Positions 1 through 64,000 of a stretch of 64,000 nt of DNA are shown here, piece by piece. The position numbers and the translations under genes are program-made. Source of the DNA: Squalus acanthias (taxonomy: Eukaryota); NCBI GenBank assembly GCA_030390025.1, contig CM059432.1, positions 7,626,001-7,690,000 of the forward strand. The letters are read 5' to 3'. The notes under the pieces are model-generated. The model saw only the letters and a program-made list of their open reading frames with translations. It was not told where the DNA came from and did no database searches. Within the stretch, counting starts at the first letter, position 1. Each line of letters opens with the position of its first letter.

Positions 1-271
1 AGATTAGTCAAGCACGATTTACCTTTTGTAAATCCATGTTGACTTTGTCCGATCCTGTCACTGTTTTCCAAGTGCTCTGCTATTACATCTTTTATAATGG
101 ACTCTAGCATTTTCCCCACTACCGATGTCAGGCTTACCGGTCTATAATTCCCCGTTTTCTCCCTACCACCTTTTTTGAATAGTGGGGTAACATTAGCTAC
201 CCTCCAATCCATGGGTACTGTTCCAGAGTCTATAGAATTTTGGAAGATGACCAGCAATGCATCTACTATTT

Positions 272-1692
272 CTAGGGCCACTTCCTTAAGTACCCTAGGA
301 TGTAGATTATCAGGCCCTGGGGATTTATCGGCATTAATCCCGTCAATTTCCCTAACACTATTTCCCTACAAATACTGATTTCTTTCAGTTCCTCCTTCTC
401 ATTAGACCCTATGTTCCCCGACATCTCTGGGAGGTTATTTGTGTCCTCCTTTGTGAAGACAGAACCAAAGTATGTATTTAATTGGTCTGCCATTTCTTTG
501 TTCCCCATTATAAATTCCCCTGATTCTGACTGCAAGGGACCTACGCTTGACTTCTCCAATCTTTTTCTCTTCACATATCTATAAAAGCTTTTACAGTCAG
601 TTTTTATGTTCCCTGCAAGCTTACTCTCATACTCTATTTCCCCCCTCTTAATTAATCCCTTTGTCCTTCTTTGCTGAATCCTATACTGCTCCCAATCCTC
701 AGGTTTTCTGCTTTTTCTGGCCAATTTATATGTCCTCTCCTTGGATCTTATGCTATCCCTAATTTCCTTTGTTAGCTACGGTTGAGTCACCTTTTTTGTT
801 TTATTTTTATGCCAAACTGGGATGAACAAATTCTGTAGTTCATTCATGCGATCTTTGAATGTTTGCCATTTCCTATCCACCGTCAACCCTTTGAGTGACA
901 TTCCCCAATCAATCCTACCCAACTCGCGCCTCATACCATCGTAGTTTCCTTTATTTAAATTCAGGACCCTAGTCTCTGAGTCAACTACTTCACTCTCCAT
1001 CTTAATGAAGAATTCTATCATATTATGATCGCTCCAACCCAAGGGGCCTCGCACAACAAGATTGCTAATTAATCCTTTCTCATTACATACTACCCAGTCT
1101 AAGATGGCCTGATCTCTAGTTGGTTCCTCGACATATTGGTCCAGGAAACCATTCCGTATACACTCCAGGAATTCCTCCTCCACAGTATTGTTACTAATTT
1201 GGTTAGCCCAATCTATATGTAGATTAAAGTCGCCCATGATAACTGCTGTGCTCTTATTGCACGCTTCTCTAATTTCCCTTTTAATGCCATCCCCAAACTC
1301 CGTATTACTGTTTGGGGGTCTATACACCACTCCCACTAGCATTTTCTGCCCCTTGGTATTTCTCAGTTCTACCCATACAGATTCCACATCATCAGAGATA
1401 ATATCCTTACAATTGTGTTAATCCCCTCTTTAACCAGCAATGCTACCCCACCTCCTTTTCCTTTTTGCCTATCTTTCCTGAATATTGAATACCCCTGGAT
1501 GTTGAGTTCCCAGCCTTGATCACCCTGAAGCCATGTTTCCGTAATCCCAATCATATCATATTCGTTTACCTCTATTTGCGCAGCTAATTCATCCACCTTA
1601 TTACGAATGCTCCTCGCATTAAGACACAAAGCCTTCAGGCTTGTTTTTTTAACCCTCTTAGACCTTTTAGAATTATTATTTACTGTGGCCAC
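272..1692 (-). pseudogene. CR1 ORF2 (APE endonuclease and linker), frameshifted
   Basis: Endonuclease motifs are split across three ORFs. RT-region sequence continues to position 1. Confidence 0.85.
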
Positions 1693-1800
1693 ATTTGATT
1701 TAAACCCTTGATTTCTTTGTTTTTTCCTTCCTGACTTTTGCTTCTATCCTTGTTTCCCTTTCCTCTGTCTCCCTGCTCAGGTTCCCAACCCCCTGCCATT

Positions 1801-2751
1801 TTAGTTTAAACCCTCCCCCAGAGCACTAGCAAACACTCCCCCAAGGACTTCGGTCCCGGTCCTGCCCAGGTGCAAACCGTCCGATTTGTACTGGTCCCAC
1901 CTCCCCCAGAACTGGTTCCAATATCCCAGGAATTTGAATCCCTCCCCCTTGCACCATTCCTCTAGCCATGTATTCAGCTGAAATATCCTTTTATTTCTAC
2001 TCTGACTAGCACGTGGCACTGGTAGCAATCCTGAGATTACTACCTTTGAGGTCCTATTTTTTAATTTACCTCCTAACTCCCTATATTCAGCTTTTAGGAC
2101 CTCATCCCGTTTTTTACCTATATCGTTGGTACCTATATGCACCACGACAACTGGCTGGTCACCCTCCCCTTCCAAAATGTTCTGCAGCCGCTCTGAGACA
2201 TCCTTGACCCTTGCACCAGGGAGGCAACACACCATCCTGGAGTCTCGTTTGCGGCCGCAGAAACGCCTATCTATTCCCCTTACAATAGAATCCCCTCTCA
2301 CTATAGCTCTACACCTCTTTTTCCTCCCTTCCTGTGCCGCAGAACCACCCCTGGTGCCAGGAAGTTGGCTGCTGCTGCCTTCCCCTGATAAGCCATCCCC
2401 CTCAACAGTATCCAAAGCGGTATATCTGTTTGAGAGGGGGATGTCCACAGGGGACTCCTGCACTACCTGCCTGCGCCTACTACTCTGCCTGGTGGTCACC
2501 CATTCCCTTCCTGCCTGTGCAACCTTTACCTGCTGTGTGACCAACTGGTTAAACGTGCTATCCACGAGGTCCTCAGCATCGCGAATGCTCCAGTATGTAT
2601 CCATTCGCAGCTCCAACGCCACAATGCGGTCTGCCAATAGCTGCAGCTGGATACACTTCCTGCACACATGGTCATCAGGGACACAGGAAGTGTCCCCGAT
2701 TTCCCACATAGCGCAGGAGGAGCATACCACGGCACCGAGCTGTGTTGCCAT
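1801..2751 (-). CDS. CR1 ORF1 protein: N-terminal CxxC...CxxC zinc finger, coiled coil and SGNH/GDSL esterase domain (316 aa)
   Basis: Uninterrupted ATG-initiated ORF with CSSC..CRKC, GDSIVRG, HIGTND and DGLHL motifs. Confidence 0.9.
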   Translation of the reverse strand: MATQLGAVVCSSCAMWEIGDTSCVPDDHVCRKCIQLQLLADRIVALELRMDTYWSIRDAEDLVDSTFNQLVTQQVKVAQAGREWVTTRQSSRRRQVVQESPVDIPLSNRYTALDTVEGDGLSGEGSSSQLPGTRGGSAAQEGRKKRCRAIVRGDSIVRGIDRRFCGRKRDSRMVCCLPGARVKDVSERLQNILEGEGDQPVVVVHIGTNDIGKKRDEVLKAEYRELGGKLKNRTSKVVISGLLPVPRASQSRNKRIFQLNTWLEEWCKGEGFKFLGYWNQFWGRWDQYKSDGLHLGRTGTEVLGGVFASALGEGLN

Positions 2752-3607
2752 GACTTACCCTTTAATTAATTGAACTTAAATTAAATCAAATCAATCCCAC
2801 CAATTATACTATAATTAAATGATATAGGGCCCTTGTTTACCAACTGTCCCCGCTACACCACAGAGACCCTAGAAACTATAAACCACAAAATTTAAGTTTG
2901 GAAAATGGAGAAAAAGAGAAATACTCACCACCAATCACTTACCTGCTTTCTGGTGACGTCACACTTTGATTATTTTTTACTTCTCTCTCTCCCGCTCAGA
3001 TTGGTAAGCCTACCTGGTCGCTGCCGCCTTTTATAGCCGCCACCTCGCCGCTGTCGCTCCACCCAGGTCCGCCGCCTAACCATCCTAAAGTGCTTGGAAC
3101 TCCCTCCCTAAACCTCTCTGCCTCTCTACCTCTCTCTCCTCCTTTAAGGCACTCCTTAAAATTTACCTCTTTGACCAAGCTTTTGGCAGAGGTTTAGCCA
3201 GGAGAATTCTGGAGCGGGGGACCTGCACCAATTGCAGGCATGGCTGCCAATAGTGAGGAGACAGGAGGGAGGATGCACAAGAGGCCAGAGTCAGCGGAAC
3301 GCAGAGTTCGGGGGTGGGGATTGTAGGGCTCCAATAAAGTCTCTGCCCTCCCGCAACACCAAAAACAATCCTCGCCAAAGTCATGAACTGCAATTCTCTT
3401 TAACTGTGTATTCCTCCCCATCCTGCTGGATCTCTCTCCTTTAGAAAACCTCCTTATAACCCATCATTTTGACAAAGCATATGGCCACCACTCCGAATAT
3501 CTCCATTCGTTATCTGATTACACCTCTGTGAAGCGCCTTGCAACTTTTCCTAGGTTACAGGCACTATGTAAATGCAATTAGTTGTTGCTGCAATAAAGAG
3601 ACAGAGG

Positions 3608-4218
3608 AAATGGACCATGTCCAGCAGGCACCTCAAAGCACTGGAGAGGTTCCACCAACGCTGCCTCCGCAAGATCCTGCAAATCCATTGGCAGGATAGG
3701 CGCACCAACGTCAGTGTTCTCGCTCAGGCCAACATCTCCAGCATCAAAGCTTTGACCACGCTCGATCAGTTCCAATGGACGGGTCACATCGTCTGCATGC
3801 CCGATACGAGACTCCCAAAACAAGCGCTCTACTCAGAGCTCCGGCACGGCAAGAGAGCCCCAGGTGAGCAGAGGAAACGCTTCAAGGACACCCTCAAAGT
3901 CTCCTTGAAAAAGTGCAACATTCCCACCGACACCTGGGAATCCCTTGCCCAAGACCGTACAAAGTGGAGGAGAAGCATCCGGGAAGGCGCCGAATACCTC
4001 GAGTCTCTTCGCCGGGAGCAAGCGGAAGCCAAGCGCAAACAGCGGAAGGCGCGCACGTCAACCCAAGCACCCTATCCACCCCTTCAACCACCGTCTGCCC
4101 CACCTGTGACAGAGACTGTAGGTCCCGCATTGGACTCATCAGTCACCTGAGAACTAATTTTTAATGTGGAAGCAAGTCATATTCGGTTCCGAGGGACTGC
4201 CTAAGAAGAAGAAGAAGA
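3608..4218 (+). mobile_element. RTE-clade LINE 3' fragment
   Basis: LERFHQRCLRKIL..W.D...GH..RM/C.D.RLPK..LYSEL C-terminus, a frameshifted C2H2 finger CPTCDRDCRSRIGLISHLRT, and an (AAG)n tail at ~4204-4218. Confidence 0.88.
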
Positions 4219-4832
4219 GGAAATAGAATACAAGAGCAGAGGGGTTTATGCTTCAACTGTATAAAACACTAGTTAGGCCTCAGCTAGAGTATTGCGTGCA
4301 GTTCTGGTCACCACATTACAGGAAAGATGTGATTGCACTAGAGAGGGTACAGAGGAGATTTACAAGGACGTTGCCAGGAGCAGAGAATCTTAGCTATGAG
4401 GAAAGACTGGATAGGCTGGGTTTGTTTTCCTTGGAACAGAGGAGGCTGAGGGGAGACCTTATTGAGGTGCATAAAATTATGAGGGACATAGATAAAGTGG
4501 ATAGAAAGGACCTATTTCCCCTAGCAGAGGGGTCAAAAACCAGGGGCACAGATTTAAAGTAATTGGTGGAAGGTTTAGAGGGGATTTGAGGGGAAATTTC
4601 TTCACCCAGAGGGTTGTGGGGGTCTGGAACTCATTGCCTGAAAGGGTGGTAGAGGCAGGAACCCTAACCACATTTAAAAAGTACTTGGATGTGCACTTGG
4701 GATGCTGTAACCTGCAGGGCTACGGACCAAGAGCTGGGAAGTGGGATTAGTCTGGATAGCTCTTTGTTGGCTGGCGCGGACACGATGGGCCGATATGCCC
4801 TCCTTCCGTGCTGTAACTTTCTATGATTCTAT
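4219..4832 (+). mobile_element. CR1 LINE 3' fragment
   Basis: [19 protein letters not shown]...[34 protein letters not shown]-type tail. Confidence 0.9.
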
Positions 4833-5501
4833 GAAAAGAGGCATCGGCTGTGTTCAGAGCAAACCAATATTGCAGTGGGGGCCTCAAACCCGCATTAGGA
4901 CCTTTGCACATTCAAATATGTTTCAGGCAAGGTGCCCTGGACGCCTATTTCTTTGCCCTACACCAATATGGCGGGCAGCGCACTTCCAGCTCGTAATGGA
5001 ATGGAACATTTTTCTTTCCCTTGGTACCAAATTTCAGGATCAAGCGCTCCGAGGCCCAGATTAGTTATAATTTTACACTGCCTGAACGTTGGGAGAGGAA
5101 TTCTTCTGGTCGCTAGGCGCAGCTTCACTGTAAGTGTGTTTTTGAGAATATTTTCACTGTTCAGTATTTTCAGGAAAATTGGAACCATAAGGCCACCTTG
5201 CCTGGCATGAACGCTACGGGCAGGATGGGTAGGACGGCGGCGGGGGTGGGGGCGGCGAGAGGGTTGGTCGCTCCGCATTCCCGACCTGTTCTTGGGCACC
5301 CCTCCCACATCCCCCCCCCTCAACCACAAATTTAACATATCTGAATTCAGGGCGCGGGAAGGCCGCCCGCACCAGAGGCGCGCAGGCCTGATGCGAATGG
5401 CGGCGGGGGAGTTGCGTCCCGATGATGTCATCGGCACGCCATTTTAACTGCGGGCTGACGAAGAGCCGCACAGCCACCAGCCAAACAGTAGGGTCGCCAA
5501 C

Positions 5502-5695
5502 TGTCGTAAGAATGAGCCTTACGCGTGGTGAACTTAAAGTAAGCTTTAATCAACTAAAAAGGTGCTACATACAAAAGAGGTCTTACTCTATGCCTCTCCA
5601 GGATCCCACTGATCAGCCCAGTATTTATCCTGGACTAATCACAGGAAGTGATGTAATAAAGTTCGAGTCACAGGAAGCTGTATTGTGTTACCACA
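5502..5695 (-). repeat. Gypsy 3' LTR
   Basis: Matches 9787-9980 with 4 substitutions counted by eye. Confidence 0.95.
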
Positions 5696-5711
5696 TTCTC
5701 CCCCCCCAAAA
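5696..5711 (-). promoter_or_regulatory. Polypurine tract (GGGGGGGGAGAA on minus) abutting the 3' LTR
   Basis: Plus-strand ttctccccccccaaaa directly follows the LTR end. Confidence 0.85.
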
Positions 5712-5758
5712 GATTAGGAGGCCGGGATGAAGTTCGAGTCACAGGAAGCTGTATTGTG

Positions 5759-8700
5759 TTACCACATTCTCCCTCCATTTCGTAGCCGCTGGACGAGGGA
5801 GAGCCGCACCCGTTTGGGTTCTCGTAGCGGTAGAGGGCCCCTAGCCCGTTTACCCGCCGCGGGCCGTGGACCAGAGTCCGAGTGATCCAGCTCGCTCTGT
5901 GAGGGGTCAGGACGATCCTGACTGTGTACTGGTGCCCGAACGGGTGTTGGGCAGGGCTGTGGCAGATCCGTTTCCGAGCGTATGGTACGGGGTGGATCGT
6001 GGCTGCGCGTGCGAGCCTCGACGGGCTCATAGTCAGTCTGCCCCAGGTCGGCACGCTGGAGTGAGGTACCAGCCGGCGTCAGATCCAGATCGTGATGAGA
6101 GGCACCTGGCAAGCCCAGAGATGTGCCTGGTACAATATCATCCCCTGGTGTCCCTCTATGTTTCGGCGGGCAGGGAGCCAGATCCCGCAATGACACGGTA
6201 GATTCCCGACCGTCAGGATACCGAATATAGGCGTAGGTAGGGTTGACGTCAGTGAGCTCAACCTCATCTACCAGGGGGTCATTCTTAGACGCCCGAACAT
6301 ATCTTCGGAGTAGCACTGGTCCCGGTGCAGTCAGCCACGACGGGAGAGATATCCCATAGGATGAGCGACGCTGAAATCGGAAGAACCGTTCATGAGGCGT
6401 CGTATTTGTGGCGGTCGAAAGGAGGGACCGTGTGGAGTGTAATGCGTCTGGAAGTACTGCTTCCCATTGCTGGTTGGGTAGGCCCCGAGATCTCAAAGCC
6501 AGACGTACCGCATTCCAGATGATAGCGTTAAAACGCTCGACTTGCCCATTCCCGACCGGATGATAAGGCGTCGTTCTGCTGGCAGCAATACCCCGTTCCG
6601 AGAGATAGGCCTTGAGTTCTCCTGACATAAAAGAAGGGCCCCGATCCGAATGAACATAGGATGCCATGCCACAGAAAGCAAATACCTGCTCAAGGCAGCT
6701 GATAACCGTGGTCGTCAGCATATTGGGGCAGGGAAAGGCAAACGGAAAACGGGAATACTCATCGACCATGGTCAATAGATAAGTGTTGCGAGTTGAAGAG
6801 GGCAACGGCCCCTTAAAATCGATGCTAAGCCGTTGCATTGGCTGGGTCGCATGTATGAGTATACCACCTGAGGGGCGGAAAAACTGAGGTTTCAATTCCG
6901 CACAGACTCTGCAGTCCGAGCACATCTTCTTTACATCCCCGGTAGAGAATGGGAGATTTCGGGACCGCACGAAGTGTAGCATGCGAGTAACGCCTGGATG
7001 ACACAACCCATCATGGATGTCTACGAGTGTAGAGGGTGCCATGGCGGAGCAGAATGCTCGTGTGAGGGTATCCGGAGCCACATTCTCCTTGCCAGGTCGA
7101 TAGTGGATGGTGTAACCAAAAGAGGCCAATTCCAGCCGCCAAAGCTGGATTTTATTATTTTTAATTTTGGTCCGTTTTCGATTATCGAGCATGAAGGCGA
7201 CCGATCGCTGGTCCGTGATTAAGGTAAAGTGCTGGCGAGCTAGGAGATGAGTCCACTTCCGTACTGCCTCTATGATGGCTGTAGCTTCTTTCTCGACTGG
7301 AGGATAATGTAGCTCAGCCCCTTGAAAAGTCCTGGACAAAAATGCCACCGGACGACCTTCCTGATTCAGAGTGGCCGAGATCGCCACCTCCGAGGCATCA
7401 CACTCAACAACAAAAGGAAGACTCTCATCGATGGAGTGAAGAGCCGCTTTCTCCAACTGTTTTTTCAGGAGGTTAAAGGCTGCAACAGCCGCTGTGTCTA
7501 GTGGGAATGTGCTGGCCTTCAGTAGAGGTTGGATTCGGTCCGAGAAGTTAGGAATCCATTTAGCATAGTATGCAAACAGGCCGAGGGCCCGGCGCAAGGA
7601 GGCCGGATTCTTAGGTGGCGGGAGTTCTTGGAGTGGGCGAAGCCTTTCAGGGTCAGGTTTAATGATGCCATTGCCCACACAATAGCCAAGGATGTTGATG
7701 GTTGGTTGTGACTCAATGGATTTAGCCGCATTTAATGTCAAATTACGGTGCTGGAGTGCATCCCAAAATCGTTGGAGATTGGCGTCATGTTCCCGCTGAT
7801 TGCGACCTGCGACAGTAATATTTTCCAGATAAGGAAACGTATCCTTTAAGTCTTCCTGTTTGACCAGGTCATCCATTGCTCGCTGGAAGACAGCCACTCC
7901 ATTAGTGACCCCAAAGGGGAGGCGACGAAATTGATACAGCCGTCCATTGGCTTCAAAGGCCGTATACTGCTTGTCTGAGACCTTCAAGGGTACCTGATGA
8001 TAGGCACTTTTCAGATCATATGTTGAGAACACCGTGTACTCAGCCAGTTTATTAACCATATCATCGATGCGCGGCAATGGGTATGCGTCCAAGTCCGTAT
8101 ATTGATTGATGGTCTGTGAATAGTCAATGCACAGCCGTTTCTTGTGAGGTTGTAGAGGGTTCTTAACAATAACGACCTGGGCGCGCCATGGCGACGAACA
8201 AGGCTCGATGATATCCTCTGCTAAAAGCCGAGAAATCTCAGCCGCAATAAAAGACTGGTCTTCCTGACTGAAACGTCGTGACTTTGTTATAATCGGTTTG
8301 CATCGAGGAGGGATACTGGTAAACAGTGAGGGTTCATCCAGTGAAGCTGCTGACAATGCACAGAACGGTAATCGAGGTCGTATATTAGAAATAGTGAGTT
8401 CAGGTTTGGATCCGCCGAACTCAATGGTGAGCTTCTTATGCTGCTTTTGAAAATCTAGCCCTAAGATAAGATCACTACATAAGTCCTTGAGCACCGAAAG
8501 CCGGGTGGAGGGATACCTGTGACCATTAAGTGTTATTTCAACCATACAAAAGCCAGAAATTCTGGTATTAAGTGATGACTGAGCCATCGCAATTGCCTGG
8601 TCCGATGGGAAAACATGTAGCTTTAACTCTGCAACAATCTGTTCCCTAATGAAACTATCAGTGCTACCTGAGTCAATTAAGGCATCTAAAGTATGTCCAT

Positions 8701-8920
8701 TAATTGATGCTTTTGTAGCTGCATGGAATAGGTTCTGAGGACAAGCAGCTGTAATTGGTGTCGTTGCACAAAGAGTGGCTGAAACTCTAGGTGTGTTTCT
8801 TCGAGAGAAAACCCGAGAGGAAGCACGATAGATTTTAGCCGGAACATCTTGATAGGCCCTTACCGGGGCAGTTCGGTAGGACTTAGCTTGATAAGCCCTC
8901 GTAGAGGTCTTGATAGGCAA
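5759..8920 (-). CDS. Gypsy Pol: aspartic protease, reverse transcriptase, RNase H, integrase (1053-codon open frame)
   Basis: LIDSGST protease; RLCIDY, DLKSAYHQ and LPFG RT motifs with YLEN at the YxDD position; CDAS..EKEA..TDQ RNase H; H..H..C..C plus D,D,E integrase. Confidence 0.93.
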   Translation of the reverse strand: MPIKTSTRAYQAKSYRTAPVRAYQDVPAKIYRASSRVFSRRNTPRVSATLCATTPITAACPQNLFHAATKASINGHTLDALIDSGSTDSFIREQIVAELKLHVFPSDQAIAMAQSSLNTRISGFCMVEITLNGHRYPSTRLSVLKDLCSDLILGLDFQKQHKKLTIEFGGSKPELTISNIRPRLPFCALSAASLDEPSLFTSIPPRCKPIITKSRRFSQEDQSFIAAEISRLLAEDIIEPCSSPWRAQVVIVKNPLQPHKKRLCIDYSQTINQYTDLDAYPLPRIDDMVNKLAEYTVFSTYDLKSAYHQVPLKVSDKQYTAFEANGRLYQFRRLPFGVTNGVAVFQRAMDDLVKQEDLKDTFPYLENITVAGRNQREHDANLQRFWDALQHRNLTLNAAKSIESQPTINILGYCVGNGIIKPDPERLRPLQELPPPKNPASLRRALGLFAYYAKWIPNFSDRIQPLLKASTFPLDTAAVAAFNLLKKQLEKAALHSIDESLPFVVECDASEVAISATLNQEGRPVAFLSRTFQGAELHYPPVEKEATAIIEAVRKWTHLLARQHFTLITDQRSVAFMLDNRKRTKIKNNKIQLWRLELASFGYTIHYRPGKENVAPDTLTRAFCSAMAPSTLVDIHDGLCHPGVTRMLHFVRSRNLPFSTGDVKKMCSDCRVCAELKPQFFRPSGGILIHATQPMQRLSIDFKGPLPSSTRNTYLLTMVDEYSRFPFAFPCPNMLTTTVISCLEQVFAFCGMASYVHSDRGPSFMSGELKAYLSERGIAASRTTPYHPVGNGQVERFNAIIWNAVRLALRSRGLPNQQWEAVLPDALHSTRSLLSTATNTTPHERFFRFQRRSSYGISLPSWLTAPGPVLLRRYVRASKNDPLVDEVELTDVNPTYAYIRYPDGRESTVSLRDLAPCPPKHRGTPGDDIVPGTSLGLPGASHHDLDLTPAGTSLQRADLGQTDYEPVEARTRSHDPPRTIRSETDLPQPCPTPVRAPVHSQDRPDPSQSELDHSDSGPRPAAGKRARGPLPLREPKRVRLSLVQRLRNGGRMW

Positions 8921-9708
8921 ACCTTTGCAAAATTACCCTTTTTGTTGCAATGACTGCAAAACGCATTGCGAGCAGGGCAGAATTTCCGAGGGTGAAACTC
9001 ATCACCACAAAAGAAGCATTTCTTAGATTGCCAAGAGGCTGCCACAGTGGGGTCATCATCCTCTTCATCAGTGAAGTCATCAGATTGATCGTCAGGGATA
9101 AAGTCCTCCCTAATAGAGTTCACCTGTGGCCTCTTAAATTGCCTGACTGTAGTTAAGGCAGCAGACCGAGGTCTGGGCACTGTATAAAGGTCTGCATTTC
9201 TTTTTGCCAGATCTAGAGAGCAAGCCATGTCATAAGCTCTCTGAAGCTCAAGTGTCTTACTTTCCAGTAGACGCTGGCGTATAAATGGGGAGGCAAGCCC
9301 GCAGATGAAAGCATCATGGATCATTTCTTCATGGTACAGCTCAGCTGAGGCCGCCTGAAAGTTACAGTCCATACTAAGTCTGCGAAGCTCTTGGAGGAAT
9401 TTATCAATGGATTCCTCCGGCCCTTGTTGGGCTGTAGCTAGTAGATGTCTGGCATAGACCTCATTCGGTGTCTTAGTATATAGTCTCTTAAGCGTCCGAA
9501 TTGCCTCCTCGTAACTGCCCCATTCCTCGACATACTGAAATACATTCGGGGTGACACAGTTGATGAGTATCCGCAATTTTGAGTCATCATCAGCCTTGCA
9601 ATATTCGAGAAAATTGTCAAACGTGCGATACCAGTGTTTCCACACCTTACCGGCTGCTGGGGTGTTTGGGTCCAAGTCAAGACGCGATGGTTTAAGGATG
9701 TTTTCCAT
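8860..9708 (-). CDS. Gypsy Gag (282 aa) with two zinc-knuckle-like motifs
   Basis: ATG 79 bp inside the 5' LTR; capsid-like Q.PEESIDKF..LR.L...CNF; CFFCG..H....C and CSHC....N....C. Confidence 0.9.
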   Translation of the reverse strand: MENILKPSRLDLDPNTPAAGKVWKHWYRTFDNFLEYCKADDDSKLRILINCVTPNVFQYVEEWGSYEEAIRTLKRLYTKTPNEVYARHLLATAQQGPEESIDKFLQELRRLSMDCNFQAASAELYHEEMIHDAFICGLASPFIRQRLLESKTLELQRAYDMACSLDLAKRNADLYTVPRPRSAALTTVRQFKRPQVNSIREDFIPDDQSDDFTDEEDDDPTVAASWQSKKCFFCGDEFHPRKFCPARNAFCSHCNKKGNFAKVCLSRPLRGLIKLSPTELPR

Positions 9709-9786
9709 GATGGGTGATTCACTGGATCCTTAGTTCCGAGTTCGTCCAAAAAGTTTGAGTGCAAAGTTTTTCAAAGTTGATTAAAT

Positions 9787-9980
9787 TGTCGTAAGAATGA
9801 GCCTTACGCGTGGTGAACTTAAAGTAAGCTTTAATCAACTAAAAAGGTGTTACATACAAAAGAGGTCTTACTCTATGCCTCGCCAGGATCCCACTAATCA
9901 GCCCAGTATTTATCCTGGACTAATAACAGGAAGTGATGTAATAAAGTTCGAGTCACAGGAAGCTGTATTGTGTTACCACA
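9787..9980 (-). repeat. Gypsy 5' LTR
   Basis: TG...CA ends; GATAAATA TATA-like site and ATTAAA poly(A)-like signal on the minus strand. Confidence 0.95.
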
Positions 9981-10093
9981 CCAACTCTGGTTGGATGTAT
10001 CCCTGGAGGTTTCATCACATGACCTCCAGCCTCCAACCGCCCCGCCCCAGCCAAACATAATTCCCCCTCCCCTCACCATTTCTAACTAATAAG

Positions 10094-10672
10094 AACAACC
10101 ACAACTTGTATTTATATAGCGCCTTTAATGTAGTAAAACGCCCCAAGGCGCTTCACAGGAGTATTTTAAGACAAAAAAATTTGACACTGAGCCACACAAG
10201 GAGAAATTAGGACAGATGACCAAAAGCTTGGTCAAAGAGGGAGGTTTTACAGAGCATCTTAAAGGAGGAAAGAGAGGTAGAGAGGTGGAGAGGTTTAGGG
10301 AGGGAATTCCAGAGCTTAGGGCCTTGGCAACAGAAGGCACGGCCGCCAATGGTTGAGTGATTATAATCAGGGATGCTCAAGAGGGCAGAATTAGAGGAGC
10401 GCTGAGATCTCGGGCGGTGTTGTGGGGCTGAGGAGGTTACAGAGATAGGGAGGGGCGAGGGCCACGGAGGGATTTGAACACAAGGATGAAATCGAGTCGC
10501 TGCTTAACCGGGAGCCAGTGTAGGTCAGCGAGCACAGGGGTGATGGGCGAACGGGACTTGGTGCGAGTTAGGACACGGGCAGCAGAGTTTTGGATGACCT
10601 CAAGTTTACGTAGGCTAGAATGTGGGAGGCCGGCCAGGAGTGCGTTGGAATAGTCAAGTCTAGAGGTAACAA
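10094..10672 (-). mobile_element. L2-clade LINE 3' fragment
   Basis: VTSRLDYSNALLAGLP...LEVIQNSAARVLT...ITPVLADLHWLPV.QR and a (TTG)n-type tail. The same family recurs at ~3090-3190, 13095-13530, 32825-33170, 35445-35770, 40540-42210 and 57950-58285. Confidence 0.9.
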
Positions 10673-11761
10673 AGTCATAATAAACGAAAGTGTTCAAAAG
10701 AAAATGAAAATACAAAGAACACACAATGCCTCAGTGATTTATCTCCTGGGTTTTGCGGGCAGCAGTTCCCAGGAGATTAACCTTTAATTCCGGGAGACTC
10801 CAGGACAATCCTGGAGGGTTGGCATCCCAACCATCCTGACAGCGAGAGCGTGCAACAGACAGCGTAGGAACAGGAGGAGGACATCCAGCCCCTCGAGCCT
10901 GTTCCGCCATTCATGGTTGGTCCGTATCTTAACTCCATCCACCCGCCTTGGCTCCGAATCCTTTTATACCCTCGTCTAGCAAAAAAAAAATCTATTGATC
11001 TCAGATTTTAAAATGATTAATTGAGATAGCAGCCAGGCCACAGAAGGCCCAGGTAAGTTAATTGACTTTTTATAGGGACAGGACGAGCAGGTGTGCTCCA
11101 CCTGGCTCCACAAGGGTTACCTTGGGCCTCCCGTGCCCCAGGCTGCCCCTCCCCGCCCCCCCCCCGGCCTCTCCCGTCAGTTTGTGTGAAGCTGCCCAAA
11201 TTCACTTTAAGCTCTCAAAAAAAAAACCATCAGAGAAAATAGATCTTTTTTTCACTCCTTACATGATTCAAATTTATGAGGGGTTGCCATGGAGTAGATT
11301 GGGTGAGAACCTGTGGCAGGTGGGTCAGTAACCAGAGGACACAGATTTTTAAAATAAATCGCAAAAAAGCCAGCGGGGAGATGAGGAGAATTTTTCTTTA
11401 TGCAACGAGTTGTTGTGACCAGTGATCTGGAACGCGCTGCCTGAAAAGGTGATGAAAGCAGGTTCAATAGTAACTTTCAAAAGGGAATTGTATCTCTACT
11501 TTAAAAGGAAAAAGATAAATTTACAGGGCTACGGGGAAAGAGCAGGGGGGGAGTGGGACTAATTGGAGAGCTCGTTCAAAGAGTCGGCACAGGCACGATG
11601 GGCCGAATGGCCTCCTCCTGTGCTGTGCGATTCTATGAAGGGAGGCGCGCAATGCTCCCCTGGGATACTCTGAAGGATAATTTCTGCTCCACCGCCGCAA
11701 AATCGGATGGGGATAAAAGATATTTCACAGTGGACTGGTGTGGAGTCAACAACAGTCTTAC

Positions 11762-11841
11762 TGTATACTGGAAAATTAATCCTGAAATGACTTTTTCGAG
11801 AGCTTTTAAAGTCTTAAGACTTTCTTGAATTGCTTTTTGGC
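11762..11841 (-). CDS. Candidate host-gene exon (80 nt, phase 1-0): (G)QKAIQESLKTLKALEKVISGLIFQYT
   Basis: Non-repetitive DNA; acceptor ttttatcag|, donor |gtaaga; frame compatible with the candidate exon at 24293-24404. Confidence 0.4.
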
Positions 11842-12049
11842 CTGATAAAATACCTTCCTTTGCACGATGTAATTGGTTGTCTCATTCATCCAGCAACCAC
11901 AAAATGACGATTCCCACTGCAACTTCGGAAAACAATTTTCTCAGTGGCCTGGATTATAGAAGTCAGGGAATGCAGGTCGTTCACGGTGCAAGGAAATGGT
12001 GGTATCATCCCGACATCCCACCTTAAGTTCCATCATTATAAGCTGCTCC

Positions 12050-12851
12050 TGTAAGAAATCTCTAAACCCAAAGAAGTTGCAAGTTATAAAAGGAATAACG
12101 ATTCGGCAAAAAAAGTAGGTTTGCCGACTCAGCAGATGAGGGCTGTCTGATGACCGAGAGAGAATTCCGGTCACGTCAGATCAGCCCAGAGGGCTCAGAT
12201 CATCACAAGGACAGGCCTCCCAGCAGACTGAGAAGGAGGACAGCATGGAGCCGGTAGGATAAGCAAGATGTCTTTAGAAAGACAACAAGACCTTTAGAAC
12301 AGAGATAGGGAAATAGCTGACCTCAGCAAGCTGGGATTGGGGGGCTGTCAGAGGTACCCTCTCCCTTGTAATTGGACAATGGGATGGGTAAAAATGATCA
12401 ACACCAGGTATCCACCAGCCCATCGAAATAAGGTATAAAAACGGGCGGCTGAGAGAGGGAAACAGGCAGTTAGGGGCCGAGGGCTTCTCCGAGGTGGATG
12501 CAGGCTGGCTACGGCCTAACACCTTGGCCAAGTTTAGCCTCTGAGGTGGATCAATGCTGGCCACACCTCCAACAGCTCGAGGGACGACCCAACGGAACCG
12601 ACTGCTGCAGCAGACTGCCGGAATCCACCCAATCCGGGACCACCATACTGCCTCACCGTCCGTCCCGTCATTCCGTTCCGCTCCGAGGCCGTAGGTCACC
12701 CTCATCTGTCACGGGTTGCATGCCTACTGTATCTATTTCAATCGCATGTAGTATCTGATTACGCTTAAACTGTAGCTCTTTAATAAAATGCCTTCCAACT
12801 CCTAAGACCCTTCGGGTAATCTGTGTGTGACCTGCGATCGAAATTCTTACA
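12050..12851 (+). mobile_element. Solo LTR (802 bp; Gypsy- or ERV-type)
   Basis: TGTAAGAA...TTCTTACA terminal inverted repeat; 4-bp TSD CTCC (12046-12049, 12852-12855); TATAAAA at ~12434; AATAAA at ~12782. Confidence 0.88.
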
Positions 12852-13621
12852 CTCCTGCACCAGCCAACATTTCCAGGCTCTGAACGTCGCACTTTAAGCT
12901 GTTTCAACTGAGATTTCTGCCGCTCGGCCTTTTACGCCCAATCGATCGCGGATTGGAATGAAACTATTATAAGTCATTTTAGCAGTCATTCCAGTGGTGA
13001 CCATTGTTTTTAAACTATCACTGAGCTGGGTACCAACTTAGTTCACCACTGCAGTTGTATCATTCTTGCACTGAAGCTAAACATATTACAACATTCAACA
13101 ACTTGCATTTATATAGCGCCTTTAACGTAATAAAACGTCCCAAGGTGCTTCACAGGAGCGTTACCGAACAAAATTTGACATCGGGCCACATAAGGAGATA
13201 TTAGGACAGATGGTTGATCAAAGAGTAACGTCTTAAAGGAGGGGAGAGAGGTAGAGAGGCGGAGAGGTTTAGGGAGATAATGCCAGAGCTTAGGGGCTAG
13301 GCAGCTGAAGGCACGGCCACCAACAGTGGAGTGATTAAAATCAGGGATGCACAAGAGGCCAGAATTAGTGGAGTGCAGATATCTCGGAGGGTTGTTGGGC
13401 TGGAGGAGGTGACAGAGATAGGGAGGGGCGAGGCCGTGGAGGGATTTGAAAACAAGGATGAGAATTTTAAAATTGAGGCATTGCTTAACCGAGAGCCAGT
13501 GTAGGTCAGCGAGCACAGGGGAGATGGGAGTGCTAACAGTGTGATATGTAACATTATTTTTCTGTTTTACTTGCACAAATGAATGTTATTCCTCTCCACC
13601 TATTGTCACTGGTGCTGAGGG

Positions 13622-14890
13622 CCATAGAAACATAGGAACAGGAGGAGGCCATTCAGACCCTCGAGCTTGTTCTGCCATTCAATGAGATCATGGCTGATCT
13701 GTATCTTAACTCCATCTACCCGCCTTGGTTCCGTAACCCTTAATACTCTTGCCCAACAAAAATCTATCAGTCTCAGTTTTGAAATTTTCTATTGACCCCC
13801 CAGCCTCAACAGCTTTTTGGGGGGAGAGAGTTCCCAATTTCCACTATCCTTTGTGTGAAGAAGTGCTTCCTGACATCACCCCTGAACGGCCTGGCTCTAA
13901 TTTTAAGGTTCTGCCCCCTTGTTCTGGACTCCCCCCACCAGAGGAAATAGTTTCTCTCTGTCTACCCTTTAATCATCTTAAAAATCTCAATGAGATCACT
14001 GCATAATCTTCTATACTCAAGGAAATACAAGCCTAGTCTATGCAACGTATCCTCATAATTTAACCCTTTTAAACCTTTCTTGGTCTCCCTGTGCTAGGCG
14101 CCCTCCAGGGTTGAGAAATGGACTGGGTGGAACAACTTGCCACTCGGCCTTCAGTAACCACCTGCAAGGAGACAGTAAAGGCAGATCAGGTTTTCTTTCC
14201 CATTACGTTCGCCAACCCTCCGAGGATGTCCTGCGCTGCGAGCAACCCGGGGCAGGGAATCATAGAGGCATTAAAAAAAATAATTACGTAGCATTTACAG
14301 CTCAGAAACAGGCTATTCGGCCCAACAGGTCCATGCCGGCGTTTATGCTCCACAGAAGCCTCCTCCCAACCCTACTTCATCTCACCCCGTAAACAAATGC
14401 TTCAAATCCTTTCTCCCCCATGTCTTTATCTAGCTTCCCCTTGAATGCATTTATGCTAATCGTTTCAACCGCTCCATGAGGTAGCGAGTTCCACATTTCA
14501 ACCAGTCTCTGGGTAAAGAAGTTTCTCCTGAATTCCCTATTGGATTTATTAGAGACTATCTTATATTTATGGTCCTTTGTTCTGGTCTCGCCCGCAAGTG
14601 GAAACATCTTCTCTACTTCTACCCTATCGAAACTCTTTCATAAACTTAAAGGCCGCTATCAGGTCACCCCACAGTCTTCACTTTTCTAGAGAAAAGAGCC
14701 CCAGCCTGGTCAATCTTTCCTGATAGGTATAACCTCTCAGTTCTGGCATTATTGTAGTAAATCTTTTTTTGCACCTTCTCCAGTGTCTCTATATCCTTTT
14801 TATAATACGGAGACCAGCACTGTTCACAGTGCTGCAAGTGTGGTCTAACCAAGGTTCTACACAAGTTTAACATAACTCCGCTGCTTTTCA
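13622..14890 (-). mobile_element. Two stacked CR1 3' fragments (~13622-14070 and ~14285-14890)
   Basis: CATAGAAA-type tail; MFPLAGETRT..RRNFFTQR; LVRPHL...WSPYYKKDIE. Confidence 0.8.
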
Positions 14891-14895
14891 ATACT

Positions 14896-15305
14896 TCTTC
14901 TCTCTTAGGCAGTCCCTCGGAACCGAGGATGACTTGCTTTCACACTACAAATGAGTTCTCAGGTGACTGATGAGTCCAATGTGGGACCTACAGTCTCTGT
15001 CACAAGTGGGGCAGACGGTGGTTGAAGGGGCGGGTGGGTGGGGTGCTTGGGTTGACGTGCGCTCGGCTTCCGCTTGCTCCCGGCGAAGAGACTCGAGGTG
15101 TTCGGTGCCTTCCCGGATGCTTCTCCTCCACTTTGTGCGGTCTTGGGCCAGGGATTCCCAAGTATCGGTGGGGTTGTTGCACTTTTTCAATGAGGCTTGG
15201 AGGGTGTCCTTGAAGCGTTTCCTCTGCCCGCCTGGGGCTCACTTGCCGTGTCGGAGCTCCGAGTAGACCGCTTGTTTTGGGAGTCTCGTATCGGGCATGC
15301 GGACC
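14896..15305 (-). mobile_element. RTE LINE 3' fragment (same family as 3608-4218 and 45843-46080)
   Basis: TWESLAQDRTKWRRSIREG...CPTCDRDCRSHIGLISHLRTH. Confidence 0.88.
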
Positions 15306-15399
15306 ATTTTCAATTCTATCCCTCTAGAAATAAACCCAGTGCTTGGTTTGCTTTTTATGGCCTTATTTACCTGTGTTGCTACATTTAGTGATTTTTTTT

Positions 15400-16075
15400 T
15401 TTTTAGATTCGTTTATGGGATGTGGGCATCGCTGGCAATGCCAGCATTTATTGCCCATCCCTAGTTGCCCTTGAGAAGGTGGTGGTGAGCCGCCTTCTTG
15501 AACTGCCGCAGTCGTGTGGTGATGGTACTCCCACAGTGCTGTTAGGGAGGGAGTTCCAGGATTTTGACCCAGCGACGATGAAGGATCGGCGATATACTTC
15601 TCAGTCAGGATGGTGTGTGACTTGGAGGGGAACTTGGAGGTGGTGGTGTTCCCGTGCGCCTGCTGCCCTTGCCCTTCTAGGTGGAAGAGGTCGGGGGTTT
15701 GGGAGGTGCTGTCGAAGAAGCCTTGGTGAGTTGCTGCAGTGCATCTTGTAGATGGTGCACACTGCAGCCACGGTGCGCCGGTGGTGGAGGGAGTGAATGT
15801 TTAAGGTGGTGGATGGGGTACCAATCAAGTGGGCTGCTTAGTCCTGGATGGTGTTGAGCTTCTTGAGTGTTGTTCGAGCTGTACTCATCCAGGCAAGTGG
15901 AGAGTATTCCATCACACTCCTGACTTGTGCCTTGTAGATGGTAGAAAGGCTTTGGGGAGTCAGGAGGTGAGACACTCACCGCAGAATACCCAGCCTCTGA
16001 CCTGCTCTTCTTGCCACAGTCATTATGTGGCTGGTCCAGTTAAGTTTCTGGTTAATGGTGACCCCCAGGATGTTG
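15400..16075 (-). mobile_element. Non-LTR retrotransposon 3' fragment, probably Zenon-like (CR1 group); other copies at ~37045-37615, 45560-45840 and 55318-55930
   Basis: INILGVTI.QKLNW...AGQRLGILR and LIGTPSTTLNIHSLHHRRTVAA; the 37 kb copy reads IYKAQVRSVMEYSPLAW. The clade name is from motif recall. Confidence 0.7.
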
Positions 16076-16123
16076 ATCTGCACCCCCAGATTCCTCTGTT
16101 CCTCTAGCCCCTTTAGACACTGA

Positions 16124-17010
16124 CATAAGAACATAAGAACATAAGAATTAGGAGCAGGAGTAGGCCATACGGCCCCTCGAGCCTGCTCCGCCATTCAATA
16201 AGATCAAGGCTGATCATCGACCTCAACTCCACTTTCCCACCCGATCTCCATATCCCTTGATTCCTCTCGAGTCCAAAAATCTATCTATCTCGGCCTTGAA
16301 TATACTCAACGACTGAGCATCCACAGCCCTCTGGGGCAGAGAATTCCAAAGATTCACAACCCTCTGAGTGAAGAAATTCCTCCTCATCTCAGTCTTAAAT
16401 GGCCGACCCTTTATCAAGAGACTATGCCCCCAAGTTCTAGACTCTCCAGCCAGGGGGAAACAACCTCTCAGCATCTACCTTGTCAATCCCCTTCAGAATC
16501 TTATATGTTTCAATGAGATCACCTCTCATTCCTCTAAACTCCAGAGAATATAAGCTCATTCTACACAATCTCTCATCATAGGACAGCCCTCTCATCCCAG
16601 GAATCAATCTGGTGAACCTATGTTGCTCCGCCTCCAAGGCAAGTATATCCTTCCTTAGATAAGGAGACCAAAACTGTGCACAGTACTCCAAGTGTAGTCT
16701 CACCAAACCCCTGTACAATTGTAGCAAGACTTCCTTACTCTTATACTCCAACCCCCTTGCAATAAAGGCCAACATGCCATTTGCCTTCCTTATTGCTTGC
16801 TGTACCTGCATGCTAGCTTTCTGTGTTTCTTGCACGAGGACACCTAAATCTCTCTGAACACCAACATTTGAAAGTTTCTCACCATTTAAAAATATTCTGT
16901 TTATCTATTCTTCCTACCAAAGTGAATAACTTCACATTTCCCTACATTATACTCCATCTGCCACCTTACTGCCCACTCACTGAGTCTATCTATATCCCTT
17001 GGCAGACTCT
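16124..17010 (-). mobile_element. CR1 3' fragment with (ACATAAGA)n tail
   Basis: QVQQAIRKANGMLAFIARG..LEYCAQFWSP; RRNFFTQRVVNLWNSLP. Confidence 0.9.
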
Positions 17011-17012
17011 CA

Positions 17013-20000
17013 GGCCGCGAATTTAATTGCGCTGTGGGGGTGGGTTTGGAGGCGGGTCTGCTGTCAAAATCGCAAAGATTGACAGCGGGTAGGAAACCCG
17101 CTGTCAACTCGTCTCCACGCAAGTCTCCCGGGTGTCGGGTCTGTCAGCGCAGAACTGACCCGACACCAAGCGGCGGGGGAGACAATTCTGGTACTTAAAT
17201 GGCTTGTTAAGAGCCAATTTAAGAGGATTTTGAGGCTTACCTGTAATTTTACCTTCTCCCCCACTGGTTACCTGCTGTTCGGGGAACACGCCAGCTCAAC
17301 CTGGCGTGCTTTTGAGTCTGCTCTGATGTTTGTGAAAAGCTGACAGCTGCAGAAGTGGTGTCAAGGATGCCATGTTGCAGATGGTGTGTTTCAGAGCACA
17401 GAAAATGTTGGTTACTGCATTTTTAATACATATAGAGATTTCTTTAGCTTACAAGTTTTTAAATCCATCTGTATGTCCAGTGCCACCTCATTGGGAGAAC
17501 CTCTCTCACCAGTGACTGATCGCTCCTGTCATCTCGCCTGCAGCTGCCATCTATTGCAGCAACATCAGAGCCAATGAAACAATCAGACCTTGGTCCTCCA
17601 AATCCTTCCACGATCAGCCCCAACACCAACATCGCCAACCTCATCACCAACCTTCTCCGCCATCACCTGATGCTGCACTGGACACAGGCCATCAGCCGCT
17701 GACAAAATTGCTGGCCGGGAGGCCAGTGATGGCATCACCATGGCCAGATTCACTTGACGCTGTAAACCCTGGCTGCCACATGATGCGCCAGGTTGACACC
17801 ATCCCACACCAGCACCGTGAAGCATCCCTTTAATGTCCAAGCCATTCCATGCACACACATCACTATTGCGGGGGAGGGGGGGAGTTTTGACTGAACAATC
17901 ACTGGAACACAGTAAGACACTTCTCAATGTGCGCTCAGATTTGTCCAATAAGGGTCACCTTTGCAAAAAGATATTACACTGTATGACAACACATTACCAG
18001 AAACTTCACATGGACATTGGCTAAACATCTCAAGTGCCTACACTTGTGTGTTGTTAGTTGGTATGCTTGCAGTAGGATGAGGGTGAGTGTGAGGGGTGGC
18101 CAGAGAGATGGGGAAGTGATAAAGTAGGATAGAGAGGGTTGGGTGGAGGTGCAAGGTAAGTTGGTGTCCTGGGGAGGTCTCTTCTGCCCTTGGAAGGGAA
18201 GAGAACCTCCCTGCGTGCTGTGACTCTCTCCATAAGCATATGGAGGGAGTCATTGGAGAGCCTGGGTACAAGCGTTCACCTTTGTGCACCTCAATGCTGT
18301 CAAACACTGACAGAACAACTGTCAAACTCCATGTGGACGTGGTCCCTTTAAGGAAACCGGCTGATGACGCGTCATCAAATGACGTCATCAGACCCGCTTC
18401 CTGTTAATTGGCCGGAATCCTGCAGGGCGGGGCTTAACAAGGTCAATCAAAGGAAGGCTGGCTGACTGCGGGCAGGTAAGCCTCAAAAGCGAGGGGCTGG
18501 TCCGGGGGAGGGATCATGAGAGGAGGATCGGCAATCGGCAGGGGGCGGGGATCGAGAGAATTGGCAGGGGTCAGGGAGGGGAGGGGGAGAGAGAATCGGC
18601 AGGGTCGGGGGGAGGGGGAGAGAGAATCGGCAGGGTCGGGGGGGAGGGGGAGAGAGAATCGGCAGGGTCGGGGATCGGGGGAGGGGGAGAGAGAATCGGC
18701 AGGGTCGGGGATCGGGGGAGGGGGAGAGAGAATCGGCAGGGTCGGGGATCGGGGGAGGGGGAGAGAGAATCGGCAGGGTCAGGGATCGGGGGAGGGGGAG
18801 AGAGAATCGGCAGGGTCGGGGATCGGGGGGAGGGAGAATCGGCAGGGTCAGGGATCGGGGGAGGGGGAGAGAGAATCGGCAGGGTCGGGGATCGGGGGGA
18901 GGGGGAGAGAGAATCGGCAGGGGTCGGGGATCGGGAGGGGAGAGAGAATCGGCAGGGGTCGGGGATCGGGAGGGGAGGGAGAATCGGCAGGGTCAGGGAT
19001 CGGGGGAGGGGGAGAGAGAATCGGCAGGGTCGGGGATCGGGGGGGAGAGAGAATCGGCAGGGTCGGGGATCGGGGGAGGGGGGGAGAGAATCGGCAGGGT
19101 CAGGGATCGGGGGAGGGGGAGAGAGAATCGGCAGGGTCAGGGATCGGGGGAGGGGGAGAGAGAATCGGCAGGGTCGGGGATCGGGGGGGAGAGAGAATCG
19201 GCAGGGTCGGGGATCGGGGGAGGGGGGGAGAGAATCGGCAGGGTCAGGGATCGGGGGAGGGGGAGAGAGAATCGGCAGGGGACGGGGATCGGGGGGGAGA
19301 GAATCGGCAGGGTCAGGGATCGGGGGAGGGGGAGAGAGAATCGGCAGGGTCGGGGATCGGGGGAGGGGGAGAGAGAATCGGCAGGGTCAGGGATCGGGGG
19401 AGAGGGAGAGAGAATCGGCAGGGTCGGGGATCGGGGGAGGGGGAGAGAGAATCGGCAGGGTCGGGGATCGGGGGAGGGGGAGAGAGAATCGGCAGGGTCG
19501 GGGATCGGGGGGGGGGAGAGAGAATCGGCAGGGTCGGGGATCGGGGGAGGGGGAGAGAGAATCGGCAGGGTCGGGGATCGGGGGAGGGGGAGAGAGAATC
19601 GGCAGGGTCGGGGATCGGGGGAGGGGGAGAGAGAATCGGCAGGGTCGGGGATCGGGGGAGGGGGAGAGAGAATCGGCAGGGTCGGGGATCGGGGGAGGGG
19701 GAGAGAGAATCGGCAGGGTCAGGGATCGGGAGGGAGAGAGAATCGGCAGGGTCGGGGATCGGGGGAGGGGGAGAGAGAATCGGCAGGGTCGGTGATCGGG
19801 GGGGAGAGAGAATCGGCAGGGTCGGGGATCGGGGGGGAGGGAATCGGCAGGGGTCGGGGATCGGGGGGGAGGGAATCGGCAGGGGTCGGGGATCGGAGGG
19901 TGGGCTGTCGGCGAGGAATCGCTAGGGGGTGGGGGTCAACCAGGGCTCACGGATTGGTGGGGGGGGGGGAGGCTGGGGATCGGGGGGGAGGGTCGGACGG

Positions 20001-20446
20001 GGACCGGTAGGGGGAGAGGATCGGGGCTGGCCCCATCATCATCGTTGGTGGGGGGAGAATTGTGGGGGCCTCCAATCACGGGCAGTGGGTGTGGTCGGGA
20101 CCCTGGGTCCAGGAGGTGGGTATAAAGCCACTTACCTCCTGGATGCAGCAGCCCCCGCCTCGGTTTAACTGCTGGGTTTTACGAATTGTGTGAAACCCGT
20201 CCACAGGCAGTTAAATGCAAAATGGAGGGGGAAAAGGAGGCTGCCAGCCTCATTATAATATTTAAATTAAGGTACCGCCCCCCTGGCAGCGGGTTGGCTA
20301 CCTCCCCCCCCACCCCCACCCCGCCGCCGGCAAAACCGGAAGTGGGCGGGTTGGAGGCGGGATCAGGTCGGGAACCCCTTTTTTAACACTTTAACTGCCC
20401 CCACGCTCCAAACCCACCCGTTTTTTTTTAGGGGATAATTCCGGCC
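17013..20446. mobile_element. Degenerate Harbinger-derived element containing a G-rich minisatellite
   Basis: Inverted ends ggccgcgaatt / aattccggcc; Myb/SANT-like remnant ERVTARREVLFPS.GRR at ~18170-18240 (minus). Confidence 0.55.
18560..19900 (+). repeat. G-rich minisatellite, ~37-bp unit GGGGGAGGGGGAGAGAGAATCGGCAGGGTCGGGGATC, roughly 35 copies
   Basis: Directly visible tandem array with variable G-run lengths. Confidence 0.95.
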
Positions 20447-21016
20447 ATATTTTCCAAGGAGGAGGGGGCCTCCTTATACTTCCTACTAAGATTTACCACC
20501 TCACACTTATCTGTGTTGAAGTTCATTTAACAATTACTGCCCATTCTCTAATTGTGCGTCTTTTTCCATTTTATTCGAACAATTTTGTTTTATTAGTTCT
20601 ATCAATATTGGGAGGTGAGGGGAAGAAGGCTGATTGATGGGGGGGGGCGGGGCTTTTTGAGGTCACGTGATGAAACCTCCAGGCATACGTCCAATCAGAG
20701 TGGGCGACCCCACTTCCCAGGCAGACATGCCCGGCCTCCACCTGGGGCCTCAAACAGATCTGAACATTGCTCACTCAGCGACTGAGAGATTCCAGACTCG
20801 AACCCACCATCTGTCCGTCTGTAGCACAGCACCTTGAAGCCCCAGCACATCTCCCACCAAGCCACTTCCTTCCAGCAGTTCACTTGAAAAGCATAGAACC
20901 CAGAAAGTAAACAACGTGGGGGATTAATTAAAGAGAATAATCTATTTGAACTTTCTGTTCAGTACCAACCAGAGAATATTAAAATCACATGAATAGTTTA
21001 AATATGATGTTTATAT

Positions 21017-23735
21017 CATAGAAATCATAGAAACTTACAGCACGGAAGGAGGCCATTTGGCCCATCGTGTCCGCGCCGGACAACAAAGAGCTATCCAGCC
21101 TAATCCCACATTCCAGCTCTTGGTCCGTAGCCCTGTAGGTTACGGCAATTCAAGTGTATATCCAAGTACTTTTTAAATGCGATGAGGGTTTCTGCCTCTA
21201 CCACCCTTTCAGGCAGTGAGTTCCAGACCCCCACCACCCTCTGGGTGAAAAAATTTCCCCTCAAATCCCCTCTAAACCTCCTACCAATTATTTTAAATCT
21301 CTGCCCCCTGACTATTGACCCTTCAGCTACGGGAAATAGGTTCTTCCTCTCCACTCTATCTCAGCCCCCTCATAATTTTACACACCTCAATTATGTCTCA
21401 CCTCAGCCTCCTGTGTTCCAAAGAAAACAACCCCAGCCTATCCAATCTTTCCTCATAGCTAAAATTCCCCAGCCCAGGCAACATCCTCGTAAATCTCCTC
21501 TGCACCCTCTCTAGTGCAATCACATCCTTCCTGTAATGTGGTGACCAGAACTGCACGCAGTACTCATTGCTTTATATTCTGCTAAAAGAAATGACTTTCA
21601 GTTCAGCGCCTTTCACGACCGCCTGGACGTCCCAAAGCGTTTTACAACCAAAGGAGTACTTTTTGAAGTGTAGTCACTGTCGCAATGTAGGAAACGCGGC
21701 AGCCAATTAGCATACGAACATACGAACAATGACGGACAGGTAAAGACCCTCTGGTCCATCCAGCCTGTCCCACACATAAGAACATAAGAACATAAGAAAT
21801 AGGAGCAGGAGTAGGCCAATCGGCCCCTCGAGCCTGCTCCGCCATTCAATAAGATCATGGCTGATCTGATCCTAACCTCAAATCTAAAGAACACAAGAAG
21901 TAGGAGCAGGACTCGGCCACTCAGCCCCTGGGCCCGCTACGCCACCCACAGGGCCTCGACCGATCCGAACTCAGCCTCATGTCCAATTTCCTGCCCACTC
22001 CCCGCAACCCCTAATTCCCTTTACTGCTAGGAAACTGTCTATTTCTGTTTTAAATTTATTTAATGATGTAGCTTCCACAGCTTCCTGGGGCAGCAAATTC
22101 CACAGACCCTACTACCCTCTGAGTGAAGAAGTTTCTCCTCATCTCAGTATTGAAAGAGCAGCCCCTTATTCTAAGATTATGCCCCCTAGTTCTAAGAACA
22201 TAAGAACATAAGGGGTAGGAGCAGGAGTAGGTCATTTGGCCCCTCGAGCCTGCTCCGCCATTCAATAGGATCATGGCTGATCTGATCTTGGCCTCAACTC
22301 CACTTCCCTGCCCGCTCCCCATAACACTTACCTTTCAAAAATCTGTCTGTCTTCACCTTAAATATATTCAATGACCCAGCCTCCACAGCTCTCTGGGGAA
22401 GAGAATTCCAAAGATTCACAACCCTCTGACAGAAGAAATTCCTCCTCATTTCTGATTTAAAAGGGTGCCCCCTTATTCTGAAATTATGCCCCCTTGTTCT
22501 AGATTTCCCCACGAGGGGAAACATCCTCTCTGCATCTACACTGTCAATCCCCTTCAGAATCTTATATATTTCAATAAGATTCCCTCTCATTCTTCTAAAC
22601 TCCAATGAGTATAGGCTCAACCTTTCTTCATAAGTCAACCCCTTCATCTCCGGAATCAACCTCGTGAACCTTCTCTGAACTGCCTCCAATGCAAGTATAT
22701 CATTCCTTAAATAAGGAGACCAAAACTGTACTGCAGTACTCCAGGTGTGGTCTCACCAATGCCCTGTACAGTTGTAACAGGACTTCCCTGCTTTTATACT
22801 CCATTCCCTTTGCAATAAAGGCCAACATTCCATTTGCCTTCCTAATTACTTGCTGTACCTGCATGCTAACTTTTTGTGATTCATGTACAAGGACCCCCAG
22901 ATCCCTCTGTACCTCAGCATTTTGTAATCTCTCCCCATTTAAATAATAATTTGCTTTTTTATTTTTCCTACCAAAGTGGATAACCTCGCATTTTCCCACA
23001 TTAAACTCCATCTGCCAGATTTTTGCCCATTCACTTAACTTATCTATATCCCTTTGAAGATTCTTTGCGTTCTCCACACAATTTGCTTTCCCACCTATCT
23101 TTGTGTCATCAGCAAATTTGGCTACATTACACTCAGTCCCTTCATCTAAGTCATTAATATAGATTGTAAATAGTTGATCCCTGCGGCACCTCACTAGTTA
23201 CAGTTTGCCAACCTGAAAATTACCCATTTATCCCGACTCTCTGTTTTCTGTCAGTTAGCCAATCCTCTATCCACGCTAATATATTACCCCCAACCCCATG
23301 AGCTCTTATCTTGTGTAGTAACCTTTTATGTGGCACCTTATCGAATGCCTTCTGGAAATCCAAATACACGACATCTACTGATTCCCCTTTATCCACCCTG
23401 CTCGTTACATCCTCAAAGAATTCCAGCAAATTTGACAAACATGATTTCCCTTTCATAAAACCATGCTGACTCTGCTTGACGATATTATGATTTTCTAAAT
23501 TTCCTGCTACCACTTCCCTAATGATGGACTCCAGCATTTTCCCAATGACAGATGTTAGGCTAACTGGTCGATAGTTGCCTGCTTTCTGCCTCCCTCCTTT
23601 CTTAAATAGGGGCGTTACATTTGCGGTTTTCCAGTCCGCTGGGACCTCTCCAGAATCCAGGGAATTTTGGTAGATTACAACCAATGCATCCACTATCTCT
23701 ACAGCCACCTCTTTTAAGACTCTAGGATGCAGGCC
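21017..23735 (-). mobile_element. Cluster of CR1 3' fragments, the longest ~22196-23735 including RT
   Basis: NYRPVSLTS, QHGF, YLDFQKAFDKVPH and KFADDTK in frameshifted ORFs; several tails; a SINE tail at ~21590-21710. Confidence 0.88.
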
Positions 23736-23814
23736 AAGGGGTCACAATATATAGACACCCCACCCCACCCAAAACCATGTGATCTCCTGGTAAGGTCCTT
23801 CCTTGATATTAAGA

Positions 23815-23948
23815 TGTCAGCTGTGGCTCAGTAGTAGCACTCTTGCCTCTGTTGTGAGCTGAAGTCCCACTCCAGAGACTTGAGCCCAAAATCTAAGCTG
23901 ACGCTCCAGTGCAGTACCGAGGGAGTGCTGCACTGCCGGAGGTGCTTT
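23815..23948 (+). mobile_element. 5' part of a tRNA-derived Deu-type SINE
   Basis: A-box-like tggctcagtagtag, B-box-like aagtccc; homologous to the start of 42459-42900. Confidence 0.7.
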
Positions 23949-24292
23949 AGATGTCAAATTTAAAGAGCATTAGGACAAAATAACAACAGTAATTAAACTT
24001 AGAAAGTAAACTTGACATCCTGTAATTTTAATTCAATTGCATGGAGCTTTGGCTTGTACCTTTTTAATCATTGTCTCAGCTATCATATATTAATAAAACA
24101 TGCCTATCTTTATACAGATAATGTAATCTGGGGTATAATGTTTGACAATGGCATGCAATACAATTTGGAAGGCATACAATTTAAGAGATTAAAAATATAA
24201 TGCTATTGGTTGATTCTCTGCGTTGGTAAAATAAAATTAAATCAGCAGAATTGAATTGATATTGATTATATGCCTCCCTTTATAATACTGAC

Positions 24293-24404
24293 CAATACTG
24301 TAAAAAAAGAGTTTGTCTCGGGAGATTTGTGAAAACGAGTTTTGTACTGTAGTGGAAAGGCGGAGTATCGATTTGTTGGCTTCTTCAGAATGTTCAGCAT
24401 CGGG
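24293..24404 (-). CDS. Candidate host-gene exon (112 nt, phase 0-1): PDAEHSEEANKSILRLSTTVQNSFSQISRDKLFFYSI(G)
   Basis: Non-repetitive DNA; acceptor aatttattag|, donor G|gtcagt; phase-compatible with both neighbouring candidates. Confidence 0.4.
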
Positions 24405-25299
24405 CTAATAAATTGTAAGCACAGACTGCCACCACAATCTACGTCCCCTGTCTCTTCAGCAGGCTAATGTACAGGGACCCTGAATTCCTGGGTTCTGGGA
24501 GGGTATATTGATGGTGGGTTTTGCATGGTGTAGGGCAGGACCAAGATGCGCCAGGCTTCTGCCCCGTGTCAACTGTGTCCCAAATTGCGCTGGACATGAT
24601 CAGGAAGAAGAAGCGCCCATCCAGTAAGAATTACCAGCATGTTAAATGAGGGTCCTGGGATGGGATGAAAGCAACCATTCCCAACCTGACCTGCACCCTT
24701 CTAAAAAGTGCCTGTAAATGGCAAGCGTGCCTGCCAGCACCAGGTTATAGCGGAGTTCATGGATTCTTATAGACTCTTTTAGAGTCATAGGGGTAAAAAT
24801 TCAGTTGGTTGCGCCTCCCGTTAGCGCCTTAAGAGGGCGCTAATGGGGCGCAAAGCCGCTAACGCCCGGGCGCAGCGATGTTTGCGCCGCTCGAGAACTT
24901 AACTAGAGATTGTGCGGCGGCGCTAAAACTTACCGCTGCGACCACCTGCGCGCGCAGATTATGACGTCATTCCATGGTGCAACGCCCTTGTGGCGCCCCG
25001 GAGCGGAAATTGAGTGGCGCCCCCTGCCTTACCGCCTGGCGCTTCCAACGACCGGAAGACTGGAACGCTATCAATCGCTGTGGGGCTGGGGGGGGGCGCT
25101 ATTTAAAGGGGGCCTCTTCCTGTCTTTTTCTGTGGTCGACATTTATGCACCACTCGTTCTGAGAGAGAGAGAGAGATTCGGAGAGAGAGAGAGAGACTTC
25201 TACATTGACTCAACGCTTTGTGAGGTAGTTTTGCCTATTGATCCTAACTTTGCTGCTACTTTAGTTGCTGTCCCTCATTACTTTGCTTGCAAAGAGAAT

Positions 25300-26460
25300 A
25301 TGGGGGCTGCACTGATTGGGGGCGTCGTCCTGCTCCAGCTGAATCGGAGGATACAGAGACGCAGAGAGAGAGTGGCAATGATGGCCAGACGGAGGAGGGC
25401 CATCAGGCGCATGTACAGGAGAGCTTACCCTCCCAGGGTATATCGTGAACAGCTCTCCTACATCCATATGTCCGAGGAGCTGTGTTTGCGAAGGCTGCGA
25501 TTCAGCAAGGAGGTGGTCACTGAGCTCTGCCACCTGCTGCAGCCAGATCTGCAGCCTCAACTGAGGTCCAGGACGTCTCTGTCGGTGGCAGTGAAGGTCA
25601 CAGTGGCTTTGAACTTCTACGCCACTGGCTCATTCCAAGCTGCTGTTGGGGACCTCGTCAATATCTCTCAGTTCGCGGTGCATTGCTGCATCCGGCAGGT
25701 CACAAATGCCCTCTTCAGAAGGAGACGAGAGTTCATCTCTTTCCCTATGACCCCAGACAAGCAGCGTGACCGCGCTCTGGGCTTTGCGAGGGTAGCGGGC
25801 TTCCCCATGGTGCAGGGCGCCATTGACTGCATGCATGTGGCTTTGCGTGCTCCGCGTGAGAATGCAGAGGAATTCCGGAACAGAAAGGGGTTCCATTCCT
25901 TGAATGTCCAGTTGGTCTGTGACCACAGACAGCTGATACTCGCTGTCAATGCCCACTATCCTGGCAGCTGCCACGATGCTTTTATCCTGCGCCAGACTAC
26001 TGTGGCAGAAGTTTTCGAGGCACCGCGTCAGCCAGTTGGTTGGCTTCTCGGGGACAAGGGGTATGCATTGAGCACCTGGCTGATGACACCGCTCCGTACG
26101 CCCAACACCCCTGCTGAGCTGCGGTACAATGAAAGCCATCAAGCAACCAGGAACATTATTGAGCGCACAATCGGCGTGCTGAAACAACGGTTCCGCTGTC
26201 TGGACCATTCTGGAGGAGCCCTGCAGTACTCGCCTGAGCAAGTATCGAACTTCGTAGTCGTGTGCTGCATGTTGCATAACATGGCAATCCTCAGGACCCA
26301 GCCAATGCCACCAGGCCTTGGAGCACCACCAGAGGAGGAGGAGGAAGAGGAGGAAGAGGACGAGGACGATGATCATCAGCAGCACCAAGGCGGGAGGGCG
26401 GCCCACAATGGTCAAACTGCAAGGGCCGTCCGTCAACGGCTAATAGCAAGCCGCTTCTAG
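25300..26460 (+). CDS. Harbinger (HARBI1-like) DDE transposase, 386 aa from the first in-frame ATG after the (GA)n leader
   Basis: HTH region RLRFSKEVVTELC, YATGSFQ; catalytic GAID, NRKGFHSLNVQ, PGSCHDAFI, LLGDKGY, RNIIERTIGVLKQRFRCL; acidic C-terminal tail; no stops. Confidence 0.93.
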   Translation: MGAALIGGVVLLQLNRRIQRRRERVAMMARRRRAIRRMYRRAYPPRVYREQLSYIHMSEELCLRRLRFSKEVVTELCHLLQPDLQPQLRSRTSLSVAVKVTVALNFYATGSFQAAVGDLVNISQFAVHCCIRQVTNALFRRRREFISFPMTPDKQRDRALGFARVAGFPMVQGAIDCMHVALRAPRENAEEFRNRKGFHSLNVQLVCDHRQLILAVNAHYPGSCHDAFILRQTTVAEVFEAPRQPVGWLLGDKGYALSTWLMTPLRTPNTPAELRYNESHQATRNIIERTIGVLKQRFRCLDHSGGALQYSPEQVSNFVVVCCMLHNMAILRTQPMPPGLGAPPEEEEEEEEEDEDDDHQQHQGGRAAHNGQTARAVRQRLIASRF

Positions 26461-26754
26461 GGCCCCTGCCATTGCTACCAACATTAATCAACCCAGCACG
26501 CAACCCCTAAGCCGGCCAAGGCACCAATAATTCCAACCATCAGCCATGTATATTTTGAATACAGAAACTTATTTATTTTACAAACTCTGTGTGTGTCAAT
26601 TCCTCATGACAAACTCATAGAAATAAACACAAAAAAACAGTCAATAACATAACTGGTTCTCACAACCTGGAGATAATGTCCAAAACACTAAACAAAAGTT
26701 GGACCATGAACCTCGGCCTTTAATAAAAAAATGACCAGCATTTTGTCACACCTC

Positions 26755-28630
26755 CTACTTTTTGCCCTTCGAGGGTGATCTCCTTCCCTTGCGCACTTCC
26801 CCCCTTCTAACCCTACTGCTCCTCCGTAATGGGACCTCAGTGGCTGCAGCAAGGCTGGTGGAAGGCTGCTGCTCGTCAGACCCTGACACTGCAGATGCCC
26901 CTGAAGGATGGCCTCGACCACTTCTGGGCCTGGAGGGCCCGGCTGCAGACTGCACCAACTCTGCATGGGCGGCAGCAGTCTGTCCTACAGGCGGTGGCAA
27001 GTGCAGTGGAGAAGTGACAGTGTTGGCAGCAGGAATGCTGTCATCGTGAGAGAGGACAGCAACTCCCTGCTCGCCCGACACACTGGCACTCCCACGGGGC
27101 AGCACTTCAGCATCCGGAGCAATCTGCCGGAGAACAGATTGCTGGCCTGCTGCAGCGCGGTGACAGCCCCGGGGACATGTGCACGAACCATCGAGGTTGG
27201 CAGCAGTCTGTGCTCGCGTGGCCTCAATCTGAGTCTGCATGAGAGCAGTCAGAGATGGGATCACGGCAGCCAGTGACTGAATTGCAGCACTAAGCATTAG
27301 TGTGGCATCCGCCTGTGCTACAGCGAAGTGCTCCACACTCCTTGCCAGTGACTCAATGCATTCGGGCACCCTTCCCACTGCACCCATGAGCTCAGTGTGC
27401 ATGCCCACCGCCTGGGTGTTCATTTCTGCGATCAGCCGCTCCTCCTCTGCGTCCATTGCAGTAGGAGTGTCTGGCATAATCTCCCTCTGGGAAAAGGCCC
27501 CCGTTCTTCCCTACCCCCCCCATGGCGTTGCTGCAGCCCGCTGGGTCCTGGAGCTTCACCCTCATCAGCCCCTTCCCCTCTGCTCCCCTCCGGGGAAGGC
27601 GTGTTCCCAGTGTGGGCATGGGCTTCCTCGGGAGAGGGTGGCACTGATGCTCTGGCTTCCTCTTCCTCCTCAGCTGCAGCATCACTCCCAGTGGCAGCTT
27701 CAGGGCCCGTCTCCTCAGCTGGTGAATCACCATCTGAAAGCAGGGAGGTACAAGAGTGGCTTTAGCGTGAGGACAGGGTGGCAGTAAGGGAGGAATAAGT
27801 GCAGCGAGTTAGCAAGTTGGATTGAAAGTGTCAAAGGCTGGTGTTGTGAGGGACAAGTGGAAGGACAGAGGACAAAAAGGTGATGACCTTACCATTGCTG
27901 TCCAGAACGGGGTCGGCGTCTCCAGTGGCGACGGGACCGATCACCCGGCTTGCCACAATCCTGTGGACGCGCTCCTCCAGATCGCTGAGGGGTTGCAGCT
28001 GAGGCCGCCCTCCACCTGTCCGTTGCTGCTGTCTCCTATTATGAGCCAGCTTGGTCTGTAAGAAAAAGGACAGCATCTGAGTAAATATACAGCCATGGTC
28101 TTGCCTGATGTGCCTCCCATAGGTGAATAGCCCTTACAATATACAGCCATGGTCTTGCCTGATGTGCCTCCCATATGTGAATAGCCCTTACAATATGCAG
28201 CCATGGTCTTGCCTGATGTGCCTCCCATAGGTGAATAGCCCTTACTGTATGCAAAGTGTGGAATGTGTGTGTGTGTTTGATGAAAGGGCCATAGGTGTTG
28301 GATGAGTGTTGTGCATTGGGGTTTTAAGACCCTCTGGCCATAGAGTGAGGTTGAGATGGAGGGATGGAGAGGTATTGAGAAAAAGCCACTCACCCTGACG
28401 ACCCAAGTGAGGTCGTTGAACTTTTTGCGGTATTGAGTATGGGTCCTGGGCACCATGCTCCTGGAGGAGACGCTCTGAGCCACCTCCCTCCACACTCTTC
28501 TGAACTCGCGTGGCAAAGGCCTCCTGCCACTCTCAGGGAAGAGCATACATCGTCTGCGCTCCACTGCGCCAACCAGAGCATCCAAGGCCCGCTCGGTGAA
28601 GTGATGAGCGCGTTCTCTCACCCTCTCCAT
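26755..28630 (-). CDS. Harbinger accessory Myb/SANT-like (trihelix) DNA-binding protein, spliced: exon 1 28630-28394, exon 2 28055-27893, exon 3 from 27733; apparent frame break near 27430-27510
   Basis: Exon 1 FTERALDALV..V..RR..LF...W.EVA..V.......RT..Q.RKKFNDL; donors gtgagt and gtaagg; acceptors ttcttacag and tgctttcag; phases 0 and 1 join correctly; downstream coiled-coil and basic tail in ORF 26755-27477. Confidence 0.82.
28084..28245. repeat. 3 x 54-bp tandem repeat in intron 1 of the Harbinger Myb/SANT gene
   Basis: Units start at 28084, 28138 and 28192 and are nearly identical. Confidence 0.95.
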
Positions 28631-28970
28631 GCTTGGCAGCAAAATGGATTCACAGGTCTCTCCAGGCTGAGATTCAAGGCTGCAATGAGCAGGGTGTGGC
28701 TGGGGAGCAAGTGGCCCCCCCCCGCTTTAAGAAGTGGCCGGCGCCAGTGTGTCTGTGTTCCCTCGCTAACTGGCAGCAGCTGCGCTGCACTCGCGCGCTG
28801 AGTTAGCGCCTCACTCCTTGGCCTTTGCGCCTTAAGACAGGTGTGCAGCGCCTGATTTAGCGCTCCACTCACCTCCCGGGGCGGTAAAAGTGAAGTTTCC
28901 AGTCAGTGCCGATAATTAGCGTCCAGACGATATTTGCGCCCCAAATGGGGCGCGACCTAATTTCTACCCC

Positions 28971-30525
28971 ATAGAGTCATAACGGCACAGAAGCAGGCCA
29001 TTCGGCCCATCGAGTCTGTGCCGGCTCTCTGTAGAGCAATCCAGTCAGTCCCATTCCTCCCGCTCTATCCCCGTAGCCCTGCAAGTTTATTTCCCTCAAG
29101 TGCCTATCCAGTCTCCCCTTGAAAACATTGAGTGTCTCTGCTTCCACCACTTCCGTCGGCAGCGAGTTCCAGGTCCTCACCACTCGCTGTGTAAAAAAGT
29201 TTTTCCTCACATCCCCCCTGTATCTCTTGCCCAAAACCTTAAATCTGTGTCCCCTAGTCCTTGTACCATCAACTAGTAGGAACAGCCTTTCCCCGTCTAG
29301 TCTATCCAAACCCATCGTAATCTTGTACACCTCTATCAAATCACCCCTCAACCTCCTTTGCTCTGATGAAAACTTGTGGTAGGAAAGAGTTTTAAGGAAG
29401 AGCGAAAGAACTTGCATTTCTGTAGCACCTTTCACGACCTCAGGATGTCCCAAAGCGCTTCACAGCCAATGAAGTACTTTTGAAGTGTAGTCACTGTTGT
29501 GATGTAGGAAACGCATCGACCAATTTGCGCACAGCAAGCTCCCACAGACAGCAAATGAGATAAATCACCAAATCATTTGTTTTTAGTGGTGTTGGTTGAG
29601 GGGCAAATGCTGGCCAGGGCGCTGGGGAGAACGTCCCCCCGCTCTTCCTTCGAAATATGCAACTCATTGCTGCGGATGTTAAGGACGTTGGAAAGAAAGA
29701 AAGAAGTTGCATCTCAATAGCGCCTTTCCAGACCTCAGGAGATCCCAAAACGCTTCACAGCCAATGAAGTTCTTTTGAAGTGTAGCCACTGTTGTAATGT
29801 AGGGAAACGGAAAATGGCATTACCATGTATCTGGGCAATTTTCAGTCGCTGAGTTTGCAGGTTGCCGTTTACTAAACACAAACTCAAGCAAAGCCACGTC
29901 ATTCCCAGTAACCCGGCAGCGCTGGCTTCCAATGAGAACACCGCACTCCGGCAACCAAGCACGATTCAGTGAATGAACTAAGTGTCCTGTTAAGCTCTGA
30001 TTTCAAATCAATTTGTGCAGATGTTCCAGTGTGGTTGAGTTACTATGAATGGGCCTGTAGTCATGGACTTCAATCCTTTCATAGAATCATGCAGCACAGG
30101 AGGAGACCATTCGGCCCATCGTGCCTTGTGCCGGCTCTGTCCAATTAGTCCCACTCCCCCCCCTGCTCTTTCCCCACAGTCCTGCAAATTTTTCCTTTTC
30201 AAGTCTATATCCAATTCCCCTTTTGAAAGTTACTATTAAATCTGCTTCCACCGCCCTTTCAGGCAGCGCGTTCCAGATCACAATAACTCACTGCGTAAAA
30301 AAAATTTCTCCTCATCTCCCCCTCTGGTTCTTTTGCCAATTACCTTAAATCTGTGTCCTCTGGTCACCGACCCTCCTGCCAGTGGAAACAGTTTCTCCTT
30401 ATTTATTCTATCAACACCCTTCATGATTTTGAACGCCTCTATCAAATCTCCCCTTAACCTTCTCTGCTCTAAGGAGAACAATCCCAGCTTCTCCAGCCTC
30501 TCCACACAACTGAAATCCCTCATCC
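28971..30525 (-). mobile_element. CR1 3' fragments (~28971-29365, ~30080-30525) flanking Deu-SINE 3' fragments (~29400-29790)
   Basis: [11 protein letters not shown]...FFTQRVV; the SINE tail is homologous to 42740-42900. Confidence 0.8.
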
Positions 30526-30717
30526 CTTTTATTCCCACTTTGGATTTAGCACAAAGTCATAAAACATTAATCATTTATTTTGTATTAATATGAGGCCCTG
30601 TGTTCAGATGGTTTAAGATTTTCAAGGGATTTTCTGGTGTTCATAGGGGGTTAGCAACATTCAATTACTGCTGAAATGAAAACGCACCATTTCCCCAACC
30701 AATGCTACATAGCTCAC

Positions 30718-30788
30718 CACTGGCATTAAGTTGTTACTTAACGGAAAAGTTATAATTATCCCATTATTCAAATCTAACACTTTAACAA
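30718..30788 (-). CDS. Candidate host-gene exon (at least 71 nt, phase 1-0): VKVLDLNNGIIITFPLSNNLMPV
   Basis: Strong donor GTG|gtgagc; acceptor cacttctag (an in-phase alternative lies 12 nt upstream); inside ORF 30661-30864. Confidence 0.38.
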
Positions 30789-31147
30789 CTAGAAGTGATC
30801 CTTTCAACCGATACAAATGATCCATTTTTTTGGTGGCGTAGGATGGACAGTGGTGCCTCAGCACTGCACTGGAGTGTCAGCCCAGATTTTTGTATCCAAG
30901 ACTCTGGAGTGGGACTGTGAACCCACGACCTTCTAACTCAGAGGTGAGAGTGCTACCCACTGAGCCACGGCTGACACCGTGTGAAGCACTGCTTCCTGAC
31001 ATCACCCCTGAACGGCCGGGCTCTAATTTTAAGGTTACGCCCCCTTGTTCTGGACTCCCCCCACCAGAGGAAATAGTTTCACCCTATCCACCCTATCGAA
31101 TCCTTGAATCACCTTAAACACCTCAGTTAGATCACCCCTTGATCTTA

Positions 31148-31870
31148 TCTCACCTTCGCACACTTACCACTGCTGCAAGCCTCACACCCACATCGCACAG
31201 TTTGCAAACATTGCCAGCTATTCAACCATGGCAGCCACATCAGCCAACACAGTGACACACTTCCCTCTCTCTTGCAGGACAAGGTGGCGCACATCCGTAG
31301 GCAGCGGCAGCTAACCGAAGTGGGACAGGGTGCGCCTGCGTATCCTGACCCCGCTCGAGGAGACGGTGCTCACTATAATTGGAGTGGGTGTGACTGAGGC
31401 CGTGGCCAGCGGCGGCGCGGAAACCATTGAACATGGCGGTCTGCCCAAACCTCATCCTCCTTCTCACATCCCACTTCCCCCTCATCCCACAATCTCTTCT
31501 GACTTACAAGCTACAGATGGTGTAAGCATGCACCTCTTCCCCGCCTCCCTCCCTCAGCACAACCCTACCCTTGTGCCTTTCTCATTTCAGGGAGCCAAGA
31601 AATCCAACCTGGCCAGGCAGTGATGCAAGAGAAAGAGGACGAGGAGTACGCTGATGAAGAAGTAACACCGTCGCTCGATCTGACAGTCCTGCCATCCCAG
31701 GATCTGTAGCGGCCAAACAACGGGCACTATAGAACCGAATTTTTAGCACCAGCTCTGCTACACAAATCCTGGAAGATACAGTGAGCTTGAGGAGTTAGTA
31801 CTGGGTGAGTAACAGTACACAGGTGAGGGAAGTGAAGATATTGGTGGCAGAGGTTGAACAGAGACATGCT
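31148..31870 (+). mobile_element. Remnant of a Harbinger Myb/SANT-type gene (intron, exon 2, intron, exon 3 homologue)
   Basis: ttgcag|DKVAH.RRQRQLT..G...LRILTPLEETVLTIIG resembles exon 2 of the 24.8-29 kb element; a later acceptor ctcatttcag is followed by an acidic stretch. Confidence 0.6.
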
Positions 31871-31879
31871 GGTGAGCTT

Positions 31880-32670
31880 CCTGAGATGAGAGGCTTGTCC
31901 TATGAGGAGAGATTGAGTAGATTGGGCCGATACTCTCTGGAGTTTAGAAGAATGAGAGGTGATCTCATTGAAACATATATAATCTGCCCATTTGAAGAGG
32001 TTCTGCTCTTCTCTCCGACGGGATTTCCATTTGTCTCTTTTACCTTGTTCATCTTCATTGCTTTCTGTTTCCCTTCTCGTGTTTGATCAGGTATCTCTTT
32101 CCTCCCCTCCCCCCTTTCCCTGCCCCTGCATTTGCTTAAAAATCTCTAACTTTTTCCAGTTCTGACGAAGGGTCATTGACCTGAAACGTTAACTCTGTTT
32201 CTCTCTTCACAGATGCTGCCTGACCTGCTGAGTATTTCCAGCATTTTCTGTTTTTAGTTCAGATTTCCAGCATCCACAGTATTTTGCTTTTGTATATATA
32301 ATTCTTGGCTTGACAGGGTAGATGCTGAGAGGTTGTTTCCCCTGGCTGAGAGTCTAGAACTAGGGGGCATAGTCTCAGGATAAGGGGTCGGCCATTTAGG
32401 ACTGAGATGAGGAGAAATTTCTTCACTCAGAGGGTTGTGAATCTTTGGAATTCTCTACCCAGAGGGCTGTGGATGCTCAGTCGTTGAGTATATTCAAGAC
32501 TGAGATCGATAGATTCTTGGGCACTAAGGGAATCAAGGGATATGGGTATCGGGCGGGAAGTGGAGTTGATGTAGAATTTCAGCCATGATCTTATTGAATG
32601 GTGGTGCAGGCTCGAAGGGCCATATGTCCTACTCCTGCTCCTATTTCTTATAATCTTATGTTCTTATGAG
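31880..32670 (+). mobile_element. CR1 3' fragment interrupted by a Penelope-like end (31984-32293)
   Basis: GLSYEERL..YSLEFRRMRGDLIETY; 9-bp duplication ATATATAAT at 31975-31983 and 32294-32302. Confidence 0.8.
32156..32197 (+). ncRNA. Minimal type I hammerhead ribozyme motif in a Penelope-like end
   Basis: CTGACGA - hairpin AGGGTC(ATT)GACCT - GAAAC GTTA, with short AGT/ACT flanking pairing. Confidence 0.7.
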
Positions 32671-34226
32671 GTTACCACACGGCTGATAGCAATGATCTTC
32701 TTTTACTTTCTCAGATGTGGTAGGGCTATGAAACTGGGCCTGTGTGTTAGCTGCTGTTGCTATTGAGTAGCAAAGGAGATGACAGTGCTTGCCTTGTTGA
32801 CCAATGTATCAGTCACCTGTTTGATAACCTCGTCCAGCCCTACAACCCTTCGAGATCTCTGCTCTCCTCCAATTCTGGCCTCTTGCATATCCCTGATTTT
32901 AATCGCTCCACCATTGGCGGCCGTGCCTTAGCTGCCTAGGCCCTAAGCTCTGGAACTCCCTCCCTAAACCTCTCCGCCTCTCTACTTCTCTCTCTCCTCC
33001 TTTAAGATGCTCCTTAATACCTACCTCTTCGACCAAGCTTTCGGTCACCTTCCCTAATATCTCCTTCTGTGGCTCGGTGTCAAATTTTGTTTGATAATCT
33101 CTCCTGTGAACGCCTTGGGACATTTTACTATGTTAAAGGCGCTATATAAATACAAGTTGTTGTTTTGTTGTTGAAGGGGTATATTTTACTTTTCTTGTGA
33201 AACGCCTTGGGACATTTTACTATGTTAAAGGCGCTATATAAATACAAGTTGTTGTTTTGTTGTTGAAGGGGTATATTTTACTTTTCTTGTGAATAAATGC
33301 TTAGTTTTGCTTTCTTTCATTGGTTTTATTAGACCCAGATCAAAATGACAGAACCAGCTGATTTTGCTGCCCATGATTTTGTTCAATGCAAACTAGTTAG
33401 AGGAAACTAAAAGGCCAATCTTGATCTGGACTAATGCTCCTTTTATACTTCTCATGTGGCTAAATAGCCACTTGACTGTGTCGAAGTTTGACTTCCGATT
33501 AAAGACTCTTGTAAACAATATCGTCAAAGAAGGCTTTTTATTATATTTTACTTGCAAGGAGACTGCAACCATAGCCCAATTAGCTATGATGACAGACTGC
33601 CGAATCACAGAAAATGGAGTATTCTTATACAGTATAATATCACATGACATGTTGTTTAAGGTAAGCTAAGTTAAAAATTAAGAAAAACACATAAGAAATG
33701 CCTTACAATGAGACTAGCTAATCTCTATAAAATGGAGTCTATCTATTTTACTTCTCTCACCAAGGCCAAGGTGCCTGGTTTGTTTACTTTACTAGCCCTT
33801 GGTTATCTCAATATTAAGCCTGTTTTCTTTTGTGCAGGCAGTCTTTTGCTGACAGCATAGTCTAAGACTTTAAAGTTATTTTCAGAAAAGAACATAACAA
33901 TGGATTTTTTCCCTTTTCCACACAAGTCAGAGTCGGCCATTTTATTAGTTTAAATTCAAGGAAACTATTTTGTCCGAGACAAAAACTGCACTTCCACAGT
34001 TTTGCTTTCTTTCATTGGTTTTATTAGACCCAGATCAAAATGACAGAACCAGCTGATTTTGCTGCCCTTGATTTTGTTCAATGCAAACTAGTTAGAAGAA
34101 ACTAAAAGGCCAATCTTGATCTGGACTAATGCTCCTTTTATACTTCTCATGTGGCTAAATAGCCACTTGACTGTCATACCTGGAAGAATCGTCCAGCACA
34201 GAAGGATGCATTCTGCCTCATGCGAA

Positions 34227-34635
34227 GAGTTTCGAAGAATGAGAGGGGATCTCATTGAAACTTATAAAATTCTAACAGGACTAGACAGACTAGATGCAGA
34301 AAGGATGTTCCTGATGGCGGGGGAGTCCAGAACCAGAGGTCACAGTCTAAGGATAAGGGGTAAGCCATTTAGGACTGAGATGAGGAGGAATTTCTTCACC
34401 CAGAGAGTGGTGAACCTGTGGAATTCTCTACCACAGGAGGCAGTTGAGGCCAATTCATCAAATATATTCAAGAAGGAGATAGATATATTTCTTAAGGCTA
34501 AAGGGAACAAGGGATATGGGGAGAAAGCAGGGACAGGGTAATGAGTTTGGATGATCAACCATGATCTCATTAAATGGCAGAGCAGGCTCGAGGGGCCGAA
34601 TGGCCTACTCCTGCTCCTAAACTTCTATGCTATGC
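34227..34635 (+). mobile_element. 5'-truncated CR1, same subfamily as 62135-64000
   Basis: EFRRMRGDLIETYKILTGLDRLD...GYGEKAGTG. Confidence 0.9.
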
Positions 34636-37600
34636 TTCTATGTGCCTTGTGCCGGCTCTTTGAAAGAGCTCTCCAATTACACCCACTCTCCCTGCTCTTT
34701 TCCCCATAGCCCTGCAATTTTTTTCCTTTTCATGTATTCCCTTTTGAATGTTACCATTGAACCTGCTTCCACCACCCTTTCAGGCAGCGCATTCCAGACC
34801 ATAACAACCCGCTGTGTCAAAAAAAAACATTCTCCTCATCTCCCCCTTTTGCCAATGACCTTAAATCGGTGTCCTCTGGTTACCGACCCTCCTGCCAGCG
34901 GAAACAGTTTCTCCTTATTTACTCTATCACAAACCTTCATAGTTTTGAACACCTCTATCAAATTTACTCGATCAAAACCCCTCAATACCTGAGGGAGAGT
35001 TAAGCCATCTGCAAAACTTGCACACATTTGATCCATGAAAAAGTTTTTTTTTTTTTAAATTACTGATGCGCCCATGAGGCTCAGGCTCAGGCTTCCCAAA
35101 GAACAACAAGCTCGTCTATAATAAATTGTGTTCCCCCAGTGTGAAGAGGAGCTGTTTCTTAGACAGCAAGATACACTGCACTTGTCAATCACAGAAAACT
35201 CAATAGGCATGTCATACGAAGGGAGATATTCTGATGAAAGAAAATGTTCGGGGAGCGAGTGGGCCTGGAAAACCGTCCCCAAGACGATTATTGAATAACG
35301 ACAGGGCTTGCTGCTACGATCACGCCTCGCGCAGTTATTACAGCTCGAAGTGTGACGAGACAAAATAAGATATGACAGGGGAGATCAGCTGGCACAGAAA
35401 CTGGACGGCCCCCGACTGCCATCTTACCACCAACCGCATTCACGACAACAACAACAACTTGCATTTATATAGCGCCTTTAACGTAGTTAAACGTCCCAAG
35501 GCGCTGCCCAGGAGTGATATAAGGCAAAAAAATTGACACCGAGCCACATAAGGAGAAATTAGGGCAGGTGACCAAAAGTTTGGTCAAAGAGGTCGGTTTT
35601 AAGGAACGTCTTAAAGGAGGAGAGAGAGGTAGAGAGGCGGAGAGGTTTAGGCAGAGAATTCCAGAGCTTAGGGCCCAGGCAACAGAAGACACGGCCACGA
35701 AAGGTTGAGCAATTATAATCAGTGCTGCTCAAGAGGGCAGAGTTAGAGAAGCGCAGAGATCTCGGGGCGGAGTGGTTGGAGTGGTTATATTTTCAGGTTC
35801 TGGGGCACCTATGTGGAAATGGCTAATGGGACCGATCTCCACAGGGTGAAAGGCATCTACAGAGTTGTGCTGAGTAATGTGAGGTCACCTGCGGACAATC
35901 TCTACCAAAGGTGACCGTGCCAATGGTGGTGGTTGGGACAACCTCCTTCCTCATTTGTTATGCCTCCATCTCCTTCTAGGCTGCCAAAGCAATCAACTGC
36001 AGTGTCAGCCAACCTCTGCAAATGGTGCACGGTAAAAGGAGATGAGACAAGTATAGAAACCTCACCTTGCCTTGCAGCATCATCACTTTTGTCATTTACG
36101 AACATATGGAATTGGCGGGCAGGCAACGACCAGCTGGTCCATCAAGCCTGCCCCACACCATGATGGCTGATCATCATGACTAAACACTTCGTATTCCCTC
36201 CCACACCCTCACCCCCGCCCCCCCACCCCCAGTCATGTAATCTCCTGGATGAGGTAAAAAAAAACAGAGGGAAAACCCCAGAGCCAACAAGGGAAAAAAT
36301 ACTCGGGAAAATTTCTCTCCGCTCCCCTCAGGCAATCGAAACCAGTCCAGGAGATCACATAGAATCATAAAATAGTACAGCACAGAAGGAGGCCATTCAG
36401 CCTATCGAGTCTGTGCTGGCTCTTTCGAAGAGCAATCCAGTTAGTCCCACTCCCCGCTCTTTCCCCATAGCCCTGCAATTTTTTCTCCAACCAGTATTTA
36501 TCCAATTCCCTTTTGAAGGCTGCTATTGAATCTGTATCCACCACCCTATCAGGCAGCGCATTCCAAATCCTAAACACTCGCTGCGTAAAAAGTTTTTCCT
36601 CATGTTGCCTCTGGTTCTTTTGCCAATCACCTTAAATTGGTGCCCTCTGGTTACTGACCCTTCAGCCACTGGAAACAGTTTCTCTTTATTTTCTCAATCT
36701 AAACCCTTGATAGATGCATTTTCAGTTTATGATGAACTTAATAATGGACTGAGTATGTGAAAACTACAAATAAAAATAGTTGGAATATTAAATCCTTCAT
36801 GATTTTAAACACCTCTATCAAATCTCCTCTTTGCCTTCTCTGCTCTAAGGAGAACAACCCCCAGCTTCTCCAGTCTATCCATGTAACTGTAATCCCTCAT
36901 CGCTGGAACTATTCTAGTAAATCTCTTCTGTACCCTCTCCAAAGCCTTCATGTTCTTCCTAAAGTGCGGTGCCCAGAATTGGACGCAATACTCCTGCTGG
37001 GGCCGAACAAGAGTCTTATATAGGTTTAGCATAACTTCCTGGCTTTTGCAGTGAGTGACTCACCTCCTGACTCCCCAAACCCTTTCCACCATCTACAAGG
37101 CACAAGTCAGGAGTGTGATGGAATACTCTCCACTTGCCTGGGTGAGTGCAGCTCCAGCAGCACTCAAGAAGCTCGACACCATCCAGGACATCCGCTTGTT
37201 TGGCACCCCATCCACCACCTTAAACATTCACTCCCTCCACCACCGGCGTACCGTGGCTGCAGTGTGTAGCATCTACAAGATGCCCTACAGCAACTCGCCA
37301 AGGCTTCTTCGACAGCACCTCCCAAACCCACAACCTCTACCGCCTAGAAGGACAAGGGCAGCAGGCGCATGGGAACACCACCACCTCCAAGTCACACACC
37401 ATCCTGACTTGGAAATATATCGGCCATTCCTTCATCGTCGCTGGGTCAAAATCCTGGAACTCCCTCCCTAACAGCATTGTGGGAGTACCTTCACCACACG
37501 GACTGCAGCAGTTCAAGAAGGTGGCTCACCACCACCTTCTCGAGGGCAACTAGGGATGTACAATAAAAGATGGCCTTGCCAGCGACGTCCACATCCCAGG

Positions 37601-38741
37601 AATGAATTAAAAAAAAGAGATTTACCAGAATGGACTCATGGATGAGAGACTTCAGTTATGTGGTGCGATTAGAGAAGCTGGGATTCTGGTACTTATGATT
37701 GTTCTCCTTAGAGCAGAAAAGGTTAAGGGGAGATTTAATAGTGGTGTTCAAAATTATGAGCGGTTTTGATAGAGTAGCCAGGGAGAAAGTGTTTCCACTG
37801 GTAGGAGGGCCGGTAACCAGAGGAGACAGGTTTACGATAATTGGAAAAAAATCCAGGGGGAAATGAGGAGAATATCTTTTTTACACAGCGAGTTGTTACG
37901 ATCTGGAATGCGCTGCCTGAAAGGGCGGAGGAAGCAGGTTCAATAGCAACTTTCAAAAGGGGAATTGGATAAATAGTTGAAAAGGAGAATGTTGCAGGGA
38001 TATGGGGAAAGAGCAGGGGGGGGTGGGCGAGTGGGACTGATTTGATACCTTGACCAAGGATGGGCTGAATGGACTTTCAAACTGCGCTGTGCGATTCTAC
38101 GAACTAACGTGGAGATTGTAGAAAGCTGCCTTTCCCAGGAGAGCGAATTGCTGCCATGCTGGAGGGTCCGGTCTGCAGATGAACTGGATTTTTTGAAAGT
38201 AGTCATGAAGGGAAGAAGATGACACGGAGATCAAAGTTGGGGGGAAATAAAAATAAATGTCCTAACTTTGGCACAACTCGTAGCATGACCACAAAATGAC
38301 ATAATGTCCTCAAAACCAAAGAATCACTCCAGACTTTGTGGCATTTGTCAACAAAGAGGAATTAAACTGCAGCAACAGTGTATAACCTTTTCTAATAAAC
38401 ATACCTGGAAGCAAAATCAATAAATATTGGAAAAGTGTATTAAGCAGGAAAAACAATTTTACAGCACAGTGCAATAACAGTGGCACTTCAAACTATAAAA
38501 ATGTAATTTGAAAGGATTCTTTGACAAATTACTTGTAAATTGCTATAGGCCAAGTACTCATCAGTATTCATCAGTGTTTCTGCCAGTGCGGTGTGAGCCA
38601 AACGAGTTACTAACACTTGCAGTGTTGGGTTGAATGTAACTGCGAGAATTGAACGCTGATTCTGTGGTAAAAAGAAACCAGAGAATGCTGGAAACAGTCA
38701 GCAGGTCGGGCAGCAGCTGCAGCGAGAGAAACAGAGTTAAC

Positions 38742-39527
38742 AGCTTCGATAGGTGGTGGGGGGGGTTAAACCCTAAAAAAAAAGTGAAACGCGACCCCGA
38801 CCCGCCGCCTTCCCGCCTGTCGCCATTTACTCACCGCCGGGTAGCGAGCAACGTTCCTGCTAATCTGCGCGGCCGCCCAGCGGTCCGGAGGTCCCGCGCA
38901 GGCCGCTCACCGGCTTTTCAATTGTAATAGCCGCGCATGCGCAAATAATTGAATGGGCCGCGCAGCCCGTTAAAGGGCCCGCCCACCGAAAAAAAAATCA
39001 CCAGGAACATTGGTAGCGAGGCTTAGAGAGGAGGGACACTTTGTTAAAATCAGGCTCCCGCGGTGCGGCTGGGAGCCTGGTTTAAACTTAACAGTAGCCG
39101 CGCAGGTTTCCCAGGGCGCGGGAAACCCGGCAGTGAAAGGGAGGCGGGAGCTGCCGGCTTCAGAAGGTGAGCACTTTTTACAGCACTCCGTGTGGGACCA
39201 GGAGGAGCAGGAATGGTTCCCCCCCCCCCACCCCCCATCCCTTCAACGAAGCCCTTGGCCTCTGTTCTGCCGATTGTGGCCTCTCTCTACAGCCCACGTC
39301 GCGATCGCCTCTCCCTCCCCCCCCACCCCCAAGCCCCAATCTGCAGCCTGCTCCCCTCCCGATTGCTGGGGTCCGTCCCCAGGGGTCAACCCGGCCGGCT
39401 GCTGGGCGGGAAACGGAAGATAAACATAATAGTGCGGTCCTGCCATTAAATATGGCAGGAGCTCCCCATCCCCGGCCTTGCCAGGTCGCTCCCGCTCCCT
39501 CCCCGCCTCAACGTAAATATCGGGGCC
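38742..39527. mobile_element. GC-rich MITE (probably Harbinger-type) inserted in the Penelope hammerhead motif
   Basis: 3-bp TSD AAC (38739-38741, 39528-39530); degenerate TIR agcttcgata / tatcggggcc. Confidence 0.7.
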
Positions 39528-39997
39528 AACGTTTCAGGTCGATGGCCTTTCATCAGAACTGGAAGATGTTTAGAGATGTTTTGAAGCATATACAGAGCTA
39601 GGGAAAGAACAAAAGGGAAGGTCATTGATAGGGTGGAGAGCAGGAGTGAATAAATGACAGCACCTCTTCTTTCGATTAGGCACTTTACAGCCTTCTGGAC
39701 TCAACATCGAGTTCAGTAATTTCAGACTATAACCTCGGCCCCTATGTTTTCTTTTTTCTCCCACATGGCAGCTGTTGATGATTCTGCCATTGCCATTTAC
39801 ACTTCATCTCGAGTCATCTTTTGTTTCTTAACTTGTCCCATTACCATCTCCTTTTGCCTTACAACATCATCCCTTTTGTCTCTTAATCTCTCCTGCCTTC
39901 CAGCCTATCACAGACCTTCCTTTTTGTTCTTTCCTCCCCCTCCTCCCTTTCCCTGTCCCTGCACTTGCTTAAAAATCTGTTACTTCTCCAACTTTTT

Positions 39998-40039
39998 CCA
40001 GTTCTGACGAAGGGTCATCGACCTGAAACGTTAACTCTG
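39998..40039 (+). ncRNA. Minimal type I hammerhead ribozyme motif (core 40004-40033)
   Basis: CTGACGA AGGGTC ATC GACCT GAAAC GTTA. Confidence 0.72.
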
Positions 40040-40710
40040 TTTCTCTCTCGCTCCACAGATGCTGCCTGACCTGCTGAGCGTTTCCAGCATTTTCTGTTGT
40101 TGTTTCAGATTTCCAGCATCCGCAGAATTTTGTTTTTGTATTAGTGAATAAATGATAGAAGGGATGATGGTGCAAGGCAAAAAGGAGGTGATTATGGGGC
40201 AAGAGATTGGTCCAGAGGAGGTGTAAATGGTTACAGAATGTGCAAGAGGAAATGGGAGCACTGGTTAAGATGTAACATTGTTAAACTCAATGTTAAGGCT
40301 GGAAGTGCTTGATTCTGTGGGTTTGCAGCCTAAGATTTGAAGGACTGTTCAGCAATGCAGGATGCTGATGTTCCAATTGTTGATTATTTTTACAGTAAAT
40401 GGCAGCCACTTTGGTGGATCATAAATGATGACAGCTTTAACAAAGCATCAAAGCAGCAATTTAGCCATATTTTGGGAAGAGGGGGTGTTTAAGTTAAATT
40501 TAGTCACGTTGCAAATTGCAAATTGTTATATGGTTTATTAGGACAGGTGACCAACAGCTTGGTCAAAGAGGTAGGTTTTAAGGAGCATCTTAAAGGAGGA
40601 GAGAGAGAGGTAGCGAGGCGGAGAGGTTTAGGGAGGGAATTCCAGAGCTTAGGGCCTTGGCATCCGAAGGCACGGCCGGCAATGATGGAGCGATGAAAAT
40701 CGGGGATGCA

Positions 40711-41835
40711 TAACATAGAAACATAGAAAAATAGGAGCAGGAGTAGTAGGCCATTCGGCCCTTCGAGCCTGCTCCGCCATTCAATATGATCATGGCTGAT
40801 CCTCTATCTCAATACCATATTCCCACTCTTTCCCCATACCCCTTGACGCCTTTTGTGTCTAGAAATCCATCTATCTCCTTCTTAAATATATTCAGTGACT
40901 TGGCCTCCACAGCCTTCTGTGGTAGAGAATTCCACAGGTTCACCACCCTCTGAGTGAAGAAATTTCTCCTCATCTCAGTCTTAAATGTCCTACCCCGTAT
41001 CCTGAGACTGTGACCCCTCGTTCTAAAGCCCCCAGCCAGGGGAAACATCCTCCCTGCATCCAGTCTGTCTAGCCCTGTCAGAATTTTATACGTTTCAATG
41101 AGATCCCCTCTCATTCTTCTAAACTCTAATGAATACAGGCCTAGTCAACCCAATCTCTCCTCATATGACAGTCATGCCATCCCAGGAATCAGTCTGGTGA
41201 ACCTTCGCTGCACTCCCTCTATGGCAAGTATATCCTTTCTTAGGTAAGGAGACCAAAACTGCACACAGTACTCCAGGTGTGGTCTCAACAAGGCCCTGTA
41301 TAACTGTAGTAAGACATCCTTGCTCCTGTACTCAAATCCTCTTGCAATGAAGACACAAAAGGCATCAAGGGGTATGGAGAGAGAGCGGAATATGGTATTG
41401 AGATAGAGGATCAGCCATGATCACATTGAATGGCGGAGCAGGCTCGAAGGGCCGAATGGCCTACTCCTGCTCCTATTTTTCTATGTTCTATGTTTCTATG
41501 AAGGCCAACATACCATTTGCTTTCCTAACTGCTTGCTGCACCTGCATGTTTGCTTTCAGTGACTGGTGTACAAGGACACCCAGGTCCCTTTGTACATCCC
41601 AATCTAGCACCGTTTAAATAATACTCTGCCTTTCTGTTTTTCCTACCGAAGTGGATAACTTCACATTTATCCACGTAATACTGCATCTGCCATGTATTTG
41701 CCCACTCACTCAACTTGTCTAAATCGCCTTGAAGCCTCTTTGCATCCTCCTCACAACTCACAATCCCACCTAGTTTTATGTCATCAGCAAACTTGGAAAT
41801 ATTACATTTGGTTCCCTCATCCAAATCATTGATAT
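40711..41835 (-). mobile_element. CR1 3' fragment inserted in an L2, itself containing an opposite-strand CR1 3' end (41352-41500)
   Basis: KFADD..; RRNFFTQRVV; (CATAGAAA)n tail; L2 sequence resumes at ~41836. Confidence 0.85.
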
Positions 41836-42458
41836 AAGAGGGCAGAATTGTAGCAGTGCAGAGATCTCGGGGGGGGGGGGGGGTTGTAGGACTGCAGAAG
41901 GTTACAGAGAAAGGGGGGGGGGGGGGCGAGGCCACGGAGGGATTTGAAGACAAGGATGACAATTTTAAAATCGATGCGTTGCCGGATCAGGAGCCAATGA
42001 AGGTCAGCGAGCACAGGGGTGATGGGTGAACGGGACTTGGTGCGAGTTTGGGCATGGGCAGCAGAGTTTTGGATGACCTCAAGTTTACGTAGGGTAGAAT
42101 GTGGGAGGCCAGCCAGGAGTGCGTTGGACTAGTCAAGTCTAGAGGCAACAAAGGCACGGATGAGGGTTTCAGCAGCGGATGAGCCGAGGCAGGGGCGGAG
42201 TTGGGCGATGTTACGCAGGTGGAATCAACATATCCTTTGCCGGCTTTAGTACATCCATTGGAGCAGTGATTGATCTATGACCCGTGTAAGATGGGTATAA
42301 TCCGCTGAGAGGCATTGAAATGACAGTCCAATTCTGACTAAGCGCTGCGGCAACAGACTGGGAGACAAGCAGATAAGGAAGGAGCATTGCTTGGCTCATG
42401 CACTTGACTCTCAGCTAACTTCACAGCATATCTCATCAATCTTCTTCCGATACTTCAC

Positions 42459-42900
42459 AGCCTTGTCTCAGTGGTAGCACCCTCACAGCTGAGTCAGAAC
42501 AATTCAAGTCCCACTCCAGAGATTGGGCCACGTAATCTAGGCTAACACTCCCAGTGCAGTGCTGAGGGAGTGCTGCACTGTCGGAGGTGCCGTCTTTCGG
42601 ATGAGAGGTTAAACCGAGGCCCCGTCTGCCCTCTCAGGTGGACGTAAAGGATCCCACGGCCACTATTTCGAAGAGGAGCGGGGGAGTTATCCCCGGTGTC
42701 CTGGGGCCAATATTTATTCCTCAACCATTGGCATTCCAACAGATTATCTGATCATTATCACACGGCTGTTTGTGGGAGCTTGCTGAGCGCAAATTGGGTG
42801 CTGAGTTTCCCTACATTACAACAGTGACTACACTTCAAAAGTACTTCAATGGCGATTTGAGTCATCCCGAGATCATGAAAGGTGTTATGTAAATTCAACT
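42459..42900 (+). mobile_element. Near full-length tRNA-derived Deu-domain SINE (SacSINE1-like)
   Basis: A/B-box-like head (ctcagtggtag, ttcaagtccc); Deu-like core gtgccgtctttcggatgag...aaaccgagg...gatccca...gtgtcctgg.ccaa; L2-like tail. Confidence 0.8.
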
Positions 42901-44154
42901 TCCTTCCTTCTTCTGACCAAACAATTGGATATGTGGTTATCTATCCCATCATCTAAGTCGTGAATAAATATGGTGAATAGTTGAGGCCTCAACACAGATC
43001 CCTGTGGGACACCACCAGTCACATCCTGCCAATTAGAGTACCTGCCCATTATCCCTACTCTCTGTCTCCTGCCGCTCAGTCAATTTCCTAACCTGGTCAA
43101 TAATTTGCCTTCAATTCCATGAGCTTCAACTTTAGCTAACAGTCTCTTATGTGGGACTTTATCAAATGCCTTCTGGAAGTCCATATCAATAACATCCATA
43201 GACATTCCCCTGTCCACTACTTTAGTCAGCTCTTCAAAAAAAATTCGACCAGGTTTGTCAGGCATGACCTACCTTTCACAAATCCATGCTGGCTCTCTCT
43301 GATCAGCTGAAAATTTTCAGGGTGTTCAGTCACCCTGTCCTTAATCATAGACTCATGACATGTGCCGTTAGTTAGACTTTTCCTTCACTATTCAGCTCGA
43401 AAAATTTTACACTGCTAATTGCTTCAAGTGCGATCTGATAATGGACCTTGATACATGATGGGACCAATATAATCAATGAGATTTAAGGATTGAGATAGAA
43501 ACAGAGGAATGACGGTGAATGAGAATCAAATCAGGTACAGTGAAAGAAATAAAGAGAGGGAAAGAAAAATTGGATTAAGAGAGAGAGAGAGAGAGACAGA
43601 GAAACAGAAAGGAAAAGTAAGAAAAAATAATATTTACATTTTTAAATTTAAAAAATCTCCAACAACAATTTATTATTTGTAGGAATGAATTTCCCCAGTT
43701 TCAATTGTTCCCTTTTTGAGCTGGAGAGGGTGAATGGCATTGCAGGAACATACATTTCCTCATTGAAAAGGTACTTATGCTGTTAAGTGCCAGCCCTAAC
43801 TGTCAGCGGCGAGTTTAATTGGGCAATTAATGCGCAAATGCAGCAATTTCTCCAAACTCACCGGGTGGGGGGAGAGGGAGGGGTGGTTGAGGGCGAGCTG
43901 CCGGCGGAGCAGCGCAAATCGTCCAGCGATTCGCAATTCACGGGGTACCTCGTGCTCGCCACAAGCTGCTGGACCATTTACACGTTAATGATGGCGAGCT
44001 CCGTTAAACCCCCCCCGCACCCCCCACCCGTTATTTTGGCAGCAAATTCTGGCCTAAAATGTGACGCAAAATGAGACTAACCCCTCAATGCACTTGAACT
44101 GCAGCATCTGCGCGAAATCAAACTGTTCTGCACTGACTCGGCAGTTTAGAGACT

Positions 44155-45046
44155 GAGGAAAAATTCAGTATCGCCCCGTTTGGGGCACAATTATCGGCCG
44201 GGCGCAAAGATTGGTGCCTGGCGCTAATTATCGCCTCCGACTGCAAACTTGACTTTTATCGCCCCTGGAGGTGATTGGAGCGCTAAATCAGGTGCTTCAC
44301 AACTGTCTTAAGGCGCAAAGGCCGAGGAGCGAGGCGCTAACTCAGAGCGCTGGCGAAGCTCATGTGATGTCAGTCAGCAATGGAACACAGACACACTGGC
44401 CCCGGCCAGTTCTTAAAGGGGAGGGTTGATCTTGCTTTCCATCCACATCCTGCTCATTGCAGCCTTGAATCTCGACCTGGAGAGACCTGCACATCAAATC
44501 TGCTGGAAAGAACAATGGAGAGACCCAGGGAAAGAGCTCAGAGTGCAGCCCCCACAGTCTCTTCTAAATCGATACAAGGAAGGGCAAATCAAAATGAATC
44601 TGCAAAGTGCTGTTCAGTACCCAAAACTCCTTCACACAGCGTTGAATCTCTCCAGAAGTCTCTCTCTCTCTCTCTCAGAATGCGTGGTTCAAAAATGTCG
44701 CCAACAAAAAAAGGCAGGAAGCGGTCGCCTTTAAATAGCGCTCCACCAGTCCCTTCCTGACTGCAAAATGCTCCCCTCAACCTGTCGTTGCTAGTGGCAG
44801 GCGGTAAGGCAGGGGGCGCCACTCAATATCCGCACCGGGGCGCTACCGGGGCGTTGCGCACTCGACTGACGTCACGATCTGCCGGCGCAGGAGACCGTGG
44901 TGGTAGTGTTTAGCGCCGCCGCAAAATGTCTAGTTAATTTCACGAGCGGCGCAAACATCGCCACGCCCGGGCGCTAGTTGCTTTGCGCCCCATTAGCGCC
45001 CTCTTAAGGCGCTAACGGGAGGCACAACCAACTGAATTTTTCCCCC
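44155..45046 (-). mobile_element. Internal-deletion derivative of the Harbinger family at 24790-28970 (inverted)
   Basis: 44155-44550 matches the Myb-side end including the start MERPRERA; ~44570-45046 matches the reverse complement of 24790-25290. Confidence 0.88.
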
Positions 45047-46489
45047 TGAGTGCACCGTTAGAAACTGACACTTTCCATTCTGTACGACGAAGGATGGAAT
45101 ATTAAAGTTAATTAATCCTAACTAAACCTTGCAGCGCTTGACAGAAGCTTATTTTTCTCAGCAAGTAATTTGTCTTGCAAGTAATGGAAAGGAATAGCAG
45201 GATATGCCGAAAGGGATAGACGGCAGTGCTGATAGGGTGAGATGAAGAGGGGTGGGAGGAGGCTCGCTTGAAGCGTAAACACCGGCGCGGGCCAATTTGA
45301 ATGGCCTGTTTCTGCGCTGTAAGTGCTATGTGATTCTACCTAGATCGTGCCCTGTATTGCCAACAGGAAATTTAAAAAGATCACTCACTTGCTTGTCAAT
45401 GTTACAAGGTAGTGGTACCTGAATGTGAATTGCATTATATAGGGGCACTAATGTTTGTTGGTGGACAGTGGCAAAAACCATGGCTCAGCAACAGCTGACG
45501 TCCACAAAGGCTCTAATCTAATCTCAGTTGAAAGTTCGTAAAACATGGCCTCACCATACAGCACCTCCCAAACACGCGACCTCTACCGCCTAGAAGGACA
45601 AGGGCAGCAGGCGCATGGGAACACCACCACCTCCAAGTTCCCCTCCAAGTCACACACCATCCTGACTTGGAAATATATCGGCCGTTCCCTTCATCGTCGC
45701 TGGAACTCGCTCCCTAACAGAACTGTGGGAGCACCTTCACCACACGGACTGCAGCGGCTCAAGAAGGAGGCGGCTCACCACCACCTTCTCGAGGGGCAAT
45801 TAGGGATGGGCAATAAATGCCGGCCTTGCCAGCGACACCCACAGGAGCCGAACACCTCGAGTCTCTTCGCCGGGAGCAAGCGGAAGCCAAGTGCAGGCAG
45901 CGCAAGGAGTGCACGTCAACCCAAGCACCCCACCCACCCGCCCCTTCAACCACCTTCTGCCCCACCTGTGACAGAGACTGTAGGTCCCGCATTGGACTCA
46001 TCAGTCACCTGAGAACCCATTTTTAATGTGGAAGCAAGTCATCCTCGGTTCCGAGGAACTGCCTAAGAAGAAGAAGAAGAGCACCAAGTCGATCAAGGAA
46101 TATTTTTAAAGCCGATGCATTTTTTCAAAAACTTGCGTTCTAAAACGCTGCCCGATTACACTGTTTGTGGCAGATTTTGCATTCGGTGACACGCAAACGA
46201 GTTTGACAAAAAAAAAGTTTCTCAAAACTAGTGCAATTTTGGCCGCAATTTGAGCCCATTTCGCTGATCAATATAAGAACATAAGAACATAAGAAACAGG
46301 AGCAGGAGTCGGCCATTTGGCCCGTCGAGCCTGCTTTGCCATTCAATAAGATCATGGCTTATCCGATCTTGGCCTCAACACCACTTTCCCGCCCGCTCCC
46401 CATAACCCTTGACTCCCTTAACTTTCACCCAAAGCGGAAATTCCATCTTTGCATTTTCTGTTCAAATTGCGAAAGAGTCCACAACGGAT

Positions 46490-47848
46490 ATTTTTATTCT
46501 TTCAAGGGATGTGGGCGTCGCCTGCAAGGCCAGCATTTATTGCCCATCCCTAGATGCCCTGGAGAAGGTGGTGGTGAGCTGCCTTCTTGAACCGCTGCAG
46601 TCCGTGTGGTGAAGATAATCCCACAGTGCTGTTATTCTTAGTATACTTTTTTGTAGCAGTTTGATGCAAAACAGAGTTTTGAGTGGCTTGCTGGGCCATT
46701 TCAGAGAACAGTTAAGAGTTAAGCACATTGCTGGACTCATATGTAGGTCAGACCAGGTAAGGACAGCAGATTTCCTTCCCGAGAGAACATTAGTGAACGA
46801 AATGGGTTTTATACCACAATCTGGTAGTTTCATAGTCACCATTACTGATACTAGCTTTATTAATTCCAGATTTGATTTAATTAACTGAATTTAAGTTCCA
46901 CCAGCTGCCATAGGTGGGATTTGAACTCATAGGGCTGGATTTTCAATGACCCGTGGAGTCGGGTTTGGAGGCGTGTGGGGGGTTAAAGTTGCAGATTTGG
47001 GGGTCCCGACCCCATCCCGCCTCCAACCCGCCTCCATGCCAGTTTCGCTGGCGGCGGGTATCCGACCTGTGCTGAGACCCGACTCCCCGAGGCGGGAAGG
47101 GATTAGTGACAGTTAACTGCCTGTTAACAGGTAGCTAACAGGCAGTTTTTTGGATAATCCCTATTTTAAACGGTGAAATGTGGGCTTCCCGACAGGTGGC
47201 AACCACGCCAAGTTATCGGGGCGGGCCGTGGGTCTGCAGGGGTTGGAGGGGTCGATATGTCCGGTGGGCAGGTGAGTGATGGGTGCATGTGTGCAGAGGT
47301 AAGTGTGTAAGTTAAGTGCTAAGTGTGGGAAAAAGTTTTACTTACCTTAACTTCCTCCTGCAGGTGTCAGCCCTTCAGTTCTCGGGAGTTAGAAATCTCA
47401 CCGGCACAGAAAGCAGGAAAGCCGTGGTCCTGTCAAAAACTGCAGCCTTCTGTTTTCTGTGGTGGAATGATTTCTAACTCAGCCTGAGAGGAAGGACTCA
47501 AGTTAGAAATCATATTGTCAGTGTTTGACAGCTTCACAGAGCTGTCAAACGCTGATATTTCATCTGTCAAAAGCTCTTGACAGATGAAATGTCAATCTGT
47601 GACGTCACCTGTTGCCGGGTGGCCCTTAATTGGCCTGCTGAGCCCGTTGGGTGGGCTCAACAAGGTCAATCAAGGGAAAATACAGTGGGTTGGCCACAAG
47701 TCGACGGAGGCGGGTTCACAAGCCAGAATGTGGGATTCACGACCCCAACTCGACCCCAGTATCAAAATCCAGCCCAAAGTCTGGCAGATCATTAGTCCAG
47801 GACCTACTGGATTACTAGTCCAGTAACACAGCCACTATGCTACCGTAC
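46490..47848 (-). mobile_element. tRNA-derived SINE with a tail shared with the Zenon-like LINE, split by a MITE
   Basis: Minus-strand head ggtagcatagtgg...gagttcaaatccc; 46500-46640 matches the LINE 3' end at 15410-15545. Confidence 0.65.
46932..47775. mobile_element. MITE with GGGCTGGATTTT TIRs (probable Harbinger type)
   Basis: Perfect 12-bp TIR; shares subterminal sequence with 53992-54591 and 60961-61728. Confidence 0.85.
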
Positions 47849-48918
47849 CGAGATGTGTCGCTCTACCATTAGCTGTGTGAAAACGCCATCTCGATATCTG
47901 GCTTACCATTGAAGGCCATGACGTTCCTGTACTTGCACGGTAGATATGAACTAAACTCGCCACAGGAAGTTAAATCTTGTCCATTTCAGTCTCATTACCC
48001 TTTTAACGACGTGACAAGTGTTAATTACTGCCAGTCAACCTCGCTGGCATTGAAAATTAACTATTCCTGGTGCGGAGTCTCATTCCTTCAGGTTTTAATT
48101 GTTGTTGGACATTTAAAAAAAAATTAAAGTTAAACTTTTCTTTCTGGCTCTTTTTTTTACTCCCTCTCTTAATCCAATCTCACTCTCCCTCTCTTCTGTG
48201 CCTGATTTGCCATCTAATTCACCCACTCTAACTTACACTTCCTTTTCAGACATTGTGCTGTTCATTTCACAATCTGTCAATCTGATTGTTTAAGGCGATA
48301 CACAATTGCTTGCCTGGTTTACTCAGGTCCCAGATGCCGTGTAGAGCGCGCCATGCGTTAAACTTAAATAAAGCCAATTACATAGGTATGAGGGGCGAGT
48401 TGGCTAAGGTAGATTGGAAAAATAGATTAAAAGGTATGGCGGTAGATAAGCAGTGGCTAGCATTTAAAGAAATATTTCATAATTCTCAACAAAAATACAT
48501 TCCATTGAGAAACAAAAACTCCAACCCTGGCTAACTAAAGAAGTTAATGATAGCATTAGATTGAAAGAAGAAGCTTATAATGTTGCGAAGAATAATAGTA
48601 AGCCTGAGGATTGGGAGAGTTTCAGAAACCAGCAAAGGTTGACCAAAAAATTGATAAAAAGGGAAAAAATAGAATATGAGAGAAAACTAGCAAGAAATAT
48701 AAAAGCAGATTGTAAGAGTTTCTACCAGTATGTAAAAAGGAAAAGAGTAGCAAACGTAAACGTCGGTCCCTTAGAGGCTGAGACAGGAGAAATTATTATG
48801 GGGAATAAGGAAATGGCAGAAACGTTAAACAAATATTTTGTATCTGTCTTCACAGTAGAAGACACAAAAAGCATACCAAAAATGGTGGGGAACCAAGGGT
48901 CTAATGAGGGTGAGGAAC

Positions 48919-51900
48919 TGTAAGGTTTCCAAAATTTTGCAGATCCCCAAAAACCTAAGGAATAAGGACTTTGGAACTACCTCAGAGTGATAAAAATGCA
49001 TTTGGGCCTAACCTAAGGAATTTAAGACCAAAAACCAAGTTTTGGCATTTTAAAACTATGTCTGGGCCTGTAAAGGGACAAGGAGGTGGAATCGACCTCT
49101 GTAAAAGCAGTTTGGTTATTGCAGTTAATTGCATTGTCTGGGGAACCAGGATGACCTCACTCAAGCCCCAGCAGACATTAATATTTGACAATAGACCCTG
49201 GGAGAAGACAGTCCCACCCAAAATAACAGGCCCCATCAAACCGATTACAGGGCCCATCAGAAACATGCAAAATAAAACCCACTCGGGACCATTCTATAGA
49301 AAAGACCGAGTCCAGCCTAGAAAACCAAAACATGAAATCAATCACCAGTGATCAACCAAGGAGATTGACAGGATGCAAACCATCCCAAAGGCCATTTGAC
49401 ACTTACAGAGCAGTTACTGGTAACAGGCCCGCCAAAATCATACATAGATACATAGATACATAGAAGATAGGAGCAGGAGTAGGCCATCCGGCCCTTCGAG
49501 CCTGCTCCGCCATTTAATGAGATCATGGCTGATCCTCCAATTCAGTATCCCGTCCCCGCCTTCTCTCCGTAACCCTTAACCCCTTTTGCCTGTAGAAATA
49601 TATCTAATTCCCTCTTAAATATATTTAATGAGCTGGCGTACACTGCCCTCTGTGGCAATGAGTTCCACAGGTTCACCACCCTCTGAGTGAAGAAATTCCC
49701 CCTCATTTCTGTCCTAAATGGTTTAGCCCTTATCCTTAAATTATGTCCTCTGGTTCTGTTCTCACCCGCCAAGGGAAACATTCCTTCTGCATCTAGTCTG
49801 TCTAGACCTGTCAGAATTTTATACACTTCTATGAGGTCCCCTCTCAATCTTCTAAACTCCAGTGTGTACATCCCTAAACTACATAGTCTCTCCTCATAGG
49901 TCAATCCCGCCATTCCTGGTATCAGCCTGGTGAATCGCCGCTGCACCCCCTCCATGGCAAGAACATCTTTCCTCAGATGAGGCGACCAAAACTGTACACA
50001 GTACTCGAGGTGTGGTCTCACCAGTGCCCTGTACAGCTGCAGCAAGGTATCCCTGTTCCTGTATTCCAACCCTTTTGCTATGAAGGCCAGCATACCGTTT
50101 GCCTTCTTGATCGCCTGTTGCACCTGCATGCTCGCCTTCAGTGACTGGTGTACAAGAACACCCAGGTCTCTCTGTACTTCCCCCTCTCCCAATTTATTGC
50201 CATTTAAATAATAATTTGCCCTCCCGTTCCTGCACCCAAGGTGGATAACTTCGCACTTGTCCACATTATAGTGCATCTGCCATTTATCCGCCCAATCACC
50301 CAGTCTGTCCAAATCGCTCTGGAGCTTCCTGGTCTCCTCCTCTGAGCCCACCCCCCCTCCTAGTTTAGTGTCGTCTGCAAATTTGGAAATGCTGCATCCG
50401 ACTCCCTGATCCAGGTCATTAATGTAAATTGTGAACAGCTGGGGACCCAGGACAGATCCCTGTGGTACCCCACTTGTTACTGCCTGCCATTCAGAAAATG
50501 AGCCGTTTATTCCAACTCTCTGTTTTCTATCTGACAGCCAGTTCTCTATCCACGTCAATACTTTCCCCTTTATCCCATGAGCTTCAATTTTCCATGTTAA
50601 TCTTTTATGTGGGACCTTGTCGAAGGCCTTTTGGAAGTCCAGGTACACCACATCTACTGGCTCTCCCCCATCTATTTTACCAGTTACTCCCTCAAAAAAT
50701 TCCAATAGATTAGTCAAGCACGATTTACCCTTTGTAAATCCATGTTGACTCTGTCCTATCCTGTCCCCATTTGCTAAGTGCTCCGCTATTTCATCCTTAA
50801 TGATGGACTCCAGCATTTTGCCCACAACTGATGTAAGGCTTACAGGTCTGTAATTACCTGCTTTTTCCCTACCCCCCTTTTTGAATAGTGGGGTAATGTT
50901 AGCTACCCTCCAATCCATGGGCACTTTTCCCGAGTCTAATGAATTCTGAAAAATCATACTTAGTGCATCCGCTATCTCTAGGGCCACCTCCTTCAGTACC
51001 CTAGGATGCATGTTATCAGGCCCTGGGGAATTGTCAATGAACTGAGTAGATTTGGTGGGTAGATAAGGCCATGTTCAATGGGTGAGATTGAAGGCCTGTT
51101 AAAAAACCAGTTAACGCGCTAGTAAGTCGTTACCGATTTACGAGCCCGCCAAAACCAGACAATGAACTGAGTAGATTTGGCGGATAGATAAGGCCACTTC
51201 AATTCAGTATAATTGAAGGCCCATTAAGCAGTTCAAGGTCGCAGTCCGTGGTCATCAGAAGAAGAAGAAACCAGGAAGAAGACAAAACCGAGCTGGAAGC
51301 GAGTCGGCATCGCTCACCACTCAGACACACCTGAGTCCAGCTCGTGAAGATACCACCTCGACGGACCTCCAACAACGATCCCAATACAGTCACCCGGAGC
51401 AACAAGCAGCAACAAGTCACCGACGGCTCTACGAGGTCGACCGACACACTAGACAAGGCCTAAAACCATCGCGGAAACCAAAGGCCTCAAGTAACCAACA
51501 ACCGCATATTACCCCCAACGGACCGAGTAATAGCAGGCCACCGCGACCAACTCAAGGGAAGAAAACCCGAAGAACCGCAAAGTTTCCACACTACAAACTA
51601 CTCCTGACTTACCCCTGGGTAAGATTTCTACCAAAAGACTCTAAACCCTACTCCTAACCAAAGGAAATTGGGTACTCACCTGATAGATCCAAAACGCACC
51701 CTACCGCATCAGCGGACTCGCGAAGACTGACCAGAGACGCAGGTGAAGTCCTCTACCGCATACGGGGTACGGCAGACACTAACCGCCATAAACAGCGAAC
51801 CCCAAAACCGTGATTTAGCCCAACTGTCAAAGGATTGGTGAGCATTATCCCTGGTCCTTCAAAGTCCAACTTAGCTAGTAAAGTGGGGTTGGGAGGGGTG

Positions 51901-52147
51901 AAGTATTGTTCTACTGTCATTTCCCTCGCTTGTACCAAAGTGTTCCCCACCTTTAGAGTGTTAAGAGTGTTATTATTTGTGTCTTACCTTTTAATAAAGA
52001 TTGAAGTTCTTTCATCAAACTCAGTTGTCTGCTGCACCTTTTATCACAACCCCCAAATAAGTCCAAGGTCTAGAACCAAGGGAGTGGGAGTGATTCGAAC
52101 CGCTCAGAAGTCAGAGGTGAAGCTGACACAAACCACCACCCCCTACA
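48919..52147 (+). mobile_element. Long solo LTR (~1.6 kb after removing the nested CR1)
   Basis: TGTA...TACA ends; 4-bp TSD GAAC (48915-48918, 52148-52151); AATAAA at ~51993; internal direct repeats; no coding motifs. Confidence 0.85.
49441..51035 (-). mobile_element. Young 5'-truncated CR1 with an uninterrupted RT-to-C-terminus frame (ORF 49542-51011, 489 aa)
   Basis: NYRPVSLTS, GVPQGSVLGP and FADD motifs; (TATGTATC)n-type tail. Confidence 0.93.
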
Positions 52148-53778
52148 GAACTTAACGTAATTAATATAAGTAGAGAAAAAGTACGAGAGAAACTAATGGG
52201 ACTAAAAGCTGACAAATCCCTTGGACCTGACGGCCTACCTCCTAGGGTTCTAAAAGAGGTGGCTGAAGAGATAGTGGATGCATTGGTTTTGATCTTCCAA
52301 AATTCCCTAGATTCTAGAATGGTGCCAGCGGATTGGAAGGTTGCAAATATAACACCGCTATTCAAGAAAGGAGGGAGAGAAAAAGCAGGGAACTACAGGC
52401 CAGTTAGCCTGACATCAGTCGTCAGGAAAATACTGGAATCCATTGTTAAAGAAGTGGCATCAGAGCACTTAGAATATCATAACATGATTAGGCAGAGTCA
52501 ACATGGTTTTATGAAAGGGAAATCGTGTTTGACAAATTTATTCGAGATTTTTGAGGATGTAACTAGCAGGGTAGACAAAGGGGAACCGGTCGATGTAGTA
52601 TATTTGGATTTCCAAAAGGCATTCAATAAGGTGCCAAATGAAAGGTTATTACACAAGATTAGGGCTCATGGGATTGGGGGTAATATAGTAGCATGGATAA
52701 AGGATTGGCTAATGGACAGAAAGCAGAGAGTAGGGATAAACGGATCTTTTTCAGGTTGGCAGGCTGTAAATAGTGGGGTGCCGCAAGGATCAGTGTTGGA
52801 GCCTCAGCTATTTACAATCTATATTAATGACCTAGATGAAGGGATCGAGTGTAATGTATCCAAGTTTGCTGATGATACAAAGCTAGGTGGGACAGTAAGT
52901 TGTGAGGAGAACACAAAGAATCTGCAAAGGGATATAGATAGACGAAGTGAGTGGGCAGTAAGGTGCCAGATGGTGTATAATGTAGGGAAATGTGAGGTTA
53001 TTCACTTTGGTAGGAAGAATAGAAAAACAGAATTTTTTTTAAATGGTGAGAAACTTTCAAATGTTGGTGTTCAGAGAGATTTGGGTGTCCTCGTGCAAGA
53101 AACACAGAAAGCTAGAATGCAGGTACAGAAAGCAATAAGGAAGGCAAATGGCATGTTGGCCTTTATTGCAAGGTAAGAGTAAGGAAGTCTTGCTACAATT
53201 GTACAGGGACTTGGTGAGACCACACCTGGAGTACTGTGCACAGTTTTGGCCTCCTTATCTTAGGAAGGATATGCTTGCCTTGGAGGCGGTGCAACAAAGG
53301 TTCACTGGATTGATTCCTGGGATGAGAGGGCTGTCCTGTGATGAGAGATTGTGTAGAATGGGCCTATACTCTCTGGAGCTGAGAAGAATGAGAAGTGATC
53401 TCATTGAAACATACAAAATTCTGAAGGGGATTGACATGGTAGATGCTGAGAGGTTGTTTCCCCCTGGCTGGAGAACTAGGGGGCATAATCTCAGAATAAG
53501 GGGTCGGCCTTTTAAAACTGAAATGAGGAAGAATTTCTTCACTCAGAGGGTTGTGAATCTTTGGAATTCTCTGCCCCAGAGGGCTGTGGATGCTGAATCG
53601 TTGAGTATATTCAAGGCTGAGACAGATAGATTTTTGGACTCGAGGGGAATCAAGGGATATGGGGATAGGGCAGGAAAGTGGAGTTGAGGTCGATGATCAG
53701 CCATGATCTTATTGAATGGCGGAGCAGGCTCGAGGGGCCGTATGGCCGACTCCTGCTCCTATTTCTTATGTTCTTATG

Positions 53779-54690
53779 TACTTGTCTGATTACCATCTCC
53801 TTTTGCCTTGCACCATCATCCCTTTTGTCATTTAATCTCTCCTGCCTTCCACCCTATCACAGACCTTCCCTTTTGTTCTTTTCTCCCCTCTCCCCTCCCC
53901 CCTCCCCTTTCCCTGCCTCTCTACTTGATTAAAACCTGTTACATCTCCAACTTTTTCTAGTTCTGACGAAAGGTCATCGACCTGAGACGTTGGGCTGGAT
54001 TTTGATACTGGGGCGGGTTGGGGTCGTGTTATCCACCCGACTGCAATTGGATGTGGGAGATTGATGCAATTTTCACCTAATTGGGCAATTGAGTTCCAGC
54101 ATGTGGGAACCCATGAACCAATTAGTGTTTTGAGTCTGAAAGTCGCCTCTGATGATGTCATCTATGCAGAGAGAGAGAGAGAACCTGAAGGCAAAATGTG
54201 CAGCAGCCCTAGGTCTGCTCCCAGATATTTTTCCTACTACTACTTCTCCATTGTGATAGTGGACCTGCAGCTGATAGTCAGCTTTCGAAATGTGCTCCCG
54301 CCAGGTTTCACAATCGTGTTTCAGAACAGGCGTGCTTCACGTAGAAAAAGGGTTAAAATCACAAAGGCCTTTCAAAATGGCATTATCGAGGCAATTTAGT
54401 GCTTGTTAAGGGTCTTAACAGCCTATCCCGTCTCTTAAAGGCGGGACGGAGTCGGGACCAGCAGACACGATTTAATGAAAATTGCGTGGAGGTGGGATGG
54501 AGGCGGGCTTGTGCCCGCCCGCCAGTTTTCGCAATTTTAACCCCCCACACGCCTCCAAACCCGCCTCCACGGGTCAATGAAAATCCAGCCCGTTGACTCT
54601 GTTTCTCTCTCCACAGATGCTGCCTGACCTGCTGAGTGTTTCCAGCATTTTTATTTCAGATTTCCAGAATCCGCAGTATTTTTCTTTAGT
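53779..54690 (+). mobile_element. Penelope-like end interrupted by a GGGCTGGATTTT MITE (53992-54591)
   Basis: Homologous to 39830-40135; TSD GTT (53989-53991, 54592-54594). Confidence 0.85.
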
Positions 54691-57256
54691 ACATTTCTCA
54701 AGGTTCAGCAAAATGTTTGCCACTTAAAAGCGAAGGCATTCTGTCTGTATCTTTCCAGTGAACGCTTTTAACACCCTCCTACCCACATCATTGACCACAT
54801 TGGTAGGACCTTCAGGAATATTTCAGTTGTTTGGCTCCAGGAACTCCTGCGGATACAGGATTGGAGGTGATTAGTCAGAGCCGATTCCCGCTCGCCAGTG
54901 GAGCCAGGAGGCAGGTTTATTTGGCCTGACATTGTCCACCGACAGAGAACATCTTTTGGAAAAATATTTAGGCATCTCAGATACCTGAAGGTGAATTATA
55001 CACAGCTGGGTCTTATAGCAGAGACACCCCAATATTGGTGGCATTGTTGGTAATTTGCAACAACATGTTGCAGGAGCTTCACCCTAGATTATATGGGGCT
55101 GGAATTCCTTGGGTTGTGATCCCAGTGGTTACCGGCAGTGCTGATCCTGCTGGAGATTGGGAGTGCAGTAGTGCACATCTCATTTGCACGGGGCAAGCGA
55201 TTGCAAGCGCGGTGATAGGCGCACCTCCAGTGGCTGCCCGCTTGCCCCAGGCAGCCAGAAAACTCGACTCCCAACTGCTACTGGGGTGGGAGAGGGAGGT
55301 TGCCCGTCCCACCCCTCAAAGCAGCCCGCTTGATTGGCACCCCATCCACCACCTTAAACATTCACTCCCTCCACCACCGGCGCACCGTGGCTGCAGTGTG
55401 CACCATCTACAAGAGGCACTGCAGCAACTCGTCAAGGCTTCTTCGGCAGCACCTCCCAAACCCGCGACCTCTACCACCTAGAAGGACAAGGGCAGCAGGT
55501 GCATTGGAAGTGATATGAGGATAGTGCAGGAAAGTGGAGTTGAGGTAGAAGATCAGCCATGACCTTATTGAAAGGTGGAGCAGGCTCGAAGGGCCGAATG
55601 GCCTACTCCTGCTCCTGTTTCTTATGTTCTTATGAAGGCCAGCTCTGTGACACCGCCTCCTGCCTCCCCCTGGACCATGACCACATCACCTCCAAGTTCC
55701 CCTCCAAGTCACACACCATCCTGACTTGGAAATATATCGGCCGTTCCTTCATCGTCGCTGGGTCAAAATCCTGGAACTCCCTCCCTAACAGCACTCTGGG
55801 AGTACCTTCACCACACGGACTGCAGCGGTTCAAGAAGGCGGCTCACCACCACCTCCTCAAGGGCAACTGGGGACGGGCAATAAACGCTGACCTTGCCAGC
55901 GACGCCCACATCCCATGAACGAATATAAAAAAGAAAACTGACCCTGACTTGAAAAACGTCGCAGCCATTTCATCTGGAATCCATTCCGCGCCCCTCGGTC
56001 TGGACACCACTGGTGAGGACCACATTCACCCACCTGGTCCTAGGCTCATGGGGAACTCCCACCGTCGAGGAATCCCTGCCTCTGACTCTAATCCGCCCCG
56101 CCGAGATACTGCTCCTTACAAGGTCATTTGGCATTTCCCAGGAACAGCGGAGTTCCGGCCCAGCCATATCTCTGCTGTTCTGCTGGTGGGGGATTCTACT
56201 GGCCACCTACCAGAGATAGAGTAGGAGATACAGCAGAATCCCTGAGGAATTTCAGCCTCTGCGTTTATATTGAGCTCCTCAAGGTTTGCGTGGATTTGGA
56301 TGATCTTAAACTGGATTGTTTACTGTAAGATCTGACTGAAAATCACATCTCCCTGGAGAGGGTGCAGAGGAGATTTACTGGAATGGTCCTAGGGATGAGG
56401 GACTTCAGTTACGTGGAGAGACTGGAGGAGCTGGGATTGTTCTCCTTGGAGCAGCGAAGGTTAAGAGGAGATTTAATAGAGGTGTTCAAAATTGTGGGGT
56501 TTTGATAGAGTACATAAGGAGAAATCTTTTCCAGTGGCAGGAGGGTCGGTAACCAGAGGACACAGTTTTTACGCAGCGAGTTGTTATGATCTGGAATGCG
56601 CTGCCTGAAAGGAGATTCAATAGTAACTTTCAAAAGGGAATTGGAAAAATTTACAGGGCTCAGGGGAAAGAGCAGGGGGGGGAGTGGTACTAATTGGATC
56701 GCTCTTTCAAAGAGCCGGTGCAGGCACGATGGGCCAAATGGCCTCCTTCTGTGCTGTATGATTCTATGATCTGATAGGCTGCAGTAGAAACCGACAATCA
56801 CAGCGCACGGCGACATAATGGAACATGGGAGATTTGTTTTTCCATTCCAGCTTAACATTGAAAAATGCCCTCTATTGTGTAAAATATATTGATGAGATGA
56901 CCTACACATGCCTCAATGTCATTCTTTGCTATTTAATTTCCTGTGCGTTTTCTCAAATTAAATTGCAAAGCTCCTTAAATGTTAAAAAGCAGGATTACAA
57001 GGTATTTGTCTCATTATATAACAGGAGTCCACTGTCAGTCTGCTGTCTCTTTTTAGATCTGTACTTTATGTTTCCCCAATTCCCAATGCATTATAAATGA
57101 AAGCTGCGAGCTAACGGTAGCACACACAATGCCTGCGCCAAATCACAGTGCGCAGTGCTTTACCTTCGTGGAATGGCAAGTAATGGATTGACTCTTTGGC
57201 CCTTGGGCTTTGGCAGTCTCCTGCAATGTCGGTCAGGTTGGTTTCTGGACACCACA

Positions 57257-57948
57257 GGGGGGAAAAGTTCGATTGCTTCGGTCTCAACGGCGCCGCTAAC
57301 GCCTCAGCGGGAGGTGAGCGCTGGCATTTGCCGGTAGAGCCACGCGGCGTTGCGCCTCCGCGCAATGACGTCATCGCCGTGCGCAGCGCCCCGCTCGCGC
57401 CCCTTCCGCAAACTTGGCTCGTGCCCCCTGACCTATCGCCGGACGCTATGTCCGACAGGGTCGGGGGGGATGTTTTTTGCGGCCGCGGCCGCGCAAATTA
57501 AAGGGCAGGTGCCGTGCGGCCTTTATTTTTTTTGGGTCTCCTGCCAGCACCTGCCCCCTCTCACCTCCTCCTGCGGGGTGCCGGCCGCGATCGGTCAGCC
57601 CGGCGCTCCTCTTGAGTGTCGGGCGGTTTCCATGGCACCCCGCTCCCCAGTGGTCCAGCAGGGCCCTGGTGCGCGCAGAGCTAGGCCCCTCCCCTTTAAT
57701 CAGGGGAGGGAGGCCTGCAATGACGCGGCGCTACCTGCCGATGCGCGTGGCGCTGTTGCACGTAGCGCCGCGAATATTCAATGAGATTGCCCCAAGAGGG
57801 AGGGGGAGCATGTCCAGTAGCGCCCCGCCTCCTGCTTGGGACGCTACCATTCAATTTTGGGCACGGGGGCGCTAACTTTTTCTTTAAAAGTAGCGCCCCG
57901 GCAAAGTTATCACCCCAAAGGGGGCATGAGCCAATTTCCCCCCCCCCC
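57257..57948. mobile_element. GC-rich MITE with GGGG(G)AAAA-type ends, related to 60177-60927
   Basis: Collinear similarity to 60177-60927; GCGCTAA motifs as in the autonomous Harbinger. Confidence 0.8.
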
Positions 57949-60176
57949 ACCGGTTTTAAGGAGCGTCTTAAAGTAGGAGAGAGGCGGAGAGGTTTAGGGA
58001 GGGAATTCCAGATTTTAGGGACTAGGCAGCTGAAGGCACGGCCGCCAATGGTGGAGCGATTAAAATCGGGGATGCGCAAGAGGCCAGAATTGGAGGGGCA
58101 CAGAGATCTCGGAGGGTTGTAGGGCTGGAGGAGGTTACAGAGATAGGGAGGGGTCGAGGGCCATGAAAGAATTTAAACACAAAGATGAGAATTTTAAAAT
58201 TGAGGCGTTGCCAGACCGGGAGCCAATGTAAGTCAGCGATCACAGGGCTGATGGATGAACGGGACTTGGTGCGAGTTAGGACACCGTTTATAACTCTTCT
58301 TCCAATTGCTGTTATTGCAGAATTAAATATTACATGAAGAAAATCTTTAAACATCACATTTTCATTTAATGTATTTTCCTATAACAAACACATTAGTGTG
58401 TATGGTATTAATATTGTATTATTTGATTTCATCATCAAAATTTTAACACTATCTGTATATAAGAATTCTACGATAATTTCTCTCTATCCATTGACTTAAA
58501 TTTAATAAAATGCGAAAATGAATGTGAATGTTACATTAATAGAATCTTTACTTTTGAACGTCGTAAAGTCGATGCTATTACACGCAAGTCCTTTTTTGAA
58601 TTTAGAATAACCAAACTGAATGATGAAAGTCTTGACAAATGTTGATACAGAAATTATGCACCTTTGCATTTAAAGGATTGAAAGAGTTAAAGTCACACTT
58701 TCTTTCTCAGAGATTTATCACTATCATTAATTCAGAGTTTACAAATCAATCAAACAAACCCATAATTGGACTGAATTAGGCAGAGGATCATTAATAATGA
58801 AATTACCGCAATATAATTTAAATACCACTGTAAATGCATCTTGAATGGCTTTTATAAAGAGCCGGAGGAATTCAACACAGCAGTAGAAGAATTAATGTCT
58901 TTTGCAAAATGAATCATCAGTCTCTTTAAGGCTCAGAAAGCAGAATGTTGGAGCATCAAATGCTTTTAAGTCTGCACAGACAGTACAAGATAATGTTGCT
59001 TTTCATTTAGCTGGCCTTTCAGTGCCCATGGTTAGCTTGACGCATTGTGGATTTAAGAACATAAGAATTAGGAGCAGGAGTTGGCCATTCGGCCCCTGGA
59101 GCCTGCTCCGCCATTCAGTAAATTCATGGCTGATCTTGGACCTCAACTCCACTTTCCCGCCCGATCCCCACCTCCCTTGATTCCCTCAGCACCCAAAAAT
59201 CTATCAATCTCTGTCTTGAATATGCTCAACGACTGAGCATCCGCAGCCCTCTGGGGTAGAGCATTCCAAAGATTCACAGCCCTCTGAGTGAAGAAATTCC
59301 TCCTCATCTCAGTCCTAAATAGCCCGACCCCTTATCCTGAGACTGTGACCCCTAGTTCTAGACTCTCCAGCCAGGGGGAAACAGCCTCTCAACATCTACT
59401 CTGTCAATCCCCCTTAAGAATTTTACATGTTTCAATGAGATCACCTCTCATTCTTCAATTCCAGAGATAGTTCCTGGGGTTGTCCACTAGAACCTTGACT
59501 AACAAGTTATGAAACACAAAAAAGAGAAATGTATGAAATAAAAACAGAAAATGCTGGAAATACTCAGCAGGTCAGGCAGCATCTGTGGAGAGAGGAAGAG
59601 GGTTAACGTTTCAGGTCGATGCCCTGAAGAGAAATGTATGCTTGTGCCATTTTATACCACGTGGCTCCACAGTTGCTGTTTTGAACTCTCAGCAAAAGCT
59701 CGTGTTAGCAGAGTCTGAGAGAACGTGATCATAGGTGGAATCTCATAATACCTCATAAGTCACATCACCATGTATTGAAGTAATTTAAGAGCTAAAAATC
59801 TTAATTTTCCTTTCCAACTTTTTAGCAGCGCAAATTATGGCTTCCACAAAGTTAGAGAAAGCACTGAATAGAAAGTAATTTCCAAAAGAGTCAATTACAT
59901 TTACTATTGCACAATGCAACGATAAATCTCGGTATCATGGAGATATTTATAGTCTAATTTCCCTTGCGTAAACACAGCTGTAAGGAAGACTGGCTACGGT
60001 GGGCAATGAGGTTTTCCAGCCAGCTGTGTATCTTCCATTGTTCAGACTATCATCTCATTTGTGCTTCTTCTCCATTTTCTCTTCATGACTTTGGCTTTCA
60101 ATATGACACGCTTCACTAAAAATCTCTGCGTCAATGAATTGCAATCAGGAGTATAAGCATAGAATCATAGAATCAT

Positions 60177-60927
60177 GGGGGAAAAATTGGGTTGCTTTGC
60201 GCCTCCCGTTAGTACCCCCGGGGGGCGCTAACTGGGCACAAATCCCCTAGCGCCTGGGCGCGGCGCCGCTAACACCTCCCACGAAATTCAGCGGGAGGTT
60301 AGCGGCGGCGGTAGCCGGTAGTGCCCCGCGGCGCTGTGCTTCCGGCAATAATGTCATCGCCGTGCGCAGCGCCCCGCTCGCGCCCCAGCCGCAAACTTGG
60401 GCTGCGCCCCCTGACCTATGGCCGGACAATATGTCCGACAGGGTCAGGATGGTGTTTATGCGGCCGCGCGGCGGTATTTGAAGGGGCAGGTGCCAGGCGG
60501 CCATTTTTCTTTCTGGTCGCCTGCCAGCACCTTCCCCCTTCACCTCTTTTATTCGGGGTGCCGGCCACCATCGCTCAGCCCGGCGCTCCTCTTGAGTGCC
60601 GGGCTGTTTTCCCGGCACCCCGCTCCCCGGTGGTCCAGCAGGGCCCCGGTGTGCTCTGCGCTAGGCCCCTCCCCTTTAATCAGGGGAGGGAGGCCTGCAA
60701 TACCGCGGCGCTACGTGCCGACGTGCATGGCGCTGTTGTAAATAGCACCGCGAAATTCACTGGTAGCGCCCCAGGAAGGAGGGGGAGTGCTTCCAGCAGC
60801 ACCCCACGTCCTGCTTGTGGTGCTACCACCAAATTTACGGCGCAGGGTACTACTTTTCTCGGGGCGCTAAAAGTAGCGCTCCGGTGAAGTTAGCGCCCCA
60901 AAGGGGGCGCCACTGAAATTTTCCCCC
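60177..60927. mobile_element. Harbinger-type MITE in a (TAGAATCA)n CR1 tail
   Basis: TIR GGGGGAAAAATT / AATTTTCCCCC; the left end resembles 24790-24850. Confidence 0.85.
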
Positions 60928-60960
60928 ATAGAAATTTATGGCACAGAAGGAAGCCCAAAT

Positions 60961-61236
60961 GGGCTGGATTTTGTCTTGGGGTCGGGTTGGGGTCGTGTTA
61001 TCCGCATTTCGTGTTCCCCCCCCCCCGACTCCAGATTAATGTGGATGAATGATGCAATTTTCACTTAATTGGGCAATTGAGTTCCAGCATGTGGGAACCC
61101 ATGAACCAATTAGTGGTTTGAGTCTGAAAGTCGCCTCTGATGATGTCATCATTGCTGACTGACTGACTGGTCTCAGAGACTGTCTGGCTGTTGGTGAGAG
61201 AGGAGCCTGGTTTTTGATGTGAGTGGACCTGGATGT

Positions 61237-61275
<39 letters not shown>

Positions 61276-61728
61276 CCTCTCACACCAAATGCCATGCATT
61301 CAATGCAGTAGCATCAGAGGTGACTTTCACACCTAATACTACTACTACCTTCATCACAATACTACTACTACCTTCATCACATCTCCGTTGTAATAGTGGA
61401 CCTGCAGCTGATAGTCAGCTATCCACTTGTGCTCCCGCCAGGTTTCACTGGAATGTTTCACACCAGGCGCACTTCACGTCGGAAAAGGGTTAAACTAGCT
61501 AAAACATTTCAAAATGGCATTACAGAGCCAATTTAGGGCTTGTTAAGAGCTTTAATGGCCTCTCCCGCCTCTTGGAGGCGGGGCGGAGTCGGGAACCCCG
61601 CGACTGATTTTGTCAAAATTGCGTGGAGGCGGGATGGAGTCGGGATGGGGTCGGGACCCCCGACCCCGCAACTTTAACCCCCCACACGCCTCCAAACCCG
61701 ACTCCACGGGTCATTGAAAATCCAGCCC
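60961..61728. mobile_element. MITE with GGGCTGGATTTT TIRs
   Basis: 12-bp TIR; internal similarity to 53992-54591; (GA)n at 61243-61272. Confidence 0.85.
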
Positions 61729-62134
61729 ATCGTGTCTGTGCCAGATGGCAAAGAGCTCTCCAGCCTAATCCCACTTTCCAGCTCTTGGTCCGTAGCCCTG
61801 TAGGTTACGGCACTTCAAGTGCACATCCAAGTACTTTTTAAATGTGATGAGGGTTTCTGCCTCTACCACCCTTTCAGGCAGTGAGTTCCAGACCCCCAAC
61901 ACCCTCTGGGTGAAAATAGTTCTCCTCAACTCTCCTCTAATCCTTCTAACAATTACTTTAAATCTGTGCCCCCTGGTTATTGACTTCGCTGCTAGGGGAA
62001 ATAGGTGCTTCCTATCCACTCTATCTGGGCCCCTCATAATTTTATACACCTCAATTAAGTCTCCGCTCAGCATCCTCTGTTCCAAAAAAAACCCCCAGCC
62101 CATCCAATCTTTCCTCTTGGCTAAAATTCCCAGT

Positions 62135-64000
62135 CCTGAGGATTGGGAGCAGTTTAGGATTCAGCAAAGGAGGACAAAGGGATTAATTAAGAGGGGGGAA
62201 ATAGAGTACGAGCGAAAGCTTGTAGGGAACATAAAAACTGACTGTAAAAGCCTTTATAAATATGTGAAGAGAAAAAGATTGGTGAAGTCAAGCATAGGTC
62301 CCTTGCAGTCAGAATCAGGGGAATTTATAATGGGGAACAAAGAAATTGCAGACCAATTAAATACATACTTTGGCTCTGTCTTCACAAAGGAGAACACAAA
62401 TAACCTCCCAGAGATGTCGTGGAACATAGGGTCTAATGAGAGGGAGGAACTGAATGAAATCAGTATTTGTAGGGAAATGGTGTTAGGGAAATTGACGGCA
62501 TTAAAGGCCGATAAATCCCCAGGGACTGATAATCTACATCCTAGGGTACTTAAGGAAGTGGCCCTAGAAATAGTAGATGCATTGCTGGTCATCTTCCAAA
62601 ATTCTATAGACTCTGGAACAGTTCCCATGGATTGGAGGGTAGCTAATGTTACCCCACTGTTCAAAAAAGGTGGTAAAGAAAAAACGGGGAATTATAGACC
62701 GGTAAGCCTGACATCGGTACTGGGGAAAATGCTAGAGTCCATTATAAAAGATGTAATAGCAGAGCACTTGGAAAACAGTGACAGGATTGGACAAAGTCAA
62801 CATGGATTTACAAAAGGTAAATCGTGCTTGACTAATCTACTGGAATTTTTTGAGGATGTAACTGATAGAATAGATAAGGGAGAACCAGTGGATGTGGTGT
62901 ATTTGGACTTTCAGAAGGCTTTCGATAAGGTCCCGCATAAGAGATTAGCGTGTAAAGTTAAGGCACATGGGATTGGGGGAAAGGTACTGACTTGGATAGA
63001 GAACTGGTTGGCAGACAGGAAGCAAAGAGTTGGAATAAACGGGTCTTTTTCCGAGTGGCAGGCAGTGACTAGTGGGGTTCCGCAGGGATCGGTCCTAGGA
63101 CCCCAGCTATTCACTATATATATTAATGATCTAGATGAGGGAACTAGATGTAATATCTCCAAGTTTGCAGACGACACAAAGCTGGGTGGGCGTGTGTGCT
63201 GTGAGGAGGATGCCGAGAAACTCCAGTGTGATTTGGACAGGTTGGGTGATTGGGCAGAAGCATGGCAGATGCAGTATAATGTGGATAAATGCAAGGTTAT
63301 CCACTTTGGTGGCAAAAACAGAAAGGCAGATTATTATCTGAACGGCAATAGATTGGGAGAAGGGGAAGTGCAACGAGACCTGGGTGCCCTTGTGCACCAG
63401 TCGCTGAAGGTAAGCATGCAGGTACAGCAGGCGGCTAAGAAGGCAAATGGTATGTTGACCTTCGTAGCGAGAGGGTTTGAGTACAGGAACAAGGATGTCT
63501 TGCTGCAGTTGTACAGGGCCTTGGTGAGACCACACCTTGAGTATTGTGTGCAGTTTTGGTCGACTTATCTGAGGAAGGATGTTCTTGCCATGGAGGGTGT
63601 GCAGCGAAGATTCACCAGACTGATACCTGGGATGGCAGGAATGACGTACGAGGAGAGATTGGGTCGATTGGGCTTATACTCGCTGGAGTTCAGAAGAATG
63701 AGAGGAGATCTCATTGAAACTTATAAAATTCTAACAGGGCTAGACAGACTGGATGCAGGAAGGATGTTCCCGATGGCGGGTGAGTCCAGAACCAGGGGTC
63801 ACAGTCTAAAGATAAGGGGTAAGCCATTTAGGACAGAGATGAGGAGGAATTTCTTCACCCAGAGAGTGGTGAACCTGTGGAATTCTCTACCACAGAAGGC
63901 AGTTGAGGCCAAGTCAGTAAATATATTCAAGAAGGAGTTAGATATATTTCTTAAGGCTAAAGGTATCAAGGGATATGGGGAGAAGGCAGGGACAGGGTAC
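62135..64000 (+). mobile_element. Young 5'-truncated CR1 ORF2 (linker, RT, C-terminus), apparently open to the window edge
   Basis: Reads EDWEQFRIQQRRTKG... through RT motifs. Its absence from the ORF track fits an unterminated frame. Close match to the reverse complement of 1-705. Confidence 0.92.

Follow-up and report, generated by a model that had tools for sequence, protein, structure and literature searches.

How does a long terminal repeat (LTR) retrotransposon begin reverse transcription if there is no site for a tRNA just past its 5′ LTR? This question was raised by an element in a 64,000-nt stretch of the Squalus acanthias genome (hereafter the window), in which a tRNA-type primer binding site (PBS), starting with TGG as the complement of 3′-CCA, is lacking and the nearest TGG is 39 nt past the 5′ LTR. 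Self-priming is regarded as a mark of the Tf1/sushi chromoviruses and of one plant Copia lineage, and some Repbase entries on animal Gypsy families mention it. To our knowledge it has been demonstrated experimentally solely in fission-yeast Tf1. From comparisons of sequences within the host genome and beyond, we consider it probable that the lineage to which the window element belongs primes reverse transcription with its own RNA and not with a tRNA.

The window element is a Ty3/Gypsy (Metaviridae) LTR retrotransposon: it has the hallmark TG...CA LTRs, 5-bp target duplication and polypurine tract, its pol domains are in the order PR-RT-RH-IN and its best match among solved structures was Ty3 Gag-Pol (E 2e-59). 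Comparison with the protein atlas returned generic reverse transcriptase (RT)/RNase H/integrase clusters only, scanning the element against Rfam produced no match exceeding chance, and a scan of viral contigs found zero relatives. The window copy is defective because its gag and pol are in separate frames; in 23 of the 30 loci examined from its own family (family A, see below) the frame opened by gag runs uninterrupted through the sequence retrieved. The duplicate of the LTR's initial 40 nt (5727-5766) sits 71 nt ahead of the 3′ LTR, and can be considered a family trait since it is also found in another family-A copy (L259), with a similar joint in contigs of run X14. The features of the element are collected in Table 1.

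Table 1. Features of the retrotransposon and their positions in the window.
Feature	Position	Strand	Remarks
Whole LTR retrotransposon, 4,479 bp	9980-5502	minus	Young Ty3/Gypsy
Target-site duplication, 5′ copy, GTTGG	9981..9985	minus	Identical 5-mer at 5497-5501
5′ LTR, 194 bp, TG...CA	9787..9980	minus	Differs from 3′ LTR at 4 positions
TATA-like box ATAAATA	9907..9913	minus	Common to families A, B and C of the host genome
LTR arm AGTTGATTAAA, putative self-primer or terminal (3′) part of a longer primer	9830..9840	minus
Poly(A)-like hexamer ATTAAA, terminates the LTR arm	9835-9830	minus
Predicted cleavage site, would release primer 3′-OH	9829..9830	minus	Based on strand polarity and on how Tf1 primes (PMC7175516)
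Predicted hairpin H1, abuts the arm:PBS helix	9817..9829	minus	Folding; absent from the original prediction
Predicted U5 hairpin H2, includes GTAAG/CTTAC	9790..9808	minus	Folding; absent from some families
Spacer of one base (A) between LTR-terminal CA and PBS	9786	minus
PBS TTTAATCAACT, complement of the LTR arm, without TGG	9775..9785	minus
gag frame, two zinc-knuckle-like Cys/His motifs	8860..9708	minus	Ends at 8860 in the window copy
pol frame: protease, RT, RNase H, integrase	5759..8932	minus	No chromodomain or SH3_Tf2-1 match
Repeat of the LTR's initial 40 nt, purine-rich tract before it	5727..5766	minus	Contains the pol stop codon
Polypurine tract	5696..5707	minus
3′ LTR, arm repeated at 5555-5545	5502..5695	minus	No PBS downstream
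Target-site duplication, 3′ copy	5497..5501	minus

Other features of the window include, shortly upstream of the 5′ LTR, a dispersed repeat (10094-10414) that has several copies in the window, a G-rich minisatellite at 18526-19811 whose unit is about 37 nt, and a DDE_Tnp_4 transposase frame (24907-26460, plus strand) and a Myb/SANT-like frame (27941-28726, minus strand), a combination that we take as typical of a PIF/Harbinger DNA transposon. LINE-type repeats are numerous across the whole window; the fragments at 776-2754 (minus), 49542-51074 (minus) and 52127-53176 (plus) comprise an endonuclease frame beside a GDSL-esterase-like frame, plus two RT frames. Elsewhere in the genome, integrase C-terminal matches (L275-L294) belonged to several other LTR-element lineages, and no chromodomain was recognized in the frames inspected by eye.

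What is found at the position of the PBS is an 11-mer, TTTAATCAACT (9785-9775), that starts one base past the 5′ LTR and exactly complements AGTTGATTAAA (9840-9830) within that LTR, the pairing stopping at 11 nt with no extension on either side. The original prediction had drawn attention to this arrangement, an A and then the complementary 11-mer in place of TGG, and we confirmed it in both coordinates and sequence. It also stated correctly that the arm overlaps an ATTAAA poly(A)-like signal, the hexamer forming the arm's end, and that a GTAAG/CTTAC hairpin lies in the loop (9807-9803 with 9795-9791), which reaches 7 bp in the predicted fold. In that fold the arm:PBS helix has a probability of about 0.9 and encloses hairpins at 9829-9817 and 9808-9790, and the 96-nt region has a z of -2.35, with 6 of 200 shuffles folding equally well. 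Similarly, in the set of 22 representatives described below, arm:PBS pairing was predicted with a probability of at least 0.78 in 20 when the upstream leader was included, and a helix directly 3′ of the arm was predicted in 18 (second loop base paired, P at least 0.5), a count that has no shuffled control beside it.

Is this complementarity maintained among copies of the element? In family A, for which we fetched 30 loci, the best of 841 candidates in the 3.7-Gb genome and including the window copy, both strands of the pairing are identical in all 30 loci at 30 distinct insertion sites, an identity that demonstrates conservation but offers no covariation. Two families with different LTRs, B and C, were found by searching with related Gag proteins. 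Family B has a 13-bp duplex, with 11/11 pairing in 29 of 30 loci, and family C has a 12-bp duplex, with 21 of its 30 loci pairing at 11/11 positions, six at 10/11 and one at 9/11 (two were unscorable). Pair 12 of the duplex is A-T in family B and C-G in family C, and the pairing is present in four families of the host genome.

Additionally, a compensatory double change from T-A to C-G has become fixed in a subfamily of family B, B2. An arm that matches the changed PBS exactly is found in 24 of the 38 B2 copies carrying this PBS, nine of the 38 have the older base in the arm and five another variant, and the older PBS base at that position occurs in none of the 26 B2 copies retrieved via a changed arm. 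All nine copies with the older (T) base in the arm were fetched, and of the seven in which the 3′ LTR was visible six have the matching arm there; likewise, 3/3 other decayed arms keep the matching arm in the 3′ LTR. Because the 3′ LTRs retain the matching arm, the mismatches in B2 look like CpG decay that followed insertion. A second PBS position is changed in 23 copies, of which 22 bear uncompensated single mutations, as is expected after insertion. The remaining one, a family-B copy (L241, G000:C3218:42700-47990), has complementary transversions in its 5′ arm and PBS while the arm of its 3′ LTR is unchanged, from which it follows that template switching between the inverted repeats, at the DNA level, may yield some concerted changes without selection.

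Beyond the host genome, a metagenome scan gave 80 loci, of which 31 included the Gag start and 27 sufficient upstream DNA. A perfect inverted repeat of 10-18 nt was found at the same place, one base past the LTR-terminal CA, in 24 of these 27 testable relatives, and 0-1 of 40 shuffles per locus matched the real repeat. Among the exceptions, the 3′ LTR of L187 contains a perfect arm, L216 has a fold-back of ~13 bp with G-U pairs, unrelated in arm and PBS sequence, about 90-30 nt upstream of its Gag start, and L202 is degenerate. After removal of seven near-duplicates, L202 and L216 and addition of the four host-genome families, the set comprised 22 representatives with 14 distinct PBS 11-mers. 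A normal TGG PBS in other copies had been named in the original prediction as evidence that would count against it, and none was seen: all 22 PBSs start with TTT.

In this set 236 of 242 cells form Watson-Crick pairs with the element's own arm, relative to at most 209 in 100,000 permutations of the partners. In a MAFFT alignment of the 22, 96.1% of cells are paired and changes on both sides affect 49 cells and 9 of 13 pairs; 0/500 shuffles reached the observed pairing percentage or covariation score, and slid registers gave 19-48%. These covariation figures are not probabilities, because the 22 sequences are related, and the pairing register was originally set from the inverted repeat itself, yet RT identity of the relatives to the window copy drops to about 50%. 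An RT tree (37 rows of lineage members only, excluding rows of fewer than 120 residues) shows just that the families are diverse. Named relatives, compared as proteins only, come from cnidarians, molluscs, crustaceans, a nematode, a tunicate, hagfish, rays and a catshark. Both compensatory change between the two 11-mers and conservation of their pairing across the family had been proposed as tests of the original idea, and both were observed.

How, then, might the paired arm be used? We propose that the arm of the transcript pairs with the PBS, over 11 bp in the window copy and 10-18 bp in its relatives, with a small hairpin abutting this helix, and that the RNase H encoded by the element would, in analogy to Tf1, cut right behind the terminal AAA of the arm (9830|9829). 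An RNase H domain is present in pol. The predicted position of the cut follows from polarity: as the last A of the arm pairs with the first base of the PBS, the primer must end at 9830, and the 3′ end of the arm coincides exactly with the required start of the minus strand. The 5′ piece would remain paired, its 3′-OH would start minus-strand synthesis, and with the cut at 9830|9829 the strong-stop template would be 44 nt long. The roughly 15-20 nt from the cut to the poly(A) site would act as the repeat for strand transfer, and where the arm carries the hexamer, concealment of the 5′ poly(A) signal may be an added advantage.

Where does the RNA itself begin? A start or cleavage near 9840 had been expected; our analysis moves the predicted cut to 9830|9829, and 9840 would be the start only in a strict Tf1 geometry. 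In each of the four host-genome families the TATA-like box precedes the arm by 73-91 nt, a distance that does not fit an RNA start at the arm. Contigs from three runs extend over this region, but RNA ends cannot be read from contigs. If we assume the usual spacing, the position of this box suggests that the RNA starts some 40-60 nt before the arm, near 9883 in the window copy. We had also considered the first A of the arm as an initiator-type start, and dropped it because pairs 12 and 13 covary too, which implies that in most families the RNA reaches further 5′. As to the primer, we lean, though not strongly, toward a leader of 50-70 nt paired only at its 3′ end over the capped first 11-16 nt of the RNA.

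A major question arising from the conservation of the duplex is whether it exists for priming at all. It is feasible, although in our estimation unlikely, that the duplex is real but regulatory, concealing the 5′ poly(A) signal or acting in packaging, and is melted by another primer. In models with the PBS transcribed the hexamer is unpaired at 0.00-0.17 in the 5′ LTR vs 0.10-0.86 in the 3′ LTR, and a canonical AATAAA or ATTAAA terminates 13 of the 22 arms, both of which speak for a regulatory role. However, the other 9 of the 22 arms keep their pairing without a canonical hexamer, the sole canonical hexamer of one relative (L142) lies in the loop, and the modelled hexamer is still 0.18-0.64 unpaired before the PBS has been transcribed. 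Moreover, the partner strand is always exactly at the primer position, and alternative primers do not fit there. Masking of the 5′ poly(A) signal by the duplex, raised as a possibility in the original prediction, is plausible from the modelled folds, but it cannot explain the duplex in general since just 13/22 arms end in a canonical hexamer.

If the duplex does prime, must the primer come from the same RNA molecule and the same end of it? The arm is also present in the 3′ LTR (5555-5545) and in every solo LTR, and covariation is blind to the difference between cis and trans, so an element RNA acting in trans, such as a transcript of a solo or 3′ LTR, or the genomic RNA's 3′ end after trimming, could in principle be the primer. 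We judge this to be quite unlikely: the cis fold has a modelled probability of about 0.9, a primer from the 3′ end would need to lose its poly(A) tail plus about 15-20 nt more, and the known precedent, Tf1, is cis.

A third explanation brings a tRNA back into the process. The host genes for tRNA-Thr(AGT/TGT) contain AGTTGGTTAAA in the D-loop, which forms 10 Watson-Crick pairs and one G-U pair with the window PBS, the commonest of the set, and the arm, likewise the commonest, is together with its next two bases (9828-9840) identical to the tRNA-Thr D-loop (L261) at 12 of 13 positions. Could a 5′ fragment of this tRNA, cut in the D-arm after nucleotide 23-24, be the actual primer and the LTR arm a look-alike that guards the site? 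Some Copia elements are primed by internal tRNA fragments (PMC10886601), and half of our PBSs (11/22) pair with tRNA-Thr at all 11 positions when G-U is counted (225 of 242 cells over the set). In terms of Watson-Crick pairs, though, tRNA-Thr achieves 196 of the 242 vs 236 for the own arm, and the other 11 PBSs have one to three true mismatches to tRNA-Thr while pairing with their own arm. The CC needed for a perfect match to the GG of tRNA-Thr is found in 0/22 PBSs, no exact 11-mer in a tRNA D-loop context was among the 50 matches listed, and the anticodon-arm context was at chance level (8 vs 6 in the control).

The comparison with tRNAs covered Thr and Ile, via targeted patterns, and the host tRNA-Ile(AAT) was found to carry AGTTGGTTAGA; an Rfam tRNA search, with 14 of 30 loci scanned, yielded Lys and Cys genes for the most part. 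Complementarity between the PBS and a host tRNA or its fragment had been named in the original prediction as a finding that would overturn self-priming, and the near fit of the tRNA-Thr D-loop goes part of the way toward it, though across families the fit is poorer than that of the arm. We hence consider priming by the tRNA-Thr fragment very unlikely, and the resemblance of the arm to tRNA-Thr may be due to chance or may be a trace of the origin of the lineage. Priming of this vertebrate element without tRNA, as originally proposed, is well backed by conservation and compensatory changes across families, evidence that is comparative in kind and has to be read beside a nearly complementary segment of tRNA-Thr. 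Lastly, that the inverted repeat is a product of chance or an artefact of a single insertion has a negligible probability: nine of the arm's 11 bases are A or T, but only 101 of 200,000 mononucleotide-shuffled LTRs contained a perfect 11-nt complement to any 11-mer beginning 0-5 nt after the LTR, and the compensatory changes across families refute it.

What would self-priming by this lineage mean? It would mean that tRNA-free priming in animals arose again or is older than believed, it would provide a second natural system for studying RNase H cutting of an RNA duplex and a possible coupling of priming to poly(A) control, and it would explain why such elements fail annotation of a tRNA-based PBS. 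Such elements would presumably also evade host control by 3′ tRNA fragments. While the principle of self-priming is already known, it is likely that it is found here in a lineage without a chromodomain. A more elaborate scenario is possible, and we offer it tentatively: a widespread animal Ty3/Gypsy lineage outside the chromoviruses may have evolved self-priming independently of Tf1 and with its own geometry, in which the RNA would start well upstream, an internal arm ending in a poly(A) signal would pair with the PBS, a single cut would both free a long 5′ primer and remove the 5′ poly(A) site, an unusual YxDN RT would extend the primer, and the arm might descend from a captured tRNA-Thr D-loop primer.

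The window lineage may resemble the Mag lineage, or Cigr-1 clade, which we take to be a candidate home for it, and Mag-type elements are compact, with a single frame, short LTRs and a double Cys/His knuckle in Gag. Cigr-1, which occurs in tunicates and molluscs, is placed under Mag in the supplement of PMC6238403. In the literature searched, neither self-priming nor a YxDN motif was reported for the Mag and Cigr-1 clades, and a search for YxDN in the retrotransposon literature gave nothing relevant. The RT motif ends in DN and not DD in 45 of 54 aligned Pol proteins of the lineage, with DD in eight, and the catalytic motif of the window copy (P0002, near residue 368-371) departs from that of its relatives. 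We found no recognizable description of priming in this non-chromovirus lineage in the literature searched, outside which lie subscription journals and Repbase Reports; the latter may name the clade or the trait.

Comparable arrangements have been described outside Tf1/sushi. In the plant Copia elements TAR, Houba and Osr-1 it is predicted from a complement of at least 10 bp between the PBS position and the 5′ LTR (PMC6317226), so the trait has been reported outside Tf1/sushi, although these elements differ from ours in superfamily and host. Fungal GalEa Copia elements with a ‘Conserved Hairpin Site’ likewise have no tRNA PBS and a conserved hairpin at the PBS position, but differ in that both arms are downstream of the LTR and no primer derives from the LTR (PMC5445492). 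Self-primers are also predicted for the plant Tcn1 and TAR lineages and are described for the Tf1/sushi group of yeast and vertebrates (PMC6317226, PMC4600332), whose chromoviruses are known from fungi, vertebrates and non-seed plants (Butler et al. 2001, cited in PMC6317226 and 10.1101/2022.12.06.519325). The suspicion that self-priming animal Gypsy families may already have been catalogued was thus justified as far as vertebrate Tf1/sushi elements are concerned (PMC6317226).

Is the window element simply a member of that group? We found no Chromo or SH3_Tf2-1 match in the window Pol (P0002) or in the full-length relatives P0135, P0171, P0198 and P0207, no chromo family was listed for the 120 Pol homologs shown, and a search of the host genome with PF24626 for chromovirus references gave weak matches from other lineages. 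Tf1 RNA forms a pretzel of three duplexes around the PBS, of which the flanking duplexes are required (10.1101/2022.12.06.519325); for counterparts of these flanking duplexes permuted partners were as good in 9,174 and 15,047 of 20,000 cases, and local hairpins are predicted instead. Unlike Tf1, the window lineage has no chromodomain, lives in animal hosts and has an RT motif that is mostly YxDN; its TATA-like box, 73-91 nt upstream, suggests that the arm is not the 5′ terminus of the RNA, and 13/22 of its arms end in a poly(A)-like hexamer. As in Tf1/sushi elements, which usually have a single gag-pol frame, its PBS complements a segment of the 5′ LTR. The closest parallel is with Tf1 and Tf2 of Schizosaccharomyces pombe and Tj1 of S. 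japonicus, which similarly lack a tRNA PBS and have instead one of 11 nt that complements part of the 5′ LTR (PMC7175516, PMC4600332), and in which the primer would be released by a cut past the paired part; Tf1 pairs the initial 11 bases of its RNA with the PBS, and RNase H cleaves this RNA between bases 11 and 12 (PMC7175516). The simplest reading of these likenesses and differences is that the window element, which by the features tested is not a Tf1/sushi chromovirus, would nonetheless work like Tf1.

What the first reader, a model, noticed from the sequence alone, without database searches (positions are those of the whole stretch)
38739..54594. Two different MITEs inserted at the identical GTT of the Penelope hammerhead core
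Seen: one MITE (38742-39527) splits a minus-strand copy as GAAAC-GTT[MITE]GTT-AACTCTG. A different MITE (53992-54591, GGGCTGGATTTT ends) splits a plus-strand copy as GAGAC-GTT[MITE]GTT-GACTCTG. The same trinucleotide, next to the predicted cleavage site, is duplicated in both, although the inserts differ in ends and sequence. Inference: Harbinger-type transposases may target this AACGTTAAC palindromic site, making Penelope ends a landing pad and inactivating the ribozyme. Alternatively, ribozyme-destroying insertions are preferentially retained.
Basis: partly seen in the sequence, partly recalled or inferred. Interest (0 to 1): 0.75.

Follow-up and report, generated by a model that had tools for sequence, protein, structure and literature searches.

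The report
Harbinger landing site inside Penelope ribozyme
About 2,500 cut-and-paste transposons in this genome sit on the same three bases of a predicted self-cutting RNA motif at the end of a retrotransposon, likely because that DNA happens to spell their preferred landing sequence and not because they seek out or are kept for disabling the ribozyme.

Summary
Observation confirmed: two unrelated Harbinger-type MITEs each duplicate the GTT of a Penelope minimal-hammerhead motif. It is a genome-wide single-base hotspot: about 2,570 filled against 75,203 empty sites, many families, both orientations. The likely cause is target sequence. Both end types prefer a palindrome CAGANWY-WWW-RWNTCTG. 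A matrix trained without these sites ranks the GTT first of 471 positions, and its second-ranked site, outside the ribozyme, is also a peak. A ribozyme-free LINE site is far more occupied (34% versus 1.9%), the rest of the catalytic core is almost never hit, and ATT-mutant copies are hit more. So the relevant palindrome is not AACGTTAAC, and selective retention is not supported. One side finding: one duplicated triplet is sometimes foreign (62 filled versus 30 empty sites; 9 of 9 checked keep a host-like partner), possibly carried from the donor site. The scan already reported this hotspot and that lead, in this genome and others.

The parts
38742..39527 (-). MITE1, 786 bp non-coding Harbinger-type element; ends GGCCCCGATATTT and eroded AGCTTCGATAGG
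   Evidence: no transposase or Myb hit inside; bases 42-143 are 71% identical to the end of an element with transposase remnants (L316)
38739..38741 (-). target duplication, 3' copy (GTT on minus strand)
39528..39530 (-). target duplication, 5' copy (GTT on minus strand)
39531..39657 (-). 5' half of the older Penelope 3' end hosting MITE1, with CUGAUGA box, stem II and GAAAC; continues at 40156-40203 beyond the nested copy
   Evidence: BLAST and core pattern
38679..38738 (-). 3' half of that Penelope end (AACTCTG... tail)
   Evidence: 85% identity to the intact copy
39658..40142 (+). younger 5'-truncated Penelope copy nested in the MITE1 host: end of the GIY-YIG ORF, 3' UTR, intact minimal hammerhead motif (40000-40036, GTT at 40030-40032); 13-bp duplication at 39645-39657 and 40143-40155
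   Evidence: same ORF end as the RT plus GIY-YIG copy L371
53764..53988 (+). 5' half of the Penelope end hosting MITE2 (core variant GAGAC)
   Evidence: 84% identity
53989..53991 (+). target duplication, 5' copy (GTT)
53992..54591 (+). MITE2, 600 bp internal-deletion derivative of a Harbinger transposon; perfect 12-bp TIR GGGCTGGATTTT
   Evidence: 3' 347 bp 88% identical to the terminus of a transposase-bearing element (L379); bases 74-176 match the Myb end of 3.0-3.2 kb elements (L421-L423)
54592..54594 (+). target duplication, 3' copy (GTT)
54595..54681 (+). 3' half of the Penelope end hosting MITE2
   Evidence: 84% identity
32096..32284 (+). empty Penelope end with intact motif (reference for the unfilled site)

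Best explanation
Harbinger transposons of many families have inserted about 2,500 separate times at one triplet of a high-copy Penelope end, likely because the hammerhead's conserved letters happen to form a near-perfect copy of their palindromic DNA target. Shown: the hotspot, its single-base sharpness, the independence of events, the family-wide target preference CAGANWY-[WWW]-RWNTCTG, and that the site CTGAAAC-[GTT]-AACTCTG departs from it mainly at the G of the triplet. Inferred: the transposase/Myb complex reads about 17 bp of DNA, makes a 3-nt staggered cut around the triplet and inserts. The GAAAC core box and the AACT strand of stem I supply the two half-sites, and about 75,000 copies of the site supply the numbers. 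Any loss of ribozyme activity would be a by-product, mostly in truncated dead copies.
For: (1) Target logos from ends sampled without regard to flank: 83 half-sites for GGGCTGGATTTT, and 83 non-hammerhead of 90 for GGCCCCGATATTT. (2) Matrices trained without hammerhead sites (62 and 81 half-sites after collapsing repeats) rank the GTT first of 471 positions in the Penelope end for both end types; it lies in the top 0.11% and 0.006% of 791,906 background positions. (3) Out-of-sample test: the second-ranked site, TTA at 39883, 147 bp upstream and outside the ribozyme, takes 21 of 27 insertions in its 31-position window. (4) Variants predicted to fit better are more occupied: CGTT 1,232 of 65,097 (1.9%), CATT 897 of 6,408 (14%), TGTT 282 of 5,146 (5.5%); CATT versus TGTT, the two decay products of one CpG, odds ratio 2.8. 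Left ATT has right ATT in 16 of 20, so the change mostly preceded insertion. (5) A LINE RT site with no ribozyme: 1,853 filled, 3,627 empty, 10 of 10 true transposon ends, host ORF RVT_1 E 1e-28. (6) Controls: 2 hits in the 31 positions after a downstream anchor; 7 hits over the upstream core, of which 4 are the same site reached through deletions, 2 lie just before the triplet and 1 is elsewhere. (7) 89 inserts form 49 clusters by their 5' 250 nt; MITE2-like ones are 8 forward, 9 reverse. (8) An extended palindromic target is a described property of vertebrate Harbingers (PMC3016246, PMC2836001, passages).
Against: The matrices under-predict the share of insertions at this site: 0.5% predicted against about 2.1% (2 x 779 of 72,543) for the MITE2 end type, and 4.4% against 7 of 90 (7.8%, CI 3.2-15.4%) for the MITE1 end type. 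The matrix predicts TGTT to be worse than CGTT, yet it is 3-fold more occupied. Copy age or decay after insertion would explain this, but my host-divergence comparison showed no clear age difference (means 6.9-9.3%, n 8-29). Logos come from chromosome C1 only. Foreign triplets at junctions add noise to the triplet part of the logo and to the variant counts. The LINE filled and empty patterns are not matched in length, so 34% is approximate. No transposase assay was done.
Confidence: 0.87

Rival explanations
1. Insertions that destroy the ribozyme are preferentially retained, for example because an intact hammerhead cuts host transcripts.
For: The insertion falls at the predicted cleavage position; the matrix under-predicts the share 2- to 4-fold.
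Against: Insertions elsewhere in the core would break the motif equally but are nearly absent (1 of 7 hits clearly elsewhere). Copies whose 15.2-16.2 pair is already broken are more occupied, not less. A non-ribozyme LINE site is more occupied. Metazoan minimal hammerheads showed no detectable cleavage as monomers (PMC4209133, parts 1-2 of 4 read).
Confidence: 0.04
2. These Harbingers evolved their target preference to use abundant Penelope ends as a safe haven.
For: For the MITE1 end type this site is the most recurrent target in the sample (7 of 90 half-sites) and scores 11.2 bits.
Against: 83 of 90 MITE1-type and 83 of 83 MITE2-type ends lie elsewhere. The consensus site is suboptimal at the G. 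The WC-NNN-GW core resembles the zebrafish Harbinger3_DR target (PMC3016246 passage), so the preference looks older and general.
Confidence: 0.05
3. A few ancestral MITE-in-Penelope composites were copied onward by retrotransposition or duplication.
For: One near-identical pair exists (L015 and L016), and a MITE end amplified inside another repeat was seen (9 of 30 loci).
Against: 49 clusters among 89 inserts, both orientations, more than 30 different 7-base starts; the two window MITEs are unrelated.
Confidence: 0.01
4. The cruciform or hairpin potential of the ACGT/GTTAAC palindrome, rather than base reading, attracts the transposase.
For: The site contains AACGTT and GTTAAC palindromes and stem II next to it.
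Against: GTT to ATT and GTT to YTT break AACGTT yet raise occupancy (14%; 97 of 1,030 with 22 control hits). Other hotspots have no such hairpin and share the logo.
Confidence: 0.03

Closest known systems
Zebrafish Harbinger3_DR (PIF/Harbinger), target AAACACCWGGTCTTT (PMC3016246 passage citing Sinzelle et al. 2008, which I did not read; PMC2836001 passages)
   Same: 3-bp duplication, separate DDE transposase and Myb/SANT genes in the autonomous partners, extended palindromic target with a WC-NNN-GW core.
   Different: Here the triplet is loose and A/T-rich (WWW) rather than CWG, and the outer arms are CAGA/TCTG; many families share it; the target coincides with high-copy repeats, giving hotspots.
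Minimal hammerheads of metazoan Penelope-like elements (PMC4209133, parts 1-2 of 4 read; PMC11167929, passages)
   Same: CUGANGA and GAAA boxes, extra base between 9 and 10.1, 5-bp stem II, 4-bp stem I, palindromic 15.2-16.2 pair, position after an RT plus GIY-YIG ORF.
   Different: Pair 10.1-11.1 is A-U or G-U, not the usual G-C; position 17 is U; no activity data; no report of DNA-transposon hotspots in the parts I read.
mPing/Pong staggered cleavage of the target duplication and donor TTA carry-over (PMC4561436 and PMC11254759, passages)
   Same: An excised element with 3-nt overhangs from its old site would explain the foreign triplets seen on one side of some insertions here.
   Different: In mPing the carry-over was shown at Cas9 cuts, and free insertions are described as having intact duplications. 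Here the mismatches are at natural insertions in a vertebrate-type genome and are only inferred to be donor-derived.

Membership tests
PIF/Harbinger MITE | 3-bp target duplication | tested here: met
   GTT/GTT at both window elements; 26 of 36 unselected MITE2-type elements have identical triplets
PIF/Harbinger MITE | Terminal inverted repeats | tested here: met
   MITE2 12 of 12; MITE1 7 of first 10, eroded
PIF/Harbinger MITE | MITE2 ends shared with elements encoding a DDE_Tnp_4-type transposase and a Myb/SANT protein | tested here: met
   L379 and L418 (transposase 720-750 bp from the shared end), L421-L423 (Myb; PF13873 E 9e-9 for L423)
PIF/Harbinger MITE | MITE1 ends shared with a coding partner | tested here: inconclusive
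   Only 102 bp at 71% to L316, whose transposase remnants are 28-45% identical; L366 has the same end motif and a transposase fragment but no BLAST match to MITE1
PIF/Harbinger MITE | Extended palindromic target preference | tested here: met
PIF/Harbinger MITE | Mobilisation needs both proteins | not testable with these tools
   needs a transposition assay
Penelope-like element (endonuclease-bearing) | RT followed by C-terminal GIY-YIG in one ORF upstream of the repeat | tested here: met
   L371 has a frameshifted ORF with YIDD and LVY..YIG motifs. Pfam hits are below cut-off (RVT_1 E 0.066; GIY-YIG E 0.13). Atlas score 0.97 to clusters with PF26215 95% and PF01541 32%; another has PF00078 14%. 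The Penelope label for this architecture follows PMC4209133.
Penelope-like element (endonuclease-bearing) | Direct repeats (pLTRs) on both sides of the ORF | tested here: inconclusive
   One long copy examined; it is 5'-truncated with a single motif downstream
Minimal type I hammerhead | CUGANGA, GAAA and UH core with unpaired base after A9 and palindromic 15.2-16.2 | tested here: met
   self-duplex of the ACGU region -5.5 kcal/mol
Minimal type I hammerhead | G10.1-C11.1 pair | tested here: not met
   A-U in 75, G-U in 49, G-C in 1 of 126 copies; a typical rather than absolute feature, so the motif is called predicted
Minimal type I hammerhead | Structure support (covariation, Rfam match, fold) | tested here: inconclusive
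   Stem II 95-99% paired in 126 pattern-selected copies, without two-sided changes; no Rfam hit at E 1; monomer minimum-energy fold keeps stem II only
Minimal type I hammerhead | Self-cleavage after H17 | not testable with these tools
   needs in vitro assay of dimers

The most novel reading that the evidence does not exclude
Natural Harbinger insertions often keep, on one side, the three bases carried from the previous site instead of a true duplicate of the target. The hotspot makes this visible because the pre-insertion triplet is known. Doubly changed triplets (mostly TAT and CAT) occur at 62 filled left junctions against 30 empty sites, about 60-fold enriched. In 9 of 9 such elements with a visible right junction the other triplet differs and is host-like. 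If true, target duplications of this superfamily are heteroduplex products that record each element's donor site, which would allow donor-to-acceptor chains to be traced.
Probability: 0.55. Interest if true: 0.62.

Novelty: new member of a known kind. Interest (0 to 1): 0.38.

Why it matters
It is a clean natural experiment on transposon targeting: thousands of insertions into one defined site and its point mutants give in vivo preferences, and CpG decay of one repeat creates better targets for another. It warns that shared insertion sites in such genomes are homoplasy-prone markers and that a peak on a functional motif need not mean selection. The ribozyme link itself appears coincidental. 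The foreign-triplet signal, if it is donor carry-over, would refine the PIF/Harbinger integration mechanism.

Tried and rejected
Rfam scan of the window: no hit at E 1. Folding the monomer gave stem II but not the three-way junction, uninformative for a motif thought to act as a dimer. The first TIR-pair scan (104 elements) mixed in false pairs and pre-selected autonomous copies, so logos were rebuilt from half-sites. The stem I tally is unusable because filled copies were included. Host divergence did not separate filled from empty copies. An inverted 5' pLTR was considered for 39531-39657 and rejected because of the 13-bp duplication around the nested copy. The top 20 transposase loci had GGGCCAGAAATT or GGGGGAAAAATT ends, not the window MITE ends; partners were found among other loci instead. 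Literature: no paper held all of Harbinger, Penelope, nested, insertion hotspot; the listings showed no title on this hotspot or on donor-derived duplications at natural Harbinger insertions. The library lacks most subscription papers and Repbase reports, and no supplements were read. Sense/antisense intron comparison was not possible.
Full report
Observation. Both junctions are as described. MITE1 (38742-39527) and MITE2 (53992-54591) each carry a GTT duplication inside the same repeat, on opposite strands, and share no more than a 19-bp match. The window holds three further copies of the repeat end: 32096-32284 and 39658-40142 with the site intact, and a fragment at 59534-59624.

The host. 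The plus-strand copy at 39658 begins in an ORF end that matches longer genomic copies. One of these, L371, has a frameshifted ORF with reverse-transcriptase and C-terminal GIY-YIG motifs. Pfam scores are below cut-off, but the Atlas places it at 0.97 with clusters carrying PF26215 and PF01541. This is the architecture of Penelope-like elements (PMC4209133, parts 1-2 of 4 read). The motif reads AGUU-CUGACGA-A-GGGUC-AUC-GACCU-GAAA-CG-U-U then AACU, which fits the minimal hammerhead descriptor except for pair 10.1-11.1. The duplicated GTT is the predicted cleavage triplet. Rfam finds nothing and activity is untested. The genome is 3.7 Gb; its repeats look like those of a cartilaginous fish, which is recalled and was not tested.

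The inserts. MITE2's 3' 347 bp are 88% identical to the end of an element with a Harbinger transposase 750 bp inside, and its 5' part matches the Myb end of 3-kb elements (PF13873 at E 9e-9). MITE1's link is weaker. The genome has many intact Harbinger transposases (150 scored of 63,886 candidates), and 11 of 20 extended loci gave GG-starting TIR pairs with 3-bp duplications that look genuine, of 12 with any pair.

Scale of the hotspot. Left junctions followed by GG number 1,232 (CGTT), 897 (CATT), 282 (TGTT) and 97 (CYTT, with 22 control hits), plus 62 with doubly changed triplets (stricter end pattern). In the loci checked, 29 of 30, 29 of 30 and 30 of 30 were transposon ends. Empty sites number 63,865, 5,511, 4,864, 933 and 30. 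About 2,500 sites, 3%, are therefore filled; exact patterns make these lower bounds. With an anchor that allows 31 positions, 91 of the first 100 of 390 matches fall on the one base. A downstream anchor of similar copy number (11 versus 9 in 792 kb) gives 2 matches. An upstream anchor, rarer in the sample (2), spans the rest of the core and gives 7, mostly the same site. Of 89 inserts, 49 clusters form, and MITE2-like ones lie 8 forward and 9 reverse, so the events are independent.

Why there. Ends sampled without regard to flank give CAGASWC-WWW for the MITE2 end type and CAGANWY-WWW for the MITE1 type. None of 83 MITE2-type half-sites and 7 of 90 MITE1-type half-sites are at the hammerhead; the commonest MITE2-type target is a LINE site (8 left and 3 right halves). 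Matrices built without hammerhead sites rank the GTT first of 471 positions in the Penelope end, and score MITE2's host variant GAGAC-GTT-GACTC higher still. The second-ranked site for the MITE2 type was then tested and holds 21 of 27 insertions in its window. Occupancy is 1.9% for CGTT, 14% for CATT and 5.5% for TGTT; left ATT is matched by right ATT in 16 of 20. The LINE site, in an RVT_1 ORF (the CR1-like label is recalled), is about 34% filled. An extended palindromic target is known for vertebrate Harbingers (PMC3016246 and PMC2836001, passages); barley Harbingers prefer a short TAA (PMC5738225, passages); two-gene Harbingers with 3-bp duplications are described in fish (PMC9179366, passages).

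Against. The matrices under-predict the site's share: 0.5% against about 2.1% for the MITE2 type and 4.4% against 7.8% for the MITE1 type. The denominator 72,543 also includes ends amplified in another repeat (9 of 30 loci). TGTT is more occupied than predicted, and the age test that might explain this showed no clear difference. Samples come from C1. These gaps leave room for shape, chromatin or age effects but do not point to the ribozyme. In Anolis, hammerhead mutants did not affect insertion in vitro (PMC11167929, passages), so the biological cost of breaking the motif is itself uncertain.

Foreign triplets. Earlier notes of this scan suggested that one triplet is often overwritten, and I tested this. 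Triplets with two changes are at 62 filled and 30 empty sites, odds ratio 62; most filled ones are TAT or CAT, which are common duplications of these families elsewhere and nearly absent from empty sites (1 TAT and 2 CAT). Of 14 such elements fetched, 9 showed the right junction; none matched the left, and the right read ATT 4, GTT 3, ATG 1, TTT 1. Of 15 other odd-left elements, 14 showed both ends: 5 matched and 9 differed (two re-read by eye). The right side also shows odd triplets: 53 of 779 have a non-T middle base, and 6 of the first 100 read ATG. Staggered cleavage of the duplications (PMC4561436, passages) and donor TTA carry-over at Cas9 cuts (PMC11254759, passages) make donor origin plausible. 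Gene conversion between MITE copies is not excluded.

Verdict. A real and strong hotspot, produced most likely by a known property of Harbinger transposons meeting a very abundant repeat. My literature searches did not find it in print, but this scan has reported it several times, in this genome and others. Novelty: new member of a known kind. Interest 0.38, carried partly by the foreign-triplet lead.

Noticed in passing
window 24790-28970: Full-length 4,181-bp Harbinger with GGGGTA TIRs, ATA duplication, an open DDE_Tnp_4 ORF (24907-26460, E 1e-37) and a convergent Myb/SANT gene (E 1.5e-6).
   Followed up: partly
window 60961-61728 and 46932-47775: Two more MITE2-family elements at other targets; the first has mismatched triplets ATG and ATC.
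   Followed up: partly
window 52911-52931 and 23050-23070; L411-L420: LINE RT site that is a stronger Harbinger hotspot than the hammerhead; further recurrent LINE targets appear.
   Followed up: yes
window 39645-40155: Penelope copy nested in an older antisense Penelope end with a 13-bp duplication.
   Followed up: yes
G000:C1 1437234-1437286, 2732867-2732939, 4009534-4009596 and others: Many hammerhead motifs occur as close inverted pairs 30-60 bp apart, tail to tail at stem II, suggesting inverted 5' ends formed near the motif.
   Followed up: no
L061, L063-L066, L077, L078, L086, L087: A GGGCTGGATTTT end with an identical flank in 9 of 30 loci near the start of C1: a MITE end amplified within another repeat.
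   Followed up: no
window 18380-20010: Purine-rich tandem array with a period of about 37 bp and strong GC skew.
   Followed up: no
window 5762-9729 (minus): Two long overlapping ORFs (289 and 1,057 aa) that look like an LTR retroelement gag-pol; label recalled, not tested.
   Followed up: no
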